NCBI GenBank assembly: GCA_049317285.1 | Contig: JBMOIO010000005.1 | Coordinates: 1-55,702, forward strand | Source of the DNA: Minisyncoccia bacterium | GTDB lineage: Bacteria; Patescibacteriota; Minisyncoccia; Phycocordibacterales; UBA9973 | DNA length: 55,702 nt | Reading direction: 5' to 3' | Part shown: piece after piece, positions 1 through 55,702 of the stretch | Position numbering within the stretch: the first letter of the stretch is position 1 | How the letters are laid out: the number at the start of each line of letters is the position of its first letter | Position numbers and translations under genes: made by a program | The notes under the pieces: model-generated | Seen by the model: only the letters and a program-made list of their open reading frames with translations | Database searches by the model: none | What the model was told of the DNA's origin: nothing

Positions 1-103
1 AAATGATTAATTGTTAATTTAGAATGAGTGTCTGATGATTGGGGTACCTTGCAATTGCTGCACTAGTGACTGCTGAGTATACTCAAGAACATAGAATGGG
101 TGT

Positions 104-826
104 GTGAAGAAAGGGGTACCTTCCAATCCCGATTTTCCATTGCGTAAGTTTGTAATAAACCAAGATGGTAAAAAACTTACTGGTAGTTGGTCCAAAGGAC
201 GGCATAAAAGATATGCGTTTTATCGCTTTGGGGGTAATAATTCAAATCACAACAGAGATAAGTTTGAAGAAGCATTTATGGCTTATGTAAATAAATATGG
301 CTTTGATGATACAAAAATTAAAAGATTAAAAGAGCTCGTGCGAGAGAACCTAGTGAAAGCGACACTAGACCAACGCAAAGAGACGGACCGTTTGAAAAAA
401 TATATAAATGAGCTTACAGAAAAGCAGACAGGTATAATCAAAAAAAACTTAGATGGGATTATTCCTGATAATGTTTTGAAACAACAACTAGCAATGATAG
501 ACAAGGAATTACTTAATGCAAATGCTTCGCTTGCTGTGATGCCTAACACAGACACCAATTATGAGGAAGCTGTAGAGTTTCTTGAGGAATATCTGAAAAA
601 CCCAAGTGCTGTATGGAAAAATGCAAAGATAGGAGTGCAAGTTAAATTGCAATGGTTCCAATTTCCACTAGGTTTGACGTTTCAAAATAATTTTTTTGGA
701 ACCGCTGAAATATGTAGCTTTTTCAAAGTAAAAGACCTCGCCTTGGGGACGAAGTCTTCTAATGTGGACCCTAGGAGATTCGAACTCCTGACCTTTGCTT
801 TGCAAAAGCACTGCTCTACCAGCTGA
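104..826 (+). pseudogene. 5'-truncated large serine recombinase (C-terminal half only); the ORF ends antisense inside tRNA-Ala
   Basis: NPDFPLR...KLTGSWSKGR..YAFY followed by a long coiled coil resembles the LSR post-recombinase-domain region. In-frame stops lie upstream of 104 and there is no catalytic YxRxS domain. The tail VDPRRFELLT... is antisense tRNA. Confidence 0.65.
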
Positions 827-837
827 GCTAAGGGCCC
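765..837 (-). tRNA. tRNA-Ala(TGC)
   Basis: GGGCCCTTAGCTCAGCTGGTAGAGC...TTTGCAA...GGAGTTCGAATCTCCTAGGGTCCA; G3:U70 pair; anticodon TGC. Confidence 0.96.
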
Positions 838-1041
838 GTATCAATTATTAACTAAATTGCACTAAATATTGCGTCGCCCTGTATCTGCCAAAACAGCTAA
901 GGGCCCGTAGCACACATTCTACTATATTCTCCGCTGTTTGCAATACATAACTCCCCCGCCAAAGGTTTTCAGTGATTCATCGTACCACTACCGTTTGTTG
1001 ACATATTATTAATACAAGGTATTATAAAAAAACTATTTTCT

Positions 1042-1428
1042 ATGAGAAAAGTTATCGTTATGGGCCTTGGTGCCCATTGCGGTCCCGGTCTTCGAAGAAT
1101 GTTTGTACAACACCTTGCAGCAGAACCCCTTTTGTTGAGCATACACAGCTGTGGGACAGAAAGTTCTGTACTAATCATCAGTGACATAGTTGAACAAGAA
1201 CGCATTGTGCGAGAGCATGAATCTTCCAGAATGGAAGAGATGGTCATCACAAATATTTGGGAACATCTTAATAAAATTTCTGTCCTGGTTCACGATCCTG
1301 CTCTTTATGAACAATCCCCTACACTACCTTCCTGTTGTACCCCGCGCATAGCAAAAGCTATCGTGCATATCTGTCAGTACTCTAGGATACGACCGCCCCC
1401 TTTAAAAAAAGTGGGCGGTTTTTTATAA
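1042..1428 (+). CDS. hypothetical protein
   Basis: 128-aa ORF preceded by TTGACA(998)-16nt-TATTAT(1020); no recognisable family. Confidence 0.5.
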   Translation: MRKVIVMGLGAHCGPGLRRMFVQHLAAEPLLLSIHSCGTESSVLIISDIVEQERIVREHESSRMEEMVITNIWEHLNKISVLVHDPALYEQSPTLPSCCTPRIAKAIVHICQYSRIRPPPLKKVGGFL

Positions 1429-1484
1429 TGGACGAAACAGGGGTTTTAGCGTATACTGCCCGCACTACAAATAACGACATTTAT

Positions 1485-1610
1485 ATGGGCAAAAGAGATA
1501 CATCACTAGGAGCAAAGAAAAAGTCAACGCATTCACACAAGACCCAAAAGCGTCTTGCGATCAAAAAAGAAATGCTTGCAGAACGCGCTTCAAAAAAGAA
1601 GTCAAAGTAA
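1485..1610 (+). CDS. small Lys-rich basic protein (41 aa)
   Basis: MGKRDTSLGAKKKSTHSHKTQKRLAIKK...; followed by a hairpin at about 1615-1647. Confidence 0.5.
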   Translation: MGKRDTSLGAKKKSTHSHKTQKRLAIKKEMLAERASKKKSK

Positions 1611-1665
1611 TACAAACAAAAAACCGTGCACTGCACGGTCTTTTGTTTCTATCTTATAAAAATGA

Positions 1666-1923
1666 TTAGACGTTTGAGAGGTGCTTTGAAACGAGTTTTG
1701 TCATTTCAAACATAGTCACCACATCCTTGCCGTCGAAAATCTTTTTAAGCTTCTCGTCTGCAATGATATTGCGCTTGTTTGCAGGGTCCTGGAGATCATG
1801 CTTTTTAATGTAGACCCAGAGTCCTTTTACCACCTCGGTGCGGGGCATTGGGCCCTTTCCGATAATGTCTGCCAGTTCGTCGCTCAGTGCCATTGGTTTC
1901 ATCAGTCCTGAATTTGTAGTCAT
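1666..1923 (-). CDS. stand-alone SWIB/MDM2-domain protein
   Basis: LSDELADIIG..MPRTEVVKGLWVYIKKHDLQDPANKRNI.ADEKL is the SWIB signature. Confidence 0.93.
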   Translation of the reverse strand: MTTNSGLMKPMALSDELADIIGKGPMPRTEVVKGLWVYIKKHDLQDPANKRNIIADEKLKKIFDGKDVVTMFEMTKLVSKHLSNV

Positions 1924-2062
1924 AGGGTATAGTATAGCCTATTTGCAGAAATATGGTATAGCACAGAGTTATTGTTTCAAAAAAGGAAATTCTGCCACTA
2001 CTTCGTATTCGTATGCTGGCGGTGTGTAGTCAGGTCGCCTTATAGTTACTTCGTTATAGATA

Positions 2063-2518
2063 CTACGCAGTGAGATAGAACGCGAGTAAAAATAATCCAC
2101 CCCACCATCCACTATCAGAAACAATCAGGCTCATCATGATTTTCTTTTGCCAGTGCGCCGGCAATAATTCTGCCGAACGACCTTCTTTTTCTCGTTGAAG
2201 TAAAAACGGACTGACCCTAAAAGAAAGAAAGTATCCATTTACTATGAGCACTCCCGCGATAACAGCATGCACCAATGGAATACCAGAGAGGGGTTGTTCT
2301 CGATAAAAAATCAGTCCGCCAATAATAGCGCACGCAATTCCAATCCAAATCATTGGCTTGGTTATTTTATGCGTGCGCGTTGTTGCTTCAGTCCAATAGG
2401 AAGATTTTCGCCCGAGAAATCCATGAATATCTATCACTGTCACCGCCCCTAACCCAACAACAAAACCTGCAAAAAATAAAAAGAGTCCTATTGTGTCAGC
2501 GCTAATTGCAATTGTCAT
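2063..2518 (-). CDS. 4-TM membrane protein of unknown function
   Basis: Hydrophobic segments; start moved to MTIAIS to avoid overlap with the divergent HTH gene. Confidence 0.7.
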   Translation of the reverse strand: MTIAISADTIGLFLFFAGFVVGLGAVTVIDIHGFLGRKSSYWTEATTRTHKITKPMIWIGIACAIIGGLIFYREQPLSGIPLVHAVIAGVLIVNGYFLSFRVSPFLLQREKEGRSAELLPAHWQKKIMMSLIVSDSGWWGGLFLLAFYLTA

Positions 2519-2588
2519 ACAGTAATAGTATACAGCGTTTATTTGAAAAAATATATCTTTACAGTAAGGTGAAGAAAAAAGAAATAAT

Positions 2589-2903
2589 ATGAGCAAAAAA
2601 CGTATTGGATTACTCATTGCATTAATCCGAAAGAATAGCGGTATAAAACAGGGTGACTTCGCAAAAAGTCTTGAAATCACACAGCCGTATTTATCACAAG
2701 TTGAAAAAGGTATAAAAGAACCGAGTAATACCTTACTTCAAAAAATTTCTGAGAAACTTGAAGTTCCTGCAGCATTTATTCATCTCCTTTCAATTGAAAA
2801 AGAGGAGGTACGAGAAGATCGTAGAATGGCATGGGAAATGCTTACTCCTGTTATTAAACAATTATGTATTTCTATTTTTCCTGAAAAATTACAAAGTGCT
2901 TGA
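2589..2903 (+). CDS. XRE-family helix-turn-helix regulator
   Basis: IRKNSGIKQGDFAKSLEITQPYLSQVEKGIKEPS HTH_3 pattern. Confidence 0.9.
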   Translation: MSKKRIGLLIALIRKNSGIKQGDFAKSLEITQPYLSQVEKGIKEPSNTLLQKISEKLEVPAAFIHLLSIEKEEVREDRRMAWEMLTPVIKQLCISIFPEKLQSA

Positions 2904-2945
2904 CCTTATTCCTTCTGCCTAGTTTAGGTGGAGGGAATTTTTATT

Positions 2946-3132
2946 TACCCGACAGGGAATCTCTCCCTCGCCTCTCAATTCGCCAGTCGCTCATTTCGGG
3001 CTGGGCACCAGCTCAGTAGATTTCTCTGCTAAGAAATCATACTTCCGCTGTTCTCGTCCCTACGCAGGCAAAGCAATTTGCCTGCTGTCGGGTAGCAATG
3101 AAAAAACACCCGAAGGTGTTTTTTCATTGCTA
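2946..3132. repeat. tRNA-Gln 3'-end mirror structure (direct copy, spacer, interrupted inverted copy, hairpin)
   Basis: TACCCGACAGGGA 2946-2958 equals 8848-8860. GTTCTCGTCCCT[25-nt insert]GTCGGGTAGCAA 3050-3098 matches the tRNA T-arm/acceptor. Hairpin at 3093-3132. Confidence 0.8.
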
Positions 3133-3162
3133 GCCGTATGGGACGATGTAAGAAACCTGATA

Positions 3163-3195
3163 TTGACATATTGATAATAAAACGTATTATCAATA
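3163..3195 (+). promoter_or_regulatory. sigma70-like promoter overlapped by an 11-bp inverted repeat (operator-like)
   Basis: TTGACA 3163-3168, TATTAT 3185-3190; TATTGATAATA-aaacg-TATTATCAATA 3169-3195. Confidence 0.55.
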
Positions 3196-3207
3196 AAAAA
3201 TTAAATC

Positions 3208-3477
3208 ATGGCATTACTACGAAAAAACAGCATTCCCTATTGGGAAGAAAAGTTAAAGGCAGAAGAAATTAAATTCGGCGGAGATGAAAAAAATATAGTT
3301 GTGTATGTCGACAAAAGAGACGAGGAAGGACATCACGAGCTTAAGTTAACTATTGCCAAAATTGGGCGGAAGATCTTAATGTATCTCACAGGAATGGGAG
3401 GTATTGATACTAAAGGTAAGAGCAATGAGGAAATCTTTGGACAATTCATTTCATACAGATCAGTATTTTTCTCTTAA
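3208..3477 (+). CDS. hypothetical protein (cassette cargo)
   Basis: 89-aa ORF with its own promoter and a downstream hairpin (3495-3524). Confidence 0.65.
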   Translation: MALLRKNSIPYWEEKLKAEEIKFGGDEKNIVVYVDKRDEEGHHELKLTIAKIGRKILMYLTGMGGIDTKGKSNEEIFGQFISYRSVFFS

Positions 3478-3560
3478 CAACATTTTATTTTTTTGACCTC
3501 TGAGCTAATTACTTAGAGGTTTTTCTATTGCTAGCAGTGTGGGACGATATTAGAACTGTA

Positions 3561-4493
3561 TTACTGACTAAATAATCCTAAAAACCGCTTCTTAACAAGC
3601 TTTGAAATTGGGAACTTTTCGGATTTAAAAACCTTTATCTTTTCTTCTTGATTTTGATAATCCTCTATAAATCTATCAAAATCTAATGCTCCGCCATATA
3701 AACCAACTGTTTTATGTTTACTATCAATTGGCAATTTCCCAACCAGTTTAAACCTATCAACGAAATGAAGCAGGTCAACGTGGTCAACACCTAAAACACT
3801 CAGAGTAATGTCCAACTGCTTTGCATGTGAAGTAACCCATTTGTCGTACGCTTCAATTCCTTGTTCTTGCATTACTTTCATTGACTCATCAAAATTATAA
3901 CTTCCAGATGAAGGAACTTTTTTTCCTATTATTTCACACTTCTTTAAGTCTGAAATAGCAGGCTTTTTCAAGCTCTTATATGTTGTAGGTGTAAGATAAT
4001 AAGTACAACGCCCTTTATGTTGAATAATGTTTATTAAAATACATGCATAATAAAAATCATTATCACCCTTAAATGTTAAAGCATCGTCTATTTGAAAGAT
4101 AAAGTTTTTTACGGTTGTATATTTTTTTCTTTTTCGTATTTGTGATTTAGGGGTAGATATTTTAGTTAATAACTTTTCTAAATTTCTTTTTCGTGTATGA
4201 GCCTCTTTTTCTCCGGCTTCTTCATTCCACATTTTAACTCCAGCACCCTTTTGAATAATGTCTCTTACTTCAGATAAAATAGACTCTGTAAGAAAGCCTG
4301 TTTCCCAGAGTGCTAAAGCATAGGTGGTAATAAAAATTTCAATTTCTTCGTCACCAATCGCCTCATTGCGTGATTGCTCAATTTTTTCTTTTATAGTTTC
4401 TATAGGAGTTCCTGTATCATAAAGCTCCATGAATTCATTATAAATGTCATGGGCAAAATCACTGTCTATAATTTTTGTACCATCAATTGCCAT
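3561..4493 (-). CDS. hypothetical protein (element cargo)
   Basis: 310-aa AT-rich ORF, apparently co-transcribed with 4503-5105. Confidence 0.8.
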   Translation of the reverse strand: MAIDGTKIIDSDFAHDIYNEFMELYDTGTPIETIKEKIEQSRNEAIGDEEIEIFITTYALALWETGFLTESILSEVRDIIQKGAGVKMWNEEAGEKEAHTRKRNLEKLLTKISTPKSQIRKRKKYTTVKNFIFQIDDALTFKGDNDFYYACILINIIQHKGRCTYYLTPTTYKSLKKPAISDLKKCEIIGKKVPSSGSYNFDESMKVMQEQGIEAYDKWVTSHAKQLDITLSVLGVDHVDLLHFVDRFKLVGKLPIDSKHKTVGLYGGALDFDRFIEDYQNQEEKIKVFKSEKFPISKLVKKRFLGLFSQ

Positions 4494-4502
4494 ATACTGA
4501 TT

Positions 4503-5105
4503 TTATTCTCTGATACCTTCCGACCCTTTTAAGTCTATTTGCGAAGATAGTGATTTTAATATTGATGATCGGTATTCTACATCCTTTTCTGAAAGTTCAA
4601 CTTTATTATTAAGGATATCGATTATTAGGAATATTTCAAAATACTCATTTTCATAAAAATATTCTGTCTCAGAAGAATCTTGATCTAAAAATTGTCTATC
4701 ATTAAATAATTTAAATCTAATAGGCTCGCTATCTAGATTTGAACAATCTCCCTCCATCGCAACAGAGGTCATAGACAATTCATTCGCCATCACCATATCC
4801 GCTTGTTCATATCCGTATTCTTTAGAAAGAAATACGAGAAAATCATTACTTCTCTTTCCTTGTGATTTAAAGATTACTCCGTTCGGTGTGGCTACCACTG
4901 TTGGTTTACCATTCTCATCAAATGTTACTTTTGAAGTTTTATCTTGAACAATGATGCGGAATCCTATATCCCGTTCCGAAAGAATTACATCTAATATAGT
5001 CTTACCATTTTCAAATGAAACATTTTTTATAGAAAGACTAATGTCTGCAAATTCAACTTCAGAAGCTGATTTAGATTTTTTATTGGATTTAAAAAAGTTA
5101 AACAT
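4503..5105 (-). CDS. hypothetical protein (element cargo)
   Basis: 200-aa acidic ORF starting MFNFFK. Confidence 0.8.
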   Translation of the reverse strand: MFNFFKSNKKSKSASEVEFADISLSIKNVSFENGKTILDVILSERDIGFRIIVQDKTSKVTFDENGKPTVVATPNGVIFKSQGKRSNDFLVFLSKEYGYEQADMVMANELSMTSVAMEGDCSNLDSEPIRFKLFNDRQFLDQDSSETEYFYENEYFEIFLIIDILNNKVELSEKDVEYRSSILKSLSSQIDLKGSEGIRE

Positions 5106-5179
5106 ATTGCAATATTAGCATTTTAGAATTTCAGTTCCTAACTTGACCACAATAGAACATTAGCCACCCATGGAAATAA

Positions 5180-5260
5180 CCAGTCCGTCCGACGCTCCTC
5201 CGCAATACGGGGTCCCCATACAGTCTCGAAGAGCTGTATGGGGTTGCGGGGACGGGCTGG
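5180..5260. other. GC-rich nested stem-loop, candidate single-strand origin or structured RNA
   Basis: CCAGTCCGTCC/GGACGGGCTGG, CCGCAA/TTGCGG, CCCCATACAG/CTGTATGGGG, CTC-GAA-GAG tip. Confidence 0.5.
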
Positions 5261-5298
5261 GTATTTGACATATCTTTGAATAATGATTAAATGCGTAA

Positions 5299-6159
5299 AT
5301 GACCCCAAAAGATCAGTCCATGCTTAATACTCTTAATCTCCTCGTGATGCTCTCACGATCTACAAAACAGTTAGCTTTTGGTATTCCGGAAGAAGATAAA
5401 TACATACTCACAGTAACAAAGCAAAATCTCATCGATTCTGATCTTACGCTCCCTGAATTTACCAATACTTTGAACACTCTCGCTAAGAAAGGTTACGTCT
5501 GGCACATGGTATTTCATGATGAGAATCTACGCTCTCAGATAAACAATTTAAAAAATAGTGGACAACATGATCAAATTAAAACTGCACTTGAAAAATTAGA
5601 GGAAAAAGGTTTTTCAGATAAGCTTAACGAAGCATCTATTAAGCATTTCGGCGAACTAATTCCAAAAAATATTGATTTTGACTACAGTGATATTAATGAC
5701 GATAATCAAACCGCTACAGAAGCATTCAACGGTGGCTTAGAGATATATAGTAAAATGAAACCAGACGATATTGGCTTAGTTCTGTTACTGCCTTTTAGAG
5801 ACATAGAAATTCTTTTCAATAAGATTAATGACGGTAAAAAATTTGAAGAAATTCAGGATGATGGTTATTGGTATGACCCAATTAAATATGAATTTCACAT
5901 TGATGGGAAAACTATAAAGACAAGCAATCGTGGTTTCCCTAATCTTGTTCATTTCGTACTCTCAGCTATTTTTAATAATCCTAATGCTACAAAAATTGAT
6001 TATGAAGAAATAGCAGGTTTTGATTCCACTAAAGGTAATAAACCATATCGGGACGCAATGATAAAATTTATTAATAAACATCCAAAGCTTAAACAAATGT
6101 TTTCTGTTCATCTATATCATATTGAGTTTAACTCCGAAAAATACAACGACACGCAATAA
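5299..6159 (+). CDS. hypothetical protein, first gene of the Rep-recombinase run
   Basis: 286-aa ORF with TTGACA at 5265; no capsid-like basic N-terminus. Confidence 0.8.
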   Translation: MTPKDQSMLNTLNLLVMLSRSTKQLAFGIPEEDKYILTVTKQNLIDSDLTLPEFTNTLNTLAKKGYVWHMVFHDENLRSQINNLKNSGQHDQIKTALEKLEEKGFSDKLNEASIKHFGELIPKNIDFDYSDINDDNQTATEAFNGGLEIYSKMKPDDIGLVLLLPFRDIEILFNKINDGKKFEEIQDDGYWYDPIKYEFHIDGKTIKTSNRGFPNLVHFVLSAIFNNPNATKIDYEEIAGFDSTKGNKPYRDAMIKFINKHPKLKQMFSVHLYHIEFNSEKYNDTQ

Positions 6160-6201
6160 GTTGGTCAACTATGCGCAACTCTGATTTTCTATGATCTAGA
6201 G

Positions 6202-6417
6202 GTGAGCATATTTAGTAACAATTTAATACAAGAATACCAAGCAGAAATGCAGATTTCTTATGGTGTTACTATTGCCGACACTGAAGCTCAAATTCAGCTA
6301 TTAGCTTTAACTAGCAGTATGTTTCCAATAACTACTAAGGGTTCAAAGGTTGGACCGAGGGTCGGGGCTAGTATTACCCCGACTTCGGGACAACTTAACT
6401 CTTTTAACTATCAATAA
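6202..6417 (+). CDS. small hypothetical protein upstream of Rep (possible regulator or directionality factor)
   Basis: 71 aa; stop lies 2 nt before the Rep ATG; its 3' part overlaps the ori hairpin. Confidence 0.55.
   Translation: MSIFSNNLIQEYQAEMQISYGVTIADTEAQIQLLALTSSMFPITTKGSKVGPRVGASITPTSGQLNSFNYQ
6355..6388 (+). other. rolling-circle origin stem-loop with nonanucleotide TAGTATTAC
   Basis: GTCGGGG(6361-67)-CTAGTATTA-CCCCGAC(6377-83), extended by CCGA/TCGG; TAGTATTAC at 6369-6377. Confidence 0.9.
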
Positions 6418-6419
6418 CT

Positions 6420-7358
6420 ATGAGCGATACACCTAATAAAAGTCATAGATATTGTTTTACAATTCACAACTATACAAAGGTTGAATTGAAAAATTTTCAT
6501 AAACTCGCAGAAGCCTTAGAAAAGCATCGCTATATTTCTTATGGTTTGGAAATTGCCCCTGAAAACAAAACTCCTCATATACAAGGATACGTGGAATTAA
6601 AAACAGCACAGCGCTATAGTTTTCTTCACAACTATTTTAATTTCAAAAGAAAAAAAGAAGTTCTGAAATTTCATGTTGAAATTGCTAATGGTACAGCAGA
6701 AGATAATAAGAAATACAATTCTAAAGATGGAGAGTTCTTTGAATTTGGCGAATCTACTACACAAGGAACACGCACTGATTTAAAAGTAATAAAGGAAGCT
6801 GTTAAAGCAAATCCTAAAAATCTAAAAGGTACGATTGATGAACACGGAAACAACTATCAACAAATAAAATTTGCTGAATCTCTAACAAAATATTATTTAG
6901 AAAACAGAGACCCTTCAGCACCTCCTATTGTTTATTGGATATACGGATCACCTGGTATAGGAAAAACCAGAATGATCTATAGAAATTTTAAAGATGTATG
7001 TCCCGTGTCTTCTTATAATTGGTTAGGTACAGATTACGCTCAAAATGAATGTTTTCTCTTAGACGATTTTAGAAGAGATGATCTTCCATTTAATACGGTA
7101 TTAAAAATTACTGATCGTTATCCTTTTACCTTGGAATTTAAGGGTAGTCAGATACCATTGAACTCACCGTATATTATTTTCACTTCTCCTAAATCAATAG
7201 AAGAAACTTACCATTTCTCTGGTGAGGATATTAAACAGTTACACCGTAGAATCATACAAATACACATTACAGATGAAAGTGAGGCAGAAAATATTGACCT
7301 AAAGAATTTAGATCCGAAATATATTCACAAAGCCGTCAATGATTACAACCAAGAGTAG
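6420..7358 (+). CDS. rep: CRESS/circovirus-like replication initiator (HUH endonuclease + SF3 helicase)
   Basis: Motif I CFTIHN, II PHIQG, III YNSK, QGTRTDL linker, Walker A GSPGIGKT, Walker B LLDDF, motif C IFTS, Arg finger LHRRI. Confidence 0.93.
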   Translation: MSDTPNKSHRYCFTIHNYTKVELKNFHKLAEALEKHRYISYGLEIAPENKTPHIQGYVELKTAQRYSFLHNYFNFKRKKEVLKFHVEIANGTAEDNKKYNSKDGEFFEFGESTTQGTRTDLKVIKEAVKANPKNLKGTIDEHGNNYQQIKFAESLTKYYLENRDPSAPPIVYWIYGSPGIGKTRMIYRNFKDVCPVSSYNWLGTDYAQNECFLLDDFRRDDLPFNTVLKITDRYPFTLEFKGSQIPLNSPYIIFTSPKSIEETYHFSGEDIKQLHRRIIQIHITDESEAENIDLKNLDPKYIHKAVNDYNQE

Positions 7359-7361
7359 TTT

Positions 7362-8906
7362 ATGCATAATACGAAAGCAATGACTAAATACGTCCTATAC
7401 GCCCGAAAATCTTCCGAGAGTGAAGATAGACAGGTTAAATCACTAGACGACCAAGAAACTGAAATGCTCACTATAGCCAAGCGTGAGGGCTTAGAGATAG
7501 TGCAAATAATCAGAGAATCCCACTCAGCGAAAACAACCAAAGAAAGACCAGAATTCAACAACATGATAAAAGGGATTCAGTCTGGAAAATTCACAGCGAT
7601 ACTTACATGGGCACCTGATCGTATTTCTCGAAATGCGGGAGATTTAGGTATCGTGATTGATTTGATGGACGCTGGAAAACTAGAGTGTATTAAAACCTTT
7701 TCTCAAACGTTCCATAATGACCCCTATAGTAAGTTTATGTTCCTAATGTTAGGTTCTCAAGCCAAACTAGAAAATGATCAGAAGAGTTTAAACGTGAAGC
7801 GTGGAAATAGAGAAAAACTAAAACGTGGCGAATGGGTTAACGGTGCTCCTTTTGGATACCTTAACGACAAGGTTAACAAAACAATAATTAAAGATCCGAA
7901 ACAGGCTCCGTATGTTTATAAGATGTTTGAAATGTATTCAACTGGGCTATTCAGCTTTAAACAAATATCCGAAAAATTATATGAGCAAGGTTTACGGACT
8001 AACTCAAATAAAAAGATATATAAAGGATCAATTCACAGAATAATTAATCGAACCTTCTATTATGGCTTGATGGTTTCAGACGGAAAATATTATCAAGGCA
8101 ATCACGAACAAATTGTTTCTCAACAACTGTTTGAAAAATGCCAAGAATTATCTGGAAACAAAACTCGTCCTCGAGCTAAGACGAAAGGCTTTACGCTTTC
8201 AGGATTTATGAATTGTGATAAATGTGGGTGTGCTATCACCGCTGAAATTAAGAAAGGTAAATATATCTACTATCACTGTACTTCAGGCAAAGGGACTTGT
8301 GATCAAAAATCTTTAAACACAAGAGAAGAAGATATACACGACTATATCGCTAAAGATATGGAGAAGTTATATATCAATCAAAAGATTGTAGATATTGTAT
8401 ATAAAGCGAAACTTGAAGAATTACAGCAAAACGGAGAGTTCCATAATCACAGCCTAGACACTACTCGTGAAGCTCTAAAATCGCTCGTACTGCGTAAATC
8501 TCGGTTAGTAGACACATTTACTAATGGCGACATAGAAGAAGCCTTATACAAAGAGAAATTACTATCTTTAGAGAATGAAAAAGTTAGCCTTACCAAACAA
8601 GTAGCCGATATTGAACAAAATAATCCTGACCCGTATGCAACTATCGAACTCATCTATAATGAATTTAAGCAAGGAAATACAATGGCGAAACGCTATAGAG
8701 ATGCTTCACCAGACGAAAAGAGAATAATACTCTCAAATTCACTATCGAACTTTACCCTCAAGGATAGAAATAACTTTAAGTTACAATACAAAACTCCTTA
8801 TAGTGTGTTCGCAAATACACCCGTAAATGTATCTTTTTCAGACTTGCTACCCGACAGGGACTCGAACCCCAATTATCTGGACCAAAACCAGGTGTCCTAC
8901 CATTAG
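7362..8906 (+). CDS. large serine recombinase (resolvase, recombinase, Zn-ribbon and coiled-coil domains)
   Basis: YARKSSESEDRQ, RPEF, DRISRN, APFGY, CDKCG..YYHC..C; the last 18 aa are antisense tRNA-Gln. Confidence 0.95.
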   Translation: MHNTKAMTKYVLYARKSSESEDRQVKSLDDQETEMLTIAKREGLEIVQIIRESHSAKTTKERPEFNNMIKGIQSGKFTAILTWAPDRISRNAGDLGIVIDLMDAGKLECIKTFSQTFHNDPYSKFMFLMLGSQAKLENDQKSLNVKRGNREKLKRGEWVNGAPFGYLNDKVNKTIIKDPKQAPYVYKMFEMYSTGLFSFKQISEKLYEQGLRTNSNKKIYKGSIHRIINRTFYYGLMVSDGKYYQGNHEQIVSQQLFEKCQELSGNKTRPRAKTKGFTLSGFMNCDKCGCAITAEIKKGKYIYYHCTSGKGTCDQKSLNTREEDIHDYIAKDMEKLYINQKIVDIVYKAKLEELQQNGEFHNHSLDTTREALKSLVLRKSRLVDTFTNGDIEEALYKEKLLSLENEKVSLTKQVADIEQNNPDPYATIELIYNEFKQGNTMAKRYRDASPDEKRIILSNSLSNFTLKDRNNFKLQYKTPYSVFANTPVNVSFSDLLPDRDSNPNYLDQNQVSYH

Positions 8907-8917
8907 ACGATCGGGTA
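8847..8917 (-). tRNA. tRNA-Gln(TTG)
   Basis: TACCCGATCGTCTAATGGTAGGACACCTGGTTTTGGTCCAGATAATTGGGGTTCGAGTCCCTGTCGGGTAG. Confidence 0.95.
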
Positions 8918-8947
8918 CTATATTTGGTGCTTGTTTTATACCACTTT

Positions 8948-9997
8948 TTAGGGAGTTTTGGAAGCTTCCAGTCCGAGCATGTCGATGAAGGCGAGCTCAA
9001 GCGGAAGTGTCGGCACTGAGGCATACGCCAACCGCTCGATTGCCGTGATCATCGAAACAATACCGCGGGAAGAGATAGTGTCAGTCCCCTCCACTGCCCC
9101 GCGCTTGATCACCTCTACATACTGCTCGGAATAATCCGCTTCAATACTCTCCCGCTGTGTGGGCGCATAGCGGTACATGAGTGATAATCGCATGGTTGAA
9201 AGAAAAAGCTCGGCCAAGAGCATCATATCGGTGTGCACTTCAGAAGCATTCCCGAGTATTGCATAGCACGCATCGATGTCGCGATTGATAAGCGCGGTGT
9301 ACAGGTTATGAATGACGCGAAGGCTTGGCGCACCAGTCACGCGCTCGGTAAGCTCGCGGTCTATCACGCGCCCTTTAGCAGCCGAAAATACTTTCTGCAG
9401 AATACTTAATGTATCGCGGAATGACCCAGCCCCTAAAAATGCAATCAAGCTCGCGCTATCCGCATCGATTTCAATACGCTCATTTTTTGCAATCGCTTCG
9501 ATACGCGCGATAAGCATTTTTTCACTCGGCTTTCGAAAAGCAAATACCTGACAGCGGGAAAAGATTGTTTCCGGCACTTTATCAAGCTCGGTTGTTGCGA
9601 GAATAAATAGCACATGCGCCGGCGGTTCTTCAAGTGTCTTCAACAGTGCGTTGAACGCTTCTTTCGTGAGCATGTGCACTTCGTCGATAATATAGACCTT
9701 AAATGCAGATGAGAAAGGAAGGACTCGTACTGCTTCGCGAAGCGCCCGAATGTCGTCGATACCACGGTTGCTTGCCGCATCAATTTCCATGATATCTTCA
9801 GGATTAGTACCGAGCGCTCGCGCAAAGATGCGGGCGACAGAAGTCTTCCCTGTTCCGCGGGAGCCAGTGAAAAGGTATGCGTGTGAGAAGTTGTGGTCTT
9901 CAATGGACTGCGAAAGGACAGAGACGATATGGTCCTGCCCTTCTACTTCCCCCCACTCGTTTGGTCGATATTTTCTGTATAAGACTTGGTCGTGCAT
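8948..9997 (-). CDS. dnaX: DNA polymerase III subunit gamma/tau
   Basis: [42 protein letters not shown]. Confidence 0.96.
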
Positions 9998-10001
9998 AGA
10001 G

Positions 10002-11123
10002 CTATTGTACCAGATTATTAACTACTAAGAATTCGCTCACAATTTGCTCTACATCGCTTCCATTTTTTGCTTCCTCCATCAGGCGGATGCGGAGCTCTTT
10101 TGCACCCGCAAAGCCTGTGCAATATGCCTTGTAGTGCTTTTTCATAATAGAAAAGCTTTTGATATCTCCGAGTAATTCTTCAAAGAGCTTTGTGTGCTCA
10201 ACTAATACCGTGAGGCGTTCGGCAATGGTGATAGGCCTTGTAACAGACACAGGTGCTGTTCGTTTGCTCTCAAGCGATATAAAAGGGAAAAGTTTTTTAA
10301 GAAATACTAACAACCGTGCAGGCTTCTTCGGAATGGTGGCAGTCATCGCGCGCGACTCGTCAAAAAACCACGGGTTACCAAAGAGTGCTCGCCCCACCAT
10401 CACGCCATCAACTCCACTTATTCGAGCGCGCTCTTTGCCGTCAGCCAAGCTCGTCACATCGCCATTTCCCAAAATCACTGTCTCTGGTGCAAGCTCGTCG
10501 CGAAGCGCCACTACCTTTTTCAAATACTCCCAGTGCGCTGGGACTTTGGACATTTCTTTGCGCGTGCGCGCATGCACTGTCAGTGCTGAAATTCCACTCT
10601 TCAGTAAAAGAGGAATCCACTCCTCTATCTGCACTGCGTTGTAACCAACACGAGTTTTCACAGAGAGTGGAATATTTTTGCCGGAAGATACAATCGCGCG
10701 CTTAGCTGCTTCAATCACTGCGAGAGCCGCTTGGGGGCTTTTAATCATCGCCGCTCCCGCTCCCTGCTTTTCGATCGTTTTATCCGGGCACCCCATGTTG
10801 ATGTCGATACCGTCAAAGCCAAGTTCGCACGCAAGCGCGACTGCGCCCTCCATTTTCTCCGGGTCCGCACTAAAAAACTGCGCGACAATCGGGCGCTCAA
10901 TTTCGCTAAATACCAAGTCGCGCGCCAATACTTCGCGCCCCGCGCTCATCAGCCCATTTGCGGAAACAAACTCCGTCCACATAACGTCCGGCCCTCCGCC
11001 TACTTCGCCTTGGCGCGAGTATTTCGCAATCAGTCGTCGAAAAGCAGGGTCAGTCACATCTGCCATAGGGGCAACCACAAAGAATGGCTGTTTTTGTTGT
11101 TTTAATTGTTGCCAAAAATTCAT
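10002..11123 (-). CDS. dus: tRNA-dihydrouridine synthase
   Basis: APMADVTD, DINMGCP, VHART, GNGDV, MVGR. Confidence 0.93.
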   Translation of the reverse strand: MNFWQQLKQQKQPFFVVAPMADVTDPAFRRLIAKYSRQGEVGGGPDVMWTEFVSANGLMSAGREVLARDLVFSEIERPIVAQFFSADPEKMEGAVALACELGFDGIDINMGCPDKTIEKQGAGAAMIKSPQAALAVIEAAKRAIVSSGKNIPLSVKTRVGYNAVQIEEWIPLLLKSGISALTVHARTRKEMSKVPAHWEYLKKVVALRDELAPETVILGNGDVTSLADGKERARISGVDGVMVGRALFGNPWFFDESRAMTATIPKKPARLLVFLKKLFPFISLESKRTAPVSVTRPITIAERLTVLVEHTKLFEELLGDIKSFSIMKKHYKAYCTGFAGAKELRIRLMEEAKNGSDVEQIVSEFLVVNNLVQ

Positions 11124-11128
11124 ACTCT

Positions 11129-11974
11129 TTATTGGAACTTATAAACTATCTTGTTTGGAAGGCGCACATCGATATACTGCAGTGTTGAAACATTGTCTCT
11201 ATAGCGCGTGGAAAACGGCGCAGTGCGTATTGCAGTAAAAAAAGACTGCAAGCTGGTGTCCGCGGGAATAGCAGGGTCAATAATCAGTCGTGCCGGGTGG
11301 CCATTGTGATAGAACACAATCTCTGTCCGCTCTGGTCCGCTAAAGAAATGAAATTCTGAAGGCTCAATAGCAATACCCTGCAAACGCTCCACTAAAAAAC
11401 GCATGGTGGTGAGCTGTTCAGTAGTGATAGGAACAAACGGATATTCACGCGCGCTTTCAACAAATAGTTTTATGTATGCGCTACCAGAGAAAAATGGTGC
11501 GGGCGCAAACACGACTCCGTCATAGTTCATAAAGGAGCAATTTTCTGTCCCCTCCTCGCACCACACATACGCGCCTTCGTATTCGTTCACACTCACCTTC
11601 ACGGTTTGTGTTCCTCTTCGCGCAACTGATACATCGCTAAACTTTGGAAACGCTCGCTTGATTGCTTTTTCGAGATAATGGTCCGGCAACAGCACAATAC
11701 TTGTTTTTGGAAAAAAGTAGAGCCACTTCCCCGACAACGATTCGGTGACAAATACAGAAACATCCTTTGGGTCCGCACTGTTCGCGCCCTCTACCACAAC
11801 CTCTCGCACCTGCAGGCGATTCAATTGCGTCGCCGTAATAAAACCGCCTACTACAATGATGCACAACGCTATAAGGAGCGCATTCTTCCAAGAAAATGCT
11901 CGCTTTTTTTTCTTTTTTACAGACTGTGTCTTTTCTTCAGAAAGTACGCTGTCGTGATAGTTGCGCTCGTACAT
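11129..11974 (-). CDS. FtsQ/DivIB-like cell division protein
   Basis: Basic stretch, single TM, POTRA-like region, C-terminal YIDVR. Confidence 0.7.
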   Translation of the reverse strand: MYERNYHDSVLSEEKTQSVKKKKKRAFSWKNALLIALCIIVVGGFITATQLNRLQVREVVVEGANSADPKDVSVFVTESLSGKWLYFFPKTSIVLLPDHYLEKAIKRAFPKFSDVSVARRGTQTVKVSVNEYEGAYVWCEEGTENCSFMNYDGVVFAPAPFFSGSAYIKLFVESAREYPFVPITTEQLTTMRFLVERLQGIAIEPSEFHFFSGPERTEIVFYHNGHPARLIIDPAIPADTSLQSFFTAIRTAPFSTRYRDNVSTLQYIDVRLPNKIVYKFQ

Positions 11975-11977
11975 AGG

Positions 11978-13243
11978 CTATGCACCCAAATAGTCTTTGC
12001 CAATGTAGGGCTTGAGCACTTCTGGTACGCGAATGCGCCCATCGGCTTCTTGGAAGTTTTCAACAATGCAGGCCAAGATGCGCGGCGTTGCAACAAGGGT
12101 GTTGTTCAAAGAGTGCGCATAGCGCAGTTTCCCTGTCTCGTCTTTATAACGAATATTGAGGCGGCGCGTTTGGAAGTCATGAAAATAGGACGAGGAGTGT
12201 GTCTCGCGGAATTTTTCTTGGCTTGGCATCCACACTTCGATATCGTATTTCTTTACCTGGCCTAAGCCCAGATCTCCTCCGCAGTTCACCACAACATGAT
12301 AGTGAAGCCCGAGAGACTCAAGCAATTCTTCAGCATTACGGGTGAGCTCTTCGTGGAATGCCACGCTGGTCTCATGGCTTGCTTCGCAGAGTATGACCTG
12401 TTCGAGCTTGAAAAATTCGTGCACGCGAATCAGTCCTTTTACATCCTTTCCATGACTGCCCGCTTCACGGCGAAAACACGGTGAAAGCGCAATGTATTTC
12501 TTTGGAAGCGTTTGTGCATCAAGCACTTCGTCTGCATGGTATGACATCATCGCAACCTCTCCTGTTCCCGCGAGATACGTATCGTCCTGTGTCTTATACA
12601 AATCTTCCTCGCCTTGCGGAAGGTAGCCAGTACCGTAGAGTGTCGCTTTGCTTACCAACGACGGCACATGCATAGGCGAGTATCCTTTTTTCAAGAGTGC
12701 GTGCATAAAATATTGCCACAGTGCCATCTCCAAGAGCACGCCATCGTTTTTCAAATAGTATCCGCGAAAGCCTGCGACGCGAGTTCCGCGCTCAAAGTCC
12801 ACCATGTCATTTTTTTCCATCAGTTCAATATGATCTTTTGGAGTGAAATCAAATACGGGCCGGTCCCCCCATACTTTATGTTCGACATTTTGACTGTCGT
12901 CCGCGCCTTCGGGCACTGACATATCCGGAACATTCGGCACCTGAAGCATGAGCCCCTGCCACTCTTTCATCACGGTGCGCACCTCTTCTTCAAGTGTCTG
13001 CACCTTTTCTTTCAGTGGCTTGATTTCTATCAAGAGCACCCCGCGGGCTGCCGGATCAGAAGCCTGAGCCACCAAGTCAGAGAGACGAAGCTGTTCAGTA
13101 CGAGCAGCTTCAAATGCCGCAAGAGTACTTTTGCGTTTTTCTTCCACAGCAAGAAGCGTGTCGAGGTCAAAAGAGAGGTGTTTTTTTCGGAGCGCCTCTT
13201 TGATAATCTCTGGGTTTTCCTTGATAAATTTAATATCGAGCAT
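11978..13243 (-). CDS. serS: serine--tRNA ligase
   Basis: MLDIKFI, FRREAG, GLIRVHEF, KKYDIEVW. Confidence 0.97.
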   Translation of the reverse strand: MLDIKFIKENPEIIKEALRKKHLSFDLDTLLAVEEKRKSTLAAFEAARTEQLRLSDLVAQASDPAARGVLLIEIKPLKEKVQTLEEEVRTVMKEWQGLMLQVPNVPDMSVPEGADDSQNVEHKVWGDRPVFDFTPKDHIELMEKNDMVDFERGTRVAGFRGYYLKNDGVLLEMALWQYFMHALLKKGYSPMHVPSLVSKATLYGTGYLPQGEEDLYKTQDDTYLAGTGEVAMMSYHADEVLDAQTLPKKYIALSPCFRREAGSHGKDVKGLIRVHEFFKLEQVILCEASHETSVAFHEELTRNAEELLESLGLHYHVVVNCGGDLGLGQVKKYDIEVWMPSQEKFRETHSSSYFHDFQTRRLNIRYKDETGKLRYAHSLNNTLVATPRILACIVENFQEADGRIRVPEVLKPYIGKDYLGA

Positions 13244-13310
13244 GGGTACACTATAGCGTATTTTGGTTATTTTATAAAATCTTTATCTACCACCCGTTAC
13301 TATATATAGT

Positions 13311-14186
13311 ATGCAACCGGAACAGTACCCTCTCATCACGATTAATCCCCTTTTATCATTCCCTGACCTTGGAGAGCTCCCTCAGCCCCCGAAAAAACTC
13401 ACTATGCGCGGATCCCTTGAGCGAGTGCAAGGGACAAGACTCTTGGCGGTGGTCGGATCGCGCAATTACAGTAGTTATGGGAAAGCAATGTGCGAATCAT
13501 TGATCAAGGGACTTGCCGGATACCCAGTGACAATAGTTTCAGGGCTCGCACTTGGCATCGATTCGATTGCGCATCGAGCAGCGCTCGATGCAGGACTCAA
13601 CACGATCGCATTTCCTGGGAGTGGCTTGAACTGGAGTGCGCTCTATCCGCAAAACCATAAAGAACTCGCAAAAGATATTCTCAACGCGGGTGGCGCACTT
13701 TTGTCAGAATTTGAAAACGACTTGGGCGGAGTGTACTGGGCATTCCCCCAGCGCAACCGGCTCATCGCTGGTATTTCACTGATGACCCTTGTCATTGAAG
13801 CAGAGGAAAAGTCCGGGACACTCATCACGGCGCGCCTTGCGACCGAATACAACAAAACAGTAGGTACCGTGCCGGGCGCTATCAACACACAAACAGCTCG
13901 TGGTGCAAACTGGCTCTTGAAACTCGGCGCGGTTCCTGTCACCGAAACCGCAGACATCCTCAAAGAACTTGGTCTTATTGAGCGCTCTAGTGCCGACAGT
14001 ACAGAATACTTATTACTCAACTCCGAAGAAGAGCGGATCATGCACGCATTGTCAGAACCAAAAACAAAAGACCGTATTATTGAAGAACTAGAGTTGGATG
14101 CAGGACAGGCAAATATCACTTTTTCAACCTTGGAAATAAAGGGTGCTATCAAAGAAACGCTTGGCCTCATCGAACGAATCCTATAG
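13311..14186 (+). CDS. dprA: DNA-processing protein DprA
   Basis: AVVGSR, VSGLALGID, FPQRNRLIAG, SGTLITA. Confidence 0.95.
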   Translation: MQPEQYPLITINPLLSFPDLGELPQPPKKLTMRGSLERVQGTRLLAVVGSRNYSSYGKAMCESLIKGLAGYPVTIVSGLALGIDSIAHRAALDAGLNTIAFPGSGLNWSALYPQNHKELAKDILNAGGALLSEFENDLGGVYWAFPQRNRLIAGISLMTLVIEAEEKSGTLITARLATEYNKTVGTVPGAINTQTARGANWLLKLGAVPVTETADILKELGLIERSSADSTEYLLLNSEEERIMHALSEPKTKDRIIEELELDAGQANITFSTLEIKGAIKETLGLIERIL

Positions 14187-14247
14187 AGGGCTTTATTGTA
14201 TTCTATTTGCTAAAAAAATCCCTCCGTGGTACTACTGCAGTACGTTT

Positions 14248-16482
14248 ATGAAACTTCTTATTGTCGAATCCCCTTCAAAAGCAAAAACGATTGAGAAATA
14301 TCTCGACGGCGCGTATACCGTGCGCGCATCCGTCGGACACATCCGCGACTTGCCTAAGTCCCAAAAAAAAGCCATCGATATTGAAGGTGGCTTTATTGCG
14401 CATTACGAAATTTCAAAAGGAAAAGAGCGTGTGGTGGATGAATTGCGCGCACTCGCACAAAAAGCGAATGAGATTATTCTCGCTCCCGACCCGGACCGAG
14501 AAGGAGAAGCGATTGCCTGGCATATTGAAGAGCTCTTAAAGGCCGACAAGAAAGTAAAGTCTCCTATTCATCGCGTGACCTTTAATGAAATCACAAAAGA
14601 AGCAGTCCTTTCTGCTCTCGACCATCCGCGCGCAATCGACACGAACCTTCGCCGTGCCCAAGAAGCGCGCCGTGTGCTTGACCGACTTGTGGGCTACGAC
14701 CTCTCGGGTATCATCTGGCAAAAAGTCCGCTACGGCCTCTCTGCAGGGCGCGTACAGTCCCCGGCCCTTCGCATCCTTGTCGAGCGCGAGCGCGAGATCA
14801 AGGCATTTATCCCAGAAGACTACTGGGTGCTCACTGCGCGAGTACAAACCAAGAGTAAGGCAGCGCTGACACTCACCTGTGTTGAAGAGCCACGTAACAA
14901 AAAGGAAGTTGACCGCATTCTCGACATTGCAAACAAAGAAGACTGGCTTGTGCGCGATGTAAAAGAGACAGAGCAAAAGCGCTCTCCAAAACCGCCGTTT
15001 ACCACTTCCACACTACAGCAGGCAGCAAGCTCCCGCCTTTCTTTCTCGCCGTCGCGCACCATGCAGGTCGCGCAAAAGCTCTATGAAGCGGGACATATCA
15101 CCTACATGCGAACAGACTCAACAACCCTTTCCGCGCAGGCAGTGCCATTGATCACAGCAGTTATCCAGAAAAAGTATGGGAAAGAATATCTCGAAGCCCG
15201 CACCTATAAAACAAAATCAAAAAATGCGCAGGAAGCCCACGAGGCAATCCGCCCTACTCATTTTGAAAAAGAAAGTTTAGGCAACACCGACGAACAGAAA
15301 AAGCTCTACCGCCTTATTTGGGAGCGCACTGTAGCGTCGCAAATGTCAGACGCAAAAGTACTCAAGACGCGCGTTGTGGGAAATGTCGAGTCTCTTTCTA
15401 TTCCTGATTTTACCGTCATCGGCTCACAAGTACTTTTCCCCGGATGGCTCGCAGTGGACACGTCCGCACGCGGAGACGATGTTGAGCTCCCTCCTATCAA
15501 AGAAGGTGAACCCTTGAAACTTCTTGAGGCAACCGACACTGCAAAACAAACTGAACCGCCACATCGCTATTCAGAAGCGGGCCTCGTCAAAGAGCTTGAA
15601 GCGCGCGGTATTGGTAGACCTTCGACTTATGCGTCTATCATTTCAACCCTTGAAACACGCGGCTACATTGAAAAGATCAACCGCTCTCTAAAACCTACCG
15701 ACACCGGCGAAGTAGTATCTGGATTTTTGGAAGCGAACTTCATGGAGTACATCAACGATACCTTCACCGCCGAGATGGAAGACAAGCTCGACGATATTGC
15801 AGCCGGCACCCGCGAATACAAAAAAGTGCTCACTGAATTCTACAAGCCCTTTCAGAAGGATGTGAAAGAAAAGCAAAAGCTCGACAAGGCAACAACACTT
15901 GAAGCGGCAGACCCGAAATACAAATGTCCAAAATGTGAAAGTGGTATGGTGGTCAAGCTCGGGCGCGGTGGAAAGTTTCTTTCCTGCGACCGCTATCCGG
16001 ACTGCGACGGCGCGCTCACGATTGAAGGTCTGGAAATCAAAAAGGATGAACCGATCGGCATCGACCCTGAAACCGAACTTCCTATCTTCACTATGATTGG
16101 ACGCTTTGGGCCATATGTCCAACTTGGCATCATGCCACCAAAGGTAAAGGGTAAAAAAACAGTAAAGCCGAAGATGGCGAGTATCCCGCGCGAAGTGGAC
16201 CCTACTGCAGTTACTGTACCAATGGCGCTGAAATACCTCTCTATCCCCCGCACTCTTGGTGCACACCCAACAGACGGCGTGGAGGTCACCGCCAACAACG
16301 GGCGCTTTGGCCCCTATATCGCGCACGACGGCAATTTCCGCTCAATCAAAAAGCCGCTTGATGTTTACACAATTACCTTTGAAGAAGCACTCGACTTGTT
16401 AGCACAACCTAAAAAGCCCCGCGGTTTCCAAAAGAAAAAGAAAGAAGACGTGTCCGACGAAGCTTTGGCGAAGGCGGAATAA
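14248..16482 (+). CDS. topA: DNA topoisomerase I
   Basis: IVESPSK, DPDREGE, SAGRVQS, ITYMRTD, Zn finger and C-terminal repeats. Confidence 0.97.
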   Translation: MKLLIVESPSKAKTIEKYLDGAYTVRASVGHIRDLPKSQKKAIDIEGGFIAHYEISKGKERVVDELRALAQKANEIILAPDPDREGEAIAWHIEELLKADKKVKSPIHRVTFNEITKEAVLSALDHPRAIDTNLRRAQEARRVLDRLVGYDLSGIIWQKVRYGLSAGRVQSPALRILVEREREIKAFIPEDYWVLTARVQTKSKAALTLTCVEEPRNKKEVDRILDIANKEDWLVRDVKETEQKRSPKPPFTTSTLQQAASSRLSFSPSRTMQVAQKLYEAGHITYMRTDSTTLSAQAVPLITAVIQKKYGKEYLEARTYKTKSKNAQEAHEAIRPTHFEKESLGNTDEQKKLYRLIWERTVASQMSDAKVLKTRVVGNVESLSIPDFTVIGSQVLFPGWLAVDTSARGDDVELPPIKEGEPLKLLEATDTAKQTEPPHRYSEAGLVKELEARGIGRPSTYASIISTLETRGYIEKINRSLKPTDTGEVVSGFLEANFMEYINDTFTAEMEDKLDDIAAGTREYKKVLTEFYKPFQKDVKEKQKLDKATTLEAADPKYKCPKCESGMVVKLGRGGKFLSCDRYPDCDGALTIEGLEIKKDEPIGIDPETELPIFTMIGRFGPYVQLGIMPPKVKGKKTVKPKMASIPREVDPTAVTVPMALKYLSIPRTLGAHPTDGVEVTANNGRFGPYIAHDGNFRSIKKPLDVYTITFEEALDLLAQPKKPRGFQKKKKEDVSDEALAKAE
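16451..16478 (+). repeat. REP-like hairpin repeat, copy 1 (inside the topA 3' end)
   Basis: TGTCCGACGAAGCTTTGGCGAAGGCGGA, similar to 20617-20646. Confidence 0.6.
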
Positions 16483-16539
16483 ACCCCCGCACTATAGTGC
16501 GGGTTTTTATTTTTGAGTAGGCCGTGTATAGTTATACCT

Positions 16540-18018
16540 ATGGAACACACTGATACGAGCCTCGAATCCCTGCTCTGCCTCATACAGTACCCACTCAACA
16601 CGCTCGATCGAACCCTCATAGCACAGGCATACGACTTTGCTCTTTCAAAGCATGACGGGCAAAAGCGCAATTCCGGCGAACCGTACTTCACCCATGCGCT
16701 TGCCGTAGCACAAAACTGCGCCCGCCTTGGCATGGATATCGAGACTATTATTGCAGCACTCTTGCACGACACACTCGAAGACACTGATACGACAGAAGAA
16801 GAAATCAGCGAAGCATTCGGTGAACAAATTCTCTTTCTCATCAAAGGGGTCACCAAGCTTGGGAAACTGAAGTACCGCGGGCAGGAGCGCCATGTAGAGA
16901 GTATGCGCAAATTCTTTGTCGCCATGGCAGAAGACTTGCGAGTCCTTATCATCAAGCTCGCCGACCGCCTGCACAACGTGCAAACACTCGAACATGTCCG
17001 CCCCGACAAGCGCAACCGTATCGCCCTTGAAACAATTGCCGTGCATGCGGCGCTTGCGGGCCGGCTCGGTATGGGAAAGCTCAAAGGTGCGCTTGAAGAC
17101 TATTCATTCCCCTACGCGTATCCGAAGGAATATTTGAAAACAAAAATGATCATGGATACGGAGGTACAAGAAGGCCATGCGGTCATAGAGAAGGTGCACA
17201 CTGCTGTGCAAAAAACGATGGACGACTTTCATATCCAGAATACCGTCATCGAAAGCCGAGTAAAGCACTTGTATAGCTTGTATCGCAAACTCTTGAAAAA
17301 TAATATGGATGTCGAGCAGATCTATGACATTGTGGCACTTCGCATCAATGTCGACACTGTACCGGACTGCTACCAAGTACTCGGGCTCATTCACATGCTC
17401 TGGAAGCCTATTCCTGGCCGTATCAAAGACTATATCGCGCTCCCGAAGCCAAGCGGGTACCAATCAATCCACACTACCGTCATCACTGAATACGGTATTG
17501 TTGAAATACAAATCCGTACGCACGAGATGAACAAAGAAGCGGAAATGGGTGTAGCTTCGCACTTCCTCTACAAAGAAGGAAAGTTTACAAAAAGCTCACG
17601 TCCCACAAGCAAAAAACTTGGCTGGCTCGAAGAGCTCAAAGAATTTCAAAGTGTCATCAGTAAGCCGAGCCGTTTTCTCGAACAGCTCCAGATGGATATG
17701 TTCAAAAACCGCATCTTCGTGTTTACCCCAAAAGGCGATGTGATCGACCTGCCAGAAGACGCCTCCCCTCTCGACTTTAGCTTTGCAGTGCATTCAAAAA
17801 TGGGCGAACAGACAAGTTCCGCGCGCATTAACGGAAAGATGGCGCCTCTGGGAGCCAAGCTTCAAAACGGCGACATTGTAGAAATCGTCACACAGAAAAA
17901 TTCGCACCCTTCAAGCAAGTGGCTCGACTATGCAAAGACCACCATGGCCCGCCGCCGCATCCGCGCGTACATTGCCGAACACGGAGGACTATTAGAAAAA
18001 TTTTTGGTAAAAGAATAA
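16540..18018 (+). CDS. RelA/SpoT-family (p)ppGpp synthetase/hydrolase (HD, SYNTH, TGS; no ACT)
   Basis: HDGQKRNSGEPY, LLHD, KLADRLHN, KDYIALPK..YQSIHT, EIQIRT, FTPKG. Confidence 0.93.
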   Translation: MEHTDTSLESLLCLIQYPLNTLDRTLIAQAYDFALSKHDGQKRNSGEPYFTHALAVAQNCARLGMDIETIIAALLHDTLEDTDTTEEEISEAFGEQILFLIKGVTKLGKLKYRGQERHVESMRKFFVAMAEDLRVLIIKLADRLHNVQTLEHVRPDKRNRIALETIAVHAALAGRLGMGKLKGALEDYSFPYAYPKEYLKTKMIMDTEVQEGHAVIEKVHTAVQKTMDDFHIQNTVIESRVKHLYSLYRKLLKNNMDVEQIYDIVALRINVDTVPDCYQVLGLIHMLWKPIPGRIKDYIALPKPSGYQSIHTTVITEYGIVEIQIRTHEMNKEAEMGVASHFLYKEGKFTKSSRPTSKKLGWLEELKEFQSVISKPSRFLEQLQMDMFKNRIFVFTPKGDVIDLPEDASPLDFSFAVHSKMGEQTSSARINGKMAPLGAKLQNGDIVEIVTQKNSHPSSKWLDYAKTTMARRRIRAYIAEHGGLLEKFLVKE

Positions 18019-18025
18019 TAAGGAA

Positions 18026-18137
18026 GCAGTAGAAAAATATGCTTTTAAAAAGCATCTCGCAGGCTGACTGAGCCGAGAGTAGCAAAAAGCCAGCAGGCTT
18101 TTATGTGCGGTTTTTAAAAGTATGTTTTTATGACTGC
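18026..18137. repeat. MITE-like 112-bp element with imperfect terminal inverted repeats
   Basis: GCAGTAGAAAAATATGCTTTTAAAAA ... TTTTTAAAAGTATGTTTTTATGACTGC. Confidence 0.5.
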
Positions 18138-18148
18138 GACGTATCTAT

Positions 18149-19126
18149 TTATAAAGAAAAGTTTTTGAGATTGTAGAGGTCTTCCGTCTCTTCTTCCGCT
18201 TCGCGCACTTCCTGCACAGACCGGTCATCAAGCCCACTCACCTCCTCGCGCGCTTGGTACAGGGCTTCTTGTGCATCTTGTGGAATAATAGCTTCTGGCT
18301 GGGACTTGTTTGTAAACGCCGCCATGATTGTTTCAAGGTCATCATTTGAAAAGTAATCGATAGTGATCTTTCCACCGGCTTCTTTAGGTTCGATATGGAC
18401 ACGAGTACCCAAAGACTCCTGGAGCTTTTGCTCAATCACCATGAGTTCTGCATCAGGAATCAATGCATGCTTTCGCACCTTATCTACCGCTATACGCCGT
18501 GCAATACGCTCTGCCTCGCGCACAGTAATCTTTCTAAACATAATTTCCTTAAACAAAGTAGTTTGCTCTTCGGGACGCGTTGCAAGCATCAACAGTGGTC
18601 GAGTATGCCCTTCGTTGATCTTTCCCGCTGAAAGCGCATCGAGGATTTCTTGCGAAAGCGAAAGTAGTCGAATGGAGTTTGAAACATATTCGCGACTCTT
18701 CCCCATTTTCTGCCCAATCTGCGTATGAGTGAATTTAAATTCGTCGACAAGGCGTTGGAAGGCGCGAGCGCGCTCCACACCGTTTAAGTCTTCGCGCTGG
18801 AGGTTCTCGATAATAGCCAGCTCAAGCTTCATCATGTTGTCATCCCCCACGCGAATAATCGCCGGTACCTGTGAAAGGCCTGCAAGCTTTGATGCGCGCA
18901 GTCGTCGCTCTCCTGCAATGAGCTCGTATTCAACGATCAGTCCTCCGTCAGGAGTTTCTTTCTCTACACGAGAAACAGTCAAGGGCTGGAGCACACCGTA
19001 CTGTCGGATAGACTCTGAGAGGTCTTTCAATGGCCCTTCTTCGAATTCTCGACGGGGCTGAAAGGGGTTGGGCTGAACCTTTTCGATATCGATAAAGAAG
19101 ATGGAGTTGCTGTATAGTTCGGACAT
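18149..19126 (-). CDS. parB: ParB/Spo0J partition protein
   Basis: PNPFQPR, GVLQP, LIAGERRLRA, IENLQREDL. Confidence 0.95.
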   Translation of the reverse strand: MSELYSNSIFFIDIEKVQPNPFQPRREFEEGPLKDLSESIRQYGVLQPLTVSRVEKETPDGGLIVEYELIAGERRLRASKLAGLSQVPAIIRVGDDNMMKLELAIIENLQREDLNGVERARAFQRLVDEFKFTHTQIGQKMGKSREYVSNSIRLLSLSQEILDALSAGKINEGHTRPLLMLATRPEEQTTLFKEIMFRKITVREAERIARRIAVDKVRKHALIPDAELMVIEQKLQESLGTRVHIEPKEAGGKITIDYFSNDDLETIMAAFTNKSQPEAIIPQDAQEALYQAREEVSGLDDRSVQEVREAEEETEDLYNLKNFSL

Positions 19127-19202
19127 GGCAATAGTGTACCATAGCGGACATGAAGAAAAGATTTGAAAAAATGAGGAAAAACTGTACTATGGTGAGACAC
19201 AG

Positions 19203-19285
19203 GCCAGTGTGGCGGAATGGTAGACGCGATCGACTCAAAATCGATTACTCGTAAGGGTGTGGAGGTTCGAGTCCTCTCTCTGGCA
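19203..19285 (+). tRNA. tRNA-Leu(CAA)
   Basis: GCCAGTGTGGCGGAATGGTAGACGCG ATCGA-CTCAAAA-TCGAT, long variable arm, GGTTCGAGTCC. Confidence 0.95.
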
Positions 19286-19491
19286 CAAATATAAAAAACC
19301 TCTTCGGAGGTTTTTTATATTTGTGCGAGGACTCGAACGGGAAAGGGGTCGGGAAAACGGGAGTTTTCCCGTGGCGGAGGCAGTGACCAGAGGGAACGTT
19401 GGAACCGCTGGGTTCCAAAGCGCAGGCTCCAGCCGAGCAGTGAGATTCCTCTTTTGTATGGTTAGTAACTTGTGACAGAGTCCTTCTCTCC
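19283..19491. repeat. tRNA-Leu 3'-end mirror structure
   Basis: 20-bp TTCG hairpin 19283-19326; inverted T-arm copy GAGGACTCGAAC 19327-19338; hairpin-rich spacer; degenerate direct copy GAGTCCTTCTCTC from 19478. Confidence 0.65.
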
Positions 19492-19506
19492 TGTTATAGT
19501 TCCCCT

Positions 19507-20328
19507 ATGCAAAAACTGATAGTAGTCTGCGGACCAACCACAACAGGCAAAAGCGACTATGCCGTAGCCCTCGCAAAAAAGATCGGCGGTGAAATCATCT
19601 CAGCCGACTCGCGCCAAGTATATAAAGGGCTCGATATCGGAAGCGGAAAAATCACACAAGAAGAAATGGGCGGTATCCCCCACCATTTGCTTGATGTCGC
19701 CGACCCACATCATCCTTTCTCGGTTGTAGAGTATAAAGCACTTGCTGATAAAGCGCTCCAGGAGATTATTGCGCGTGGCAAAACTCCTATCATCGTCGGC
19801 GGTACCGGATTTTATATTGATGCGATTATTTGCGACACCGTCTTCCCTGCCGTTCCTCCAAATCATGCACTGCGCAAAGAACTCCATGAGAAGCCTATCG
19901 AAGAACTGCAGACACAGCTCCATCAGCTTGATCCGCGCCGATATGAGCTAGTCGACAAACAAAATCGCCCGCGCCTTGTTCGAGCGATTGAAATAGCGAC
20001 TGTCCTCGGCTCGGTACCAGAACTCCAAAAGACAATGCAATACGATGTCGAGTGGATCTATCTGGATTTCCCGGACGAAGTGCTCAAAGAAAGAATCCAT
20101 ACCCGCCTGATGAAGCGCCTTGAAGGAGGGATGGTGGAAGAGGTTGCAAAATTACATGAAGACGGATTGTCCTGGGGTCGCCTCGAGTCATTTGGATTGG
20201 AATACCGCTCTATAGCAGAGATGTTGCAAGACAAACACGACAAAGCCGAAATGATCAGTATGCTCGAACAAGCAATTTGGCAGTATGCAAAGCGGCAAAG
20301 AACCTGGTTCAAAAAATATGGGAAATGA
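19507..20328 (+). CDS. miaA: tRNA dimethylallyltransferase
   Basis: GPTTTGKS, SADSRQVY, PHHLLD, VGGTGFY, YAKRQRTWF. Confidence 0.96.
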   Translation: MQKLIVVCGPTTTGKSDYAVALAKKIGGEIISADSRQVYKGLDIGSGKITQEEMGGIPHHLLDVADPHHPFSVVEYKALADKALQEIIARGKTPIIVGGTGFYIDAIICDTVFPAVPPNHALRKELHEKPIEELQTQLHQLDPRRYELVDKQNRPRLVRAIEIATVLGSVPELQKTMQYDVEWIYLDFPDEVLKERIHTRLMKRLEGGMVEEVAKLHEDGLSWGRLESFGLEYRSIAEMLQDKHDKAEMISMLEQAIWQYAKRQRTWFKKYGK

Positions 20329-20355
20329 AAATACTCCGTACGGAGTATTTTCATT
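20324..20355. terminator. 32-bp perfect palindrome, likely bidirectional terminator
   Basis: AATGAAAATACTCCGT|ACGGAGTATTTTCATT between convergent miaA and tRNA-Trp. Confidence 0.7.
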
Positions 20356-20488
20356 GTGCGGGCGATAAGGGAATCGTCGTCAAAAGACACTTCTATTTTT
20401 GTAAACAAAAATATGTCGCCCCTGCCAAAGGTTTTAGTGTGCGTTACAAGCAACCGCACGGAGACCAACGTTACATTAAACTACTCTG

Positions 20489-20560
20489 CGGGCCCACAAG
20501 GACTCGAACCTTGAACTACTCTTTTGGAGAGAGGTATTTTACCATTGAAACTATAAGCCC
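20489..20560 (-). tRNA. tRNA-Trp(CCA)
   Basis: GGGCTTATAGTTTCAATGGTAAAATA CCTCT-CTCCAAA-AGAGT ...GGTTCGAGTCCTTGTGGGCCCG. Confidence 0.92.
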
Positions 20561-20616
20561 ATATAGCTTCGAAACTATAACAAAAAAGTGGCTTGTTAGC
20601 CACTTTTTTGATTCCT

Positions 20617-20646
20617 TGTCCCGCGAAGCCTTTCGGCGAAGTGGGA
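20617..20646 (+). repeat. REP-like hairpin repeat, copy 2
   Basis: TGTCCCGCGAAGCCTTTCGGCGAAGTGGGA abutting the rpmG stop. Confidence 0.6.
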
Positions 20647-20805
20647 TTACTTCTTTGATTCCTTGAAGGTGATAACCTTGCGGAGTTTCTTGGAGTATTT
20701 CTTGAATTCGAGTTTGATACCCGCAAGCTTCTTTTTGTTCTTGCTGGTCCAGTAGGTTTCCCCTGTCTCTTTATTTGTGAGTTTTACGATGTTTACCTGT
20801 GACAT
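20647..20805 (-). CDS. rpmG: 50S ribosomal protein L33, Cys-free type (absent from the ORF track)
   Basis: MSQVNIVKLTNKETGETYWTSKNKKKLAGIKLEFKKYSKKLRKVITFKESKK. Confidence 0.92.
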   Translation of the reverse strand: MSQVNIVKLTNKETGETYWTSKNKKKLAGIKLEFKKYSKKLRKVITFKESKK

Positions 20806-20951
20806 AGTGGCAAAACTATAGCATACAGGCTCCCCTAGAGCAAATAACCCCTTACTTGACTTTTTGCCTAATATATGCTATTATATATATAAATAAGCCG
20901 AACCTGTCCGGCTATAGCGACAGTATTGAAAACAAAATAAAACCAAACCAC

Positions 20952-22250
20952 ATGAACGTACAGAGTATTAATTGCAATACTGCAACCATTGAAGAATTAA
21001 AAGCTGCATTCAGAAACCGCACCCCTATTTCAGGGATTACGCTTCTTGCAACCCATTACGGACCTCATATTGATGAGATTCGAGCATGCTTTCTCTTGCA
21101 GGTAACCGCGCAAGGCACAGCACAATTTCCAGGGATTAAAGAAGCCTCTATTGGATTCCTGGGCGAAACAAAGCTTCGCGCAGGTGGCTGGATTGGTGAA
21201 GAAGGATTTTTCAAAGCAATGCAAAACGGCATATTGTTGTTAGGAGTCGGACATGGTCTACTAGACGAACACAAAAACCGTAAGGACAAAATTTCTTGCA
21301 CAAACCTCGTAACAAAATTACTGGATTTGAAAAAAGAATATGATAATCGTTCATTATATGGACCAATGACATGCTATGTAGATTACGAAGATCAATATAG
21401 TGATAACCTTATCAAAGCACTGAACGATAAAAATCCTGCTCACCGATTAAATCCAGATGAAACTGATATCCTCAAGCTCATGCAACATGGAATGCTTGCT
21501 TTTAATACAAAGCAGGGATTCGAACAGGCGGGTGAGAATATAGGAGAAATGATAAAAATCGTCGATTCTGTGTATCAATTCTTTCAAAATGAACTACAGC
21601 AAAGAAAGCTTTTTCTTGCTGCAGACAAAGCATTTGAAAAAGAGTGGAGAAACCTTATTCCTGTTTCTATTCCAAAAAGGAGTGAAAAGTTTTTCATTCT
21701 TGAAATGAAAAGCGATATTCCTGCAATCAGTAAAGTAGCTTTCTCAAAATGGCCTGAATCAAAAAAAGAAAAGCTTGCCGTTCTTTTCCTTCGTAAAAGA
21801 AACGGGCAATTTGTTCTCATGCCCAGTCGCCGCATTGATAAAAACGCAATGACAGAAGTTGTAAAAATTCTTCGTCAGAAAGTAAACTTTGCACGCGAAA
21901 AAGCCAGAATTGATTTTTGGGAGATTGGAAAAGAAGGTATCATTGATATGGTGCCTGAAATCCATATCGCTGAACAAACGGGTATCATATCAAATGGCTC
22001 TAAAGTAGATCCTGAAGTTCCTGGACTGATTGGGCCAGTACTGTCGGTACGCGATGTCATTGATGCTATCACCATTGGATTAAAAGGAGATTATTTTCCT
22101 CTACGATTCGAAAAGGAATGTAGAAACGGCGTTTGTGTAAAAGGAAAATGTCCGCTGTATCAAGCTGGCTTGCAGCGTTGTCATGACGTTCGCAATAAAG
22201 CGAAAGAACAAGGACAGTTTGGTGTATTAAAAGAACTGAAAACTGCATAA
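20952..22250 (+). CDS. hypothetical protein with MYG1/DHH-like metal-binding motifs
   Basis: THYGPHIDE and GVGHGLLDEH; own promoter (TTGACT 20856) and terminator (about 22256-22288). Confidence 0.6.
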   Translation: MNVQSINCNTATIEELKAAFRNRTPISGITLLATHYGPHIDEIRACFLLQVTAQGTAQFPGIKEASIGFLGETKLRAGGWIGEEGFFKAMQNGILLLGVGHGLLDEHKNRKDKISCTNLVTKLLDLKKEYDNRSLYGPMTCYVDYEDQYSDNLIKALNDKNPAHRLNPDETDILKLMQHGMLAFNTKQGFEQAGENIGEMIKIVDSVYQFFQNELQQRKLFLAADKAFEKEWRNLIPVSIPKRSEKFFILEMKSDIPAISKVAFSKWPESKKEKLAVLFLRKRNGQFVLMPSRRIDKNAMTEVVKILRQKVNFAREKARIDFWEIGKEGIIDMVPEIHIAEQTGIISNGSKVDPEVPGLIGPVLSVRDVIDAITIGLKGDYFPLRFEKECRNGVCVKGKCPLYQAGLQRCHDVRNKAKEQGQFGVLKELKTA

Positions 22251-22328
22251 TGCAGGACGGGAGCGATTTATCGCTCCCGTTTTTTTTATTTGCCTATTCC
22301 CCTCTCTCCGTGTTACAAATAATGAGCT

Positions 22329-22850
22329 ATGACCAAATCTCCTGAACGCAAAAAAACAAAGCTCGCAAAAGTTGCCGATAAGGCGACAAAATCCATCGGC
22401 TCAATGCCGAGCTTGTTTGTGCACTCTGTCATATTCGCGAGTGCCTTTCTTCTTCCTGTCTTCGGTATGGTGCCGTTTGAACAAATGCTTCTCATCCTCA
22501 CTACAGCGCTCTCACTTGAAGCAATCTACCTTGCTATCTTCATCCAGATGTCTGTAAACAAAAACACTGAAGACATTGAAGATATTCAGGAAGATGTGGA
22601 AGAAATCCAGGAAGATATTGAAGAGATTGAAGAAGATGTCGATGAGATTCAGAAAGACGTCGACGAGATTCAGGAAGACATTGAGGAAATTGAAAAGGAT
22701 GTCGACGAGATTCAGGAAGACATTGAGGAAATTGAAGAGGACGACAAAGAGGAAGACACTCAACAAAAGAAAGAATTTGAAGCGCTCGCTTCCATTCAAG
22801 AAATCCTCACCAAGCTCCAAGGAGAAATCGAACAGCTCAAACAGAAATAA
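22329..22850 (+). CDS. DUF1003-like membrane protein with an acidic heptad-repeat coiled coil
   Basis: Two TMs, SLEAIYLAIFIQMSVN, then (I/V)xxIxxD heptads. Confidence 0.8.
   Translation: MTKSPERKKTKLAKVADKATKSIGSMPSLFVHSVIFASAFLLPVFGMVPFEQMLLILTTALSLEAIYLAIFIQMSVNKNTEDIEDIQEDVEEIQEDIEEIEEDVDEIQKDVDEIQEDIEEIEKDVDEIQEDIEEIEEDDKEEDTQQKKEFEALASIQEILTKLQGEIEQLKQK
22569..22742 (+). repeat. 21-bp coding tandem repeat
   Basis: About 8 heptads; exact 36-bp duplicate at 22659-22694 and 22701-22736. Confidence 0.85.
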
Positions 22851-22896
22851 AACAAAGAGAGCCTTTCGTTAAAAACGAAAGGCTCTTTTATTTTAT

Positions 22897-23160
22897 TTAG
22901 ATTGCTTGATAGACAAGTGATATCCAGATTATTCCAGTTGGAATATTAAAAAATGGATATGCACTTTTACACTTAGTGGCTTCAGCAAATACGAATAACC
23001 ATACAATAGCTGCAGTAGCAGCAATAAAGAGTCCAGTTGGACTTGTTTGTACAGATGGGACAACAGCAAGAAATATACAATAAGCAATACTAAGAAAAAA
23101 CAATACTACGGAATTCTTTTCCGGAGCAGTAATCTGAGTTGTATGTGCCATAATTTTCAA
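22897..23160 (-). CDS. small membrane protein
   Basis: Three hydrophobic segments; TTGACT-17-TATAAT promoter at 23204-23176. Confidence 0.6.
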   Translation of the reverse strand: MKIMAHTTQITAPEKNSVVLFFLSIAYCIFLAVVPSVQTSPTGLFIAATAAIVWLFVFAEATKCKSAYPFFNIPTGIIWISLVYQAI

Positions 23161-23206
23161 GGTTTAATTTAATACATTATAGCACCAATATTCCAAAAAG
23201 TCAATA

Positions 23207-23767
23207 TTACACAATACGAGCAGCCCCTTGTCGAATAACCGTCATTTCACCATTCTGAAAGCTAATAATGGTTGATGGCTCCCCTTCTACTACACCTGCG
23301 TCTTCATAGTGGTCAACACTATCTCCAAAATATGCCTGGGCTTCATCGATAGTTTTTGCTGGTGGCTCCCCTTGTGGGTTCGCACTTGGTGCAACGAGTG
23401 GTCCCGTTTCTTTCAGTAGCTCTATGAGCTCGCTATTATCAGGCATGCGAAATGCGAGCGTATTTGTTCCGCGATGCAGGTAGGAAAATTGCACTTGGGT
23501 TTCTGTAGGTAAATGCAGAATAATAGTCACGGGGCCAGGCCAGAGTGTTTCAATTTTTTCTTTCTCCGCGATAGAGAGATTTATACCGAACTCTTTCAGT
23601 GCTTCAATAGTGGGAATCAAAATAATAAACGGCTTGTTTTCATCGCGACCTTTTACTTCGTAAATACGACTTACAACACTCTCGCAAAGCGCTCTTCCGA
23701 CAATGCCGTACAGTGTATCGGTTGCGATGATTGCTATTTTTTCTTCTTTTAAAACTTTTGCGAGCAT
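23207..23767 (-). CDS. tsaC: threonylcarbamoyl-AMP synthase (Sua5/YrdC)
   Basis: TDTLYG, KGRDENKP, WPGPVT, PSANPQG, PSTI. Confidence 0.93.
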   Translation of the reverse strand: MLAKVLKEEKIAIIATDTLYGIVGRALCESVVSRIYEVKGRDENKPFIILIPTIEALKEFGINLSIAEKEKIETLWPGPVTIILHLPTETQVQFSYLHRGTNTLAFRMPDNSELIELLKETGPLVAPSANPQGEPPAKTIDEAQAYFGDSVDHYEDAGVVEGEPSTIISFQNGEMTVIRQGAARIV

Positions 23768-23823
23768 ATATTTAAATTAGAATTCAATTTACCCGACTCC
23801 GGCCCTGGGAAGGCCTCCGCTGG

Positions 23824-23877
23824 GTGATTGAATTTAAAATATAATACGCAAACGCATTATATTTTAAATTCAATCAC
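23824..23877. repeat. 22-bp perfect inverted repeat mirroring the ychF 3' end
   Basis: GTGATTGAATTTAAAATATAAT 23824-23845 / ATTATATTTTAAATTCAATCAC 23856-23877. Confidence 0.85.
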
Positions 23878-24966
23878 ATCCCCGTCTTTGACGATGTACT
23901 CCTTCCCTTCGGTGCGCACGAGCCCTTTACTTCGAGCGTTTGCATAGCTTCCGCTTTCCAAAAGATCGCTCCAAAACACCACTTCAGCACGGATAAACTT
24001 GTCTTTAAAGTCCGTATGGATTGCTTGTCCTGCAACCGGAGCCGTGCTTGCTTTAGGAATGGTCCACGCGCGGGTCTCTTGCACTCCTGTAGTAAAGTAT
24101 GTTTCAAGGTTAAGGAGCTTGTACGCTTCAGCAATGAGGTTGGTCACCCCGTCGTCGTGCGCTTCCATTTCTTTGCGCATCTCTTGTTTCTCCGCACCTT
24201 CAAAATCTTTCAGTTCGTCTTCGATTTTTGCATCAATCACGACAAATGCCGAACCGCTGGCAAGAATTGTGTCAGTGAGCTCTTTGAATTTCTCTGGATC
24301 GGTTTCGTCGAGATTCGCGGCACCAGAGCGCTTGTTGAGCCCGTACAAAAACTTTTTCATGGTGAGCAAGTTCATCATCTTTGCGATTTTTGCTTCTTCT
24401 TCGGTCATCTCGACCGTGTTTGCGAGCTTCCCTGCTTCAAGCGCTTCTTCTATGCGCGCAAGGACTGCATCTTCGGCAATTGAGGGCTTGTCACCTCGCT
24501 TTACTTCGCGCACAAGGTTGGTACGGCGCTTGGTCACTGTTTCAAAGTCCGCCAAGATAAGCTCAAGGTTGATGACGGTGATGTCGCGAAGCGGATCTAC
24601 AGAGCCGTAGACATGCGCGATTTCTTTCCCGCCTCCCACTATCGGGAATAAGCGCACCATTTCAAGCACAGCATCGCATTCGCGGATATTTGCGAGGAAT
24701 TTATTCCCGAGCCCTTCCCCCTTTGATGCGCCTTCCACAAGCCCTGCAATATCGACAAATTCGATAGCTGCGGGAATTGTTTTGAGCGTTTCAGAAAATG
24801 CTGCGAGCTTGTCCAGGCGCTCATCGGGCACCGGCACAATACCGACTGACGGGTCGATAGTACAAAACGGGTAGTTCTCCGCAGGAACGCCCTTTTTAGT
24901 GAGCGCATTAAAGAGTGTTGATTTGCCGACATTAGGCAGTCCGACAATGCCGATTGATAGTCCCAT
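23857..24966 (-). CDS. ychF: redox-regulated ATPase YchF
   Basis: GIVGLPNVGKST, NYPFCTIDP, DIAGLV, GKEYIVKDGD. Confidence 0.97.
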   Translation of the reverse strand: MGLSIGIVGLPNVGKSTLFNALTKKGVPAENYPFCTIDPSVGIVPVPDERLDKLAAFSETLKTIPAAIEFVDIAGLVEGASKGEGLGNKFLANIRECDAVLEMVRLFPIVGGGKEIAHVYGSVDPLRDITVINLELILADFETVTKRRTNLVREVKRGDKPSIAEDAVLARIEEALEAGKLANTVEMTEEEAKIAKMMNLLTMKKFLYGLNKRSGAANLDETDPEKFKELTDTILASGSAFVVIDAKIEDELKDFEGAEKQEMRKEMEAHDDGVTNLIAEAYKLLNLETYFTTGVQETRAWTIPKASTAPVAGQAIHTDFKDKFIRAEVVFWSDLLESGSYANARSKGLVRTEGKEYIVKDGDVIEFKI

Positions 24967-24967
24967 A

Positions 24968-25270
24968 TTATTTTCCGAGCAACTGCATCAATGGTGCAAG
25001 CTCTTCGCGATGTTTTGAGATTTCGCTTTTGTACTTACCCATCACTGTCACTGCTGCATATGCTTCTGGCATGCCGGCGTCAGTCTTTTCTTTTATTTCC
25101 TTTTGTACCTTTTCAAACAAATTCTTGATTTCCGGGTTTTGCTCGAGCGACTTCAATGAATTCGCCAATTGCGGATTTTCTGCCATCGCTGTCGCGATCT
25201 TTTCTGCCTGATCTTTCGGTACACCCTTCATCTGAAGAGTCTTTTTCACTAAAAATGATTTGATTCCCAT
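24968..25270 (-). CDS. hypothetical protein
   Basis: 100-aa ORF directly upstream of ychF with a leaderless-type promoter. Confidence 0.75.
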   Translation of the reverse strand: MGIKSFLVKKTLQMKGVPKDQAEKIATAMAENPQLANSLKSLEQNPEIKNLFEKVQKEIKEKTDAGMPEAYAAVTVMGKYKSEISKHREELAPLMQLLGK

Positions 25271-25308
25271 AGGGGCACTATAGCAAATATCTGTGTATAC
25301 TAAAAGTC

Positions 25309-25893
25309 ATGGCGACAGCCCAAAAACTCCTGGAGCTCCACAAAAAACATGCTAAAAGCAACACGTGCGGGCTGAAAAGCACAGCAAAGCAAGCAGTATT
25401 TGGCGACGGAAATCCCTCTGCCGAAGTGGTATTTGTCGGCGAAGCGCCTGGCAAAAAAGAAGACGAGGGTGGCAGGCCTTTTATCGGAGCTTCTGGCAAA
25501 CTCCTCTCTGAAATGCTCGGTAGCATTAAGATGAGTCGCGAAAACATCTATATCACCAACATCGTCAAATACCGCCCGCCGAATAATCGCGACCCACTTC
25601 CCGAAGAGAAGGAATCATGCAAGGCATGGCTCCACGCCGAGCTCTCAGCAATCAAGCCAAAGCTTATTGTCTTCTTGGGCCGGCACTCCATGAACCACTT
25701 TTTTCCGGATGAAAAAATTTCAACTGCGCATGGAAAACTTATCGTTAAAAAAATACCCGGCATCGCAGCCGAGTATTTTCTCCCCCTCTACCACCCTGCT
25801 GCAGCGCTGTACAATGGCGGATTGCGAGAGGCGCTACTAAAGGATTTCAAAAAAATCCCGCGTATTCTAAAGAAGATTTCAAAAGCTAGTTAA
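25309..25893 (+). CDS. uracil-DNA glycosylase, family 4
   Basis: VGEAPG, GRPFIG, TNIVKYRPPNNRDP, YHPAA. Confidence 0.93.
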   Translation: MATAQKLLELHKKHAKSNTCGLKSTAKQAVFGDGNPSAEVVFVGEAPGKKEDEGGRPFIGASGKLLSEMLGSIKMSRENIYITNIVKYRPPNNRDPLPEEKESCKAWLHAELSAIKPKLIVFLGRHSMNHFFPDEKISTAHGKLIVKKIPGIAAEYFLPLYHPAAALYNGGLREALLKDFKKIPRILKKISKAS

Positions 25894-26647
25894 ATGCGCG
25901 GAGTTCAATCGCTAGAAACATCGGTATCTCCTTTCGGGCTGTATCTTCTGCACTTTGGCGCGGGCCCGCTTCGGACTTTTTGTGCGAGATCCATTCTTCG
26001 AGATTTGTTATTGCAAAGCCAGCATTTCGAAATGCCTTTGCGTACCACTGTAGTGAGCGATGGAATGTGGTGGTGGTGATTTTCTTTGCACCTCGGAAAG
26101 GAGAAAGTTCTATAGGAATAGAAACTTCTGAAAGGTATTTTTCTGTCTTTCGGTACTGTACGCCTTTTTTCATATCATAGCCCCAGTCAGAATGCTGTGG
26201 GATGCGAAATGCAGGATGCAAGAGCACTACTACTGCTTTTCCTTCTTTTTTCAAGCAGTCATTCATACCCTCCAATACTTTTGGAATATTTTTTATATTT
26301 TCAAATGCGAGGACTGAAAATACTGCATCAAAACTTCCGAGCTTCATAGCCGGAAGCGCTTGGGCATCCCCCACTCTATAGCTTTCGTTCACACTCGCTT
26401 GCCGCGCTGCCACCTCAACCAATTCTTTTGATGCATCTACTCCCACTACCATTGCCCCCGACTTCGCAATAAGCCGAGAAAAATATCCTTGGCCTGAAGC
26501 AACATCGAGCACTCTCTCCCCTTCTTTTGGGTCGAGCATGCGCAATAAATTCGGTGCGATCACTTTTGCCTGATACGTGTCATCCCCTTTGAGATATTCG
26601 TCGTACCAACGGGATACATTATCCCACTGTGTTTGTTCGTTTTTCAT
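25886..26647 (-). CDS. class I SAM-dependent methyltransferase
   Basis: VLDVASGQG, VGVDAS; start taken at MKNEQ. Confidence 0.88.
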   Translation of the reverse strand: MKNEQTQWDNVSRWYDEYLKGDDTYQAKVIAPNLLRMLDPKEGERVLDVASGQGYFSRLIAKSGAMVVGVDASKELVEVAARQASVNESYRVGDAQALPAMKLGSFDAVFSVLAFENIKNIPKVLEGMNDCLKKEGKAVVVLLHPAFRIPQHSDWGYDMKKGVQYRKTEKYLSEVSIPIELSPFRGAKKITTTTFHRSLQWYAKAFRNAGFAITNLEEWISHKKSEAGPRQSAEDTARKEIPMFLAIELRAFN

Positions 26648-26648
26648 A

Positions 26649-27815
26649 CTACTTTTTATAGACACTAAAACGGTACTGCCAGTCAATAAATCGGCGCAAG
26701 ATACTCGGGAAGATTCCTTTAAACACCATGCCTCGATGCACAAATATCGCCCACTTTTTTCCAATCAGAACGACATAGCTCGGCATTTTAGGAATATACG
26801 CATCAATACTTTTTCCTCTGATCATGCGTGCAATTGTTTTGCCTACATACTTGCCGTCATAAATCGCAGTCTGCGCAAGCCCGCTGAATTCTGTTACAGC
26901 TCCGTCTCCTGCGATAAAAACATGGTTGTCATTTTCGAGCATGAGATTTTCAGTCACCACAATCCGTCGTCGCTCGCTTTGCACAAGTCCGGGGATTTTC
27001 ATATAGGTTTCGCTGATGCTCGTACCCGCGGTCCACACCACGCTCCCACTTTGAATATCCATGTCGTTTAAAATAACTTCTTGCCTGTCTTCAGACTGGA
27101 GTACTCGGTTGGTGAAAATATTAACACCCAAAGTGCGCAAGCGGTCTTCTGCAATTTTTGATACTTCCTCGCTCATCGTCGGAAGGAGGCGCGGCGCGCC
27201 TTCGATAATATCGATAGTGATCAAAGACGGGTCAATGCCGTGCACCCGCGCGCGCTTGGTCAAATAGTCTTTCAGTGTCCCTGCAAGTTCAACCCCTGAT
27301 GGTCCACCACCGACAACAACAGTATGCAATAGTGCAACCTGTTCATTCTTTGGAAGGGTCTTTCCTTTAGCAAAGGTTGTTTCAAAATGCGCCTTCAGTC
27401 GCAGTGCCTCATCGACTGACTTGAACGAGAGCGAGCACTCTTTGAGTCCTGGAATATTAAAATAGCTTGCCTGGCTTCCAAGCGCGAGCACGAGATAGTC
27501 GTATGGGAGTTCACTTGCCCCATGGGTAGTTTCCAGGGTTACCAGCTGACGACCCTGGTCCATACCGGTAAATGTTGCATTCATGAGATGAATTGCATTT
27601 TCAGGAAAGAGGTCCTTCAATGGAAACGCGACTTCTGACTGGAGGCCGTCGGTCACCAGACTATAGAGTGCCGGGTAATAGGTCAAATAGTCCTTGTTTG
27701 AAATAAGCGTAATCGTTGCCCGAACTCTGCTTTTCATAAGGCTTTGTGCGGCAGCAATACCCGCAAATCCCCCTCCAACAATGACGATTTTGGGCTTCCG
27801 TATCTCTGTTTTCAT
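26649..27815 (-). CDS. type II NADH dehydrogenase-like FAD oxidoreductase
   Basis: GGGFAG, YDYLVLALG, GGGPSGVELAG, VWTAG, GD. Confidence 0.88.
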   Translation of the reverse strand: MKTEIRKPKIVIVGGGFAGIAAAQSLMKSRVRATITLISNKDYLTYYPALYSLVTDGLQSEVAFPLKDLFPENAIHLMNATFTGMDQGRQLVTLETTHGASELPYDYLVLALGSQASYFNIPGLKECSLSFKSVDEALRLKAHFETTFAKGKTLPKNEQVALLHTVVVGGGPSGVELAGTLKDYLTKRARVHGIDPSLITIDIIEGAPRLLPTMSEEVSKIAEDRLRTLGVNIFTNRVLQSEDRQEVILNDMDIQSGSVVWTAGTSISETYMKIPGLVQSERRRIVVTENLMLENDNHVFIAGDGAVTEFSGLAQTAIYDGKYVGKTIARMIRGKSIDAYIPKMPSYVVLIGKKWAIFVHRGMVFKGIFPSILRRFIDWQYRFSVYKK

Positions 27816-27892
27816 GCCTCTCAGTATAGCCCATATAGGGGGATAGTGCTAAAAACCCTTTTGTTAAAGGATTTTGCGTGTATACTTGTAAG

Positions 27893-28417
27893 GTGCAAGA
27901 CGCTGATTCGTCACAAAGGAAGACCGAAGAGGATTTTTTTGACATGGTAAAAGCTTTTGAGGACGCGATTTTCCGCTTTCTGTACTTTCGAGTACAAGAC
28001 CGCGCCGTCGCCCTCGACATTACACAAGATACCTTCACCAAGACTTGGATCTACCTTTCCAAAGGAAAGACAGTGGACCACCCCGAAGCCTTCTTGTATC
28101 GAACAGCAAAAAATGCGCTGATCGACTACTACAAAAAATCAAAATCAAGCTCTCTTGATTATTTGATGGAGGCAGGGTTTGATCCGGGGACACATGCGGT
28201 CACCGACGAGGTCCTGCGCCAGGACGACATTCAAACAGTTCGAACACTTCTGGACACCTTGGATGAAGAGAGTAAACAGATTATGTTCCTCCGCTATGCG
28301 GAAGAAAAGCCTATTGAAGACATTGCCGTACTCTACGGCAAAAGTGTCAACGCCATGACGGTGCACATTCACCGTATTGTAAAAAAATTACGGGGTCGCT
28401 ACGACGAACAACTATAA
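27893..28417 (+). CDS. ECF sigma factor
   Basis: DITQDTF, FLYRTAKNALIDY, region-4 HTH; GTG start 6 nt after TATACT. Confidence 0.9.
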   Translation: MQDADSSQRKTEEDFFDMVKAFEDAIFRFLYFRVQDRAVALDITQDTFTKTWIYLSKGKTVDHPEAFLYRTAKNALIDYYKKSKSSSLDYLMEAGFDPGTHAVTDEVLRQDDIQTVRTLLDTLDEESKQIMFLRYAEEKPIEDIAVLYGKSVNAMTVHIHRIVKKLRGRYDEQL

Positions 28418-28421
28418 CACT

Positions 28422-29219
28422 ATGGAAAACAAACTCCACAAACTACAAGCACTAAAATCCCTCACCCTCTCTGAAGAAGAGCGTGGCTTGATTCGTGCGC
28501 ATGTTGCTCGTGTTGTCACCACTCCATTACCTGCACCCGTCCCTTCTCTTTTCTATAATGGCGTTCAGCACGGGCTTCGTATGGCGCTCTCTGCGATGTT
28601 CTTCGTTGTGTTCGTCGGCGGAAGCGTCAGCGCAATAGCTGACAGTGCGCTTCCCGGAGATCCTCTCTACGCATTCAAACTCAATGTAAACGAAGAAGTA
28701 AAGGGTGTATTTTTAAATACCCCTGAAGAAAAGGTAGTATTCCAAAAAAACCGTATTGAAACCCGTGTCAATGAAATCCAGACCTTGGCCGACTCAAAGA
28801 CGCTGACAAAGGAAAAACAAGAGCGTGCACAGCAAGCGATCACCCTTCATGTACAGGAACTTTCAAAAGAACTCACTACGCTCAGCGACGAAGAACCAGA
28901 TACTGCACTCACCTTCACCGCGTCACTAGAAGAATCTCTCAAAGCAAGCCGAGGTACATTAGAAGCAGCGGGAGGTGTCTCTTCTGAAACTACTGCAAGC
29001 ACCCTGATGATGGCAAAAGTTTCTCCTGAAGGAGCTCCTGCACCCCTTCCCTCCGACGGTATCGCCGCAGCTCTCAAAACAGTTAATGATGCACTAGAGC
29101 AGGTATCAAAAGAAGAAGTAAAAATTCTCACAAAAGAAATCAATAATATTTCAGAAGAAATCGATGGCGTCGGAATACCTAACGAAACCTCAACCCCTCT
29201 TACTCCGACCGGGCAATAA
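28422..29219 (+). CDS. putative anti-sigma factor (DUF5667-like)
   Basis: Single TM then ALPGDPLYAFK; immediately follows the ECF gene. Confidence 0.75.
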   Translation: MENKLHKLQALKSLTLSEEERGLIRAHVARVVTTPLPAPVPSLFYNGVQHGLRMALSAMFFVVFVGGSVSAIADSALPGDPLYAFKLNVNEEVKGVFLNTPEEKVVFQKNRIETRVNEIQTLADSKTLTKEKQERAQQAITLHVQELSKELTTLSDEEPDTALTFTASLEESLKASRGTLEAAGGVSSETTASTLMMAKVSPEGAPAPLPSDGIAAALKTVNDALEQVSKEEVKILTKEINNISEEIDGVGIPNETSTPLTPTGQ

Positions 29220-30588
29220 ACCGCTCGAGGAGTAATAACGACAAGACACCGATAATGACCACTGCGCCAATTACTATAGCGCGGTGGTCTTTTGGTTTGG
29301 GTGTGTAAACAGGGGTTGTTTCCTCCGGTACAACCGTGTCATTTACAACTGCAGTCGTGTACGGAATAAATGAAAGCGGTGGCGAAGCGCGCGTGCTACT
29401 TTGCACTCTCTGTGTACTTTTTTCTGACATACCGAGCACTGCCATTGTATTTCCCTCTTTTGTTTTTAATGTCGCCGTAGTCAGTGTCCGCAATCCCACC
29501 CGACTAATCGGGAGCGCAATATTTCCCTTGGGCGCAAGCACCGTAAAAAGCGGAAACTCTGCATATCCTTCAGGAGTATACAAACGCCACCCCGACATAT
29601 CGATAGAGGTCTTGGCGGTGTTTTTTATTTGGAGAGTACTCGGATTCAAGAGAGACAGTTCCACCGTAGAGGCGACCACTGTCACAACAGCGCTCGAGTG
29701 CAACAGTGCTCGCGTAAACTCCTGTGCAGTATGGTAAGCAAGGGTTACTGTATACACTCCCGGGTATTCGTACGTATGTCGTACAGTACTGAGTGTGTCT
29801 GTTCGAATAACTGTTCCATCACCCATATTCCAAAGATAGGTTCCTTTTTTCGATGAACCCCGCTCGAGTACTACAGTCCCCTCATATTCATACTGCATGC
29901 CTTGATATGCAGTACTCGGAGCGACCACTTTGAGAGAGGGTTTGTTTTTTTCATAGACAACTGGTGGCTTTACACTCTTTTTCTTTGTTTGTGACTGCGC
30001 TGTAGTGGCAGGAGTTTCTTCCCCTGTTGATTCGCCTGGTGTATCGGAAAGTGGGTCCTCTTCTGTATCAAAAGAATCTTCTGGAAGAGTCGCATTCTGA
30101 AGATTCGGTGTTGCTACTGCGGTGATCCAGCTGCCGTCCGCATATTGCATTGTTTCTTTTGTAGTACTGTCACCTGCCGGCCACCCGCTTGTAAAGTCTA
30201 GTTCGTGCACCACAATTTCCTGTTCATTTTTCAATACAAGATACTCGCCAGTATTTGCAAAACCATTATTACTAAATGTCCCCGATTCGTCAGCAATACC
30301 AGGAACGGGGTCCGGCATACTTGCCGTTACCCGCTCGACCAAAAGGAAGCCGAATGCAGGAATCGTTTTTGAAAGCATAAAGACAACCTTCGTCCCACCA
30401 TCTTTATACACTCCCCATCCAACGAGACTGACTGCTTCGGCACTGTCATTGTATAGCTCAAACCACTCGCCGTATTGACCAGAGGTTCCACTAACGCCCA
30501 TCCAGGCGATTTCGTTTATTCGTACTTCGGCCTGCGCAACAAGGGGCAAAGTGATCAGAATGATCAGTGTGGCCAGGAAGTACTTCAT
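29200..30588 (-). CDS. secreted, membrane-anchored lamin-tail + PKD domain protein
   Basis: Signal peptide, INEIAW..EWFELYN, WNMGDG..HTYEYPGVY, C-terminal TM. Confidence 0.8.
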   Translation of the reverse strand: MKYFLATLIILITLPLVAQAEVRINEIAWMGVSGTSGQYGEWFELYNDSAEAVSLVGWGVYKDGGTKVVFMLSKTIPAFGFLLVERVTASMPDPVPGIADESGTFSNNGFANTGEYLVLKNEQEIVVHELDFTSGWPAGDSTTKETMQYADGSWITAVATPNLQNATLPEDSFDTEEDPLSDTPGESTGEETPATTAQSQTKKKSVKPPVVYEKNKPSLKVVAPSTAYQGMQYEYEGTVVLERGSSKKGTYLWNMGDGTVIRTDTLSTVRHTYEYPGVYTVTLAYHTAQEFTRALLHSSAVVTVVASTVELSLLNPSTLQIKNTAKTSIDMSGWRLYTPEGYAEFPLFTVLAPKGNIALPISRVGLRTLTTATLKTKEGNTMAVLGMSEKSTQRVQSSTRASPPLSFIPYTTAVVNDTVVPEETTPVYTPKPKDHRAIVIGAVVIIGVLSLLLLERFIARSE

Positions 30589-30590
30589 AG

Positions 30591-32609
30591 TTATTCTAAA
30601 ACTTTTTGGAGCACAGCAGTCGAAACTTCATCTCCTTTTGGATCAGAAACCAAGGCTTGTGGAGGCGGTGGAGAATCTTTTAAAGGATGTGCTTGTTGTG
30701 GAGCAGGAGCTCGAGTTTGCTTGGGAGGTTGTGGTGCGGGAGAGGAACTAGCGAGCACGCTTTGAAGCGCAGCTTTGAGGAGGTCACGGTTTTTCTCTGT
30801 TGGTCCACGCTCAGCCATTTTCACCGGCGGAATACTTTCGCGCAGTGTCTTTTCTCCACTAAAAGGTGCAGAGGGAGCCGGCGTTGAAAGATCCATAGAC
30901 TGCTCATCAAGAGATGAGAGAAGTGAGGAGAGTGCCGATGCGGAAGATGGCGGAGGTGTTACTGTTTTTGTAGTAGTGGTAAAGGCTGTCGTAGTGGTTG
31001 TCGTGACAGCTTCTGGAGCAGCACGAGAAATTCCGGTCAAGGGCGGAGTAAATGCGCGCGCCATCGGTTTCTTTGCTACGGTAGTGGTGCGTTCGATACG
31101 GCGCATAAACTGAGCGGGTGCGTCTGGGGAAGAATTTTCTGCTTGAGGAGCCACTGGTGCAGGAGTCGGGACAGATTGCGCGGCAACTATTTTTGCCAAT
31201 GCATCCGGATTGTACGGAGCGCTTGCAAAAGCTTGCTTGAAAGAGTTTTGCTGTTGCCCCTCTTCAGCAAAGCGGATATTCTTTTTTGGTTTATCTTCGC
31301 CAGTATCAGCATCTTCCGCATACCACTCGCGGATATTGCTATCAACATTTTCCTTTGGATGCGCATAGGTCTGGCGCGTCCACTCAATAACATCGTTTTT
31401 ATAGGTAATCGTCGGTCGTGGCAACGGAGGCAGGGTCCGGGCAGAAAACGGAGCTGAGCCCATGTCGTTGATCATGAGCGAAAGATATATCTGTGCCATA
31501 CCAAGATTGATCAAGTCCCCCGCCATAAACTGCGGAGAGTACACTTTCTCCAGCAGTTCTGCATCAAGCGGACCGACACGAAATGAAATACTCGTTCCCA
31601 CGTTTCCAAACACCGCGTCACGAACACTTTCTTCCATTTGTGCCACATACTGGTGGGCAATAATGAGCGCGAGCTTGTACTTGCGAGCCTCGGAGAGAAT
31701 GTTGGCAAACGACTCATTGGCAAACGACTGGAATTCGTCGACATAGAAATAAAAGTTCGGTAACTGTGTCATGCGGTCTGCTGTCGCATCTGCCCTACTC
31801 ATTGCCGCAAGGTAGATTTTGGTTATAATCATGCTTCCCAAAAGACTGGTGTTCTGCTCCCCAATACGCCCCTTTGAAAGGTTGATAATGAGAATTTTTT
31901 GCTCATCCATCGCGGTACGGATATCAAAACTCGACTTTGGCTGTCCGATGATATTGCGAACGAGCGGATTTGCAGTGAACTGCCCAATCTTGTTTTGGAT
32001 TGCAGCTCCCGCTTCCTGCATGTATCGCTCGCCATATTTTGCAAACTCTTCCACCCAAAATGCTTTTACGCCCGGGTCGGTACAGTTGGCAACTACTTTA
32101 TTGCGGAAGGTCTTGTCCGAGAGCATGCGGTTTACACCCAAAAGCGTTGCGCCCGGGTATTCCAAGAGCGCAAGGAGGATGTTGTTGAGGATGTACTCCA
32201 TGCGAGCGCTCCATGCATCCACCCAAATCTTTTTAAACGTACTCATGAGTCCTGATGCGACAAAGTGGCGCTTGTCAGCACCCACATCTTCAAGCACATT
32301 GAACGATACTGGGTAGTTGATATCAAACGGCGCGAAGTAGATAACATCCTTGATGCGCTCCGCCGGAATATAGTCGAGCATTTTCTCAGCAAAGCTTCCG
32401 TGCGGGTCCAAAACCGCTACCCCTTCGCCATGCGCAATATCCTGGATTGCCATATTCTCCAACAATGTAGACTTACCCACACCACTCTTACCGATCACAT
32501 ACATGTGTCGGGTTCGGTCTCGGCTTTTTATTCCAAAGCGGGTGCGCTGATTGCGAAAATCCGTCTCGCCAAAATATGTGATGTGTTCCGGATCATACGG
32601 CACTGTCAT
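30591..32609 (-). CDS. TraD/VirD4-HerA-like ATPase with a low-complexity tail
   Basis: RHMYVIGKSGVGKS, DPHG, YVDEFQ, EARKY, AHQ. Confidence 0.85.
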   Translation of the reverse strand: MTVPYDPEHITYFGETDFRNQRTRFGIKSRDRTRHMYVIGKSGVGKSTLLENMAIQDIAHGEGVAVLDPHGSFAEKMLDYIPAERIKDVIYFAPFDINYPVSFNVLEDVGADKRHFVASGLMSTFKKIWVDAWSARMEYILNNILLALLEYPGATLLGVNRMLSDKTFRNKVVANCTDPGVKAFWVEEFAKYGERYMQEAGAAIQNKIGQFTANPLVRNIIGQPKSSFDIRTAMDEQKILIINLSKGRIGEQNTSLLGSMIITKIYLAAMSRADATADRMTQLPNFYFYVDEFQSFANESFANILSEARKYKLALIIAHQYVAQMEESVRDAVFGNVGTSISFRVGPLDAELLEKVYSPQFMAGDLINLGMAQIYLSLMINDMGSAPFSARTLPPLPRPTITYKNDVIEWTRQTYAHPKENVDSNIREWYAEDADTGEDKPKKNIRFAEEGQQQNSFKQAFASAPYNPDALAKIVAAQSVPTPAPVAPQAENSSPDAPAQFMRRIERTTTVAKKPMARAFTPPLTGISRAAPEAVTTTTTTAFTTTTKTVTPPPSSASALSSLLSSLDEQSMDLSTPAPSAPFSGEKTLRESIPPVKMAERGPTEKNRDLLKAALQSVLASSSPAPQPPKQTRAPAPQQAHPLKDSPPPPQALVSDPKGDEVSTAVLQKVLE

Positions 32610-32720
32610 ATGGTTATAGTATAGCACCCCATGGTACGGAGATAACACTGTTTTCATCTAAACAGTATAAAAAGGTGAGATGAAAAAGAATTAAAGAAAA
32701 GATATAGAAAAAATGAAGCG

Positions 32721-33293
32721 CTACAGAAGCTTATCAGAAAACTTCTTCTGCAGTTTTTCAAGCTTTGGGGAAATAACCAACTGGCAGTACGGTGCATCAC
32801 TATGGTCGGCGTAGTAGTTATAGTGATAGTCTTCCGCAGGATAAAAATCAGTCGCTGTCACTACCTCTGTCACAATCTGCGCATCTCCTGAAAGGGTACT
32901 CTGTGCGCGACTAATTGCGCGCTGTATTGCACCCGGCACGTCGTCTTCTGGACTTTCAGTGAGGCCTCCGAGAAAGTGCGGTTCTTGGTCATGTGTATAG
33001 AAAATAATCGAGCGGTATTGGCTGCCGACATCGTTTCCTTGTCTATTGGGAGTGGTGGGGTCATGCGTTGCGAAGAATATATCCAAAATGTCATCAGTAG
33101 AAATCATTCCTTCGTCATAATAGACCTTGATCACTTCAGCATGTCCAGTTGTACCACTGCATACTGCTTCATAGCTTGGGTTGGCCACTGTGCCACCCAT
33201 ATACCCTGGAATCACTTCCTGGACACCCTTCAGACTTTTAAATACGGCTTCAGTACACCAAAAGCATCCACCGCCAAGGTATATTGTTTTCAT
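32721..33293 (-). CDS. msrA: peptide-methionine (S)-S-oxide reductase
   Basis: GGGCFWC, GTTGHAE, HDPT, QYRS, AEDYH. Confidence 0.96.
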   Translation of the reverse strand: MKTIYLGGGCFWCTEAVFKSLKGVQEVIPGYMGGTVANPSYEAVCSGTTGHAEVIKVYYDEGMISTDDILDIFFATHDPTTPNRQGNDVGSQYRSIIFYTHDQEPHFLGGLTESPEDDVPGAIQRAISRAQSTLSGDAQIVTEVVTATDFYPAEDYHYNYYADHSDAPYCQLVISPKLEKLQKKFSDKLL

Positions 33294-33394
33294 ACTTCTA
33301 TTGTACTCCTCTTATTGCGCGATGCCAGTGGCAATCAATAACTACTGAAATAAAAAAGCCCTTAAGAAGGGCTTTTTTATCAGTGCAATGCTCT

Positions 33395-33769
33395 TTAGAA
33401 GAAGAGAAACGCCATCGCAATCATCATCAGAAGTGCTCCGATGAGCGCTATATTTTTTGAAAACATGATTGTCTCAATCATGCGAGTCTGCGCGTCCTTT
33501 TCTTTCCAGAACGTGTGCATGATAAATGTTGTCGGTACCAAGAAAATCACCAAGAGCCACATACCGATAATCATTTCAAAGCCGATCACAAGAGAAAGTC
33601 CTCCTAAAAGAAGAAATATCCCGCTTGTAAATACAGCAATCCCAGGAAGAGGGAGTCCCTTTGCGCGTGCATAATGGGTCATCCCTGTATGATTTTTAAA
33701 GTGGCCATACGCCTGAAAAACAAAAAATCCCCCTAATAAAATGCGCCCCAACATAAACAGTATTTCCAT
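33395..33769 (-). CDS. DoxX-family membrane protein
   Basis: GRILLG, HTFW, KNIALIG. Confidence 0.88.
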   Translation of the reverse strand: MEILFMLGRILLGGFFVFQAYGHFKNHTGMTHYARAKGLPLPGIAVFTSGIFLLLGGLSLVIGFEMIIGMWLLVIFLVPTTFIMHTFWKEKDAQTRMIETIMFSKNIALIGALLMMIAMAFLFF

Positions 33770-33816
33770 ATAAAATCATTGAATAGTAATACCCCTAGTA
33801 TAGCCTATGTGGGCCA

Positions 33817-35514
33817 TTATGCCTCGTCGACTGCCCGCTTCGCTGCAAGTGCAAGGCGGGCCAGCCGGAGCTCGTCGTAGCTGTAGGCGCCATTTGCGTG
33901 CTCAAATATAGGGGTCAAATTCATCGTATCAAGCGTTTCAAAGAGGTGGGTAATCTCCGGCAAATCAGCAATCAGTGCGGGCTCCAAGAGCACGAGAACT
34001 TGCTCGTAGTTGAGCCTGCCCGCTTCCACTAGCTTTTCCAAATGCGACATGATAGTGCCGACTGTCATTTTGCGCTCGAGCGCCATTAAGGCAATTGGCT
34101 TTTCTTCCAGCACTAACTCAAGTGTTTTTTCATACGTGTCTCTTTTTTTTCGCGCTCCTGATGCGTCTTTTGTATTCACCGCCTTCAGAGTTCCTCCGCA
34201 CGCTATTATAAAGTCTTCGTGCATTTTTGCCGTAGTCACTGCGAGCAAATCAATAAACGCTGACTCGGACTCATACGACTGCGCGCGAAACTCATGGTCA
34301 CGCTCCATAATAACCGGGTGCACCATAAATGCGCGGGGGTTCACCCCAAGCAAGTGCAGTCCTGAAAGCGAGCGCACGCGCGAGAGCGCGACATATCCCT
34401 GTCCGTATTCAAATACCTGCCCCAAGTCCATCACCGCCGCGTCGAGAGACATCCCTTGGCTTTTGTGAATAGTGATTGCCCATGCAAGTCGAAGCGGTAT
34501 TTGCGTAATACTCGCCTTGATCTTGCCATTCTCTTCAATCACCCAATCCATCGGTTCAATGGTGATAGTGCGCCCGTCGCGCGTTTTGATAACAGGGTAA
34601 CCAGTAGACCCTTCAAACGCAGTCACTGTCCCGAGTGTTCCGTTTGCAAATTCTTTCTCTCGGTTGTTTTTAGTGCACATGACCGAGGCCCCAATGCGAA
34701 GGGTGAGCGTTTCAGGCGACAAACAGCCCTTTATCAATGTTTCCACCAGTTTTTCTGATCCGTGCGTTCTCATACTATACGTCTTCCCCGCTCCAACAAG
34801 TCCTGCAAGCTCGGTATCATTAATAGCGTCGACATTTGCATTGTGCGCAAACAAGCGCGTGACCGATCGATCAATAGGCGTATCCCCGGCTTTATGATTG
34901 CGCGTGCTCAAATATTCATAGTGCATTTCGTCGAATATACCTCCGCGAATTGCAGAGAGGACTGAGAGTAGTGCTTCATCCTCTTGGCGGTGTTGTTCGG
35001 AAAGATAGCAGGTCACGAGGCGCATTTCGTTCCATACGCGCGCCATAAAGGCAAACTGCGCCTGCTCTCCGCGCGTAGTCACTGGAGGGAGCTGAAAAAA
35101 GTCTCCGACCACAATAACCTGTATCCCCCCAAAGGGCTCTCTTGTCTGGCGTACTTCACGGCACACCGCATCAACCATGTCGAGCATGGTTGCATCAATC
35201 ATCGATATCTCATCGATGATCAATACCTTCGTCTTTTTTATTCTTCGCACCAAATATTCAGTCGTTGCAATCTTGTCGAGGTCATACGGCGTAAGTGTTC
35301 TTCGAATACCAATCCCGCTCCATGAGTGAATCGTCGCACCGTGAATATGGGTTGCAGCAATACCGGTCGACGCAGTAATCGACGGATCGATGTCATGGTC
35401 CTGCAAATAAGACACATACTCGTTAATAGTATGTGTCTTTCCGCTCCCCGGCTCTCCGGTGAGAAATACATTTGCACCAGTCTTCAATATGGTAAGCGCC
35501 GTTTCTTGGGTCAT
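33817..35514 (-). CDS. PIF1-like SF1B helicase with a C-terminal HTH
   Basis: TGEPGSGKT, IIDEISM, GDFFQLPP, LAWAITIHKSQG, YVALSR. Confidence 0.92.
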   Translation of the reverse strand: MTQETALTILKTGANVFLTGEPGSGKTHTINEYVSYLQDHDIDPSITASTGIAATHIHGATIHSWSGIGIRRTLTPYDLDKIATTEYLVRRIKKTKVLIIDEISMIDATMLDMVDAVCREVRQTREPFGGIQVIVVGDFFQLPPVTTRGEQAQFAFMARVWNEMRLVTCYLSEQHRQEDEALLSVLSAIRGGIFDEMHYEYLSTRNHKAGDTPIDRSVTRLFAHNANVDAINDTELAGLVGAGKTYSMRTHGSEKLVETLIKGCLSPETLTLRIGASVMCTKNNREKEFANGTLGTVTAFEGSTGYPVIKTRDGRTITIEPMDWVIEENGKIKASITQIPLRLAWAITIHKSQGMSLDAAVMDLGQVFEYGQGYVALSRVRSLSGLHLLGVNPRAFMVHPVIMERDHEFRAQSYESESAFIDLLAVTTAKMHEDFIIACGGTLKAVNTKDASGARKKRDTYEKTLELVLEEKPIALMALERKMTVGTIMSHLEKLVEAGRLNYEQVLVLLEPALIADLPEITHLFETLDTMNLTPIFEHANGAYSYDELRLARLALAAKRAVDEA

Positions 35515-35730
35515 CAGTACTCGTAAATTAAGAACGGAGTGTTACTGTCTGGTCGTACACCGCACAGTCAACACGTGAAATAGTGAGCGAGTAGCTCACT
35601 ACAGGGTCAACAGCGCGCTGTATGTTTTGTTCTTCCATACTATTTAACCTCTTTTGCTTTCTTTGGCTTCTTTTTATCCTTTTTATGGGTTTCTCCTTTT
35701 GGCATACGATAAACGTTATTTTGTAATACT

Positions 35731-36174
35731 TTAGTATACCATTGTTCCAATCCCCTTCGCATCCACCACCTTCATTGAAGCGCGAATCCGTTTGTAGTCA
35801 GGACACTGCTCGGCTACCAATGCCCAAAACCGGGCTGAATGATTGAATTCTTTGAGATGGCACAGTTCATGGATAATCAAATAATCCTGTGCCTCAGGCG
35901 AAAGGGTTAAAATGCGGACGCTAAAGTTCAGGTTCCCCTTGCTCGAACAGCTTCCCCAGCGGGTCTTTTGGTTGCGTATCGCGACCTTGTTGTATGAAAA
36001 ATGATAGTACTGATTAAAATGCTCTAGTCGCGCATGGACAAGTGTGCGTGCACTAGCTCTGTCGGCGGGGGTCACCACTGCTTTCTTCTTTACAGTGCGA
36101 ACAGTCCGTTTTTTTCGCTTTACAGCCGACTTCCCGAAGATGAGCGTAAAAAAATCAAAAGAGTTAGCCATCAA
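35731..36174 (-). CDS. YgjP-like (M48/SprT) zinc-motif protein
   Basis: RWGSCS, HELCH, NHSARFW. Confidence 0.88.
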   Translation of the reverse strand: MMANSFDFFTLIFGKSAVKRKKRTVRTVKKKAVVTPADRASARTLVHARLEHFNQYYHFSYNKVAIRNQKTRWGSCSSKGNLNFSVRILTLSPEAQDYLIIHELCHLKEFNHSARFWALVAEQCPDYKRIRASMKVVDAKGIGTMVY

Positions 36175-36589
36175 GCGAAGTCTCTTCTTCTGGTGTATTA
36201 AGCTCAGCTATTTTCATCAGTACTGCCTGTAAATTGTCGGAGGGGTCATCATATTCAATATTGGCCGGAGTGAGTCGAACTGACTCTTCAAACTTCTGCA
36301 CTGCGGCATCGTACTGCCCAAGCTCTAGAAATAAGAGTCCCATATTATTGAGTATCATCGATGCGGTAAGGTTCTGTCGAAGAAATGCCGTGGAATACTC
36401 GATCAGTGTTGGCGCCAGAGCACGCAGTTCGTCTATCTCTTTCCCCTCACCCACCTCGGCACGAGCATACGCCCCCGCTTCATCAATCAGGATATCAAAA
36501 GCATGGCTGAGTGTTTCAAGCGCTTCATCTTTTTCGCCTTGTTGTTCGAGCTTCAGAGCTTTTTCAAGAAGTTGTTCCATATCATTCAT
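36164..36589 (-). CDS. TPR-repeat protein
   Basis: NNMGLLFLELGQYDAAVQKFEESVRLTP. Confidence 0.75.
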   Translation of the reverse strand: MNDMEQLLEKALKLEQQGEKDEALETLSHAFDILIDEAGAYARAEVGEGKEIDELRALAPTLIEYSTAFLRQNLTASMILNNMGLLFLELGQYDAAVQKFEESVRLTPANIEYDDPSDNLQAVLMKIAELNTPEEETSLDG

Positions 36590-36612
36590 CGCAGTAGTGT
36601 ACCCTATCTTTA

Positions 36613-37182
36613 TTAATTGGTCAGCTGGTCAGAGAGCTCGCCCACACCCTGGCGATTTTCGGCAGAATACGGCATCACTATGTGCGGTGCAACCATCGCG
36701 CGGATAGTGTCGAGCTGTCGCTTCAAGTGCGACTTTTTGACCTTGTCGATTTTGTTTGCGGCCACGATGATTGTTTTTCCGTACGCTTCGAGCGCGTGGA
36801 GCATTTCAAGGTCGGCGTCCGTCGGGCCGATTTCTGCATCAATGATGAGCATCACTTTTTTGAGCTGTTCTCCGGCCGAGAACAAGTAGTCGCTGATAAG
36901 TTCCCCCAGGATTTTCTTTTGCGCACCAGACGCCTTTGCATAGCCGTAGCCCGGAAGGTCGACGAGATAAAACTTGTTGTTGATCAAAAAGAGGTTGATC
37001 TGCTGAGTGCGCCCCGGAAACGAACTCGTCTTTGCGAGACCCTTTTGTTTGGTGAGGATATTGATTGTGCTCGACTTGCCTACATTTGAGCGCCCAATAC
37101 AGGCGACCTGTGGCAGGTCGTCGGTAAAGGCGTCAGCGGCAGTGGTGATTCCTTTTACAAATTTTGCGGACGTGATATTCAT
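36613..37182 (-). CDS. engB: ribosome biogenesis GTPase YihA/YsxC
   Basis: GRSNVGKSS, PGRTQ, DLPGYG, NKID. Confidence 0.95.
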   Translation of the reverse strand: MNITSAKFVKGITTAADAFTDDLPQVACIGRSNVGKSSTINILTKQKGLAKTSSFPGRTQQINLFLINNKFYLVDLPGYGYAKASGAQKKILGELISDYLFSAGEQLKKVMLIIDAEIGPTDADLEMLHALEAYGKTIIVAANKIDKVKKSHLKRQLDTIRAMVAPHIVMPYSAENRQGVGELSDQLTN

Positions 37183-37202
37183 ACGGCCATACTAGCACAG
37201 AG

Positions 37203-37598
37203 CTACTTATTGAGCACGGTAATGGTAACTTGAAGCACAGTCGCAAACATCACCCACAAGAGGTATGGTGTTTGGATAAAGGCGATCCATTTTGCATAGG
37301 GATAAATCGCAATCATGGCCCAGACAAGGGTACCGAGGACCAAAAAGATATCGAGTGTTGCGAGCTTGTTACTCATCAAACCAAACTGAATCGGTGTAAA
37401 GAGGACATTGAATATAATATTGAGGATAAAGGGAAGTGCGACAACAAAGGGTATTTCTTTGTTGATCAATTTTGATGCGACCACACCAAACGAAATCGCG
37501 ATCAATACATAGAGCACGCTCCACACCGGACCAAACAGTTTTGCGGGCGGTGCCCAAGTGGGCTTTTCCAATTGCGAGTACCATTCTTTGCTTCTCAT
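37203..37598 (-). CDS. TspO/MBR tryptophan-rich sensory protein
   Basis: WYSQLEKPTWAPP..FGPVW, PYLLWV. Confidence 0.92.
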   Translation of the reverse strand: MRSKEWYSQLEKPTWAPPAKLFGPVWSVLYVLIAISFGVVASKLINKEIPFVVALPFILNIIFNVLFTPIQFGLMSNKLATLDIFLVLGTLVWAMIAIYPYAKWIAFIQTPYLLWVMFATVLQVTITVLNK

Positions 37599-37660
37599 AC
37601 CTTTAGTATATAGCAAAATAGTGTTTACCGTGCGGATACTGCATTTGCTATACTGCATCT

Positions 37661-38299
37661 ATGAAAAAGGTCATTATCGTCAGACACGGCGAAAGCATGG
37701 GTAACCTTGGCGGACGTACAGAAAATGCCTCTTCTATCCCCCTTTCTGAACTCGGCATGGAACAAGCAAGGGGGCTCGTCAAAGAGCTTGAAAAGCCTGA
37801 GGCGATAATCCATTCCTCCTACATCCGTACCAAGCAAACCGCTACACCGCTTCTTGAGCTATTCCCCGATATCGAATCGGAAGAATGGGATAGTACACGC
37901 GAATTCAGTTATCTATCAGGAGAAAAATACAATAACACCACATTCGAAGAGCGCATGGTTCCAAGAGAATCGTTTTGGATCCGCAACGACCCGCACTATA
38001 CAGACGGCGACGATGCCGAGAGTTTTGCGCAGTTTATTGAGCGCGGCGAGCAGGTGCTCCAAGACATCGCGCTCCACAAGGCCGGGCACCTTGTGCTCTT
38101 TAGCCACGAGCAATTCATTCTCCTCTTGCACTTTATTCATGAGCACAAAGAATTGCTCGATAAAGCCAAAGCGGATCCGGAAGCGATGAAGGAAACCATG
38201 CGCCTTTTCAAAGAGACGGTCTTTGACGCAAAGCGTGTTGCAAATGCAACACCGATTGATATCTCTCATATGTTTGCAACAGAACATACTTCAGAGTAA
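37661..38299 (+). CDS. histidine phosphatase family protein
   Basis: VRHGES, RTKQT, SH. Confidence 0.9.
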   Translation: MKKVIIVRHGESMGNLGGRTENASSIPLSELGMEQARGLVKELEKPEAIIHSSYIRTKQTATPLLELFPDIESEEWDSTREFSYLSGEKYNNTTFEERMVPRESFWIRNDPHYTDGDDAESFAQFIERGEQVLQDIALHKAGHLVLFSHEQFILLLHFIHEHKELLDKAKADPEAMKETMRLFKETVFDAKRVANATPIDISHMFATEHTSE

Positions 38300-38370
38300 C
38301 GCATAGTTACCCGCACACTCTCTCGATCACAAAAAACCTCCCGCATGCGGGAGGTTTTTTGTTTTTAAAA

Positions 38371-38973
38371 TTATTTCTTTTTCTTTGCAACAACCTTTTT
38401 TGCTGGAGCTTTTTTAGCAGCAGGCTTGGAAGCTTTGGTAGGAGCCTTTTTTGCTTCTGACTTTCCTTTGCCCGCCTTAGCTTTAGCGATGGCTGGGCTC
38501 TCTACAGCCCTTGGAGCTTCAGTTACTTTCTCTACAGCCTTTTCTTTTGGTGCAGATGTACCGCTTGTCATTTTTTCCATAGCAGTGATGAGGCGATCAA
38601 GCTTCATGCTGATCTCAGTAAGCTCGCGCTTGTTGTCAGCTGGAGCTTGCTTAAATGAAGGACGGTCCTCCTGAGGACGGAAGCTTGGGCGGTCACCGCC
38701 AAAGTCGCGCTTTGGACCGCGGTCGTTAAAGCTTGGGCGCCCACCGCGAGAGTCGTTGCTGTCGCGCTGTCCGTTAAAACAGTCGTTACAAAATACTGGC
38801 TTCCCACTTGTTGGGCGAAATGGTACTTCACAGCCCTTTCCGCATTCAGCACAGGTTGCCTTAAAGAGCATTGGTGCACGGTCTGAGTCGTTTCCTCCCC
38901 ATGACTTTTTCTGGAATGATGGCTTGCCACCAAATCCTCCTTTATTAAATCCGCCCCGATCAAAATTACCCAT
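38371..38973 (-). CDS. CxxC-x17-CxxC domain protein with a basic tail
   Basis: CAECGKGCEVPFRPTSGKPVFCNDC. Confidence 0.88.
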   Translation of the reverse strand: MGNFDRGGFNKGGFGGKPSFQKKSWGGNDSDRAPMLFKATCAECGKGCEVPFRPTSGKPVFCNDCFNGQRDSNDSRGGRPSFNDRGPKRDFGGDRPSFRPQEDRPSFKQAPADNKRELTEISMKLDRLITAMEKMTSGTSAPKEKAVEKVTEAPRAVESPAIAKAKAGKGKSEAKKAPTKASKPAAKKAPAKKVVAKKKK

Positions 38974-39148
38974 ATGTTTACTTTTTTACTGTAGTGCCCA
39001 TTCCGTGAGCAACTTAATGATTATCTTTTAATTATAACATACAATCTCTTTTTTTGCAAGAAACGGTTGCAATTGAGCTCTCCTATCGAGTTATTGACAA
39101 AAAGTCAATAAACCGTAGTATCAGAAAAAATCATTTAAATCCCCTACT

Positions 39149-39502
39149 ATGAACGCGTACGAAATACTGCACAAGTACTTTATTCCCGCTGGCTTTACGC
39201 TCGCAGAATGCCAGTGGCATCCAAAAAAGGATGGCACTGTCTCCTTTCATGCAACCCTGTGCTCAGTACAGGAAGGAAAGATTTCCCGCGTCAACGGCAC
39301 GAGCCACACTGACTTCATTGTTCACGGCGATACTCCTGACGAGGTCGTAGAGAAAATTTTCACTATTGCAAAAACAGAAAAACTCTGGCTCGGTCAGCAC
39401 GGCAACTATCATTCAGTTATTGAGTGGCATCCGTCCGCGGAGCAATTCATTATCCGCGCACTGACAAAAGAAGAAGGTTTACGCCAACACTCTGTACTCT
39501 AA
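39149..39502 (+). CDS. hypothetical protein
   Basis: Own TTGACA promoter (39094) and hairpin (39511-39532). Confidence 0.65.
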   Translation: MNAYEILHKYFIPAGFTLAECQWHPKKDGTVSFHATLCSVQEGKISRVNGTSHTDFIVHGDTPDEVVEKIFTIAKTEKLWLGQHGNYHSVIEWHPSAEQFIIRALTKEEGLRQHSVL

Positions 39503-39530
39503 CCCCACCTAAGCCTGACAATTGTCAGGC

Positions 39531-39788
39531 TTATTTTGTAAAAATCCGAGGATTTTTAATAATTTTGAAAATGATAAAAACGATCATGTACACTACCCAC
39601 CAAATAACTAAATCTGCAAGAAAAAACCAAAAAACAAACCAGTCATTATAAAAAGGTATGGGGTACCCTCTTCCCCCAAAAACACATAAAAAATCTTGAC
39701 AACTTTGGTAAACAAAAAAACTAGAGATTGTAATTAATAGCGGAATGATTAAATAGTGATATTTAAAAGTAAAATTCTTTTTTTTCAT
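39531..39788 (-). CDS. small membrane protein
   Basis: Two TMs, GYPIPF; follows the large secreted gene. Confidence 0.6.
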   Translation of the reverse strand: MKKKNFTFKYHYLIIPLLITISSFFVYQSCQDFLCVFGGRGYPIPFYNDWFVFWFFLADLVIWWVVYMIVFIIFKIIKNPRIFTK

Positions 39789-39800
39789 ATTCAGAAGTGT

Positions 39801-42800
39801 TTATAAGATTAGTTTTCTAATAACAAAAAGTAGTACCAAGCCCGCAACTCCAATAATCATAGCATTATTACTTTTAGGAATCCTCTGCTCTTGTTCGGAT
39901 GATTTGATTCCCCGCATTTTAAACTCGCCCTGAACTTCGGCTGGTTTTTGAAGTGCTGAATCTTTTTTGTTTTGAGTATTGTTAAACACTCCCTCTTGAG
40001 GAGCGGTAGGTATTTCAACAGCGACTGCTTTTTCTACTAGTCTTTCCGATAGTAATGATTCTGATTTTCTTGGAGCGTTAGCTCTAGAAATGGAATCAAG
40101 AGTGGTCTCATATATACCATCGCCCTCTTGGTCGAGACGAAGTTCGTACTCGGTACTATCGTCTTGTATAACTACTTCACCCGCCATATTCATACTACTA
40201 ATCGGTACATCGACAAAGCGCCTTTCAATACCAACTTCATCAACCTCATTTATCTGACTGATAACCAGGTCATACTCCCCCAGTGCTTCTGCTTGATTCA
40301 CTATTCTATACGTTTGCCCTTCTGGAAGAAAGGCAAATTTTTCATGATCAATCACCTCATAGCTCACCCCATCAATGCCATACTCAATACTGCCGTCAGG
40401 CATGGGGCCGGTATGCCGACCCGATTCATCGTAAATATGAAGCGATACGGGACTGTGGATTTCTATTGCCGTCCCCGAAACATTGCAAGTAGTATTGTCA
40501 GCAGAAATACCGACAGGATGTTCTCCTTTCAGAAGCTGTGCGATCGCAGTGCGTAATGGTAGGACAGAAGGAAGTTTGGCGTGCGAGTACTCTTTGACAT
40601 AATAGGTACCCGTAACAGCACCATCTATAGCGCTGACGAGGGGCACCGTTTCATCACCAGTACCATAAAACACTTTGTACCCATCATTAAAAAATGTTTT
40701 CTTGCCAATCTGTATTCCTGTCACGGTCTTGCCAACACCGCACCCCACAAAGTTATATGTTTGTATTCCCGTCATATCGAAAGTATCGAGTGTTGTATGA
40801 AGAATATCGGCATTGGCAAGTAGTGCACCGTGTTTGTCGTGTAGCACAAGAAAATCATTGATACCTATATAGTCTGGATAGCCACCATGTTCAACATATC
40901 TATACCCTAGCGTATCGACATACCTTCGAGTGGGCAACAGTTCGTATATTGACGGCATATTTTGAGAAATCACTTTTACTCTGTTTGGATTTAATAAATT
41001 TACTATAAATTTCATACCCATATTATCTCCGTACATCAAAGTCTTAAAAGCCTTTGGTGCACCCAAGTGCGGTGTGCCGATGAAAAATAGTTGATCTACC
41101 TTTTCTTTTCCATACTGCGAAATATACGCCTTAGAAAGTATGCCACCCATACTGTGCGCAATAATATCCACTTTTTCCTTTCCGCTTTGTAAAAGCACTG
41201 CTTCAATTTTCTCTTTTACTACTACTGCATTTGTTGTATTACTGAGACGCCAGTCGTAGGGCAGTACGAATAAATCTACCCCTTCTCTGTATCCTTCCTG
41301 TTCAAGTTGGCCAATAAGTCCATTAAATATATCGAGTCCTGGAGCACTTCGTATGATATCCCCAAGGATCATTGGCCGTGCTGGATCAGGAACACCAGAA
41401 GAGAGAAGAATTAATTGATTAAGTATTTCATCAATAGTATCAATAGCGAGTAAGAGAAAATTTGGCCAGACCTCTAAATTATCACCATAATTTTTTATTA
41501 ACTTAGTTCCAGTAATCCCCGGTATGATAATCACTGGATCACGAAGGTTTAATGGGGCAGGCTCGGATACCGGTTCTGCAAACGGATCCGCGGTCAGCCA
41601 CGGCGAATATACCAAACCGTCAGAGTGGGTCGCCATAATGGCTTGCCCGTCTCCGCCACTGTTTGTTGCTATTGTCGGACCGTTCGCACTACCCCACCAG
41701 TTTCCTGAAACATCCAAGGCGGGCATACTACTTGCTACTATACCTACCGTATTGCCGTGAAAGCTATTGTTTGAAATGATTGCAGGTGTTCCTACAAGCG
41801 AAAGAGCTGTTGTTCCATTTTTAAATTCACTGTTGCGTACAGCGACTGCGCCCGCATTTTCTACCGATACTGCAGTAGTTGCGATATTTTCAAAGACTGT
41901 TTCAGTAATACTTAATGACCCGTATGTTCCATATATTCCACCGCAAAGATTTCGAAAAAAGGTGTGCTCGATGGTGACAGCAGGTGGAGGCGGAGCAGGA
42001 GTATACCCCCACCACCGATAGTAATTAATCACCGGATAGTGCGCTGAACAATTCCCGTCTCCATAAATGGTAACAGGGTTCTCAGCAGTTCCAGTGATAG
42101 TAAGTACTCCTTGCACATTAAACAATCCTTCGTCTGTACCCTGACCGTAATAAATACTCACTCCAGGACCTATCGAAAGCGTTGCTGTGCGAGCTACTTG
42201 CGCCGAGACGAGCTTATACACTCCATCTGTATTATCAATCGCAACGGTTTGCTCCGGCAGCACGTGTACACTAAGGTGCCAGCCGGGGATATCTGTTGCA
42301 AACGTATTATCCGAGTGTGTAAATATTCCTCCCTGAATAAATCCAGCAATAGGACTGCTTGAAAAAATTGTATTGGTAACAATGAGCGTGCCCGTCACAC
42401 TGTGAAGCGGATAGAGTGATATATCAGCAAACGTACCGTGATCAATAGTGACAGTGCTGTAGCTGTTGAGCATCATGCCGTAGTGCATGCCGCTAAAATC
42501 AACATATGAAAATTCTCCAACGACTGGTGGTTCTGTTGATTGTGCCCAAAAATAAAAACCGATATCTTCTGCGCTTGCACCCTCACCTTCCAAAGACTCG
42601 GAAGACGGTTGTTGTTTGGTAAAAATAATATGATTGTCCACTGCACCATGCGCAATTATTTTTCCTCCTGAAAGAACACGCAGTTGTGCGCCGTCTTCAT
42701 ACTCAACCCGCGTCCCTGGTAATATGGTGAGCGTTGCGCCCTGAACCTGAGCAATACCGCGAATAGTATATACACCGTCTTGAGGGGACCATGTTCTATC

Positions 42801-42896
42801 GCTGAATACCGATTCGACAATAGTGTCAGCATATACACACGCAGGTGTCGCTATAAAACAAATAGTAAGGCTGATCAAAAATAAAAACTTCTTCAC
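39801..42896 (-). CDS. large secreted protein: beta-helix region + LCAT-like alpha/beta hydrolase, C-terminal TM
   Basis: Signal peptide, NWWG..GP, PVIIIPG, PYDWR, AHSMGG, GTPHLG, GDETVP. Confidence 0.85.
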   Translation of the reverse strand: MKKFLFLISLTICFIATPACVYADTIVESVFSDRTWSPQDGVYTIRGIAQVQGATLTILPGTRVEYEDGAQLRVLSGGKIIAHGAVDNHIIFTKQQPSSESLEGEGASAEDIGFYFWAQSTEPPVVGEFSYVDFSGMHYGMMLNSYSTVTIDHGTFADISLYPLHSVTGTLIVTNTIFSSSPIAGFIQGGIFTHSDNTFATDIPGWHLSVHVLPEQTVAIDNTDGVYKLVSAQVARTATLSIGPGVSIYYGQGTDEGLFNVQGVLTITGTAENPVTIYGDGNCSAHYPVINYYRWWGYTPAPPPPAVTIEHTFFRNLCGGIYGTYGSLSITETVFENIATTAVSVENAGAVAVRNSEFKNGTTALSLVGTPAIISNNSFHGNTVGIVASSMPALDVSGNWWGSANGPTIATNSGGDGQAIMATHSDGLVYSPWLTADPFAEPVSEPAPLNLRDPVIIIPGITGTKLIKNYGDNLEVWPNFLLLAIDTIDEILNQLILLSSGVPDPARPMILGDIIRSAPGLDIFNGLIGQLEQEGYREGVDLFVLPYDWRLSNTTNAVVVKEKIEAVLLQSGKEKVDIIAHSMGGILSKAYISQYGKEKVDQLFFIGTPHLGAPKAFKTLMYGDNMGMKFIVNLLNPNRVKVISQNMPSIYELLPTRRYVDTLGYRYVEHGGYPDYIGINDFLVLHDKHGALLANADILHTTLDTFDMTGIQTYNFVGCGVGKTVTGIQIGKKTFFNDGYKVFYGTGDETVPLVSAIDGAVTGTYYVKEYSHAKLPSVLPLRTAIAQLLKGEHPVGISADNTTCNVSGTAIEIHSPVSLHIYDESGRHTGPMPDGSIEYGIDGVSYEVIDHEKFAFLPEGQTYRIVNQAEALGEYDLVISQINEVDEVGIERRFVDVPISSMNMAGEVVIQDDSTEYELRLDQEGDGIYETTLDSISRANAPRKSESLLSERLVEKAVAVEIPTAPQEGVFNNTQNKKDSALQKPAEVQGEFKMRGIKSSEQEQRIPKSNNAMIIGVAGLVLLFVIRKLIL

Positions 42897-42935
42897 CTCT
42901 GCTGTATATCACAGTGAGTTAAAGAAAAAATAAAG

Positions 42936-42987
42936 AACCCCTAATACTCAAAATCTTGCTATAGCAAGATTTTGAGTATTAGGGGTT
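42936..42987. repeat. 52-bp perfect palindrome
   Basis: AACCCCTAATACTCAAAATCTTGCTA|TAGCAAGATTTTGAGTATTAGGGGTT. Confidence 0.9.
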
Positions 42988-43009
42988 ATCGGTTTATTTA
43001 TAGTTTTAT

Positions 43010-44455
43010 TTATGAGAGAGCGTGAGTGATTCGAGAGAGGGTTGTTTGTTTGCCGAGGATAGTGGCGAGCTCAAACGGGTCGGGGGATTTTTCACGGCCA
43101 GAGAGCGCAACGCGAAGCGGCCAAAGGACATTGCCCTTCCCCACTTCTTCAGCATACGGCATAAGAGCGCCTTTTATGCCGTCGTAGTTCCAAACATCTT
43201 CTGTAATGCTTTCAAGGATTTCTCGGGCCTTTGCAAGGTGAAGCTTTGCGTTTTCTAGGCTGTCGGTTTTCCAGACAAGCATGCTTTCATCAATCACCGG
43301 CTCTTTAAAGAAGTAGTCAAACTCGCCTGCTTCAAACAGTGTTTGAATATCAGAGAATTTTTCGATGCGGTCGCGGATAAGGTGCTCGATAGCGGCGAGC
43401 ATTTTATACTCGGTATCGATTACATACACCCAGGCCGGAACAAAGCCTTCGCCGGCGGTCCAAAAGGCGCTTTGGTCCATCTTTTTAATATATTCTCGGT
43501 TGATCCAATCAAGCTTTTCTTCATTTGCAACAGCTCCGCCTTTTTGGATACGGTCGAGCGTAAATGCTTCAATCAGCTCTTCTTTGGAAAAGAGCTCTTG
43601 TTCAGTGCCCGGGTTCCACCCGACAAATGCGAGATAGTTCATCATCGCTTCGGGCAAGTACCCTTCTTTTTTATAATCGAGTACGTCTTTTGCTCCGTCG
43701 CGCTTGCCGAGTTTTTTCGTGCGATCGCTTCGCAAAATAGGCGGAAGTGTTGCAAGCTTTGGCTTTGGAATTTCAAGCGCTTCATAGAGACTCAAGAATC
43801 GGGGTGTGCTTGAAATCCATTCGTCTGCGCGAAGCACATGCGTCACTCCCATATTGTAGTCGTCGATAATATGGGCAAATGCATACACTGGATAGCCGTC
43901 TGCTTTGATGATAACAATATCATCAAGCGCTTCAGGACCGGCCGCGAGTTCTCCGCGCACCTCATCAAACCATTCATAGCGCTTTAATTCAGGCACTTTG
44001 AAGCGAAGCGCGGTTGTCCCGTCCCAGGTGCCAAATGTTTCTGGGCGATGGTCGCGAAACAGAAAAGGTCGCTTTTCTTCTTGAGCCTTTTGTCTGAATG
44101 CTTCTACTTCTTCTGCGGTGTACGGATCCGGATATGCCAACCCTTTCGCAATAAGCTTGTGTGCCCATTCTAGATACGTATCAAGCCTTTCGGACTGAAT
44201 GCAAGAACCAAACGGCCCGGGCTTGTCCGGCCCAAAGTCAGGCTCTATACCAAGCCAGCGAAGGGATTCTTGAATATGAGCAATAGAGCCCTCAACTTCA
44301 CGGGCTTTGTCAGTATCCTCAATGCGGAGGATAAATGTTCCGTTATCTTTTTTTGCCAGAAGGTATGCAAAGAGCGCTGTGCGCAATCCGCCAATATGCA
44401 CAAAGCCGGTCGGGCTTGGGGCGAAACGAGTCACTATTTTTTGAGAGTCAGTCAT
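43010..44455 (-). CDS. gltX: glutamate--tRNA ligase
   Basis: RFAPSPTG, HIGG, LRIEDTD, KLGKR. Confidence 0.96.
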   Translation of the reverse strand: MTDSQKIVTRFAPSPTGFVHIGGLRTALFAYLLAKKDNGTFILRIEDTDKAREVEGSIAHIQESLRWLGIEPDFGPDKPGPFGSCIQSERLDTYLEWAHKLIAKGLAYPDPYTAEEVEAFRQKAQEEKRPFLFRDHRPETFGTWDGTTALRFKVPELKRYEWFDEVRGELAAGPEALDDIVIIKADGYPVYAFAHIIDDYNMGVTHVLRADEWISSTPRFLSLYEALEIPKPKLATLPPILRSDRTKKLGKRDGAKDVLDYKKEGYLPEAMMNYLAFVGWNPGTEQELFSKEELIEAFTLDRIQKGGAVANEEKLDWINREYIKKMDQSAFWTAGEGFVPAWVYVIDTEYKMLAAIEHLIRDRIEKFSDIQTLFEAGEFDYFFKEPVIDESMLVWKTDSLENAKLHLAKAREILESITEDVWNYDGIKGALMPYAEEVGKGNVLWPLRVALSGREKSPDPFELATILGKQTTLSRITHALS

Positions 44456-44535
44456 GTATTCATACTACCAAACAAAGTGGTTATTGACAAAAGATAGAAT
44501 AGTTATAGACTGAGAAAAAACTTAACATAAGAATT

Positions 44536-44835
44536 ATGGAAAACTATCAAGTATTTCTCGCACTCTTTCTATTGGTGTGTTCGGTCAGTCTGTACATTGC
44601 AGCCTCAAAGATTCGCGGAATTCTGACTATTCATCTCCCCCCTCAACGAGGAGAGCGTGAAGACGAGATTGCAGCTGTAAGAATTTGCATGTTTCTTTCA
44701 ATTGCGTGTGGTGTAGCATCTTTTTTTATCTGCAATAGTATTGGGCGCATTCCGACGAATCACCTTGTGGTTTGCTTCGGTTCACTCTTCGGTATTTTTC
44801 ACATTGTATTTCACGACTTAGTTTTTGAAAACTAA
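44536..44835 (+). CDS. small membrane protein
   Basis: Three hydrophobic segments; TTGACA at 44484; hairpin at about 44837-44865. Confidence 0.6.
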   Translation: MENYQVFLALFLLVCSVSLYIAASKIRGILTIHLPPQRGEREDEIAAVRICMFLSIACGVASFFICNSIGRIPTNHLVVCFGSLFGIFHIVFHDLVFEN

Positions 44836-44864
44836 GAAAATCCGCACCAACAGGTGCGGATTTT

Positions 44865-45620
44865 TTATTTATTTCGGCTGTATTCGTACAATACCACTGA
44901 GGCTGCAACTGATGCGTTGAGTGACTCGCACCCGGGCTCCATGGGGATAGTGAGCTTTACATCACAGAGCTCGAGCGTTTTTTCGCGGATGCCGGTAGAC
45001 TCGTTGCCAACGACAATGAGCGTCCCTCCGTCAAACTCGGCGTCTTTGAGTGTTGTGTCCCCGTCCATGACTAGGCCGTAGCTCCACATGCGCTTAGTAG
45101 CGAGTGCACGCATGGTCTGGTTTACATTTCCGATACGGACTATGGGGATGCGAAATACCATGCCAGCTGAAGTTTTTATTACTACACCAGTAATAGGCGC
45201 TTGGTTGTGCTCGGGCATTAACACTGCGTGTGCGCCAAATGCTGCAGCACTGCGGATGATTGCACCGACATTGTGCGGGTCTTGCAGTTCGTCCAAAAGG
45301 ACAAAGCACGGAGCAGGCACCGTATCAAAAATTTTCATCATGTCCTCCATTGAGGTGTAGAGCTTTTCAGTGTTAATGACCGCAATCACGCCTTGGTGCA
45401 CTGCGTCGTTGCCCACCTGCTTTTTTGCATCGTCGCCTTTCATACTACTGACCGCGATTGCGTGCTGCTTCAAGAGCCCCATCAGCTCTTTATCGCTCTC
45501 AGCGTTCTGGTCGAGAAAAACTTTCTGCACCGAAAGCGGGCGCGTCAACAGCGCCTCGCGAAGCGCGTGCTTGCCGTAGAGATAGATTTTTTCGTCCCGA
45601 ATAGGGCCTTTTGATTTCAT
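44865..45620 (-). CDS. rlmB: TrmH/RlmB-family SPOUT RNA methyltransferase
   Basis: HQGV, DPHNVGAIIRSA, GNESTG, SLNASVA. Confidence 0.88.
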   Translation of the reverse strand: MKSKGPIRDEKIYLYGKHALREALLTRPLSVQKVFLDQNAESDKELMGLLKQHAIAVSSMKGDDAKKQVGNDAVHQGVIAVINTEKLYTSMEDMMKIFDTVPAPCFVLLDELQDPHNVGAIIRSAAAFGAHAVLMPEHNQAPITGVVIKTSAGMVFRIPIVRIGNVNQTMRALATKRMWSYGLVMDGDTTLKDAEFDGGTLIVVGNESTGIREKTLELCDVKLTIPMEPGCESLNASVAASVVLYEYSRNK

Positions 45621-45665
45621 ACCGCCATAGTACAGCAGATAGAGTATTCAGTAAACCAGAGAAGA

Positions 45666-46199
45666 TTATGGCTGGACAATATCCCCCTTTCCTTCGACAG
45701 TGATAATCACTTTTTTTACTGTCGGAAACTGCAATAGTGTTTGTGTTATCTGAGACTCAATAAACTGCCCGGCGCACAAGCCTACATTTTTATTATTAAG
45801 TTCCTTGCTAAAGTCCACGCTCGCCACGCCATTTACAATAGAGAGTGAGTTGATTGTTGTGTTGGGAACAATGGAAGTCTGAAAGCCTTGTGCAATATCT
45901 TCCCCAGTAAGTCCTTTAATCAATTCGTTCAGCGAGGCTTCTCCTACAGCGAGCGTATACGGAACACTGCGTGTAATCGGGTGCACAACAGAGCAATCCA
46001 TGAACCCCGGGTCCTTTATTCCATTTGCAAAATATACCTTCACTACAAGGTCTTCCTTTTGAGTGGTGTTGTTTGGAGTTTCAGGTGTTTCAGTTACAGG
46101 CGTAACCAGAGGGGCCGGTTCTTTTTTCATTGCAAAAATAGCAAGAGCGCCGAATAGTGCCAAAGCAAGCATGGTAAGGAGTATCGTTTTGGTATTCAT
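45666..46199 (-). CDS. GerMN-domain protein
   Basis: N-terminal TM, LNELIKG, GVASVDFS, QITQTLLQFPTVKKV. Confidence 0.85.
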   Translation of the reverse strand: MNTKTILLTMLALALFGALAIFAMKKEPAPLVTPVTETPETPNNTTQKEDLVVKVYFANGIKDPGFMDCSVVHPITRSVPYTLAVGEASLNELIKGLTGEDIAQGFQTSIVPNTTINSLSIVNGVASVDFSKELNNKNVGLCAGQFIESQITQTLLQFPTVKKVIITVEGKGDIVQP

Positions 46200-46382
46200 A
46201 GAGTAAGTATACCCCGTAGCACGCTATTTGTTCCCTTTCGATACATTGACAAATACATAATAATATGTTAATATACTATCAAACTTGTGGGGTAAAAAGG
46301 TGCCACATAAAAGCTAGGAATAGCACTCTGCGATTAAAAGCACAGGAACACGCCTTCTTCATTCATTAATAAAAGAATAACA

Positions 46383-47240
46383 ATGAAAAATCTTGAAAAG
46401 AAGATTAAAAAGTATGCATTTACAATTTTTGCAATCACTGAAGTATTATTACTGGGATGCGCGCTTTGGCTTGCAGGAACTCAAAAAATTTGGATTCCCC
46501 TTCTTGCCTTCTCAACACTACTTCTCTTTGCTACCCCTGTAGGGAAAAAATTGTTTTCTTCCTCTAATAACATAGCTGCGTTTAATGTCGCTATTACAGG
46601 TCCGGTATGTATTGGTTTGCTAAGTACTCTGTATCAGTTTTGGAGCACACCTGTCTTGCCCGGCGTAACACTTGGACCTTTCGTGGTATGGGCAATACTC
46701 TGTATCGCCTGCATCGTAGGGCTAGCATTCCTTGCTAGCAGAGCACTAAGCTATATAAGAACCTCCCGACTCAGAAAGAGAAACGAGCGAGAACTGGCAA
46801 AACAGCAGCGTGAAGCTGAAGAACGGGCATATGCCGAACGGATTAAAAGAGAAAATCTTATCTTTGCAATTAAAGAAAAAGGTGGCTCACCCTCATGGAA
46901 AGATGTTCTTTCTCTTATGTCCTGCATAGCGCACAAAAATGAAGACTGGAACTATGTTATTGAAGCAGCTCAATTCACTTCCCCTGAGCAATTGGTAACC
47001 ATATCGGTAATCAAAAAAACAATCACTTGGAATGGGTATGCTGAATTAATGCTGGAGTACATAGAAAGGGTATTTGTGCAGTCCTATGATGATACAGTAT
47101 TGGAAAAAATACGGACTCAGATGCAGTACTTTTTTGAAAAAATCGAACAATACGATTCATTCAAAGGTGCAGACAAATTACTAGAAGAAGTAAAAAGGCG
47201 TTGTCCAAAAGCATTCTCGACATTAGTTGAAAATGCGTAA
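46383..47240 (+). CDS. hypothetical membrane protein
   Basis: Four TMs plus coiled coil; TTGACA at 46246; hairpin at about 47248-47275. Confidence 0.7.
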   Translation: MKNLEKKIKKYAFTIFAITEVLLLGCALWLAGTQKIWIPLLAFSTLLLFATPVGKKLFSSSNNIAAFNVAITGPVCIGLLSTLYQFWSTPVLPGVTLGPFVVWAILCIACIVGLAFLASRALSYIRTSRLRKRNERELAKQQREAEERAYAERIKRENLIFAIKEKGGSPSWKDVLSLMSCIAHKNEDWNYVIEAAQFTSPEQLVTISVIKKTITWNGYAELMLEYIERVFVQSYDDTVLEKIRTQMQYFFEKIEQYDSFKGADKLLEEVKRRCPKAFSTLVENA

Positions 47241-47348
47241 TTTATTCAGACCTTGGGGTATACCCCAAGGTCTTTTTTGTTTTCGGTTTTTAGAGTAGGA
47301 TTTGCTTCTCCCTCGTTCCTCGGTCGAAGTGCGCTGTTTTTATACACC

Positions 47349-47537
47349 TGTGCGCCGAGCGATTTGGTCACGAGTTACTAAGTGTGCTCACCTATCGGTT
47401 CCGCGCACTAAGTACTCTCGACCCCGCCTCGCCTGCCTACGGCCAGGGCTGCGGCTTTCAAATCCTGACGCAAGCAAAGCAGTTTGCTTGCTCTCGGCGC
47501 ACAATAATAAAAACCCCATTTCTGGGATTTTTATTAT
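47349..47537. repeat. tRNA-Tyr 3'-end mirror structure
   Basis: Direct copy TGTGCGCCGAGC 47349-47360; inverted copy TTCAAATCCTG[25-nt insert]CTCGGCGCACA 47457-47503; hairpin running up to the tRNA. Confidence 0.8.
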
Positions 47538-47539
47538 TG

Positions 47540-47622
47540 TGCGCCGAGCAGGATTTGAACCTGCGTAGCCCGAAGGCGTCAGATTTACAGTCTGATGTAA
47601 TTGACCACTCTACCATCGACGC
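47540..47622 (-). tRNA. tRNA-Tyr(GTA)
   Basis: GCGTCGATGGTAGAGTGGTCAATTACA TCAGA-CTGTAAA-TCTGA ...GCAGGTTCAAATCCTGCTCGGCGCA. Confidence 0.95.
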
Positions 47623-47660
47623 GTATCGCCGGCTTAATAAATAATACCGGCAGAAGTCTC

Positions 47661-50375
47661 TTAGGAAACCGTGGTTTCTGTCTGAGTCTTGAAAGAACTA
47701 GTCCGTTTTTTCTTCTTGGCTTCAACAGTAACAAGAATGTTCTCTGCGTCTGCCATAGAAACGGATACCGTGTCACCCGAATCAATAGTTCGGTTAATGA
47801 TACGCTCAGCGATAGGGTTCAGAATTTTGGTCTGAATCAATCGGTTGAGGGGGCGAGCCCCGTAGTGAGGATTATACCCGACACGTGCCAAGTATGAAAG
47901 CGCTTCATCACTGACAGCGACCGTAATGCCTTTTTCGCTCAGGCGAGCAAGGACCACTTCGGTGCGCAAGGCAACAATTGATTTGATAGCCTCGGGACTG
48001 AGGATATCAAATACTACCGTTTCGTCAATACGATTGAGGAATTCAGGGCGGAAGTGGTCTTTCAACGCATCCTGCACCTTATCCTTCATGTGCGTGTATT
48101 CGCTCTCGGCAGTGTTGTTGTGAAAGCCGATTGACTCCATTTTTTGAATGTACTGGCTTCCGATGTTCGAGGTCATCACGATGATTGAGTTCTTGAAGTT
48201 TACGACACGACCCTTTGAGTCCGTGAGGCGTCCGTCGTCGAGCACCTGCAAGAGCACATTGAATACTTCTGGGTGCGCCTTTTCAATTTCGTCGAAAAGA
48301 ATCACAGAGTACGGTCGGTGGCGGACCGCTTCAGTGAGCTGCCCGCTCTCGTCATGCCCGATATAGCCCGGTGGTGAACCAATAAGCTTCGACACGCTGT
48401 GGCGCTCCATGTACTCACTCATGTCTACACGAATCAATGCTTTCTCATCGTTGAACATAAATGCGGCGAGCGCTTTGGTGAGCTCGGTCTTCCCTACCCC
48501 TGTTGGACCAAGGAAAAGGAATGAGCCAATCGGGCGGTTTGGGTCGCTGATGCCGGCACGGTTTCGGCGGACAACGTGCGCAATCTTGTCGATTGCTTCG
48601 TTTTGTCCGACAACACGCTTGTGCAGTTCAGCGCTCATGTTCACGAGTTTCTCGCGCTCTTCTTCAAGCATTTTTGTTAGCGGTACACCAGTCCATCGCG
48701 CTACTACTTCTGCAATATCTTCCTGTGTGATTTCTTCTTTGAGAACACGGCGCACTTTTTGCAGCTTTTTCAAGCGCAACATCTTTGCTTCGAAGTCTTT
48801 CTGGAGCATAGGGATATGCCCGTAGCGGATTTCAGCCGCACGACCGAGGTCGGCGCGCTGTTCGGCACCCTCAGCTTCGAGGCGAAGCGTCTCAAGGTCT
48901 TTCTTGATCTTGCCGATATCCTGCAATAACCCCTTTTCATTCTTCCATTTTGTTTCGAGCTCTTTTGTTTTTTCTTGCGAATCCGCAATTTCTGCATCAA
49001 TTGCCTTAATACGCGAGGTCGCGTTTTTTACATCAATATCTTTCTCTACATCTTTTTTCAATGCTTCTTTTTCTATTTCAAGACGCATGATTTTGCGGTG
49101 GGCTTCTTCAAGCACAGCCGGCTTGTTTTCAAGCGCCATGCGAAGTGCACTGCATGCTTCGTCAAGCAAGTCGATCGCCTTGTCCGGCAAAAAGCGGTTC
49201 GTAATATAGCGGGTTGAAAAGTTTACTGCCGCAACAATAGCATCGTCAGTAATGTGCACACCGTGATACAACTCGTACTTTTCTTTTAGTCCGCGAAGTA
49301 TTGCGATTGCATCCACTTGCGACGGCTCTTCGATATACACTGGTTGGAAACGACGCGCGAGTGCCGGGTCCTTTTCAATATGCTTTTGGTATTCCTTCAA
49401 AGTTGTCGCACCGATTGCGCGAAGCTCACCGCGCGCGAGTGCGGGCTTGAGCATATTGGACATGTCCATCGCCCCGTCGCCCCCTCCTCCAGCTCCCACC
49501 ATAGTGTGGATTTCATCGATAAACAAAATCACCTTGCCGTCGAGGCGCTCCACTTCTTTCAAAATATTTTTTACGCGCTCTTCAAATTCACCGCGGTATT
49601 TTGTCCCAGCGATTAAGAGCCCAATATCAAGAGAAACAATTTCCTTGTCCTTCAATGACTCCGACACGTCACCTTTAGCAATGCGGTTTGCAAGCCCTTC
49701 GACAACAGCGGTCTTCCCCGTTCCTGCTTCACCTAATAAAAGTGGGTTGTTTTTTGTACGGCGAGAAAGGATCTGCATGATACGCATGATCTCGGTGTCG
49801 CGCCCAATCACCGGGTCGAGCTTGTCTTCGCGAGCAAGCTTGGTGAGATTGCGCGTAAACTTGGTAAGCATGCGCATTTTCTTGTCCCCTCCTGTTACCT
49901 TTGTTTTATCGTTGCGAAATTCCATAATTGCCTCAACGAGAGCGGCTCGGTCAATGCGAAAACCAGCCAAAAGCTCAGTGGTTTGGTTTTTGATATCCAA
50001 AAGGGCGAGGAAGAGGTGCTCGGTTGAAACAAAAGTATCCTTCAAATCTGTCGCCGCTTTCAACGAGTGCTCGATTACTTGGGCCAAGTCGGCGGTAAGA
50101 AACATTTGGTACGATGGCGCGACTGTTGTAGACCCCTCGACGGTTTCGATGGTCTCTAGTACAGAGTCGGTCATGAGCATGGTGTCTACTTCGAGGCTAT
50201 CGAGAAGCGCGATGACATTTGATTCTTCCTGGACAAGCAATGACGCCAAAAGGTGCATCGTGCTGACATTGTTTTGCCCCCGCTCAATAGCGAGCTCATG
50301 CGCCCGCTTGATCGCCTCCTTTGCTTTCGTGGTGAATTGTTTTAGTGGTGGCATAGATGATTCAAAATTACTCAT
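47661..50375 (-). CDS. clpB: ClpB-type AAA+ chaperone
   Basis: DPVIGR, two Walker A motifs ([16 protein letters not shown]), long coiled-coil middle domain. Confidence 0.92.
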
Positions 50376-50474
50376 AAGGCAGTGGTCGGCGTGTCAGACA
50401 AATAACGGAAAGACAGTAGTCGGTATAAGGCTACTTTAGCATAAATGGCTTCTTTTTTCCATAGCAAGTAAAAA

Positions 50475-51674
50475 CTATTTTTTATACTTTTCTAGCACTT
50501 CCTTGAGCGCCTGTATTGCCCGGTCAAGGTCTTTTTGTATAGTGGTGCGTCCAAACGAGAAGCGGATTGCGCCGACATTTGAGCCATAGAGTGCAGTCAC
50601 CATTTCACTCTCATTGTCCGAGTCATTCTTGCACGCGCTTTTTGCACTGACTGCAATACCACGAGCATCGAGCTCCAGTACGAGAAGTTCACTATCAAAA
50701 CTTTTGATGGCGACATGAGTGATATGCGGTGTTCGATCTGCATCTTTCAGCGTAATTATTGCTTCGGGGATTTCCTCTGCAAGGGTGTTTTCAAAATATG
50801 CCTGCAGAAGTGTAATACGGTCCGTATACTCTTCGCGGTGTTCTTGCGCAAAAGAAAGTGCATGCGCGAATGTATGAATAAGCTCTACTGGCTGAGTTCC
50901 AGAGCGAAGTCCGCGCTCTTGCCCCCCACCATACATGATCGGGGCAATAGAAACACCACGGCGTACATACAACACCCCTACCCCCTTCGGGCAGTAGAGC
51001 TTTGTCGCGCCAAGGGTCATTATATCAACACCAAGCTGTGGCACAGTAAGTGCATAGTGAAGCGGTGCCTGGGTCGCATCAACATGAAAAAGGATTTCAA
51101 GCCCTGGATTATTTTTTCGCAAAAAACGCAGGCGCTTTGCGATTTCTTTGATTGGCTGCACTGTACCAATTTCGTTGTTTACATACATGACTGAAACAAT
51201 AATTGCTTTTGCACCCTCGGGTACTACAATATCTTTCGGATCCACAACCCCTTCTATAGTTTCAAGTGTAAGAACAGTCACTCCTTTTTTTGAAAGCATC
51301 TCTGCGCTTTCACTCACTGCGGCGTGTTCAATCGCGCTTTTGTATACCACTATGTCGCCTGGTGCAATTCCTTTTTCACTCCATGCATTCACAACACCCA
51401 TCAGCGCAAGGTTATCGCTCTCAGTCGCATTGCTGGTAAAAATAATCTCGTCAGTGTGTGCAAGGAGTGTTTTTGCAACAAGTGCTCGAGCATCAGAAAG
51501 GGCTGTTTTTGCCATGACCCCTTCTTTGTGGAGCGCGCTTGGATTTGCCCCGAGTGCTTCGCTTGAAAGTACTGGAAAAGTCTTCATCATACCTTCGTCT
51601 ACTGGTGTACTCGATGCAACATCGAGATATATTCGTGCAGGGTTTTGCTTCTGGAAATACTTGAAAAATGCCAT
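50475..51674 (-). CDS. cysteine desulfurase-like class V aminotransferase
   Basis: IYLD, NPS, ATESDN, EH, NNEIG, HVDATQ, KLYCPKG, RSGT, SAC. Confidence 0.87.
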   Translation of the reverse strand: MAFFKYFQKQNPARIYLDVASSTPVDEGMMKTFPVLSSEALGANPSALHKEGVMAKTALSDARALVAKTLLAHTDEIIFTSNATESDNLALMGVVNAWSEKGIAPGDIVVYKSAIEHAAVSESAEMLSKKGVTVLTLETIEGVVDPKDIVVPEGAKAIIVSVMYVNNEIGTVQPIKEIAKRLRFLRKNNPGLEILFHVDATQAPLHYALTVPQLGVDIMTLGATKLYCPKGVGVLYVRRGVSIAPIMYGGGQERGLRSGTQPVELIHTFAHALSFAQEHREEYTDRITLLQAYFENTLAEEIPEAIITLKDADRTPHITHVAIKSFDSELLVLELDARGIAVSAKSACKNDSDNESEMVTALYGSNVGAIRFSFGRTTIQKDLDRAIQALKEVLEKYKK

Positions 51675-51696
51675 AAAATAAGTATAATACGCATCT

Positions 51697-52173
51697 ATGG
51701 GAGAAAGTACAGGGCTTATCATTGTAATCGTCTGCAGTACACTTGCCATTGTTACGGCAGTTGTTCTCGTACTCCTATACCGACTCAACAAAAAACTAAC
51801 AATCTTCATGTCCGGGAAGAATGGTGCTGACCTCGAAGAAACCCTCACTCTTCTGACCGAGCGCACTATCGCAAACGAGCGAACGCTCAGTGCACACAAA
51901 GAAGGGCTTGAATTCATCGATGCACGCGTCAAAAAAAGCCTCCGTGGCTACTCGCTTGTCCGCTACAATGCATACACTGACGGTGGTGGTGAACAGAGCT
52001 TTGCGTCAGGCCTCCTCGACGAACGCGGAGACGGGTACATCCTCTCGGTCATCACCAACCGCAACCATGTTGGACTCTATGCAAAAAAAGTTATTGGCGG
52101 AACTGCACAGCAGTCTCTCACTCGCGAAGAAACAGAAGCACTCGCAAGCGCTATTGCCCAAACTAAATCTTAA
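51697..52173 (+). CDS. DUF4446-like membrane-anchored protein
   Basis: N-terminal TM, VRYNAY..GGEQSF, YAK. Confidence 0.78.
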   Translation: MGESTGLIIVIVCSTLAIVTAVVLVLLYRLNKKLTIFMSGKNGADLEETLTLLTERTIANERTLSAHKEGLEFIDARVKKSLRGYSLVRYNAYTDGGGEQSFASGLLDERGDGYILSVITNRNHVGLYAKKVIGGTAQQSLTREETEALASAIAQTKS

Positions 52174-52187
52174 TTTATACAAAACTC

Positions 52188-53675
52188 ATGAGTACACCAA
52201 CCACCACAATTCGTCCGCCCGTCGTCGCAGTCATGGGTCATATTGACCACGGCAAGAGCACGCTCCTCGACTACATCCGAAAAACCAATGTTACCGCAAC
52301 TGAAGCCGGTGGTATTACACAGCACTTAAGCGCATATGAAATCAGCGTCCCTCATCAAGGGTCTTCTCGTCGCATCACGTTTTTGGATACTCCAGGACAC
52401 GCGGCATTCACCGGCATGCGCGAGCGCGGTGCAAGTGCAGCAGACATCGCCATTTTGGTAGTATCAGCCGAAGATGGTGTAAAGGCGCAGACAATTGAAG
52501 CGTTGAATACTATTCGCGCGGCAAAAATCCCGTTTATCGTTGCTATCAACAAAATCGACCGTCCTGGCGCAAACATCGAACGCGCAAAGCAGATGCTCGC
52601 AGAAAACGAAGTATTGGTTGAGGGATACGGCGGTACTATTTCATGGGTGGGGATCTCAGCGCTTGAGGGCACTGGTATCGACGAACTCTTAGAGAACATC
52701 CTCCTTGTTGCCGACATGGAAGAGTTCACCAGCGACCCAAGCGCTCTTGCCGAAGGACTCGTCATCGAAAGCCGACTTGATGCAAAGCGCGGTATCACCG
52801 CAACACTTATCATCAAAAACGGAACGCTGAAGAAAGGGCAGTTTGTTGTAGCAGGCAAAGCTATCACCACTACTCGCATGATGGAGAACTTCCTTGGAAA
52901 AGCTATCGATGCAGCAGACCCGGGGTCTCCAGTACAGCTCACCGGATTCGATGTGCTTCCTGAGGTGGGTGTGCCAGTGAAAGTCTTTGACAAAAAGCGC
53001 GACGCTGAAGACTATATTGAAGACGAATCAACCGGGAACGACTACTCTGTTGCTGTTGGTGGTGCAGCGGGCGACAAGGTAACCCCTATCATCATCAAGA
53101 CCGATGTATTCGGTACAGCCGAAGCGGTGGAGCGCGAGATTAATAATATGAATGTGGAGGGTCTCCATGTGAAAATCATCGGGCGCGGCATTGGCGCGAT
53201 TTCTGAAAACGATATCCGCCTTGCACAGTCTGATAAAGAAACAATCATTCTTGGCTTCAATGTCGGCATGGACGCTCGTGCGCGCATTGCAAACGAAACG
53301 GTGGGTGCAACAGTAGAAACCTTCACTATCATCTACAAACTCACCGAATGGCTCGAAATCGAGCTTGAGAAGCGCCGCCCTCGCGTGGAAACCCGTGAAG
53401 TGATCGGCACTGCAAAAGTATTAAAAACATTCTCTCAGACAAAAGACCGTCAGGTATTGGGATGCCGTATTGAGTCCGGGTCGCTCTCTGACGGTGCACA
53501 GGTCACCATCATGCGCCGTGACTTCCCTATCACGACCGGCAAGATTGTAGAGCTCCAACAGGCAAAGCAAAAAGTGAAAGAAGTGCACGAAGGAGAATAT
53601 GGCATGATGGTGGAATGCAAAAACGACATCGCGCCAGGAGATATTCTTGAAGCATTTGTATTTGTCACTAAATAA
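52188..53675 (+). CDS. infB: translation initiation factor IF-2 (short form lacking the N-terminal domain)
   Basis: RPPVVAVMGHIDHGKS, GGITQH, DTPGH, NKID. Confidence 0.96.
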   Translation: MSTPTTTIRPPVVAVMGHIDHGKSTLLDYIRKTNVTATEAGGITQHLSAYEISVPHQGSSRRITFLDTPGHAAFTGMRERGASAADIAILVVSAEDGVKAQTIEALNTIRAAKIPFIVAINKIDRPGANIERAKQMLAENEVLVEGYGGTISWVGISALEGTGIDELLENILLVADMEEFTSDPSALAEGLVIESRLDAKRGITATLIIKNGTLKKGQFVVAGKAITTTRMMENFLGKAIDAADPGSPVQLTGFDVLPEVGVPVKVFDKKRDAEDYIEDESTGNDYSVAVGGAAGDKVTPIIIKTDVFGTAEAVEREINNMNVEGLHVKIIGRGIGAISENDIRLAQSDKETIILGFNVGMDARARIANETVGATVETFTIIYKLTEWLEIELEKRRPRVETREVIGTAKVLKTFSQTKDRQVLGCRIESGSLSDGAQVTIMRRDFPITTGKIVELQQAKQKVKEVHEGEYGMMVECKNDIAPGDILEAFVFVTK

Positions 53676-53677
53676 CT

Positions 53678-54025
53678 ATGGAACACGACGGCCGAAAACT
53701 AAAGATTGAAGAACAGCTCCGCGAAATCGCAGCACGCCTCATTGAACGCGAAAGCAATAAGACTGCTCTAATTACAGTGACCCGTGCCGAAGTATTTGAA
53801 CGCGGACGAAAAGCAACAATCTACATTACCGTGATGCCGACCAGTGGCGAAGAGAGTGCGCTGAATTTCATCAAGCGAAAGCGTCCTGAGATCAAAGATG
53901 CTATCAAGCGCGGTATGCGCATCAGCACTATCCCCTTCATCGATGTCGCGATTGACACAGGCGAGAAGGCGCGCCAGAATATAGACAAAATTCTATACGA
54001 CGACGAGCAAGCTTTTGGTAACTAA
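53678..54025 (+). CDS. rbfA: ribosome-binding factor A
   Basis: Follows infB; ITVTRAE, IP..D pattern. Confidence 0.82.
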   Translation: MEHDGRKLKIEEQLREIAARLIERESNKTALITVTRAEVFERGRKATIYITVMPTSGEESALNFIKRKRPEIKDAIKRGMRISTIPFIDVAIDTGEKARQNIDKILYDDEQAFGN

Positions 54026-54075
54026 CTATAGTAAACTACTTTCGACCTTCAGCTTTCTACTTTCAACTTAATATT

Positions 54076-54147
54076 GACCCGATGGCCAAGTGGTAAGGCG
54101 GTTCTCTGCAAAAGAACTATTCGCGAGTTCGATTCTCGCTCGGGTCT
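54076..54147 (+). tRNA. tRNA-Cys(GCA)
   Basis: GACCCGATGGCCAAGTGGTAAGGC GTTCT-CTGCAAA-AGAAC ...GTTCGATTC...TCGGGTCT. Confidence 0.95.
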
Positions 54148-54208
54148 CCGGCAAATGGTAGAGATACCGACACTTGCACTAAGACCTGTTCCTTTATAAA
54201 ATTACTAT

Positions 54209-54685
54209 ATGACCCGTCAAAAGAAATGGGGTGATGAAAATCTTATTGCTGCGGTAAAAGATTCGTTAAGTGTTCGTCAAGTTATCAAGAAATTGGGACT
54301 AATTGAAGCAGGCGGTAATTATGTACAAATACAACAACGAATCAAAGCTTTAAATATTGATATTTCTCATTTCACCGGGAAGGGTTGGAATAAGGGCGGG
54401 GTATTTAGACCTATTCCTCTTCAAGAACTATCTTCCCTCTTAATAAATGGATCATTAGTTCAAAGTCATAAACTAAAAAAGAGGTTATTTAGAGAGGGTT
54501 TGAAAAAACCTCAATGTGAACTATGTAATTGGTCAAAAGAGTCATTAGACGGTAGAATTCCTGTTGAACTGGATCATATCAATGGAAACAGGTTTGATAA
54601 CAGAATAGAAAACTTGCGAATCCTTTGTCCTAACTGCCACAGCTTACAGCCAACGCATCGCGGAAAGAATAAGAAAAAAGTTTAA
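54209..54685 (+). CDS. HNH endonuclease (free-standing, between two tRNAs)
   Basis: CELC...LDHINGNRFDNRIENLRILCPNCH. Confidence 0.92.
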   Translation: MTRQKKWGDENLIAAVKDSLSVRQVIKKLGLIEAGGNYVQIQQRIKALNIDISHFTGKGWNKGGVFRPIPLQELSSLLINGSLVQSHKLKKRLFREGLKKPQCELCNWSKESLDGRIPVELDHINGNRFDNRIENLRILCPNCHSLQPTHRGKNKKKV

Positions 54686-55702
54686 ACACATTGCCTGAGT
54701 GGTGGAATGGTAGACACGCGACACTTAAAATGTTGTCCGCGAAATCGGGTGTGGGTTCGAGTCCCACCTCAGGCACCATTAGGGAACTCATCGGTTTTTT
54801 GGAAGCCAAAATGCGGGACGCGCGAAGCGCGTCCCAAGGATTCCCGCCGAATTCCCCAAACGAATTCAGAATTTTTGGCGCGCTGGCGCGCACTAATTTT
54901 TCGCCAAGGAGCAGGTTCGAGCCAAAGATTTCTTTGGCTTTGACCTTTTTCGCAAAAAGGTCATCATCAGAAGCAATTTTGTCCAATGATTGTGCGTCTT
55001 TTATCCATTCTTTCATCGGTTCGAGCCAATCATTCTGCTTGTGTGAAAGATTAGTGATTTCTTCTTCGAGCGACTTCTTTTCTGATAATAACTTTGCTTT
55101 CCGATTTCGATAATCTTGTTCGTCAATTACTTGGTCTAAATATCCTGTAAGAAGTCGCTCTAACTTTTGCGAAATGACCGATAGTTTTGTTTCGTTCTCT
55201 TTCACACAAGCAATCAAAGACGGGGCGGAATTGTTAAAATCTTTTTCTGCCATTTTTAACAATTCTTCCGCCCAGTCTTTGGGCAAAGAAACTTTTTGTA
55301 TTAGAGATGATAACTGGCGATCCAATTCTTCCTGTCTGATACAAGGTTCGGGACATTTCATATCTTTACGCTTTTTGGTGCAGTGATAATAAGTATAGTT
55401 ATGCACATTTCCGTTTTTCTGTTTCTTAACCTTGTGTTCGCCAGTTATCATCATCTTGCATGAAGCACAGGAAATGAGACCACAGAAAGGTTGAGGTTCA
55501 TTTTTCAATTTACGCTCGGGTTGTCCACGTTTCCGTAACATTTCCTGTGCTTCATCAAAAAGTTTCTTTGAAATGATTGGCTCGTGTTTACCTTCGTGGA
55601 TTTCACCACCGTATTTGAATAGTCCGATGTAGAATGGATTTGAAAGAATAAAAGACGCTTTGGTTTTGGAGATTCTCTTTCCGGTTCTAGTAGTAACGCC
55701 GG
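54630..55702 (-). CDS. large serine recombinase, 5' part outside the window; the ORF reads antisense through tRNA-Leu
   Basis: Frame open to the window edge: ILSNPFYIG..GKHEPIIS..F, CASC..YYHC..C, coiled coil; the tail VPEVGLEPT is antisense tRNA. Confidence 0.9.
   Translation of the reverse strand, partial: GVTTRTGKRISKTKASFILSNPFYIGLFKYGGEIHEGKHEPIISKKLFDEAQEMLRKRGQPERKLKNEPQPFCGLISCASCKMMITGEHKVKKQKNGNVHNYTYYHCTKKRKDMKCPEPCIRQEELDRQLSSLIQKVSLPKDWAEELLKMAEKDFNNSAPSLIACVKENETKLSVISQKLERLLTGYLDQVIDEQDYRNRKAKLLSEKKSLEEEITNLSHKQNDWLEPMKEWIKDAQSLDKIASDDDLFAKKVKAKEIFGSNLLLGEKLVRASAPKILNSFGEFGGNPWDALRASRILASKKPMSSLMVPEVGLEPTPDFADNILSVACLPFHHSGNVFKLFSYSFRDALAVSCGS
54693..54778 (+). tRNA. tRNA-Leu(TAA)
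   Basis: GCCTGAGTGGTGGAATGGTAGACACG CGACA-CTTAAAA-TGTTG ...GGTTCGAGTCCCACCTCAGGCACCA. Confidence 0.95.

Follow-up and report, generated by a model that had tools for sequence, protein, structure and literature searches.

Organization of the tRNA-Gln and tRNA-Tyr loci

The window analyzed here is a 55,702-nt stretch of contig JBMOIO010000005.1, one of the ten contigs of a 652-kb Minisyncoccia genome. It contains two related non-coding elements, element A with arms matching tRNA-Gln and element B with arms matching tRNA-Tyr, each with a 25-nt hairpin set within an inverted copy of a tRNA 3' end, together with a third element behind tRNA-Leu. The features are as follows.

2946-2958 (+): element A, copy 1; reverse complement of the tRNA-Gln(ttg) tail, forming the 5' strand of the closing stem
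2959-3050 (+): element A, type I core, with TCTCCCTCGCCTCTC, CGGGCTGGGCACCAGCTC, a hairpin and CTTCCGCTG in that order; helices backed by covariation among 14 members
3051-3061 (+): element A, 5' part of copy 2; T-loop-like TTCTCGT, then tRNA-Gln T-stem 3' positions 61-64
3062-3086 (+): hairpin A, ACGCAGGCAAAGCAATTTGCCTGCT; 9-bp stem, GCAA loop, flanked by linkers AC (5') and T (3')
3087-3097 (+): element A, 3' part of copy 2; position 65, acceptor 3' strand, discriminator and two trailer nucleotides of tRNA-Gln(ttg), 11/11 identical
3098-3127 (no strand): two-way terminator-like hairpin, flanked by an A-run and a T-run
3128-3146 (-): probable decayed tRNA-Gln tail remnant, a former gene end
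3147-8845 (no strand): 5.7-kb island, ending in the large serine recombinase ORF 7362-8906 (+)
8846-8917 (-): tRNA-Gln(ttg), into whose 3' end the recombinase ORF runs
19203-19286 (+): tRNA-Leu(caa)
19322-19491 (-): third element of the same architecture, without the hairpin; copy 1 at 19478-19491, copy 2 at 19322-19337 (missing six tail nucleotides), terminator at 19288-19321
47296-47342 (+): older type V element, of which a truncated 5' part is present; begins with the reverse complement (taggatttg) of the tRNA-Tyr T-stem and T-loop
47349-47366 (+): element B, copy 1; reverse complement of the tRNA-Tyr tail, exact over the 11-nt acceptor part and 2 nt shorter in the T-stem part
47367-47456 (+): element B, type II core, with GGTCACGAGTTACTAAG, CTAAGTACTCTCGACCCCGCCTCGC, a hairpin and GGCTGCGGC in that order; helices backed by covariation among 16 members
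47457-47467 (+): element B, 5' part of copy 2; T-loop and T-stem 3' positions 54-64 of tRNA-Tyr, 11/11
47468-47492 (+): hairpin B, ACGCAAGCAAAGCAGTTTGCTTGCT; 9-bp stem, GCAG loop
47493-47503 (+): element B, 3' part of copy 2; tRNA-Tyr positions 65-73 and two trailer nucleotides, 11/11
47504-47537 (no strand): two-way terminator common to element B and tRNA-Tyr
47540-47622 (-): tRNA-Tyr(gta), the convergent gene and source of the copied tail

The initial annotation reported the two hairpins, and both are present exactly as it described: they are identical at 22 of 25 positions, a compensatory change at positions 6 and 21 replaces a G:C pair with A:T, and position 15 turns the GCAA loop of hairpin A into the GCAG of hairpin B. 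In each, the 9-bp stem and 4-nt loop form within the minimum-energy fold of the surroundings, and the fold-back stem made by the two tail copies is obtained both as RNA and as DNA. A degenerate pattern allowing up to three mismatches finds only these two sites in the window and nothing in 100 shuffles, so chance can be rejected; with up to six substitutions allowed, A and B are still the only matches across all ten contigs. All five hairpins within tail copies in this genome have 9-bp stems. Neither A nor B has the form of an intrinsic terminator, with gtcggg and ctcggc respectively, rather than a U-run, following directly and separate terminators located 11 nt further on.

Both hairpins lie between tRNA positions 64 and 65, as reported, and their flanks are tRNA tails. 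At site A, ttctcgtccct (3051-3061) and gtcgggtagca (3087-3097) match the tRNA-Gln(ttg) tail, ttcgagtccct followed by gtcgggtagca, at 9/11 and 11/11 positions; at site B, ttcaaatcctg (47457-47467) and ctcggcgcaca (47493-47503) are both exact matches to the tRNA-Tyr tail. One correction concerns the neighboring genes: site B directly adjoins the convergent tRNA-Tyr, but site A is 5.7 kb away from tRNA-Gln(ttg) and adjoins only the decayed remnant at 3128-3146. The 13 nt of element A copy 1 recur at 8848-8860 inside the real tRNA-Gln gene, and copy 1 and the gene tail are thus direct repeats. The remnant is probably what remained after the island at 3147-8845 inserted into tRNA-Gln, and this later, 5.7-kb serine-recombinase island would have displaced element A from the gene. 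At the tRNA-Tyr locus, the type V core at 47296-47342 is 88-92% identical to sequences at four other places in the genome. Genes neighboring elements A and B include those for an HTH protein and ClpB, and the only good sigma-70-like site, at 3163-3190, belongs to the gene next to element A rather than to the element.

Architecture of the elements and position of the hairpin

The elements are approximately 130-200 nt long, contain no open reading frame, and are situated at the 3' ends of tRNA and tmRNA genes. On the element strand the order is a tRNA tail copy, a conserved core, an inverted tail copy split by the hairpin, a spacer or terminator, and then the real convergent tRNA gene, which is intact. 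The copied tail comprises the T-stem 3' strand, the acceptor 3' strand, the discriminator and a few trailer bases; the first (direct) copy appears on the element strand as the reverse complement of the gene tail, and a T-loop-like segment precedes the inverted copy. In the predicted fold the two copies pair to form a stem that reproduces, within one strand, the double-stranded end of the target gene, and the hairpin branches from it at the T-stem/acceptor boundary to give a three-way junction.

Sixty-one relatives yielded 47 distinct hairpin sites in 24 genomes, and a reversed-pattern control yielded none. A convergent tRNA whose tail is copied by the hairpin flanks lies within 150 nt at 32 of the 47, and in most of them copy 1 is located approximately 75-130 nt upstream and can include up to 10 trailer bases. 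Genome-wide scatter, which the initial annotation had named as the contrary pattern, was not seen: the hairpin falls between positions 65 and 66 at 13 and between 64 and 65 at 10 of the 26 scorable sites, a fixed register at 23 of 26. A scan of public genomes gave 125 sites, 84 of them lying no more than 200 nt from a convergent tRNA or tmRNA gene. The hairpin stem consists of 9 bp of free but complementary sequence, with the outer three pairs being Watson-Crick at 118 of the 125 sites in 18 different combinations, and the apex GCAAAGCAGTTTGC, with its GCAG loop, is nearly invariant. The cores covary as well, with compensatory changes in 17 of 27 predicted pairs of type I and 19 of 28 of type II.

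The arms copy the gene tail, in that they carry the Watson-Crick complement of the tRNA 3' strand rather than the tRNA 5' strand at 31 of 31 informative positions (15 from sites with a single non-Watson-Crick pair, and 16 from three tRNAs, L118, L134 and L139, for which the annotated start is probably wrong by one position). Whole-tRNA duplication giving a pseudo-tRNA is rejected as the origin of the arms, since the 5' arm does not carry the 5' acceptor strand, wobble pairs included, of the tRNA itself. The inverted arm has a mosaic composition, with an element-derived T-loop-like piece, target positions 61 to 64 or 65, the element hairpin, and target positions 65 or 66 to 76, and the TTCTCGY variant of the T-loop-like piece recurs at eight sites with different tRNAs.

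The initial annotation took the hairpin to be a conserved structured module placed, or selected, relative to tRNA T-arms. Conservation, structure and a fixed register to the T-stem/acceptor boundary are upheld, but the hairpin is not inserted by itself. The reading of the initial annotation, in which a specific mechanism places the 25-nt hairpin on its own into mirror copies of tRNA 3' ends that were already there, would account for the target-derived bases on both of its sides, for hairpin-less elements and bare inverted tail copies, and for the different hairpins of 21-29 nt that occupy the same junction at three loci. We nevertheless regard it as highly improbable. The hairpin always accompanies a direct tail copy, a covarying core and an inverted tail copy, and was never seen within a direct tail copy or a real tRNA. 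Its distance to the core is constant, the loop starting 17-18 nt after the end of the type II core in 46 of 68 cases, and of 76 type II cores, chosen largely by the hairpin motif itself, 68 are followed by a hairpin, the first of which has a GCAG loop in 61; by our count, the GCAG loop is also found, on different stems, at 13 of the 22 cores without the consensus motif. The hairpin goes with the core subfamily, being present in types I-IV and VI and absent from type V. In some relatives a GCAG-loop hairpin directly after the core has A and T runs, no tRNA-tail flanks, and doubles as a terminator. The hairpin is not a free-standing insert but an integral arm of an element located at tRNA and tmRNA 3' ends.

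Distribution and turnover

Of 401 genomes of the class, 102 contain the hairpin 14-mer, against approximately 20 control matches in total by our count; it is also found in records titled Saccharibacteria, Elusimicrobia and Muribaculaceae. In the Elusimicrobia- and Muribaculaceae-titled records the core is related to cores in Patescibacteria records and the arms match the records' own tRNAs. Across the public genomes scanned, the targets are genes of all 20 tRNA specificities plus tmRNA, and the 652-kb genome studied here has at least ten elements. Three loci in viral contigs match a hairpin pattern specified at 19 bases; none has complementary outer stems or tRNA-like flanks, and we therefore consider these to be chance matches.

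Comparison of 24 congeners with 300 nt of flank at tRNA-Tyr shows, by our reading, no element in 13 and differing contents in 11. Elements are stacked at this site, with type II followed by type V in G002 and a truncated type V followed by type II in the genome studied here, and two congeners (L049 and L062) have bare inverted tail copies without a core. Elsewhere, exact tandem units of 165 and 158 nt are present at two loci, decayed copies are numerous, and there is one plain direct repeat of the tRNA-Phe tail. The mirror copies are not simply pre-tRNA trailers; they belong, as arms, to an element subject to gain, loss, stacking and duplication.

The core-less copies in L049 and L062, the many decayed copies and the plain tRNA-Phe repeat could be accommodated if the elements were passive debris with no activity of their own, a mixture of old integration leftovers and palindromic extensions of tRNA terminators made by fold-back repair. 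This is very unlikely, as covarying cores are common to several phyla, the hairpin apex is nearly invariant while its outer stems stay complementary, and the 14-mer is found far beyond the control matches; the taxonomic spread also argues against very recent common descent as the source of core conservation.

Folding and the possibility of an RNA product

The folds are much more stable than those of shuffled sequences on both strands (z -7.5 to -12). Wobble pairs have no strand preference, G:T being about as frequent as A:C on the element strand when counted by eye; one conserved terminal U:G pair in type I is an exception. The covariance model for tRNA (RF00005) recovers the seven true tRNAs of the window with cmscan but gives no match at 2880-3210 or 47240-47540 on either strand at E-values up to 10, and no Rfam 15 family reaches its gathering score on either strand in these two regions or in three other elements of the genome. 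Permissive Rfam E-values return terminator-like and microRNA-like noise only. A metatranscriptome run (X11), belonging to the study that probably supplied the source sample, gave three low-depth contigs of this organism over 45500-49500, all within neighboring protein genes; the lack of contigs on element B or tRNA-Tyr is uninformative, since a small structured RNA is not expected to yield contigs.

These properties bear on models in which the elements are genes for structured small RNAs, each matched to one tRNA, with the hairpin serving as a protein-binding or tertiary-contact arm. Such an RNA could be tRNA-like, produced when transcription from the tRNA promoter reads through and then trimmed by the enzymes that mature tRNAs, or could act as a decoy or antisense of the tRNA tail. 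The covarying core helices, the stability of the folds on both strands, and the conservation of cores and hairpin apex across a class and beyond are all consistent with an RNA product. On the tRNA-sense strand, moreover, the element ends in a true tRNA tail and the hairpin occupies exactly the branch point of the D and anticodon arms on the acceptor/T-stem stack. Two loci have no terminator between tRNA and element, such that read-through must presumably transcribe the element there. We nonetheless consider an RNA function rather unlikely. Presence varies among congeners at the same tRNA, with stacked, truncated and tandem copies; a promoter scan finds no sigma-70-like promoter upstream of either element A or element B; a strong two-way terminator lies between tRNA and element at most loci; the tRNA model fails on both strands; and the wobble pairs, counted by eye, lack any strand bias. 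We note that the strong conservation of the core across phyla would also fit a functional RNA.

Candidate enzymes

The genome has no match to a Y1 transposase (RAYT, PF01797), Cas1 or an IS110 transposase, and its reverse transcriptase genes are on contigs C2 and C10, none adjoining elements in the window, unlike the arrangement of retron, group II intron or DGR RNAs. Large serine recombinase genes are abundant (eight), and seven of these extend directly into a tRNA gene's 3' end; one of the islands entered tRNA-Gln exactly where element A had been. In addition, type V elements flank a partial tRNA-Lys copy, and a tyrosine integrase gene is located between this copy and tRNA-Lys. These arrangements raise the possibility that the elements are miniature non-autonomous riders of tRNA-targeting island recombinases, either serine or phage-type, with arms and hairpin constituting att sites. 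However, our cross-tabulation over 61 relatives shows no co-occurrence, resolvase-family genes being present in 14 of 24 hairpin-bearing and 23 of 37 hairpin-less genomes, and four near-complete genomes with 3-5 hairpin sites (G049, G041, G053 and G039, 99-100% complete) have no resolvase match and one Xer-like tyrosine recombinase. Serine recombinase sites neither need nor create long direct or inverted repeats, and the long repeats here are thus a further difficulty; the rider model is quite unlikely. No end sequences common to the elements and the tRNA-tail islands of the genome, whether with serine or tyrosine recombinases, were seen. The lack of co-occurrence speaks against serine recombinases as mobilizers, and a dedicated tyrosine integrase likewise shows no co-occurrence with the hairpin over the 61 relatives. 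A Xer-like enzyme is present in 58 of the 61; most relatives, among them genomes with 3-5 hairpin sites, have just one Xer-like PF00589 gene.

A proposed model for insertion and comparison with known systems

The elements constitute a widespread and apparently undescribed family of small, gene-less, folded elements located behind tRNA genes. We found no description of such elements in the full-text literature searched, and supplementary tables of the motif catalogues PMC8040213 and 10.64898/2026.10.21.760802 may list overlapping motifs.

We tentatively favor a model, which we consider possible but short of probable, in which each is a non-autonomous insertion element whose fold-back stem mimics the target and whose hairpin is a recognition handle. 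The element would move as a folded single strand or a small circle, host enzymes would carry out the movement, and recombination within the tail sequence would generate the order of tail copy, core, inverted copy, spacer and gene. The hairpin would be recognized by a trans-acting factor or through a tertiary contact, and may mark the strand and the position within the stem, by analogy with the bulged stems of the CTX-phage attP(+) and integron attC. Tail recombination explains the direct repeat, but it does not explain why both arms match the new tRNA upon a change of target or phylum, and we know of no recombinase that produces a mosaic inverted arm of this kind. Xer enzymes are sequence-specific for dif, whereas the targets of the elements differ in sequence, which counts against a Xer route. 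A more specific proposal seems to us somewhat doubtful: that these are cross-phylum, gene-less, self-folding elements that on landing acquire the local tRNA or tmRNA tail twice, once in direct and once in inverted orientation, by a target-templated insertion without described precedent that uses host enzymes alone and takes the 9-bp GCAG hairpin at the T-stem/acceptor boundary as its invariant handle.

The elements resemble tRNA- and tmRNA-associated integrative elements and their integrase-less derivatives (CIMEs) in their location at the gene 3' end, in leaving the gene intact with a flanking direct tail repeat that starts in or next to the T-loop, and in serial insertions that stack outward and leave old tail copies. 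Sublocations of such integration sites, the T-loop among them, reportedly follow a scheme set out by Williams in 2002. Unlike integrative elements, however, those described here are only 130-200 nt long, have no integrase inside, nearby or co-occurring, and add an inverted tail copy and a covarying core; moreover, an att site is specific to one target, whereas a single core family here serves 20 tRNA specificities and tmRNA. The CTX phage (an IMEX) is closer in geometry. Val and colleagues are said to have found in 2005 that its folded single-stranded attP(+) hairpin is recombined by host XerCD at dif. In both systems two inverted target copies pair in one strand to imitate a double-stranded target, the stem is irregular, and no element-borne recombinase is needed, the Xer-like enzyme in 58 of the 61 relatives being the counterpart here; but the CTX target is dif rather than many tRNA tails, and the irregularity is a bulge rather than a 25-nt hairpin. 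With integron attC sites the elements share the conservation of structure over sequence, protruding features that set strand and register, and a folded single strand as the active form, although for the elements this last property is presumed. They differ from attC in that there is no integron integrase and the arms are copies of the neighboring gene.

Among small repeats, REP/REPIN, Correia and RPE sequences are likewise non-coding, hairpin-forming, intergenic, often terminators, and present in many copies per genome. The arms of the elements differ at each site and match the local tRNA, in contrast to the constant terminal repeats of REP/REPIN sequences and MITEs, and, unlike REP/REPIN sequences, the elements are tied strictly to tRNA and tmRNA tails in a genome with no RAYT/Y1 transposase match. 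Casposons insert at the 3' end of tRNA genes. They also duplicate the insertion target (PMC5137440). Casposons, however, are large elements that encode a polymerase along with Cas1 and whose terminal inverted repeats are fixed; no Cas1 was found in the genome studied here. The tRNA-like domains of tmRNA and YrlA have a similar acceptor-like helix ending in a tRNA tail, with a branch at the acceptor/T stack; the elements, in contrast, have no T-arm, no tRNA, tmRNA or Rfam match, and a 5' strand that is the exact complement of the tail.

The elements account for a visible share of the non-coding DNA in these tiny genomes and are missed by both standard annotation and Rfam. If they are moved by host enzymes only, they would represent a new mechanism of DNA homing to tRNA genes that operates across phyla, and if retargeting copies the local tRNA tail, this could offer a route to programmable insertion. 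If instead they encode RNAs matched one-to-one to tRNAs, they would add a new layer to tRNA biology in Patescibacteria. The nearly invariant 14-mer provides a simple marker for finding elements in other genomes. We also observe that the elements break assemblies at tRNA loci.

Two hairpins in inverted tRNA tails

The observation in the initial annotation of two hairpins lodged within tRNA-tail flanks stands. As had been claimed, the hairpins are identical at 22 of 25 positions, with positions 6 and 21 forming a G:C pair in one copy and an A:T pair in the other, and with a loop of either GCAA or GCAG. A degenerate pattern permitting up to three mismatches finds only these two in the window (0 of 100 shuffles gave a match), and with up to six substitutions they are still the sole matches in the 651,795-base, 10-contig genome. 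The claimed tail flanks were confirmed at site B as exact copies of tRNA-Tyr (positions 54-64 on one side, 65-73 and two trailer bases on the other), and the tRNA-Tyr gene itself (47540-47622, minus strand) is the convergent neighbor; at site A, 9 of 11 bases of one flank and 11 of 11 of the other are identical to tRNA-Gln(ttg). The features of the two elements are as follows.

2946-2958, plus strand: copy1 of element A, reverse complement of the tRNA tail
3062-3086, plus strand: hairpin A, 25 nt, GCAA loop
47349-47366, plus strand: copy1 of element B, reverse complement of the tRNA tail
47468-47492, plus strand: hairpin B, 25 nt, GCAG loop

Each hairpin is situated inside a non-coding stretch of about 150 nt that is predicted to fold into a closed multi-helix structure, at -80.9 kcal/mol for element A (z -8.45) and -85.5 kcal/mol for element B (z -7.46), with 0 of 200 shuffles equally stable in either case; the fold of element B is unchanged under DNA parameters. 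On the plus strand, copy1 is followed by a core and then by a T-loop-like piece joined to 3' bases of the T-stem. Next come the hairpin, the 3' strand of the acceptor together with the discriminator and trailer, and a two-way terminator, beyond which the real tRNA lies at site B. In the predicted fold copy1 pairs with the inverted copy split by the hairpin (copy2), and the hairpin would thus form the third arm of a three-way junction, with linkers AC on its 5' side and T on its 3' side. Read on the tRNA-sense strand, it occupies the place where the tRNA body leaves the acceptor/T stack. No Rfam family matched the elements on either strand, even at E values up to 10.

Register and covariation in related genomes

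The 25-mer pattern at up to three mismatches gave 48 matches, collapsing to 47 distinct sites, in 24 of 61 related genomes (none with the reversed control), and the stems covary freely among them. At 32 of the 47 sites there is a convergent tRNA within 150 nt whose tail is copied by the flanks, and at least 15 tRNA specificities are represented. Register was scored for the 26 sites at which 15 or more of the 19 flank bases matched, and the hairpin lies between tRNA positions 65 and 66 in 13 of these, between 64 and 65 in 10, and elsewhere in three. At eight further sites the sequences flanking the hairpin are not from a tRNA and pair mutually, and in five of them a tRNA is 11-12 nt away. At loci of tRNA-Val (L089), tRNA-His (L180), and tRNA-Leu (L003), an unrelated hairpin of 21-29 nt is lodged at the point where the inverted tail copy passes from its T-stem part to its acceptor part.

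The cores fall by eye into at least six sequence types (element A is type I and element B type II), and compensatory changes back 17 of 27 predicted pairs in the type I core and 19 of 28 in type II. The hairpin stem is constant at 9 bp, as is the distance between core and hairpin; almost no variation is seen in the five inner pairs or the loop, the outer pairs covary, and the GCAG loop is retained on entirely different stems and where the hairpin also acts as a terminator. Such conservation suggests that the apex is recognized in a sequence-specific manner, with the stem as a rigid scaffold.

One possible model is a structured RNA gene matched to its tRNA, with which the stable fold and the compensated core pairs are compatible; scanning found no sigma-70-like promoter upstream of either window copy, and a count of wobble pairs by eye favored neither strand. 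We rank this model second and regard it as rather unlikely. The reading that we favor, tentatively, is a non-autonomous insertion element in which the fold-back stem would mimic its tRNA-tail target and the hairpin would serve as a recognition handle. No mechanism known to us would account for the retargeting of the arms.

Composition of the arms

Copy1 may extend over about 10 trailer bases at most and lacks CCA, which argues that the gene rather than the mature tRNA is copied. At positions where the tRNA acceptor stem has a non-Watson-Crick pair the arm is the complement of the 3' strand in 31 of 31 cases, 15 of them from sites with a single such pair and 16 from three tRNAs in which the start was probably called one position off; we therefore reject duplication of a tRNA as the source of the arms. 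The T-loop-like piece appears to be the element's own, and a TTCTCGY variant of it is present at eight sites beside different tRNAs that have normal loops of their own. Copy2 is thus a mosaic in which element and target alternate, starting with the element, and the hairpin is the second of the two element parts.

Further copies in the same genome

The strict 25-mer pattern overlooks several copies of the same architecture. Type II cores with wholly altered hairpin stems that keep 9 bp and the GCAG loop are located behind tRNA-Gly(tcc) on contig C2, behind tRNA-Val(gac) on C9, and directly behind a tmRNA gene on C7. This gene (C7:17025-17411, minus strand; positions 326-712 of extracted locus L211) scores 106.9 bits with Rfam and was missed by the whole-genome ARAGORN run. 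Type V elements, which have no hairpin, are found behind tRNA-Arg(tct) and at two more places on C2, and a mini element is located behind tRNA-Thr. Seven GCAG-loop hairpins with a stem of at least 8 pairs occur genome-wide, and all four of these with a 9-bp stem sit in copies of tRNA or tmRNA tails. Site A, with its GCAA loop, brings the 9-bp tail-copy hairpins to five. Two additional features are in the window.

19322-19491, minus strand: third element, without hairpin, behind tRNA-Leu(caa), its inverted copy lacking 6 nt of the tail
47296-47342, plus strand: truncated type V core fragment immediately upstream of element B

The core of this fragment is 88-92% identical at C2:119137, C2:119217, C2:124172, and C8:19315, and the DNA contigs of run X1, the likely source sample, end at it.

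Wider distribution

The exact apex GCAAAGNAGTTTGC, in which N is nearly always C, is present in 102 of 401 genomes drawn evenly across the class (81 of 283 genera), with about 190 real matches against about 20 for the reversed control, as counted on the listing. Scanning one genome per species with ACGNNNGCAAAGCAGTTTGCNNNCT gave at least 119 loci and at least 125 sites. Among the 125 sites listed, the three outer pairs are all Watson-Crick in 118, a T-loop-like 5' flank is present in 97, a convergent tRNA or tmRNA gene lies within 200 nt in 84 (all 20 amino-acid specificities and tmRNA being represented), and both flanks fit the tail of that gene in 39 under a strict test of at most one mismatch each.

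The titles of the 80 loci listed comprise 20 Saccharibacteria, 45 other Patescibacteria lineages, five unclassified, seven Elusimicrobia, and one each of Muribaculaceae, Campylobacterales, and Burkholderiales; these are titles of metagenome bins and may be wrong, but the contigs of several Elusimicrobia loci have lengths of 35-213 kb. The seven Elusimicrobia copies and the Muribaculaceae copy, a tandem pair, lie behind tRNA genes and have the full architecture, hairpin included, with arms fitting their own tRNAs (L083, L084, L102, L111, L121, L126, L133, and L149), and the core subfamily that they carry is also present in two relatives and in records bearing the titles Saccharibacteria, Lloydbacteria, Niyogibacteria, and Colwellbacteria. 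No tRNA-like flanks are present at the Campylobacterales locus. The family may thus extend beyond Patescibacteria, provided that the bins are clean. We found no description of such elements in the literature searchable as full text.

Candidate enzymes

The genome encodes no Y1 transposase, Cas1, or IS110 transposase, and its reverse transcriptases are on contigs other than that of the window. Of the 61 relatives, 58 have PF00589, in most cases as a single Xer-like gene, and this includes genomes with 3-5 hairpin sites. The 652-kb genome has eight large serine recombinase genes, seven of which abut a tRNA 3' end.

7362-8906, plus strand: serine recombinase ORF in the window, at tRNA-Gln (8846-8917, minus strand)
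C3:109666-111246, C6:35928-37466, C7:4908-6485: other tRNA-abutting serine recombinases
C8:17358-19229, C9:7419-9104, C10:13005-14615: other tRNA-abutting serine recombinases

These seven genes enter the tRNA 3' ends without a terminator, their open frames extending into the tRNA antisense, and resemble a family of island integrases that has diversified and targets tRNA genes. Our cross-tabulation of the 61 relatives revealed no association of large serine recombinases with the hairpin (14 of 24 genomes with it, 23 of 37 without).

Gain, loss, and displacement

We examined 29 tRNA-Tyr loci of the genus and scored by reading the 24 relatives for which 300 nt of flank was available. The flank has only a terminator or gene in 13 of these and varied contents in 11, of which two have a type II core with hairpin, two have a type II core with a GCAG-loop terminator at its end, and the rest have bare inverted tails or other cores. 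The closest relative, with 87% flank identity, differs in its tRNA-Tyr arrangement: in G002 the order is type II with hairpin and terminator, tail copy, type V with terminator, and tRNA-Tyr, the types being reversed relative to the genome studied here. Two loci contain exact tandem repeats, with units of 165 and 158 nt that run from the tail copy through the core and the split inverted copy to the spacer.

Site A likewise belongs with a tRNA. The remnant of an old tRNA-Gln tail lies beside its terminator.

3128-3146, minus strand: decayed tRNA-Gln tail, adjoining the terminator of site A

The 13 bases of element A copy1 are found again, exactly, within the real tRNA-Gln(ttg) gene at 8848-8860. 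The 5.7 kb between element A and this gene ends in the large serine recombinase gene that runs into the tRNA-Gln 3' end, and we interpret this stretch as an island that inserted into tRNA-Gln later on and shifted element A and the old tail outward.

A different arrangement is seen at C2:119290-121290, which resembles a classical mini island with a partial tRNA-Lys(ttt) 3'-half copy, a tyrosine integrase gene (C2:120251-120763, minus strand), and the real tRNA-Lys (121213-121286), and two type V elements are located at its outer end. At C9:17040-17130 the last 22 nt of tRNA-Phe recur as a simple direct repeat, 45 nt from the gene tail, with neither core nor inverted copy.

What the first reader, a model, noticed from the sequence alone, without database searches (positions are those of the whole stretch)
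3528..8849. Capsid-less integrative element joining a circovirus-like Rep and TAGTATTAC origin to a large serine recombinase
Seen: an intact 312-aa Rep with all HUH (FTIHN, PHIQG, YNSK) and SF3 (GSPGIGKT, LLDDF, IFTS, LHRR) motifs. About 40 nt upstream is a GC stem-loop presenting TAGTATTAC, and 3 nt downstream an intact LSR begins. The block is bounded by TTGCTA cores at tRNA-Gln, predicting a 5316-bp circle. Established: TAGTATTAC on a hairpin is the nick site of Circoviridae/Nanoviridae-type CRESS viruses, and HUH+SF3 Reps also occur on bacterial pCRESS plasmids. Inference: a tRNA-targeting integrative rolling-circle replicon in a CPR-like host. It is either a prokaryotic relative of eukaryotic CRESS Reps or a captured Rep+ori module. 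I do not know of a described family with this Rep+ori+LSR layout.
Basis: partly seen in the sequence, partly recalled or inferred. Interest (0 to 1): 0.93.

Follow-up and report, generated by a model that had tools for sequence, protein, structure and literature searches.

The report
Integrated circovirus-like replicon in tiny bacterium
A 5.3-kb mobile element sits at the end of a tRNA-Gln gene in a very small bacterial genome; it joins a circovirus-type replication protein and origin to a serine integrase, and the same module recurs in dozens of related uncultured bacteria.

Summary
Rep (6420-7358) has Viral_Rep and SF3 helicase domains. A hairpin 43 nt upstream presents TAGTATTAC. An intact large serine recombinase (LSR, 7362-8906) follows Rep by 3 nt and runs antisense into tRNA-Gln.

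The module is a conserved family. Rep is followed by an LSR in 35 of 36 related loci with enough sequence. A (T/C)AGTATTAC hairpin with compensatory stem changes lies upstream of Rep in 35 of 37 loci, the window included.

The left border carries a conserved arm that, joined to the LSR gene at the core, encodes AVWDD(V/I)RT...stop. Its outer TCGAAC-like motif lies 5 bp further out than in the tRNA arm, which is the published attP/attB rule for serine integrases.

New here: ORF 6202-6417 is predicted to bind the flanks of the LSR coiled coil (0.74; controls 0.00), so it is a candidate excision factor. No capsid gene was found, and cargo varies between elements.

On an unrooted tree the Rep clade lies among small circular contigs, some with circovirus-capsid-like ORFs.

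No circle junction was seen, because only assembled contigs were available. Integrative plasmids with CRESS-like Reps have been known since 2019. I file this as a new variant of that kind.

The parts
3528..3533 (+). attL core TTGCTA, shared with attR; in relatives the core is GCTG
3534..3575 (+). P' arm of attL. It reads AVWDDIRTVLLTK-stop, in frame with the LSR ORF if joined at the core. GGGA lies at +8 and TAGAAC at +18 from the core.
   Evidence: 15 copies in 7 sources (the window and 6 loci), with variation in the AVWDD codons at third positions only
3561..4493 (-). Cargo ORF, 310 aa. It resembles widespread bacterial hypothetical proteins; a DUF4259 lead is carried by 17% of one cluster. 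It is not conserved in related elements.
4503..5105 (-). Cargo ORF, 200 aa, near-orphan with one relative at 49% identity. Its fold is unresolved.
5299..6159 (+). Conserved accessory ORF, 286 aa. The model is helical with winged-helix-like parts. No family was found and it is not a jelly roll.
   Evidence: tblastn hits in 12 of 41 family loci
6202..6417 (+). Small ORF, 71 aa, with a conserved N-terminal core of about 45 aa. It is a candidate recombination directionality factor. Its 3' end overlaps the origin hairpin.
6359..6385 (+). Origin hairpin: stem GGGTCGGGG/CCCCGACTT with loop CTAGTATTA. The nonamer TAGTATTAC is at 6369-6377.
6420..7358 (+). Rep: HUH (HUQ-type) endonuclease fused to an SF3 helicase
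7362..8906 (+). Large serine recombinase. The last 19 codons are antisense tRNA-Gln in the integrated state.
8844..8849 (+). attR core TTGCTA at the 3' end of tRNA-Gln
8846..8917 (-). tRNA-Gln(ttg), intact. It forms the B' arm of the target, with TCGAAC at +13 from the core.
3127..3527 (+). Remnant with a second attL-like site: TTGCTA plus a P' arm reading AVWDDVRNLILTY-stop, whose outer motif is decayed. It also holds an 89-aa ORF and a terminator-like hairpin.

Best explanation
This is an integrated, plasmid-like mobile element of 5316 bp (3534-8849) in a CPR-type bacterium. It belongs to a conserved family whose core is a small candidate excision factor, a nonanucleotide hairpin origin, a Rep and an LSR.

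Inferred life cycle:
- The LSR recombines an attP that lies inside the 3' end of its own gene with an attB made of the last bases of tRNA-Gln and its terminator. The tRNA stays intact.
- Integration replaces the LSR's natural C-terminus (AVWDD...) with antisense-tRNA codons.
- Excision restores the full ORF and yields a double-stranded circle. It probably needs the 71-aa protein as directionality factor.
- On the circle, Rep nicks the TAGTATTAC loop and drives rolling-circle replication, as circovirus and nanovirus Reps do.
- The cargo differs between elements.

Shown here: the gene content, the conservation of the module, the compensatory changes in the hairpin, the att half-site architecture and the integrated state.

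Inferred: nicking, rolling-circle replication, the existence of the circle and the role of the 71-aa protein.
For: Domains. The best solved relative is porcine circovirus 2 Rep (7lar), collinear over residues 5-281, E 6.6e-23.

Catalytic residues. These are invariant in 33 aligned family Reps: H53, Q55, Y99, K102, G181, K182, D215, D216, R276 and R277.

Family size. 149 proteins scored E<=0.001, and the first 115 listed share 45-100% identity. Some lie on contigs up to 1.04 Mb, and sources name several Paceibacterota.

Synteny. Rep is followed by an LSR on the same strand in 35 of 36 loci with at least 300 nt after Rep.

Origin. A (T/C)AGTATTAC hairpin lies 25-53 nt before Rep in 35 of 37 loci, the window included. 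One miss had only 62 nt available. There are 25 distinct hairpins with stems of 7-14 bp, for example GTCGGGG/CCCCGAC, GCCATAG/CTATGGC and GTCGTG/CACGAC. GGGAC-type repeats follow the hairpin.

Integration sites. In the window and 14 loci the LSR ORF ends inside tRNA-Gln; in others it ends inside tRNA-Ser or tRNA-Asn. The P' arm GCNGTNTGGGAYGAY was found 15 times, always to the left of Rep on the same strand, and it translates to AVWDD(V/I/F)R. TCGAAC lies at +13 in 12 of 12 B' arms and [TA][CA]GAAC at +18 in 14 of 15 P' arms, while GGGA lies at +8 in all 15 P' arms and in the B' arms I read by eye. This is the 5-bp shift that passages of PMC11722253 give for serine-integrase attP against attB. 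Contig L066 carries a P|P'-type junction.

Candidate excision factor. The 71-aa ORF scored 0.74 against LSR residues 150-500, with the best of 3 controls at 0.00. That mark was reached by 58 of 80 solved complexes and 2 of 110 mismatched pairs. The runs agree in at least 70% of contacts and the partner pLDDT is at least 77. The interface covers LSR 338-353 and 424-486, flanking the coiled coil.

Assembly. One 17,981-nt Logan contig spans the stretch with no differences, though it may come from the source sample.
Against: - No circle junction, empty site or raised depth was seen. Only assembled contigs were available, and they cannot show rare forms.
- None of 31 metagenomic family contigs has terminal repeats that would mark a circular assembly.
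- The element is rare: 0 of 400 other sampled genomes of the phylum hold the Rep.
- The complex prediction may reflect likeness to solved integrase-RDF complexes and used my own alignments.
- Tandem P' arms and stray copies of the tRNA 3' end to the left of the element are unexplained.
- The left half-sites (P and B arms) show no clear 5-bp rule. I compared them by eye only, on the sequences printed.
Confidence: 0.8

Rival explanations
1. It is a provirus: a temperate CRESS-type virus of CPR bacteria whose capsid protein is too divergent to recognise, for example the 200-aa ORF at 4503-5105 on the strand opposite Rep.
For: The nearest Reps outside the clade lie on 1.8-2.7-kb contigs. Their antisense ORFs have Arg-rich N-termini and sub-threshold Circo_capsid hits of E 7e-07 and 0.0019, below the cut-off. 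The 200-aa ORF is beta-rich in a poor model and has a Lys-rich N-terminus.
Against: The 200-aa ORF has a single relative in 5.8 billion clusters and no tblastn match in 42 related loci, so it cannot be the family's capsid. The conserved 286-aa ORF is helical. Cargo elsewhere is membrane proteins, an FtsK-like protein, a methylase and nucleases. No Pfam or PHROG structural family was hit.
Confidence: 0.07
2. Rep serves mainly as a relaxase-like nickase for single-strand transfer between cells (mobilisation) and not for autonomous plasmid replication.
For: HUH enzymes act as relaxases in other elements (recalled, not from a call). One family member carries an FtsK/SpoIIIE translocase.
Against: An FtsK-like gene was found in 1 of 41 loci and not in the window. 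The SF3 helicase with invariant Walker and arginine-finger residues, and the iteron-like repeats beside the hairpin, fit a replication initiator.
Confidence: 0.08
3. It is an inactive relic that is fixed in the chromosome and no longer mobile.
For: Only the integrated form was seen. A decayed remnant lies next to it.
Against: All four core ORFs are intact and both att half-sites keep their motifs, whereas the neighbouring remnant has lost its outer motif. The catalytic residues are invariant in the family. GC is about 15 points below the flank. Same-family genomes lack the Rep. One of them, G256, has tRNA-Gln without Rep or LSR beside it.
Confidence: 0.04
4. It is an assembly chimera that joins a CRESS-virus contig to a bacterial contig.
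For: None was found.
Against: The same Rep-LSR-tRNA layout occurs in dozens of independent assemblies. A second assembler's contig spans the stretch without differences, although possibly from the same sample.
Confidence: 0.01

Closest known systems
Integrative pCRESS plasmids of bacteria (pCRESS1-8; Kazlauskas et al. 2019, PMC6668415, passages read)
   Same: Both have a Rep with an HUH endonuclease fused to an SF3 helicase, encoded in a bacterial chromosome within a site-specifically integrated element that has no known viral structural genes.
   Different: That paper's main text reports 4 bacterial phyla and contains none of the words 'candidate phyla', 'Parcubacteria', 'recombinase', 'integrase' or 'tRNA'. 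The Rep here has no tblastn match in 72,556 PLSDB plasmids. It keeps features that PMC8780604 (passages) reports as typical of viral Reps: Thr in motif II, Asp in Walker B (Glu in pCRESS1 and pCRESS2), and both arginine fingers (only the second in pCRESS2-4). Placement among pCRESS1-9 could not be tested.
Circoviridae and related CRESS-DNA viruses (Cressdnaviricota)
   Same: The Rep is collinear with PCV2 Rep, including the HUQ-type motif II. TAGTATTAC sits on a hairpin just upstream of rep on the same strand, with repeats beside it. That this layout is the circovirus and nanovirus origin is recalled knowledge. The nearest outgroup contigs are small circles with circovirus-capsid-like ORFs.
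   Different: No capsid gene was found. The element is integrated in a bacterial chromosome by an LSR, measures 5.3-8.3 kb and carries cellular-type cargo. Identity to the nearest small circular contigs is 33-40%.
Large serine integrase elements (phage Bxb1, phiC31 and SPbeta type)
   Same: The domain set matches (PHROG integrase 6.8e-85). The att sites show a 5-bp outward shift of the outer motif in attP. A small partner is predicted at the coiled-coil flanks, where the SPbeta RDF binds.
   Different: attP lies inside the integrase gene's own 3' end, so integration swaps the C-terminal tail. The target is the 3' end of a tRNA gene. The replication module is a CRESS-type Rep and not a phage one.
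Actinomycete integrative and conjugative elements such as pSAM2 (recalled from memory, no call)
   Same: The logic is the same: a tRNA-targeted site-specific integrase combined with a rolling-circle Rep on one small element.
   Different: As I recall, pSAM2 uses a tyrosine integrase, a Rep without an SF3 helicase and an FtsK-like transfer protein. Here an FtsK-like gene occurs in 1 of 41 loci and not in the window.

Membership tests
Cressdnaviricota (CRESS-DNA viruses) | Rep with an HUH-superfamily endonuclease fused to an SF3 helicase | tested here: met
   Pfam Viral_Rep and RNA_helicase are above their cut-offs. The match to PCV2 Rep is full-length, E 6.6e-23. The catalytic residues are invariant.
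Cressdnaviricota (CRESS-DNA viruses) | Origin: a conserved nonanucleotide in the loop of a hairpin near rep | tested here: met
   present in 35 of 37 loci (window included), with compensatory stem changes.
Cressdnaviricota (CRESS-DNA viruses) | Capsid protein gene | tested here: not met
   No structural family was hit in Pfam or PHROGs. The conserved 286-aa ORF is helical. Cargo is variable and cellular in type. One orphan ORF is unresolved.
Cressdnaviricota (CRESS-DNA viruses) | Small circular single-stranded DNA genome in virions | not testable with these tools
   Only assembled contigs of the integrated form were available.
pCRESS integrative plasmids | A CRESS-like Rep on a site-specifically integrated, capsid-less element in a bacterial chromosome | tested here: met
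pCRESS integrative plasmids | Rep falls inside one of the clades pCRESS1-9 | not testable with these tools
   No named reference sequences were at hand and the supplement of PMC6668415 was closed. Indirect evidence: no PLSDB match and virus-like motif features.
Large serine recombinase (integrase) systems | Resolvase catalytic domain, recombinase domain and a zinc ribbon with a coiled-coil insert | tested here: met
   R15 and S17 are invariant in 21 aligned sequences.
Large serine recombinase (integrase) systems | The attP half-site carries the outer motif about 5 bp further from the centre than attB does | tested here: met
   Right half-sites: +13 in 12 of 12 B' arms against +18 in 14 of 15 P' arms. 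The rule is as stated in PMC11722253. The left half-sites were not resolved.
Large serine recombinase (integrase) systems | A cognate recombination directionality factor | tested here: inconclusive
   The 71-aa ORF passed the complex test (0.74 against 0.00). This is a model, not a measurement. A weak second copy lies near another LSR island (E 0.0013).
Actinomycete integrative and conjugative elements (pSAM2-like) | An FtsK/SpoIIIE-type transfer protein beside the integrase and Rep | tested here: not met
   Absent from the window and present in 1 of 41 family loci.

The most novel reading that the evidence does not exclude
A lineage of circovirus-like Reps, with the canonical TAGTATTAC origin, replicates in CPR bacteria as part of a self-integrating plasmid. 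On my unrooted tree the clade lies among small capsid-bearing circles. That suggests a recent crossing between capsid-bearing CRESS-DNA viruses and a bacterial element, in either direction. Some 'eukaryotic' CRESS viruses in metagenomes may therefore have bacterial hosts. In addition, the integrase gene spans its own attP. The enzyme then has two C-terminal tails, one in the circle and one in the chromosome, and this may act as a built-in sensor of state alongside a newly recognised small directionality factor.
Probability: 0.35. Interest if true: 0.85.

Novelty: new variant of a known kind. Interest (0 to 1): 0.66.

Why it matters
[quoted passage not shown] This family is bacterial and chromosomally anchored, so its host is known. 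It keeps a circovirus-like Rep and the canonical nonanucleotide origin, and its nearest outgroup contigs look like real small viruses. That gives a concrete system for testing in which direction Rep and origin modules move between viruses and plasmids. It also lets one test whether such Reps work in bacteria.

It adds a mobile-element type to CPR bacteria, whose genetics are poorly known. In this 652-kb genome, 8 of 34 tRNA genes are abutted by LSR genes.

It also offers a compact integrase, candidate RDF, attP and attB set with a natural tRNA target.

Tried and rejected
Reads. The look-up of sequencing runs listed 3 runs of one study, all held as Logan contigs, and no RNA holder of the stretch. 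Read laying showed the integrated form in one contig, no joints and one unrelated loose end. This can show neither the circle nor its absence, and it says nothing about expression.

Circular contigs. None of 31 metagenomic family loci has terminal repeats of 12 nt or more.

Empty site. A same-family genome, G256, has dnaX and tRNA-Gln followed by 5.6 kb of other genes before a homologue of ORF 2063-2680. It has no Rep or LSR. It is too diverged (dnaX 54% identical) to serve as a strict empty site.

Direct repeats. The longest repeat of the tRNA 3' end, 13 nt at 2946-2958, first suggested a border at 2946. I rejected it as the border of the intact element because it is not preceded by an LSR 3' end, whereas the P' arm at 3534 fits the LSR frame and the spacing rule. 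It may bound an older composite island.

Hairpin covariation tool. In one search I gave the helix two columns out of register on a MAFFT alignment whose loops differ in length, so the result is void. I replaced it with a script that finds each stem.

Structures. The 286-aa ORF has no PDB match below E 0.05. The 200-aa ORF has AF2 pLDDT 43.7 and Atlas pLDDT 0.36, both unusable. NCBIfam and PADLOC returned nothing for the cargo or for Rep.

Rfam. Only the two tRNAs were found in 1-10000.

Phylogeny. Named Cressdnaviricota and pCRESS references were not available. The tree is unrooted (midpoint rooting for drawing only) and several outgroup branches are long. I left out the two 159-aa partial Reps (L041, L042), the IMG/VR loci L032-L040 and L043-L053, and the metagenome loci L092-L108.

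Literature. Searches found no description of this family. PMC12796364 and PMC12455944 (passages) were irrelevant. Supplements were closed and not requested.

Full report
WHAT IS THERE

The window is contig C5 of a 651,795-bp genome in 10 contigs, rated 99.6% complete. Between 3534 and 8849 lies a block with GC of 0.30-0.38, against 0.47-0.54 in the host genes to its right.

It holds six ORFs:
- two leftward cargo ORFs, 3561-4493 (310 aa) and 4503-5105 (200 aa);
- four rightward ORFs: 5299-6159 (286 aa), 6202-6417 (71 aa), Rep 6420-7358 (312 aa) and an LSR 7362-8906 (514 aa).

Pfam confirms Viral_Rep plus the SF3 'RNA_helicase' domain in Rep, and Resolvase, Recombinase and Zn_ribbon_recom in the LSR. 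The nonamer TAGTATTAC at 6369-6377 is the only copy in the window. Alone it is not significant. It lies in the loop of a hairpin that folds better than 199 of 200 shuffles. tRNA-Gln(ttg) lies at 8846-8917 on the minus strand, and the LSR ORF runs 61 nt into it, antisense.

IT IS A CONSERVED FAMILY AND NOT A CHANCE NEIGHBOURHOOD

A protein search gave 149 relatives of Rep, and the first 115 listed share 45-100% identity. They include proteins on contigs of up to 1.04 Mb and several that their sources name Paceibacterota.

I fetched 11 loci from species-representative genomes and 31 family loci from metagenomes.
- Rep is followed on the same strand by an LSR in 35 of 36 loci with at least 300 nt after Rep. 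The exception, L082, has only a partial Rep match.
- A (T/C)AGTATTAC hairpin lies 25-53 nt before Rep in 35 of the 37 loci examined, the window included. L055 has none within 260 nt and L070 had only 62 nt available.
- There are 25 distinct hairpins with stems of 7-14 bp. The stems differ by paired changes, such as GTCGGGG/CCCCGAC, GCCATAG/CTATGGC, GCCGTAG/CTACGGC, GTCGAGG/CCTCGAC and GTCGTG/CACGAC.
- Short GGGAC- or GGGAA-type repeats follow the hairpin.
- In 33 aligned Reps the metal-binding H and Q, the catalytic Y and K, Walker A and B, and both arginine fingers are invariant.

The element is nonetheless rare. The Rep occurs once in this genome and in none of 400 other sampled genomes of the phylum.

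BORDERS AND THE INTEGRATION MECHANISM

In the window and 14 loci the LSR ORF ends inside tRNA-Gln. In others it ends inside tRNA-Ser or tRNA-Asn. To the left of Rep, on the same strand, I found 15 copies of a conserved arm, GCNGTNTGGGAYGAY..., each directly after GCT(G/A).

Read in the frame that the LSR ORF has at its own GCT(G/A), the arm encodes AVWDD(V/I/F)R(T/N), then a few residues and a stop. Within the five AVWDD codons the copies differ only at third positions. The arm is therefore the natural 3' end of the LSR gene, separated from it by integration. In other words, attP lies inside the gene.

The right half-sites obey the rule stated for large serine integrases in PMC11722253 (passages read). 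The inner motif (GGGA at +8) keeps its place. The outer motif is TCGAAC at +13 in 12 of 12 tRNA arms, where it is the T-loop box, and [TA][CA]GAAC at +18 in 14 of 15 element arms.

Because the crossover is in the last four bases of the tRNA gene, the tRNA stays whole and only its trailer changes. One metagenomic contig, L066, shows the LSR reading on into a P'-like arm (GALDDLRT...). That is an attP-type junction, from either a circle or a tandem array.

THE NEIGHBOURHOOD IS AN INSERTION HOT SPOT

A second P' arm lies at 3133, with a decayed outer motif. It heads a 400-bp remnant holding an 89-aa ORF. Other loci carry two to four such arms.

Further left, a 13-nt copy of the tRNA 3' end (2946-2958) and an inverted copy close a strongly structured 150-nt segment. 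Three other loci have similar copies. I cannot explain these features.

Within this genome, 8 of 9 LSR genes run antisense into a tRNA gene. The integration style therefore belongs to a wider LSR clade, of which only this member carries a Rep.

OTHER GENES

The 71-aa ORF has a conserved core of about 45 aa (FS..LI.EYQ.EM..YGV.V....AQ..L..L.R..F). It is open in all 18 sources examined, the window and 17 loci, and its tail may or may not run through the hairpin.

A complex prediction of its first 50 residues with LSR residues 150-500 scored 0.74, with the best of 3 controls at 0.00. That mark was reached by 58 of 80 solved complexes and 2 of 110 mismatched pairs. The runs agree in at least 70% of contacts and the partner pLDDT is at least 77. 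The counts hold only roughly, because my own alignments were used.

The interface covers LSR 338-353 and 424-486. This is just after the zinc ribbon (279-333) and in the C-terminal stretch, which I take to be the flanks of the coiled coil. [quoted passage not shown] The pass may therefore reflect likeness to solved complexes. I treat the ORF as a candidate directionality factor.

The 286-aa ORF is found in 12 of 41 family loci. Its model (pLDDT 81.5) is helical with winged-helix-like parts and has no PDB match below E 0.05. It is not a jelly roll.

The 310-aa ORF resembles widespread bacterial hypothetical proteins. The 200-aa ORF has one relative and no usable model.

Cargo in related elements includes an FtsK/SpoIIIE protein, an EcoRI-type methylase with a GmrSD/HNH nuclease, a DUF2726 protein and membrane proteins. 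No capsid-like gene is conserved.

RELATIONSHIPS

The best solved relative is PCV2 Rep. No plasmid of PLSDB matches, and four CRESS-type records in the phage collection match weakly. IMG/VR holds only distant relatives, with the best full-length match at 33% identity, on contigs of 1.8-4 kb. Ten of the 13 that I examined carry terminal repeats, which mark circular assemblies.

An exhaustive search found 12,566 representative proteins at E<=0.001 and 203 at E<=1e-30. Scores fall from 494 to 243 bits within the family, then form a continuum from 190 bits downward.

In a maximum-likelihood tree of 57 Reps, the LSR-linked clade is monophyletic (support 100/99, stem length 0.92). It sits among small contigs: P0116; P0117 with L021 and L022; P0118-P0120; L083; and L023. 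L022 and L023 carry antisense ORFs with Arg-rich N-termini and sub-threshold Circo_capsid hits. The tree is unrooted and some branches are long, so the direction of transfer is open.

WHAT IS KNOWN

Kazlauskas et al. 2019 (PMC6668415, passages) described pCRESS1-9. Most Reps of groups 1-6 and 8 lie in site-specifically integrated, capsid-less plasmids in four bacterial phyla. The kind is therefore known.

PMC8780604 (passages) lists motif features that separate viral Reps from some pCRESS Reps, and the Rep here has the viral states. Five literature searches found no description of this family.

From memory, pSAM2-type elements of actinomycetes are the nearest functional analogue: integrase, rolling-circle Rep and tRNA target.

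VERDICT

This is a real, intact member of a conserved family of integrative, probably rolling-circle-replicating elements of CPR bacteria. It is a new variant of the pCRESS kind with three notable traits: a circovirus-like Rep and origin, an LSR whose gene spans its own attP, and a candidate small RDF. Replication and excision remain to be shown.

Noticed in passing
whole genome G000 (C3, C5, C6, C7, C9, C10); in the window 104-826 with tRNA-Ala 764-837, and 55032-55700 with tRNA-Leu 54693-54778: Eight of 9 LSR genes in this 652-kb genome have ORFs that run antisense into a tRNA gene (Gln twice, Glu twice, Arg, Ser, Leu, Ala), out of 34 tRNAs found. Three contig ends fall inside LSR genes. Only one island carries a Rep.
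   Followed up: partly
window 2944-3098, minus strand: A segment of about 150 nt folds at -66 kcal/mol (z -5.5). It is closed by a stem made of a direct and an inverted copy of the tRNA-Gln acceptor/3' end, and has no Rfam match. Similar copies of the tRNA 3' end lie left of the elements in L010, L055 and L074.
   Followed up: partly
window 3127-3527; L055 569, 1356, 2101, 4822; L059 128, 1043; L061 5919, 6946, 7627: Arrays of attL-like P' arms stand in tandem, each preceded by a different terminator-like hairpin and T-run. They suggest repeated insertion at one tRNA with decay of older copies, or small non-autonomous elements.
   Followed up: partly
L054 780-2153 (-); L015 5189-7475 (-); L010 7989-8525 (-): Cargo of related elements includes an FtsK/SpoIIIE-family protein, an EcoRI-type adenine methylase beside a GmrSD_N+HNH nuclease, and a DUF2726 protein.
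   Followed up: no
L019 (a contig that its record assigns to a Crocinitomicaceae MAG) and L011 (Saccharibacteria MAG): Family members occur in bins named outside Paceibacteria. L019 targets tRNA-Asn and has a covarying hairpin stem. Either the bin is wrong or the host range is wider.
   Followed up: no
G000:C10, minus strand, near 16908: A weak profile match (E 0.0013) to the 71-aa candidate RDF lies about 2.2 kb upstream of another tRNA-targeting LSR (13164-14591, minus strand) that has no Rep.
   Followed up: no
L060 and L066, about 650 nt upstream of Rep: ARAGORN calls an 83-nt 'tRNA-Gly(acc)' inside both elements. I did not check it further.
   Followed up: no
window 1666-1923 (-) and 2589-2903 (+): An 85-aa ORF that looks like a SWIB/MDM2-domain protein (by eye, not searched) and an HTH_3 regulator lie in the moderately low-GC stretch between the two tRNA-linked islands.
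   Followed up: no

Follow-up and report, generated by a model that had tools for sequence, protein, structure and literature searches.

attP inside the gene of a tRNA-targeting large serine recombinase in Patescibacteria, with an exchanged C-terminus that is probably a P' half-site

The SSV1-type fusellovirus integrases of archaea are tyrosine recombinases, carry attP within the int open reading frame (ORF), and target a tRNA gene. The mycobacteriophages BPs, Brujita, and Charlie have attP in the repressor gene, and integration alters the C-terminus of the repressor, setting its stability. Large DNA is mostly inserted by means of serine integrases; these enzymes usually have att sites beyond the limits of their gene and are not known for targeting tRNA genes. 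In the A118 type, attP is located outside the int ORF and attB in the protein gene comK. The A118/LI integrase of Listeria phage features resolvase, recombinase, and zinc ribbon with coiled coil; in the serine-integrase model the inner motifs of both sites share a common register, and the outer half-site motif—that of the zinc ribbon—is 5 bp closer to the center of attB than to that of attP (Rutherford et al. 2013, PMC3783163). In Mx8, attP lies inside the integrase gene, and integration turns intP into intX with a new 3' end (PMC6070905).

The recombinase gene described here lies in a window of 55,702 nt, the whole stretch of DNA analyzed. In this genome of Patescibacteria (Paceibacterota-like), the segment from approximately 3134 to 8849 is, as read from its features, DNA inserted at the 3' end of tRNA-Gln(UUG), and its main part (3534–8849; 5.3 kb) is predicted to be a small Rep-encoding element integrating by its own large serine recombinase (LSR). 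The LSR gene in its integrated form occupies 7362–8906 on the plus strand and encodes 514 aa. Pfam places PF00239 Resolvase at residues 11–158 (9.3e-22), PF07508 Recombinase at residues 179–263 (2e-17), and PF13408 Zn_ribbon_recom at residues 279–333 (6e-9), and the residues R15, S17, and Q24 are conserved in at least 90% of 55 homologues. By this domain order—a resolvase domain with Arg/Ser, then recombinase domain and zinc ribbon—the enzyme is a large serine recombinase, built like the A118/LI integrase (PMC3783163). A tyrosine recombinase fold is absent, Pfam giving serine-recombinase domains only, so the enzyme is an analogue and not a member of the Mx8/SSV1 class.

The ORF 6420–7358 (+) directly ahead of the LSR encodes a predicted replication protein with PF02407 Viral_Rep (2.6e-8) and PF00910 RNA_helicase (1.2e-6); by its domains it has the order of an HUH Rep followed by a superfamily-3 helicase, as in the CRESS-virus or plasmid type. 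Homologues that are 61–65% identical sit immediately upstream of the LSR in two other loci, L037 and L092. The cargo block (3561–6417) holds four ORFs, all without Pfam match: ORF310 (3561–4493, −), ORF200 (4503–5105, −), ORF286 (5299–6159, +), and ORF71 (6202–6417, +). Homologues of ORF286 and ORF71 occur in matching order in L037, and L092 has a homologue of ORF71 as well. Serine integrases recombine attP with attB independently of host factors but require a directionality factor for excision; no such factor was identified by Pfam among the island ORFs.

ARAGORN (ttg) and Rfam (RF00005, 52.2 bits) place an intact tRNA-Gln(UUG) at 8846–8917 on the minus strand, and the final 61 nt of the LSR ORF are therefore antisense tRNA. 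The LSR reads through a core TTGCTA (8844–8849) and then 18 codons of antisense tRNA, ending in ...SFSDLLPDRDSNPNYLDQNQVSYH; by this ORF reading, residues 1–496 are element-derived and the last 18 are not. A copy of the core at 3528–3533 is followed in frame by AVWDDIRTVLLTK with its stop at 3573–3575, and another at 3127–3132 by AVWDDVRNLILTY with its stop at 3172–3174. Since the hexamer occurs in three copies in the 7361 nt upstream of the LSR, it is not significant by itself; the copy at 6682 lacks the tail motif, and the two distal tails both begin with AVWDD[IV]R in frame with TTGCTA. The two distal sites are identical at 23 of 30 positions, and both fit the motif of 33 sites elsewhere. 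When the genome was searched in six frames with the strict motif W[DE][DENS].[RGA][TNA], the only LSR-linked places were these two. Joining 8849 to 3534 would make the detached codons 3534–3575 (+) the C-terminus of the LSR, and the same tail type is contiguous with the enzyme in the homologues P0054, P0040, and P0039. The predicted free form measures 496 aa to the second Leu plus 13, that is, 509 aa compared with 514 aa when integrated. The earlier note had given these coordinates, translations, and both lengths, and all of them were reproduced.

The closest relative, G016, shares homology with the window from 8844 onward (81% identity over 8844 to 13961; 85% across the tRNA-Gln and the adjoining gene). 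Its site reads terminator-TTTTTTCTTTGCTACCCGAC without an LSR and is an empty attB. Seven relatives were fetched, of which six had enough flank to be informative, and in all six the LSR is absent at this tRNA, which points to a recent gain of the island. All six empty sites have a T-rich tract at the place of the B arm, in several as a hairpin with T-run. Host DNA of genome G000 that is homologous to G016 extends to the core at 3127; by this alignment, site 3127 and not 3528 is the junction with host DNA. The earlier note had called 3127 a second site: its core and in-frame tail are there as described, but it is the host junction and not a spare. Between the two P' sites lies a small unit (3175–3527, +) without Pfam match, listed as repeat D1, that features a promoter-like TTGACA...TATTAT, an 89-aa ORF (3208–3477), and a terminator hairpin (3496–3520).

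The half-sites can be delimited on both sides of the core. The P arm (8820–8845, +), the left half of attR, encodes ...TPVNVSFSDL of the LSR; its likely extent follows the consensus of 55 attR sites, CC.AAAAAtggcGATTTTtca..AaT, directly ahead of the tRNA end. The B arm (3101–3126) is, by reading and fold, a two-way terminator hairpin of the host with its T-run abutting the core. The B' arm (8850–8872, +) is antisense to the acceptor 3' strand and T-arm of the tRNA and carries GAAC at 8864–8867 (positions 20–23). The P' arm of the inner distal site, attL1 (3529–3562, +), carries GAAC at 3553–3556 (positions 25–28) and matches the P' consensus fully, whereas the outer motif of attL2, the site at the host junction (3128–3174, +), is degenerate (GAAAC). 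P' thus copies the T-arm of the tRNA with GGGA in the same register and T.GAAC 5 bp further out. Comparison of the position weight matrices of P' and B' gives +5 as the best offset (0.486; runner-up 0.372). Computationally, attP and attB of the LSR family share a short central identity, a 4-bp block, and have the outer motif 5 bp further outward in attP. This outward shift of GAAC is as predicted by the serine-integrase model of attP and attB (PMC3783163).

In 24 attL/attR pairs, mismatches occur in 13–18 pairs at positions up to 0, in six pairs at position 1, and in 10 pairs at position 6, while positions 2–5 contain a single mismatch that is a register artefact in locus L134. The crossover is confined by these pairs to GCTA (8846–8849), the acceptor-end bases of the tRNA, discriminator and next base—a map somewhat biased because the search for distal sites demanded a match at position 2 and at least seven of nine matches. 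The tRNA is kept intact because the crossover lies at its extreme 3' end.

The same layout recurs in the family. Among the 120 homologues listed, 72 have antisense-tRNA tails (DSN-type) and 10, or 11 with P0112, have contiguous free-type tails resembling WDDVRT, for example ..SELLAVWDDVRTLFNSSR; approximately 24 of the other 38 end 2–3 aa past the core. The LSR gene runs into a tRNA in 38 of 58 GTDB loci and in 25 metagenome loci. In the genome of the window, eight of nine Pfam-confirmed LSR genes end within an antisense tRNA, and there are eight LSR–tRNA pairs with open frames. In-frame P' sites at the distal end, on the strand of the LSR, amount to 15 matches in 10 of 21 metagenome loci (reverse strand: three matches in two loci; shuffled sequence: 3.1) and to 17 matches in 12 of 27 GTDB loci (reverse strand: six matches in five loci; shuffled sequence: 3.4). 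Overall, the controls give three to five times fewer matches, and most distal matches read [WL][DEFY][DE][VAIL][RG]T in the frame of the LSR. These counts include rows that are partly non-independent—L056 and L179 are one contig, and several loci give two sites. The same motif search found no distal site in 11 of 21 metagenome and 15 of 27 GTDB loci. For the other LSRs of G000, only the distal site of the tRNA-Val one (C8:13080) is convincing, the rest being not found or on contigs that are too short. Tandem distal sites are common.

Two claims of the earlier note are borne out: the recombinase ORF encloses the att core, and its C-terminus is replaced on integration. Relatives have an empty attB, homologues have contiguous tails, and the split tails that the earlier note had proposed to look for at distal island ends are present as well. 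In this family, the crossover appears to fall within the int ORF, with the free form of the gene taken from the contiguous homologues. The form that would result from excision was also sought in viral and metagenomic contigs. A search of IMG/VR with the single LSR protein gave one distant locus. With the LSR alignment it gave 21 loci, and the match spanned most of the protein length only in L117, L133, and L134. L117 is a viral contig of 5355 nt with the LSR cut at the contig end, and has neither a terminal overlap nor a continuation of the LSR at the contig start. None of 11 whole-contig loci was circular by the terminal-overlap test. A DNA pattern spanning attP matched twice in viral contigs; both matches, in GC-rich genes without an LSR, were rejected as chance. 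Logan contigs from three runs of one study, compared with 2500–9500, contained no joints and are no evidence either way on the circle junction. One Logan contig covers all of 2500–9500 and possibly represents the source assembly itself, and a loose contig end at 8856 is the tRNA of another organism.

With these parts, the following layout can be proposed. attP extends across the 3' terminus of the recombinase gene. Its P arm encodes the last conserved residues (...TPVNxSFSxL), the crossover takes place in GCTA (8846–8849), and the P' arm supplies the codons of the next 9–11 residues (AVWDDxRT...), behind which a short run of arbitrary codons leads to the stop. Upon integration, the P arm is joined to the tRNA, whose antisense strand adds 18 codons to the frame, and the 13 tail codons remain with the P' arm at the far end of the insertion. 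Excision would restore the free form on a circle, and either form of the protein may be active.

Within P' positions 12–29, the information by codon position is 0.95, 1.45, and 1.07 bits for first, second, and third positions. The earlier note had regarded the tails as conserved in the way expected of coding sequence; with third positions above first positions, a P' half-site explains the conservation at least equally well. Of the third positions, 26 has A in 97% of sites and 17 has C in 88%, while position 24, the first base of the codon that ends at 26, varies and gives R or G. Beyond 'RT', nothing is common to the tails, which are 12–40 aa long. The conservation of the tail thus appears to stem mainly from its role as P' half-site, and the exchange of the C-terminus is in all likelihood a side effect of fitting attP into the gene of a 5-kb replicon. 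Some selection at the protein level may act on the tail in addition. On balance, an attP-in-gene layout with the tail as P' half-site, and without a dedicated switch, is the probable reading.

The alternative put forward in the earlier note is a built-in switch: the free tail (AVWDDxRT...) would be functional, and its exchange would give the integrated element an enzyme of different directionality or lifetime. The tail might be needed for integration, bind a partner, or set protein stability. Indeed, the LSR ORF spans the att site, and with it P', in every member examined, so that a role of the tail is possible; conservation peaks at second codon positions, and beyond GAAC, T31 and T34 are second positions of hydrophobic codons. 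There is also a tyrosine-integrase precedent in Mx8, where the int gene gains a new 3' end and specificity is altered (PMC6070905). However, conservation ends where the half-site ends and the length beyond 'RT' is free, third positions 17 and 26 are fixed whereas one first position gives codons for either R or G, and integrated tails range from 2–3 aa (..LLPD, ..MLGD) to approximately 40 aa as dictated by the tRNA only. Moreover, some LSRs beside a tRNA in a chromosome keep the free-type tail: L155 and L061 have an antisense tRNA 140 nt and 1.5 kb away, respectively, and L181 is on a contig of 1.5 Mb. The state of the tail is hence not a readout of the integration state. The C-terminal exchange on integration is real; a built-in switch is unlikely and unproven.

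Two further readings concern the element itself. It could be a dead remnant, its LSR truncated by insertion beside the tRNA, immobile, and its tail sites fossil: evidence of excision was not seen in the contigs, the outer motif of attL2 is degenerate, and L092, a close relative of the element, has a broken LSR. However, the LSR frame is unbroken and retains its three Pfam domains, attL1 matches the P' consensus completely, the genome holds its eight LSR–tRNA pairs with open frames, and absence from all six informative relatives points to a recent gain, which together render a remnant very unlikely. Alternatively, the true far end could be the classical tRNA-island repeat at 2946–2961 (TACCCGACAGGGAATC), the TTGCTA sites being unrelated regulatory motifs behind terminators. 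This stretch is a direct repeat (family D17) of the tRNA 3' end at 8848–8863 in 15 of 16 positions, far longer than chance in 6 kb. Yet the repeat and the structured stretch behind it are also found at the empty, island-free tRNA-Gln site of G016; the repeat is therefore older than the insertion and was rejected as attL. Unrelated islands also carry TTGCTA with a tail at their distal ends, and homologues have this tail joined directly to the LSR, so that this reading is hardly tenable. Rfam gave no match in 2946–3098.

Compared with the described systems, the LSR shares single features with each. Like the SSV1 type, it has attP in the int ORF and a tRNA gene as target, but integration there splits the gene in two, whereas here the exchange is limited to the last 13 codons and leaves the catalytic body undivided. 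The phages BPs, Brujita, and Charlie also have attP in a coding sequence, with integration changing a protein C-terminus; there, however, it is the repressor gene with a tyrosine integrase and a demonstrated degradation tag, and no such tag was seen here. With A118/LI, it shares the att logic—common inner register and an outer motif 5 bp closer in attB (PMC3783163)—but differs by having attP inside the ORF and a B' arm made of tRNA T-arm and acceptor end. With Mx8, it shares attP in the integrase coding sequence and an integrated enzyme with a different C-terminus; the Mx8 Int, however, is a tyrosine recombinase whose altered form behaves differently by experiment (PMC6070905), whereas here the tail looks constrained as DNA. 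In the accessible literature, no case was found of a serine integrase with attP in its own gene or of one targeting tRNA genes in Patescibacteria.

It is conceivable, if doubtful, that target recognition runs mainly via the tRNA-side (B') arm and the core and that integron-like arrays of units build up at the 3' ends of tRNAs. If so, each insertion would leave a usable target beside the tRNA whatever lies to the left—host terminator, terminator of a small unit, or 3' end of a resident recombinase gene. Arrays would then mix elements with recombinase-less single-gene units, each beginning with a P' 'tail', and a resident recombinase would recover its native tail when the next unit inserts behind it. 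The exchanged tail would then single out the recombinase copy next to the tRNA, where the array is active.

The LSR family is widespread in Patescibacteria. The 3' end of the enzyme's own gene houses attP, the T-arm and acceptor end universal to tRNAs serve as attB, and P' repeats this tRNA arm with a shift of 5 bp—a readable natural example of how a serine integrase discriminates attP from attB. The exchange raises the question of whether a new C-terminus has a regulatory effect in a serine integrase, as in the tyrosine integrase of Mx8. The family also yields a rule by which att sites can be predicted from sequence alone, and its enzymes are candidate integration tools for bacteria that so far lack genetics.

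The large serine recombinase (LSR) gene occupies 7362–8906 of the forward strand and encodes 514 aa with Pfam Resolvase, Recombinase, and zinc-ribbon domains; at the level of sequence, the enzyme qualifies as a large serine recombinase. The tRNA-Gln(ttg) gene lies on the reverse strand at 8846–8917, as judged by ARAGORN with Rfam in agreement, and therefore the final 61 nt of the LSR ORF are antisense tRNA. After ...SFSD-LL (TTG CTA, 8844–8849), the protein ends in PDRDSNPNYLDQNQVSYH, translated from the antisense tRNA. Two copies of TTGCTA on the forward strand lead into in-frame tails: the one at 3528 (attL1, the inner distal site) into AVWDDIRTVLLTK with a stop at 3573–3575, and the one at 3127 (attL2, the outer distal site) into AVWDDVRNLILTY and a stop. 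The earlier note had described this arrangement, which the ORF, ARAGORN, and Rfam results bear out, and its arithmetic of 509 aa in the predicted circular and 514 aa in the integrated form is correct. A third TTGCTA at 6682 lacks the tail motif; hence, the hexamer by itself is uninformative and the sequence after it is what counts.

The window is contig C5, one of 10 in a 652-kb genome, and named homologues come from Candidatus Paceibacterota and other Patescibacteria. The G+C content is 0.30–0.38 within ~3250–8750 and 0.47–0.54 to the right of the tRNA. The inserted DNA is bipartite: a 0.4-kb unit and a 5.3-kb element beginning with the second P' half-site (3528). The former holds a P' tail, a promoter-like site, an 89-aa ORF, and a terminator. 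Four ORFs of the inserted DNA are without a Pfam match, and the gene of a Rep protein (6420–7358; Viral_Rep and SF3-helicase domains) precedes that of the recombinase. The order ORF286-ORF71-Rep-LSR recurs in metagenome locus L037, with an LSR 69% identical; a further locus (L092) carries ORF71, Rep, and a broken LSR. A 40-nt direct repeat of 80% identity with a promoter-like TTGACA...TATTAT layout is located at 998–1037, upstream of an ORF (1042–1428), and at 3163–3202, upstream of the 89-aa ORF just past attL2, where its TTGACA falls within the attL2 tail codons.

The crossover was narrowed down by comparing attL with attR (the LSR/tRNA junction) in 24 pairs. Differences occur left of position 1 in 13–18 pairs, at position 1 in 6, and at position 6 in 10, whereas positions 2–5 differ in 1 each—the sole mismatch there being L134, where the register is off by one—with a match at position 2 imposed by the site search and positions 3–5 left free. 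The exchange must therefore be within GCTA (8846–8849). In the tRNA, this tetranucleotide comprises the final two bases of the acceptor stem, the discriminator, and the base after it, and for this reason the tRNA is unaltered by integration.

The P' half-sites (33 arms) have the consensus TGC..G..GT.TGGGACGA.GTT.GAAC..T..T, and the tRNA-side B' half-sites (55 arms) TGC........GGGATTCGAAC. The GGGA register is identical in both, and T.GAAC sits at positions 22–28 in P' and 17–23 in B'. The top offset between the position weight matrices is +5 (0.486; runner-up 0.372), and MAFFT independently places a 5-nt gap there. The sites thereby conform to the A118/LI att model (PMC3783163). The W-D-D-x-R-T codons, TGG GAC GAx xTx xGA ACx, are the half-site itself. 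Over P' positions 12–29, first, second, and third codon positions carry 0.95, 1.45, and 1.07 bits. In the R/G codon, 97% of sites have A at the wobble base (position 26), but the first base is variable (G 52%); position 17, the Asp wobble, is C in 88%. Conservation ends at "RT", and tail lengths run from 12 to ~40 aa. The WDDxR conservation described earlier is thus explained by the half-site at least as well as by coding, given the fixed wobble bases and the lack of conservation past "RT".

Among the best 120 of 6136 LSR homologues, 72 have antisense-tRNA tails (...DSNP/Q/L...), 10—plus P0112—have contiguous free-type tails such as ..SELLAVWDDVRTLFNSSR, ..SQLRAVWDDVRTCLKN, and ..DLLRLWDDVRTSTSNNQFLKKV, and 38 have other tails. 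About 24 of these 38 end 2–3 residues past the core, matching the 13-nt tRNA overlap that L141 and L146, among others, show. The ~500-aa subfamily accounts for ~35 of 80 metagenome loci, 25 of which extend into an antisense tRNA (Gln, Ser, Lys, Val, or Tyr). The GTDB genomes contain 58 subfamily loci, with such an overlap in 38 and a tRNA immediately adjacent in another 2. Distal sites were sought upstream of tRNA-overlapping LSRs on the LSR strand as a 7-of-9 core-region match followed by GAAC, leaving out loci with <1 kb upstream or without GAAC to set the register. The metagenome set yields 15 matches in 10 of 21 loci (reverse strand, 3 in 2 loci; shuffles, 3.1) and the GTDB set 17 in 12 of 27 (reverse strand, 6 in 5 loci; shuffles, 3.4), counts that contain related, nonindependent loci, L056 and L179 being one contig. 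Forward matches lie 4.4–8.3 kb from the tRNA, and most give LSR-frame tails, for example VLAVWVDVRTFLTN, LRAAWDDVRTVLHSSS, and SALWDDVGTFVLHGSLI, each ending at a stop, and also LLGVWDDVGTFF... The split tails that the earlier note had suggested looking for at distal island ends were thus found above controls in both sets, which makes them a regular feature of independent islands. A second subfamily of ~420 aa (L063, L068–L116), with the C-terminus ...KEGS..EKRELL..LRSR..YKDK..., does not run into tRNA genes; it accounts for ~45 of the 80 metagenome loci and for the majority of 21 viral (IMG/VR) loci.

Tandem P' pairs are common (window, L047, L056, L149, L150, and L184). In genome G023 (L031; G023:C66, 1100–2260), two orphan P' tail sites, LLAVWDDVGTLIY and LLAVWDDVGTLTRL, both closed by a stop, are each preceded by a terminator. 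Downstream of the first come a promoter-like site, a single ORF, and a terminator; downstream of the second comes an opposite-strand ORF. An empty attB adjoins tRNA-Gln, and the contig carries no recombinase. The tRNA-Gln of G023 is inverted against the neighboring gene (homologue of window 8948–9997) relative to the window's genome and to relative G016. Contiguous free-type LSR tails also occur 140 nt (L155) and 1.5 kb (L061) from a tRNA, behind another element (L184), and inside a 1.5-Mb contig (L181). Therefore, a free circle cannot be deduced from a contiguous tail, and the state of the tail does not follow that of integration. From these arrangements, it is possible that new units enter at the tRNA-proximal site irrespective of the left arm.

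Eight of nine Pfam-confirmed LSR genes of the window's genome (on contigs C3, C5, C6, C7, C8, C9, and C10) end in the antisense 3' end of a tRNA gene: Gln-ttg, Gln-ctg, Arg-gcg, Ser-gct, Glu-ctc, Glu-ttc, Leu-taa, and Val-tac, 8 of 34 tRNA genes. The exception, C9:80–1438, belongs to the shorter ~420–450-aa subfamily and is without tRNA overlap. Contig ends hold three of the LSR genes or fragments (C5 start, C5 end, and C9:80). At the C5 start, an open frame (95–826, +) enters antisense tRNA-Ala(tgc) (764–837, −) for 63 nt; it has no Pfam match, resembles the coiled-coil region of an LSR homologue only weakly (E 6e-4), and probably represents the terminal part of a further recombinase, diverged or decayed, with this same layout. 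The 5' half of tRNA-Ala (815–843) is partly repeated (29 nt, 79%) 69 nt further on, at 884–912. The LSR gene at 54630–55700 (−), cut by the contig end, has Recombinase and zinc-ribbon domains and spans the whole antisense tRNA-Leu(taa) (54693–54778, +). The tRNA-Val(tac) LSR (C8:19217) has a distal P'-like site at C8:13080, GTGCGCCCT then GGAC N5 GAGAAC; its integrated (..FGAP, stop) and predicted free (..FCAP, stop) frames both stop in the shared region, so almost no tail is exchanged. ARAGORN detects no tmRNA gene in this genome, rated 99.6% complete, versus 34 tRNA genes.

The alignment of the closest relative, G016, begins exactly at 8844 and extends rightwards with 81% identity over 5.1 kb, reaching 85% across tRNA-Gln and the adjoining gene. 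To the left of its tRNA-Gln lie a terminator hairpin, TTTTTTCT, and then TTGCTACCCGAC, with no recombinase. None of six relatives with sufficient flank, among the seven covered, has an LSR at this tRNA; the seventh, G003, has a flank of only 51 nt. Host sequence common to the window and G016—a structured stretch opening with a tRNA 3'-end copy, then a terminator—extends up to the core at 3127, which is hence the host junction of an insertion at ~3133–8849. That the island instead ends at 2946, a 15-of-16 repeat of the tRNA end, is highly improbable: this repeat is older host DNA, also found in the stretch shared with G016, which contradicts an attL there. A 10-bp stem, TACCCGACAG / CTGTCGGGTA, whose strands copy the tRNA-Gln 3' end antisense and sense, encloses the structured stretch (2946–3098, +), and a strong terminator comes after it. 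Together with the terminator, the stretch folds with a z-score of −8.4; it has no Rfam match, and it is partly conserved next to the G016 empty attB. GC-rich stretches opening with a B'-like tRNA-end copy adjoin attB in L061 and perhaps also in L155.

The element could also be a dead remnant, but the LSR ORF and attL1 are intact and relatives are without the island, leaving this reading doubtful. Somewhat better, though still unlikely, are the chances of the tail exchange being a true switch, as proposed earlier; the conservation of second codon positions and of two T's past GAAC somewhat exceeds what a DNA motif alone would require, so weak peptide selection on the tail may remain. The sites and tails rather point to an attP within the gene's 3' end and to the swap as a probable by-product of a compact replicon. 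The P and P' arms would each double as coding sequence, and integration would replace the final 13 residues by 18 tRNA-derived ones.

Analogues among tyrosine recombinases are the SSV1-type integrases and the integration-dependent immunity systems of mycobacteriophages. In phage Mx8, the closest analogue, attP lies inside int, and upon integration the gene acquires a new 3' end and the enzyme's behavior is altered (PMC6070905); the Mx8 enzyme is a tyrosine recombinase, in contrast to the serine recombinase of the window. The searched full-text literature, with few subscription journals and no supplements, contained neither a serine integrase with attP in its own gene nor a tRNA-targeting LSR family in Patescibacteria.
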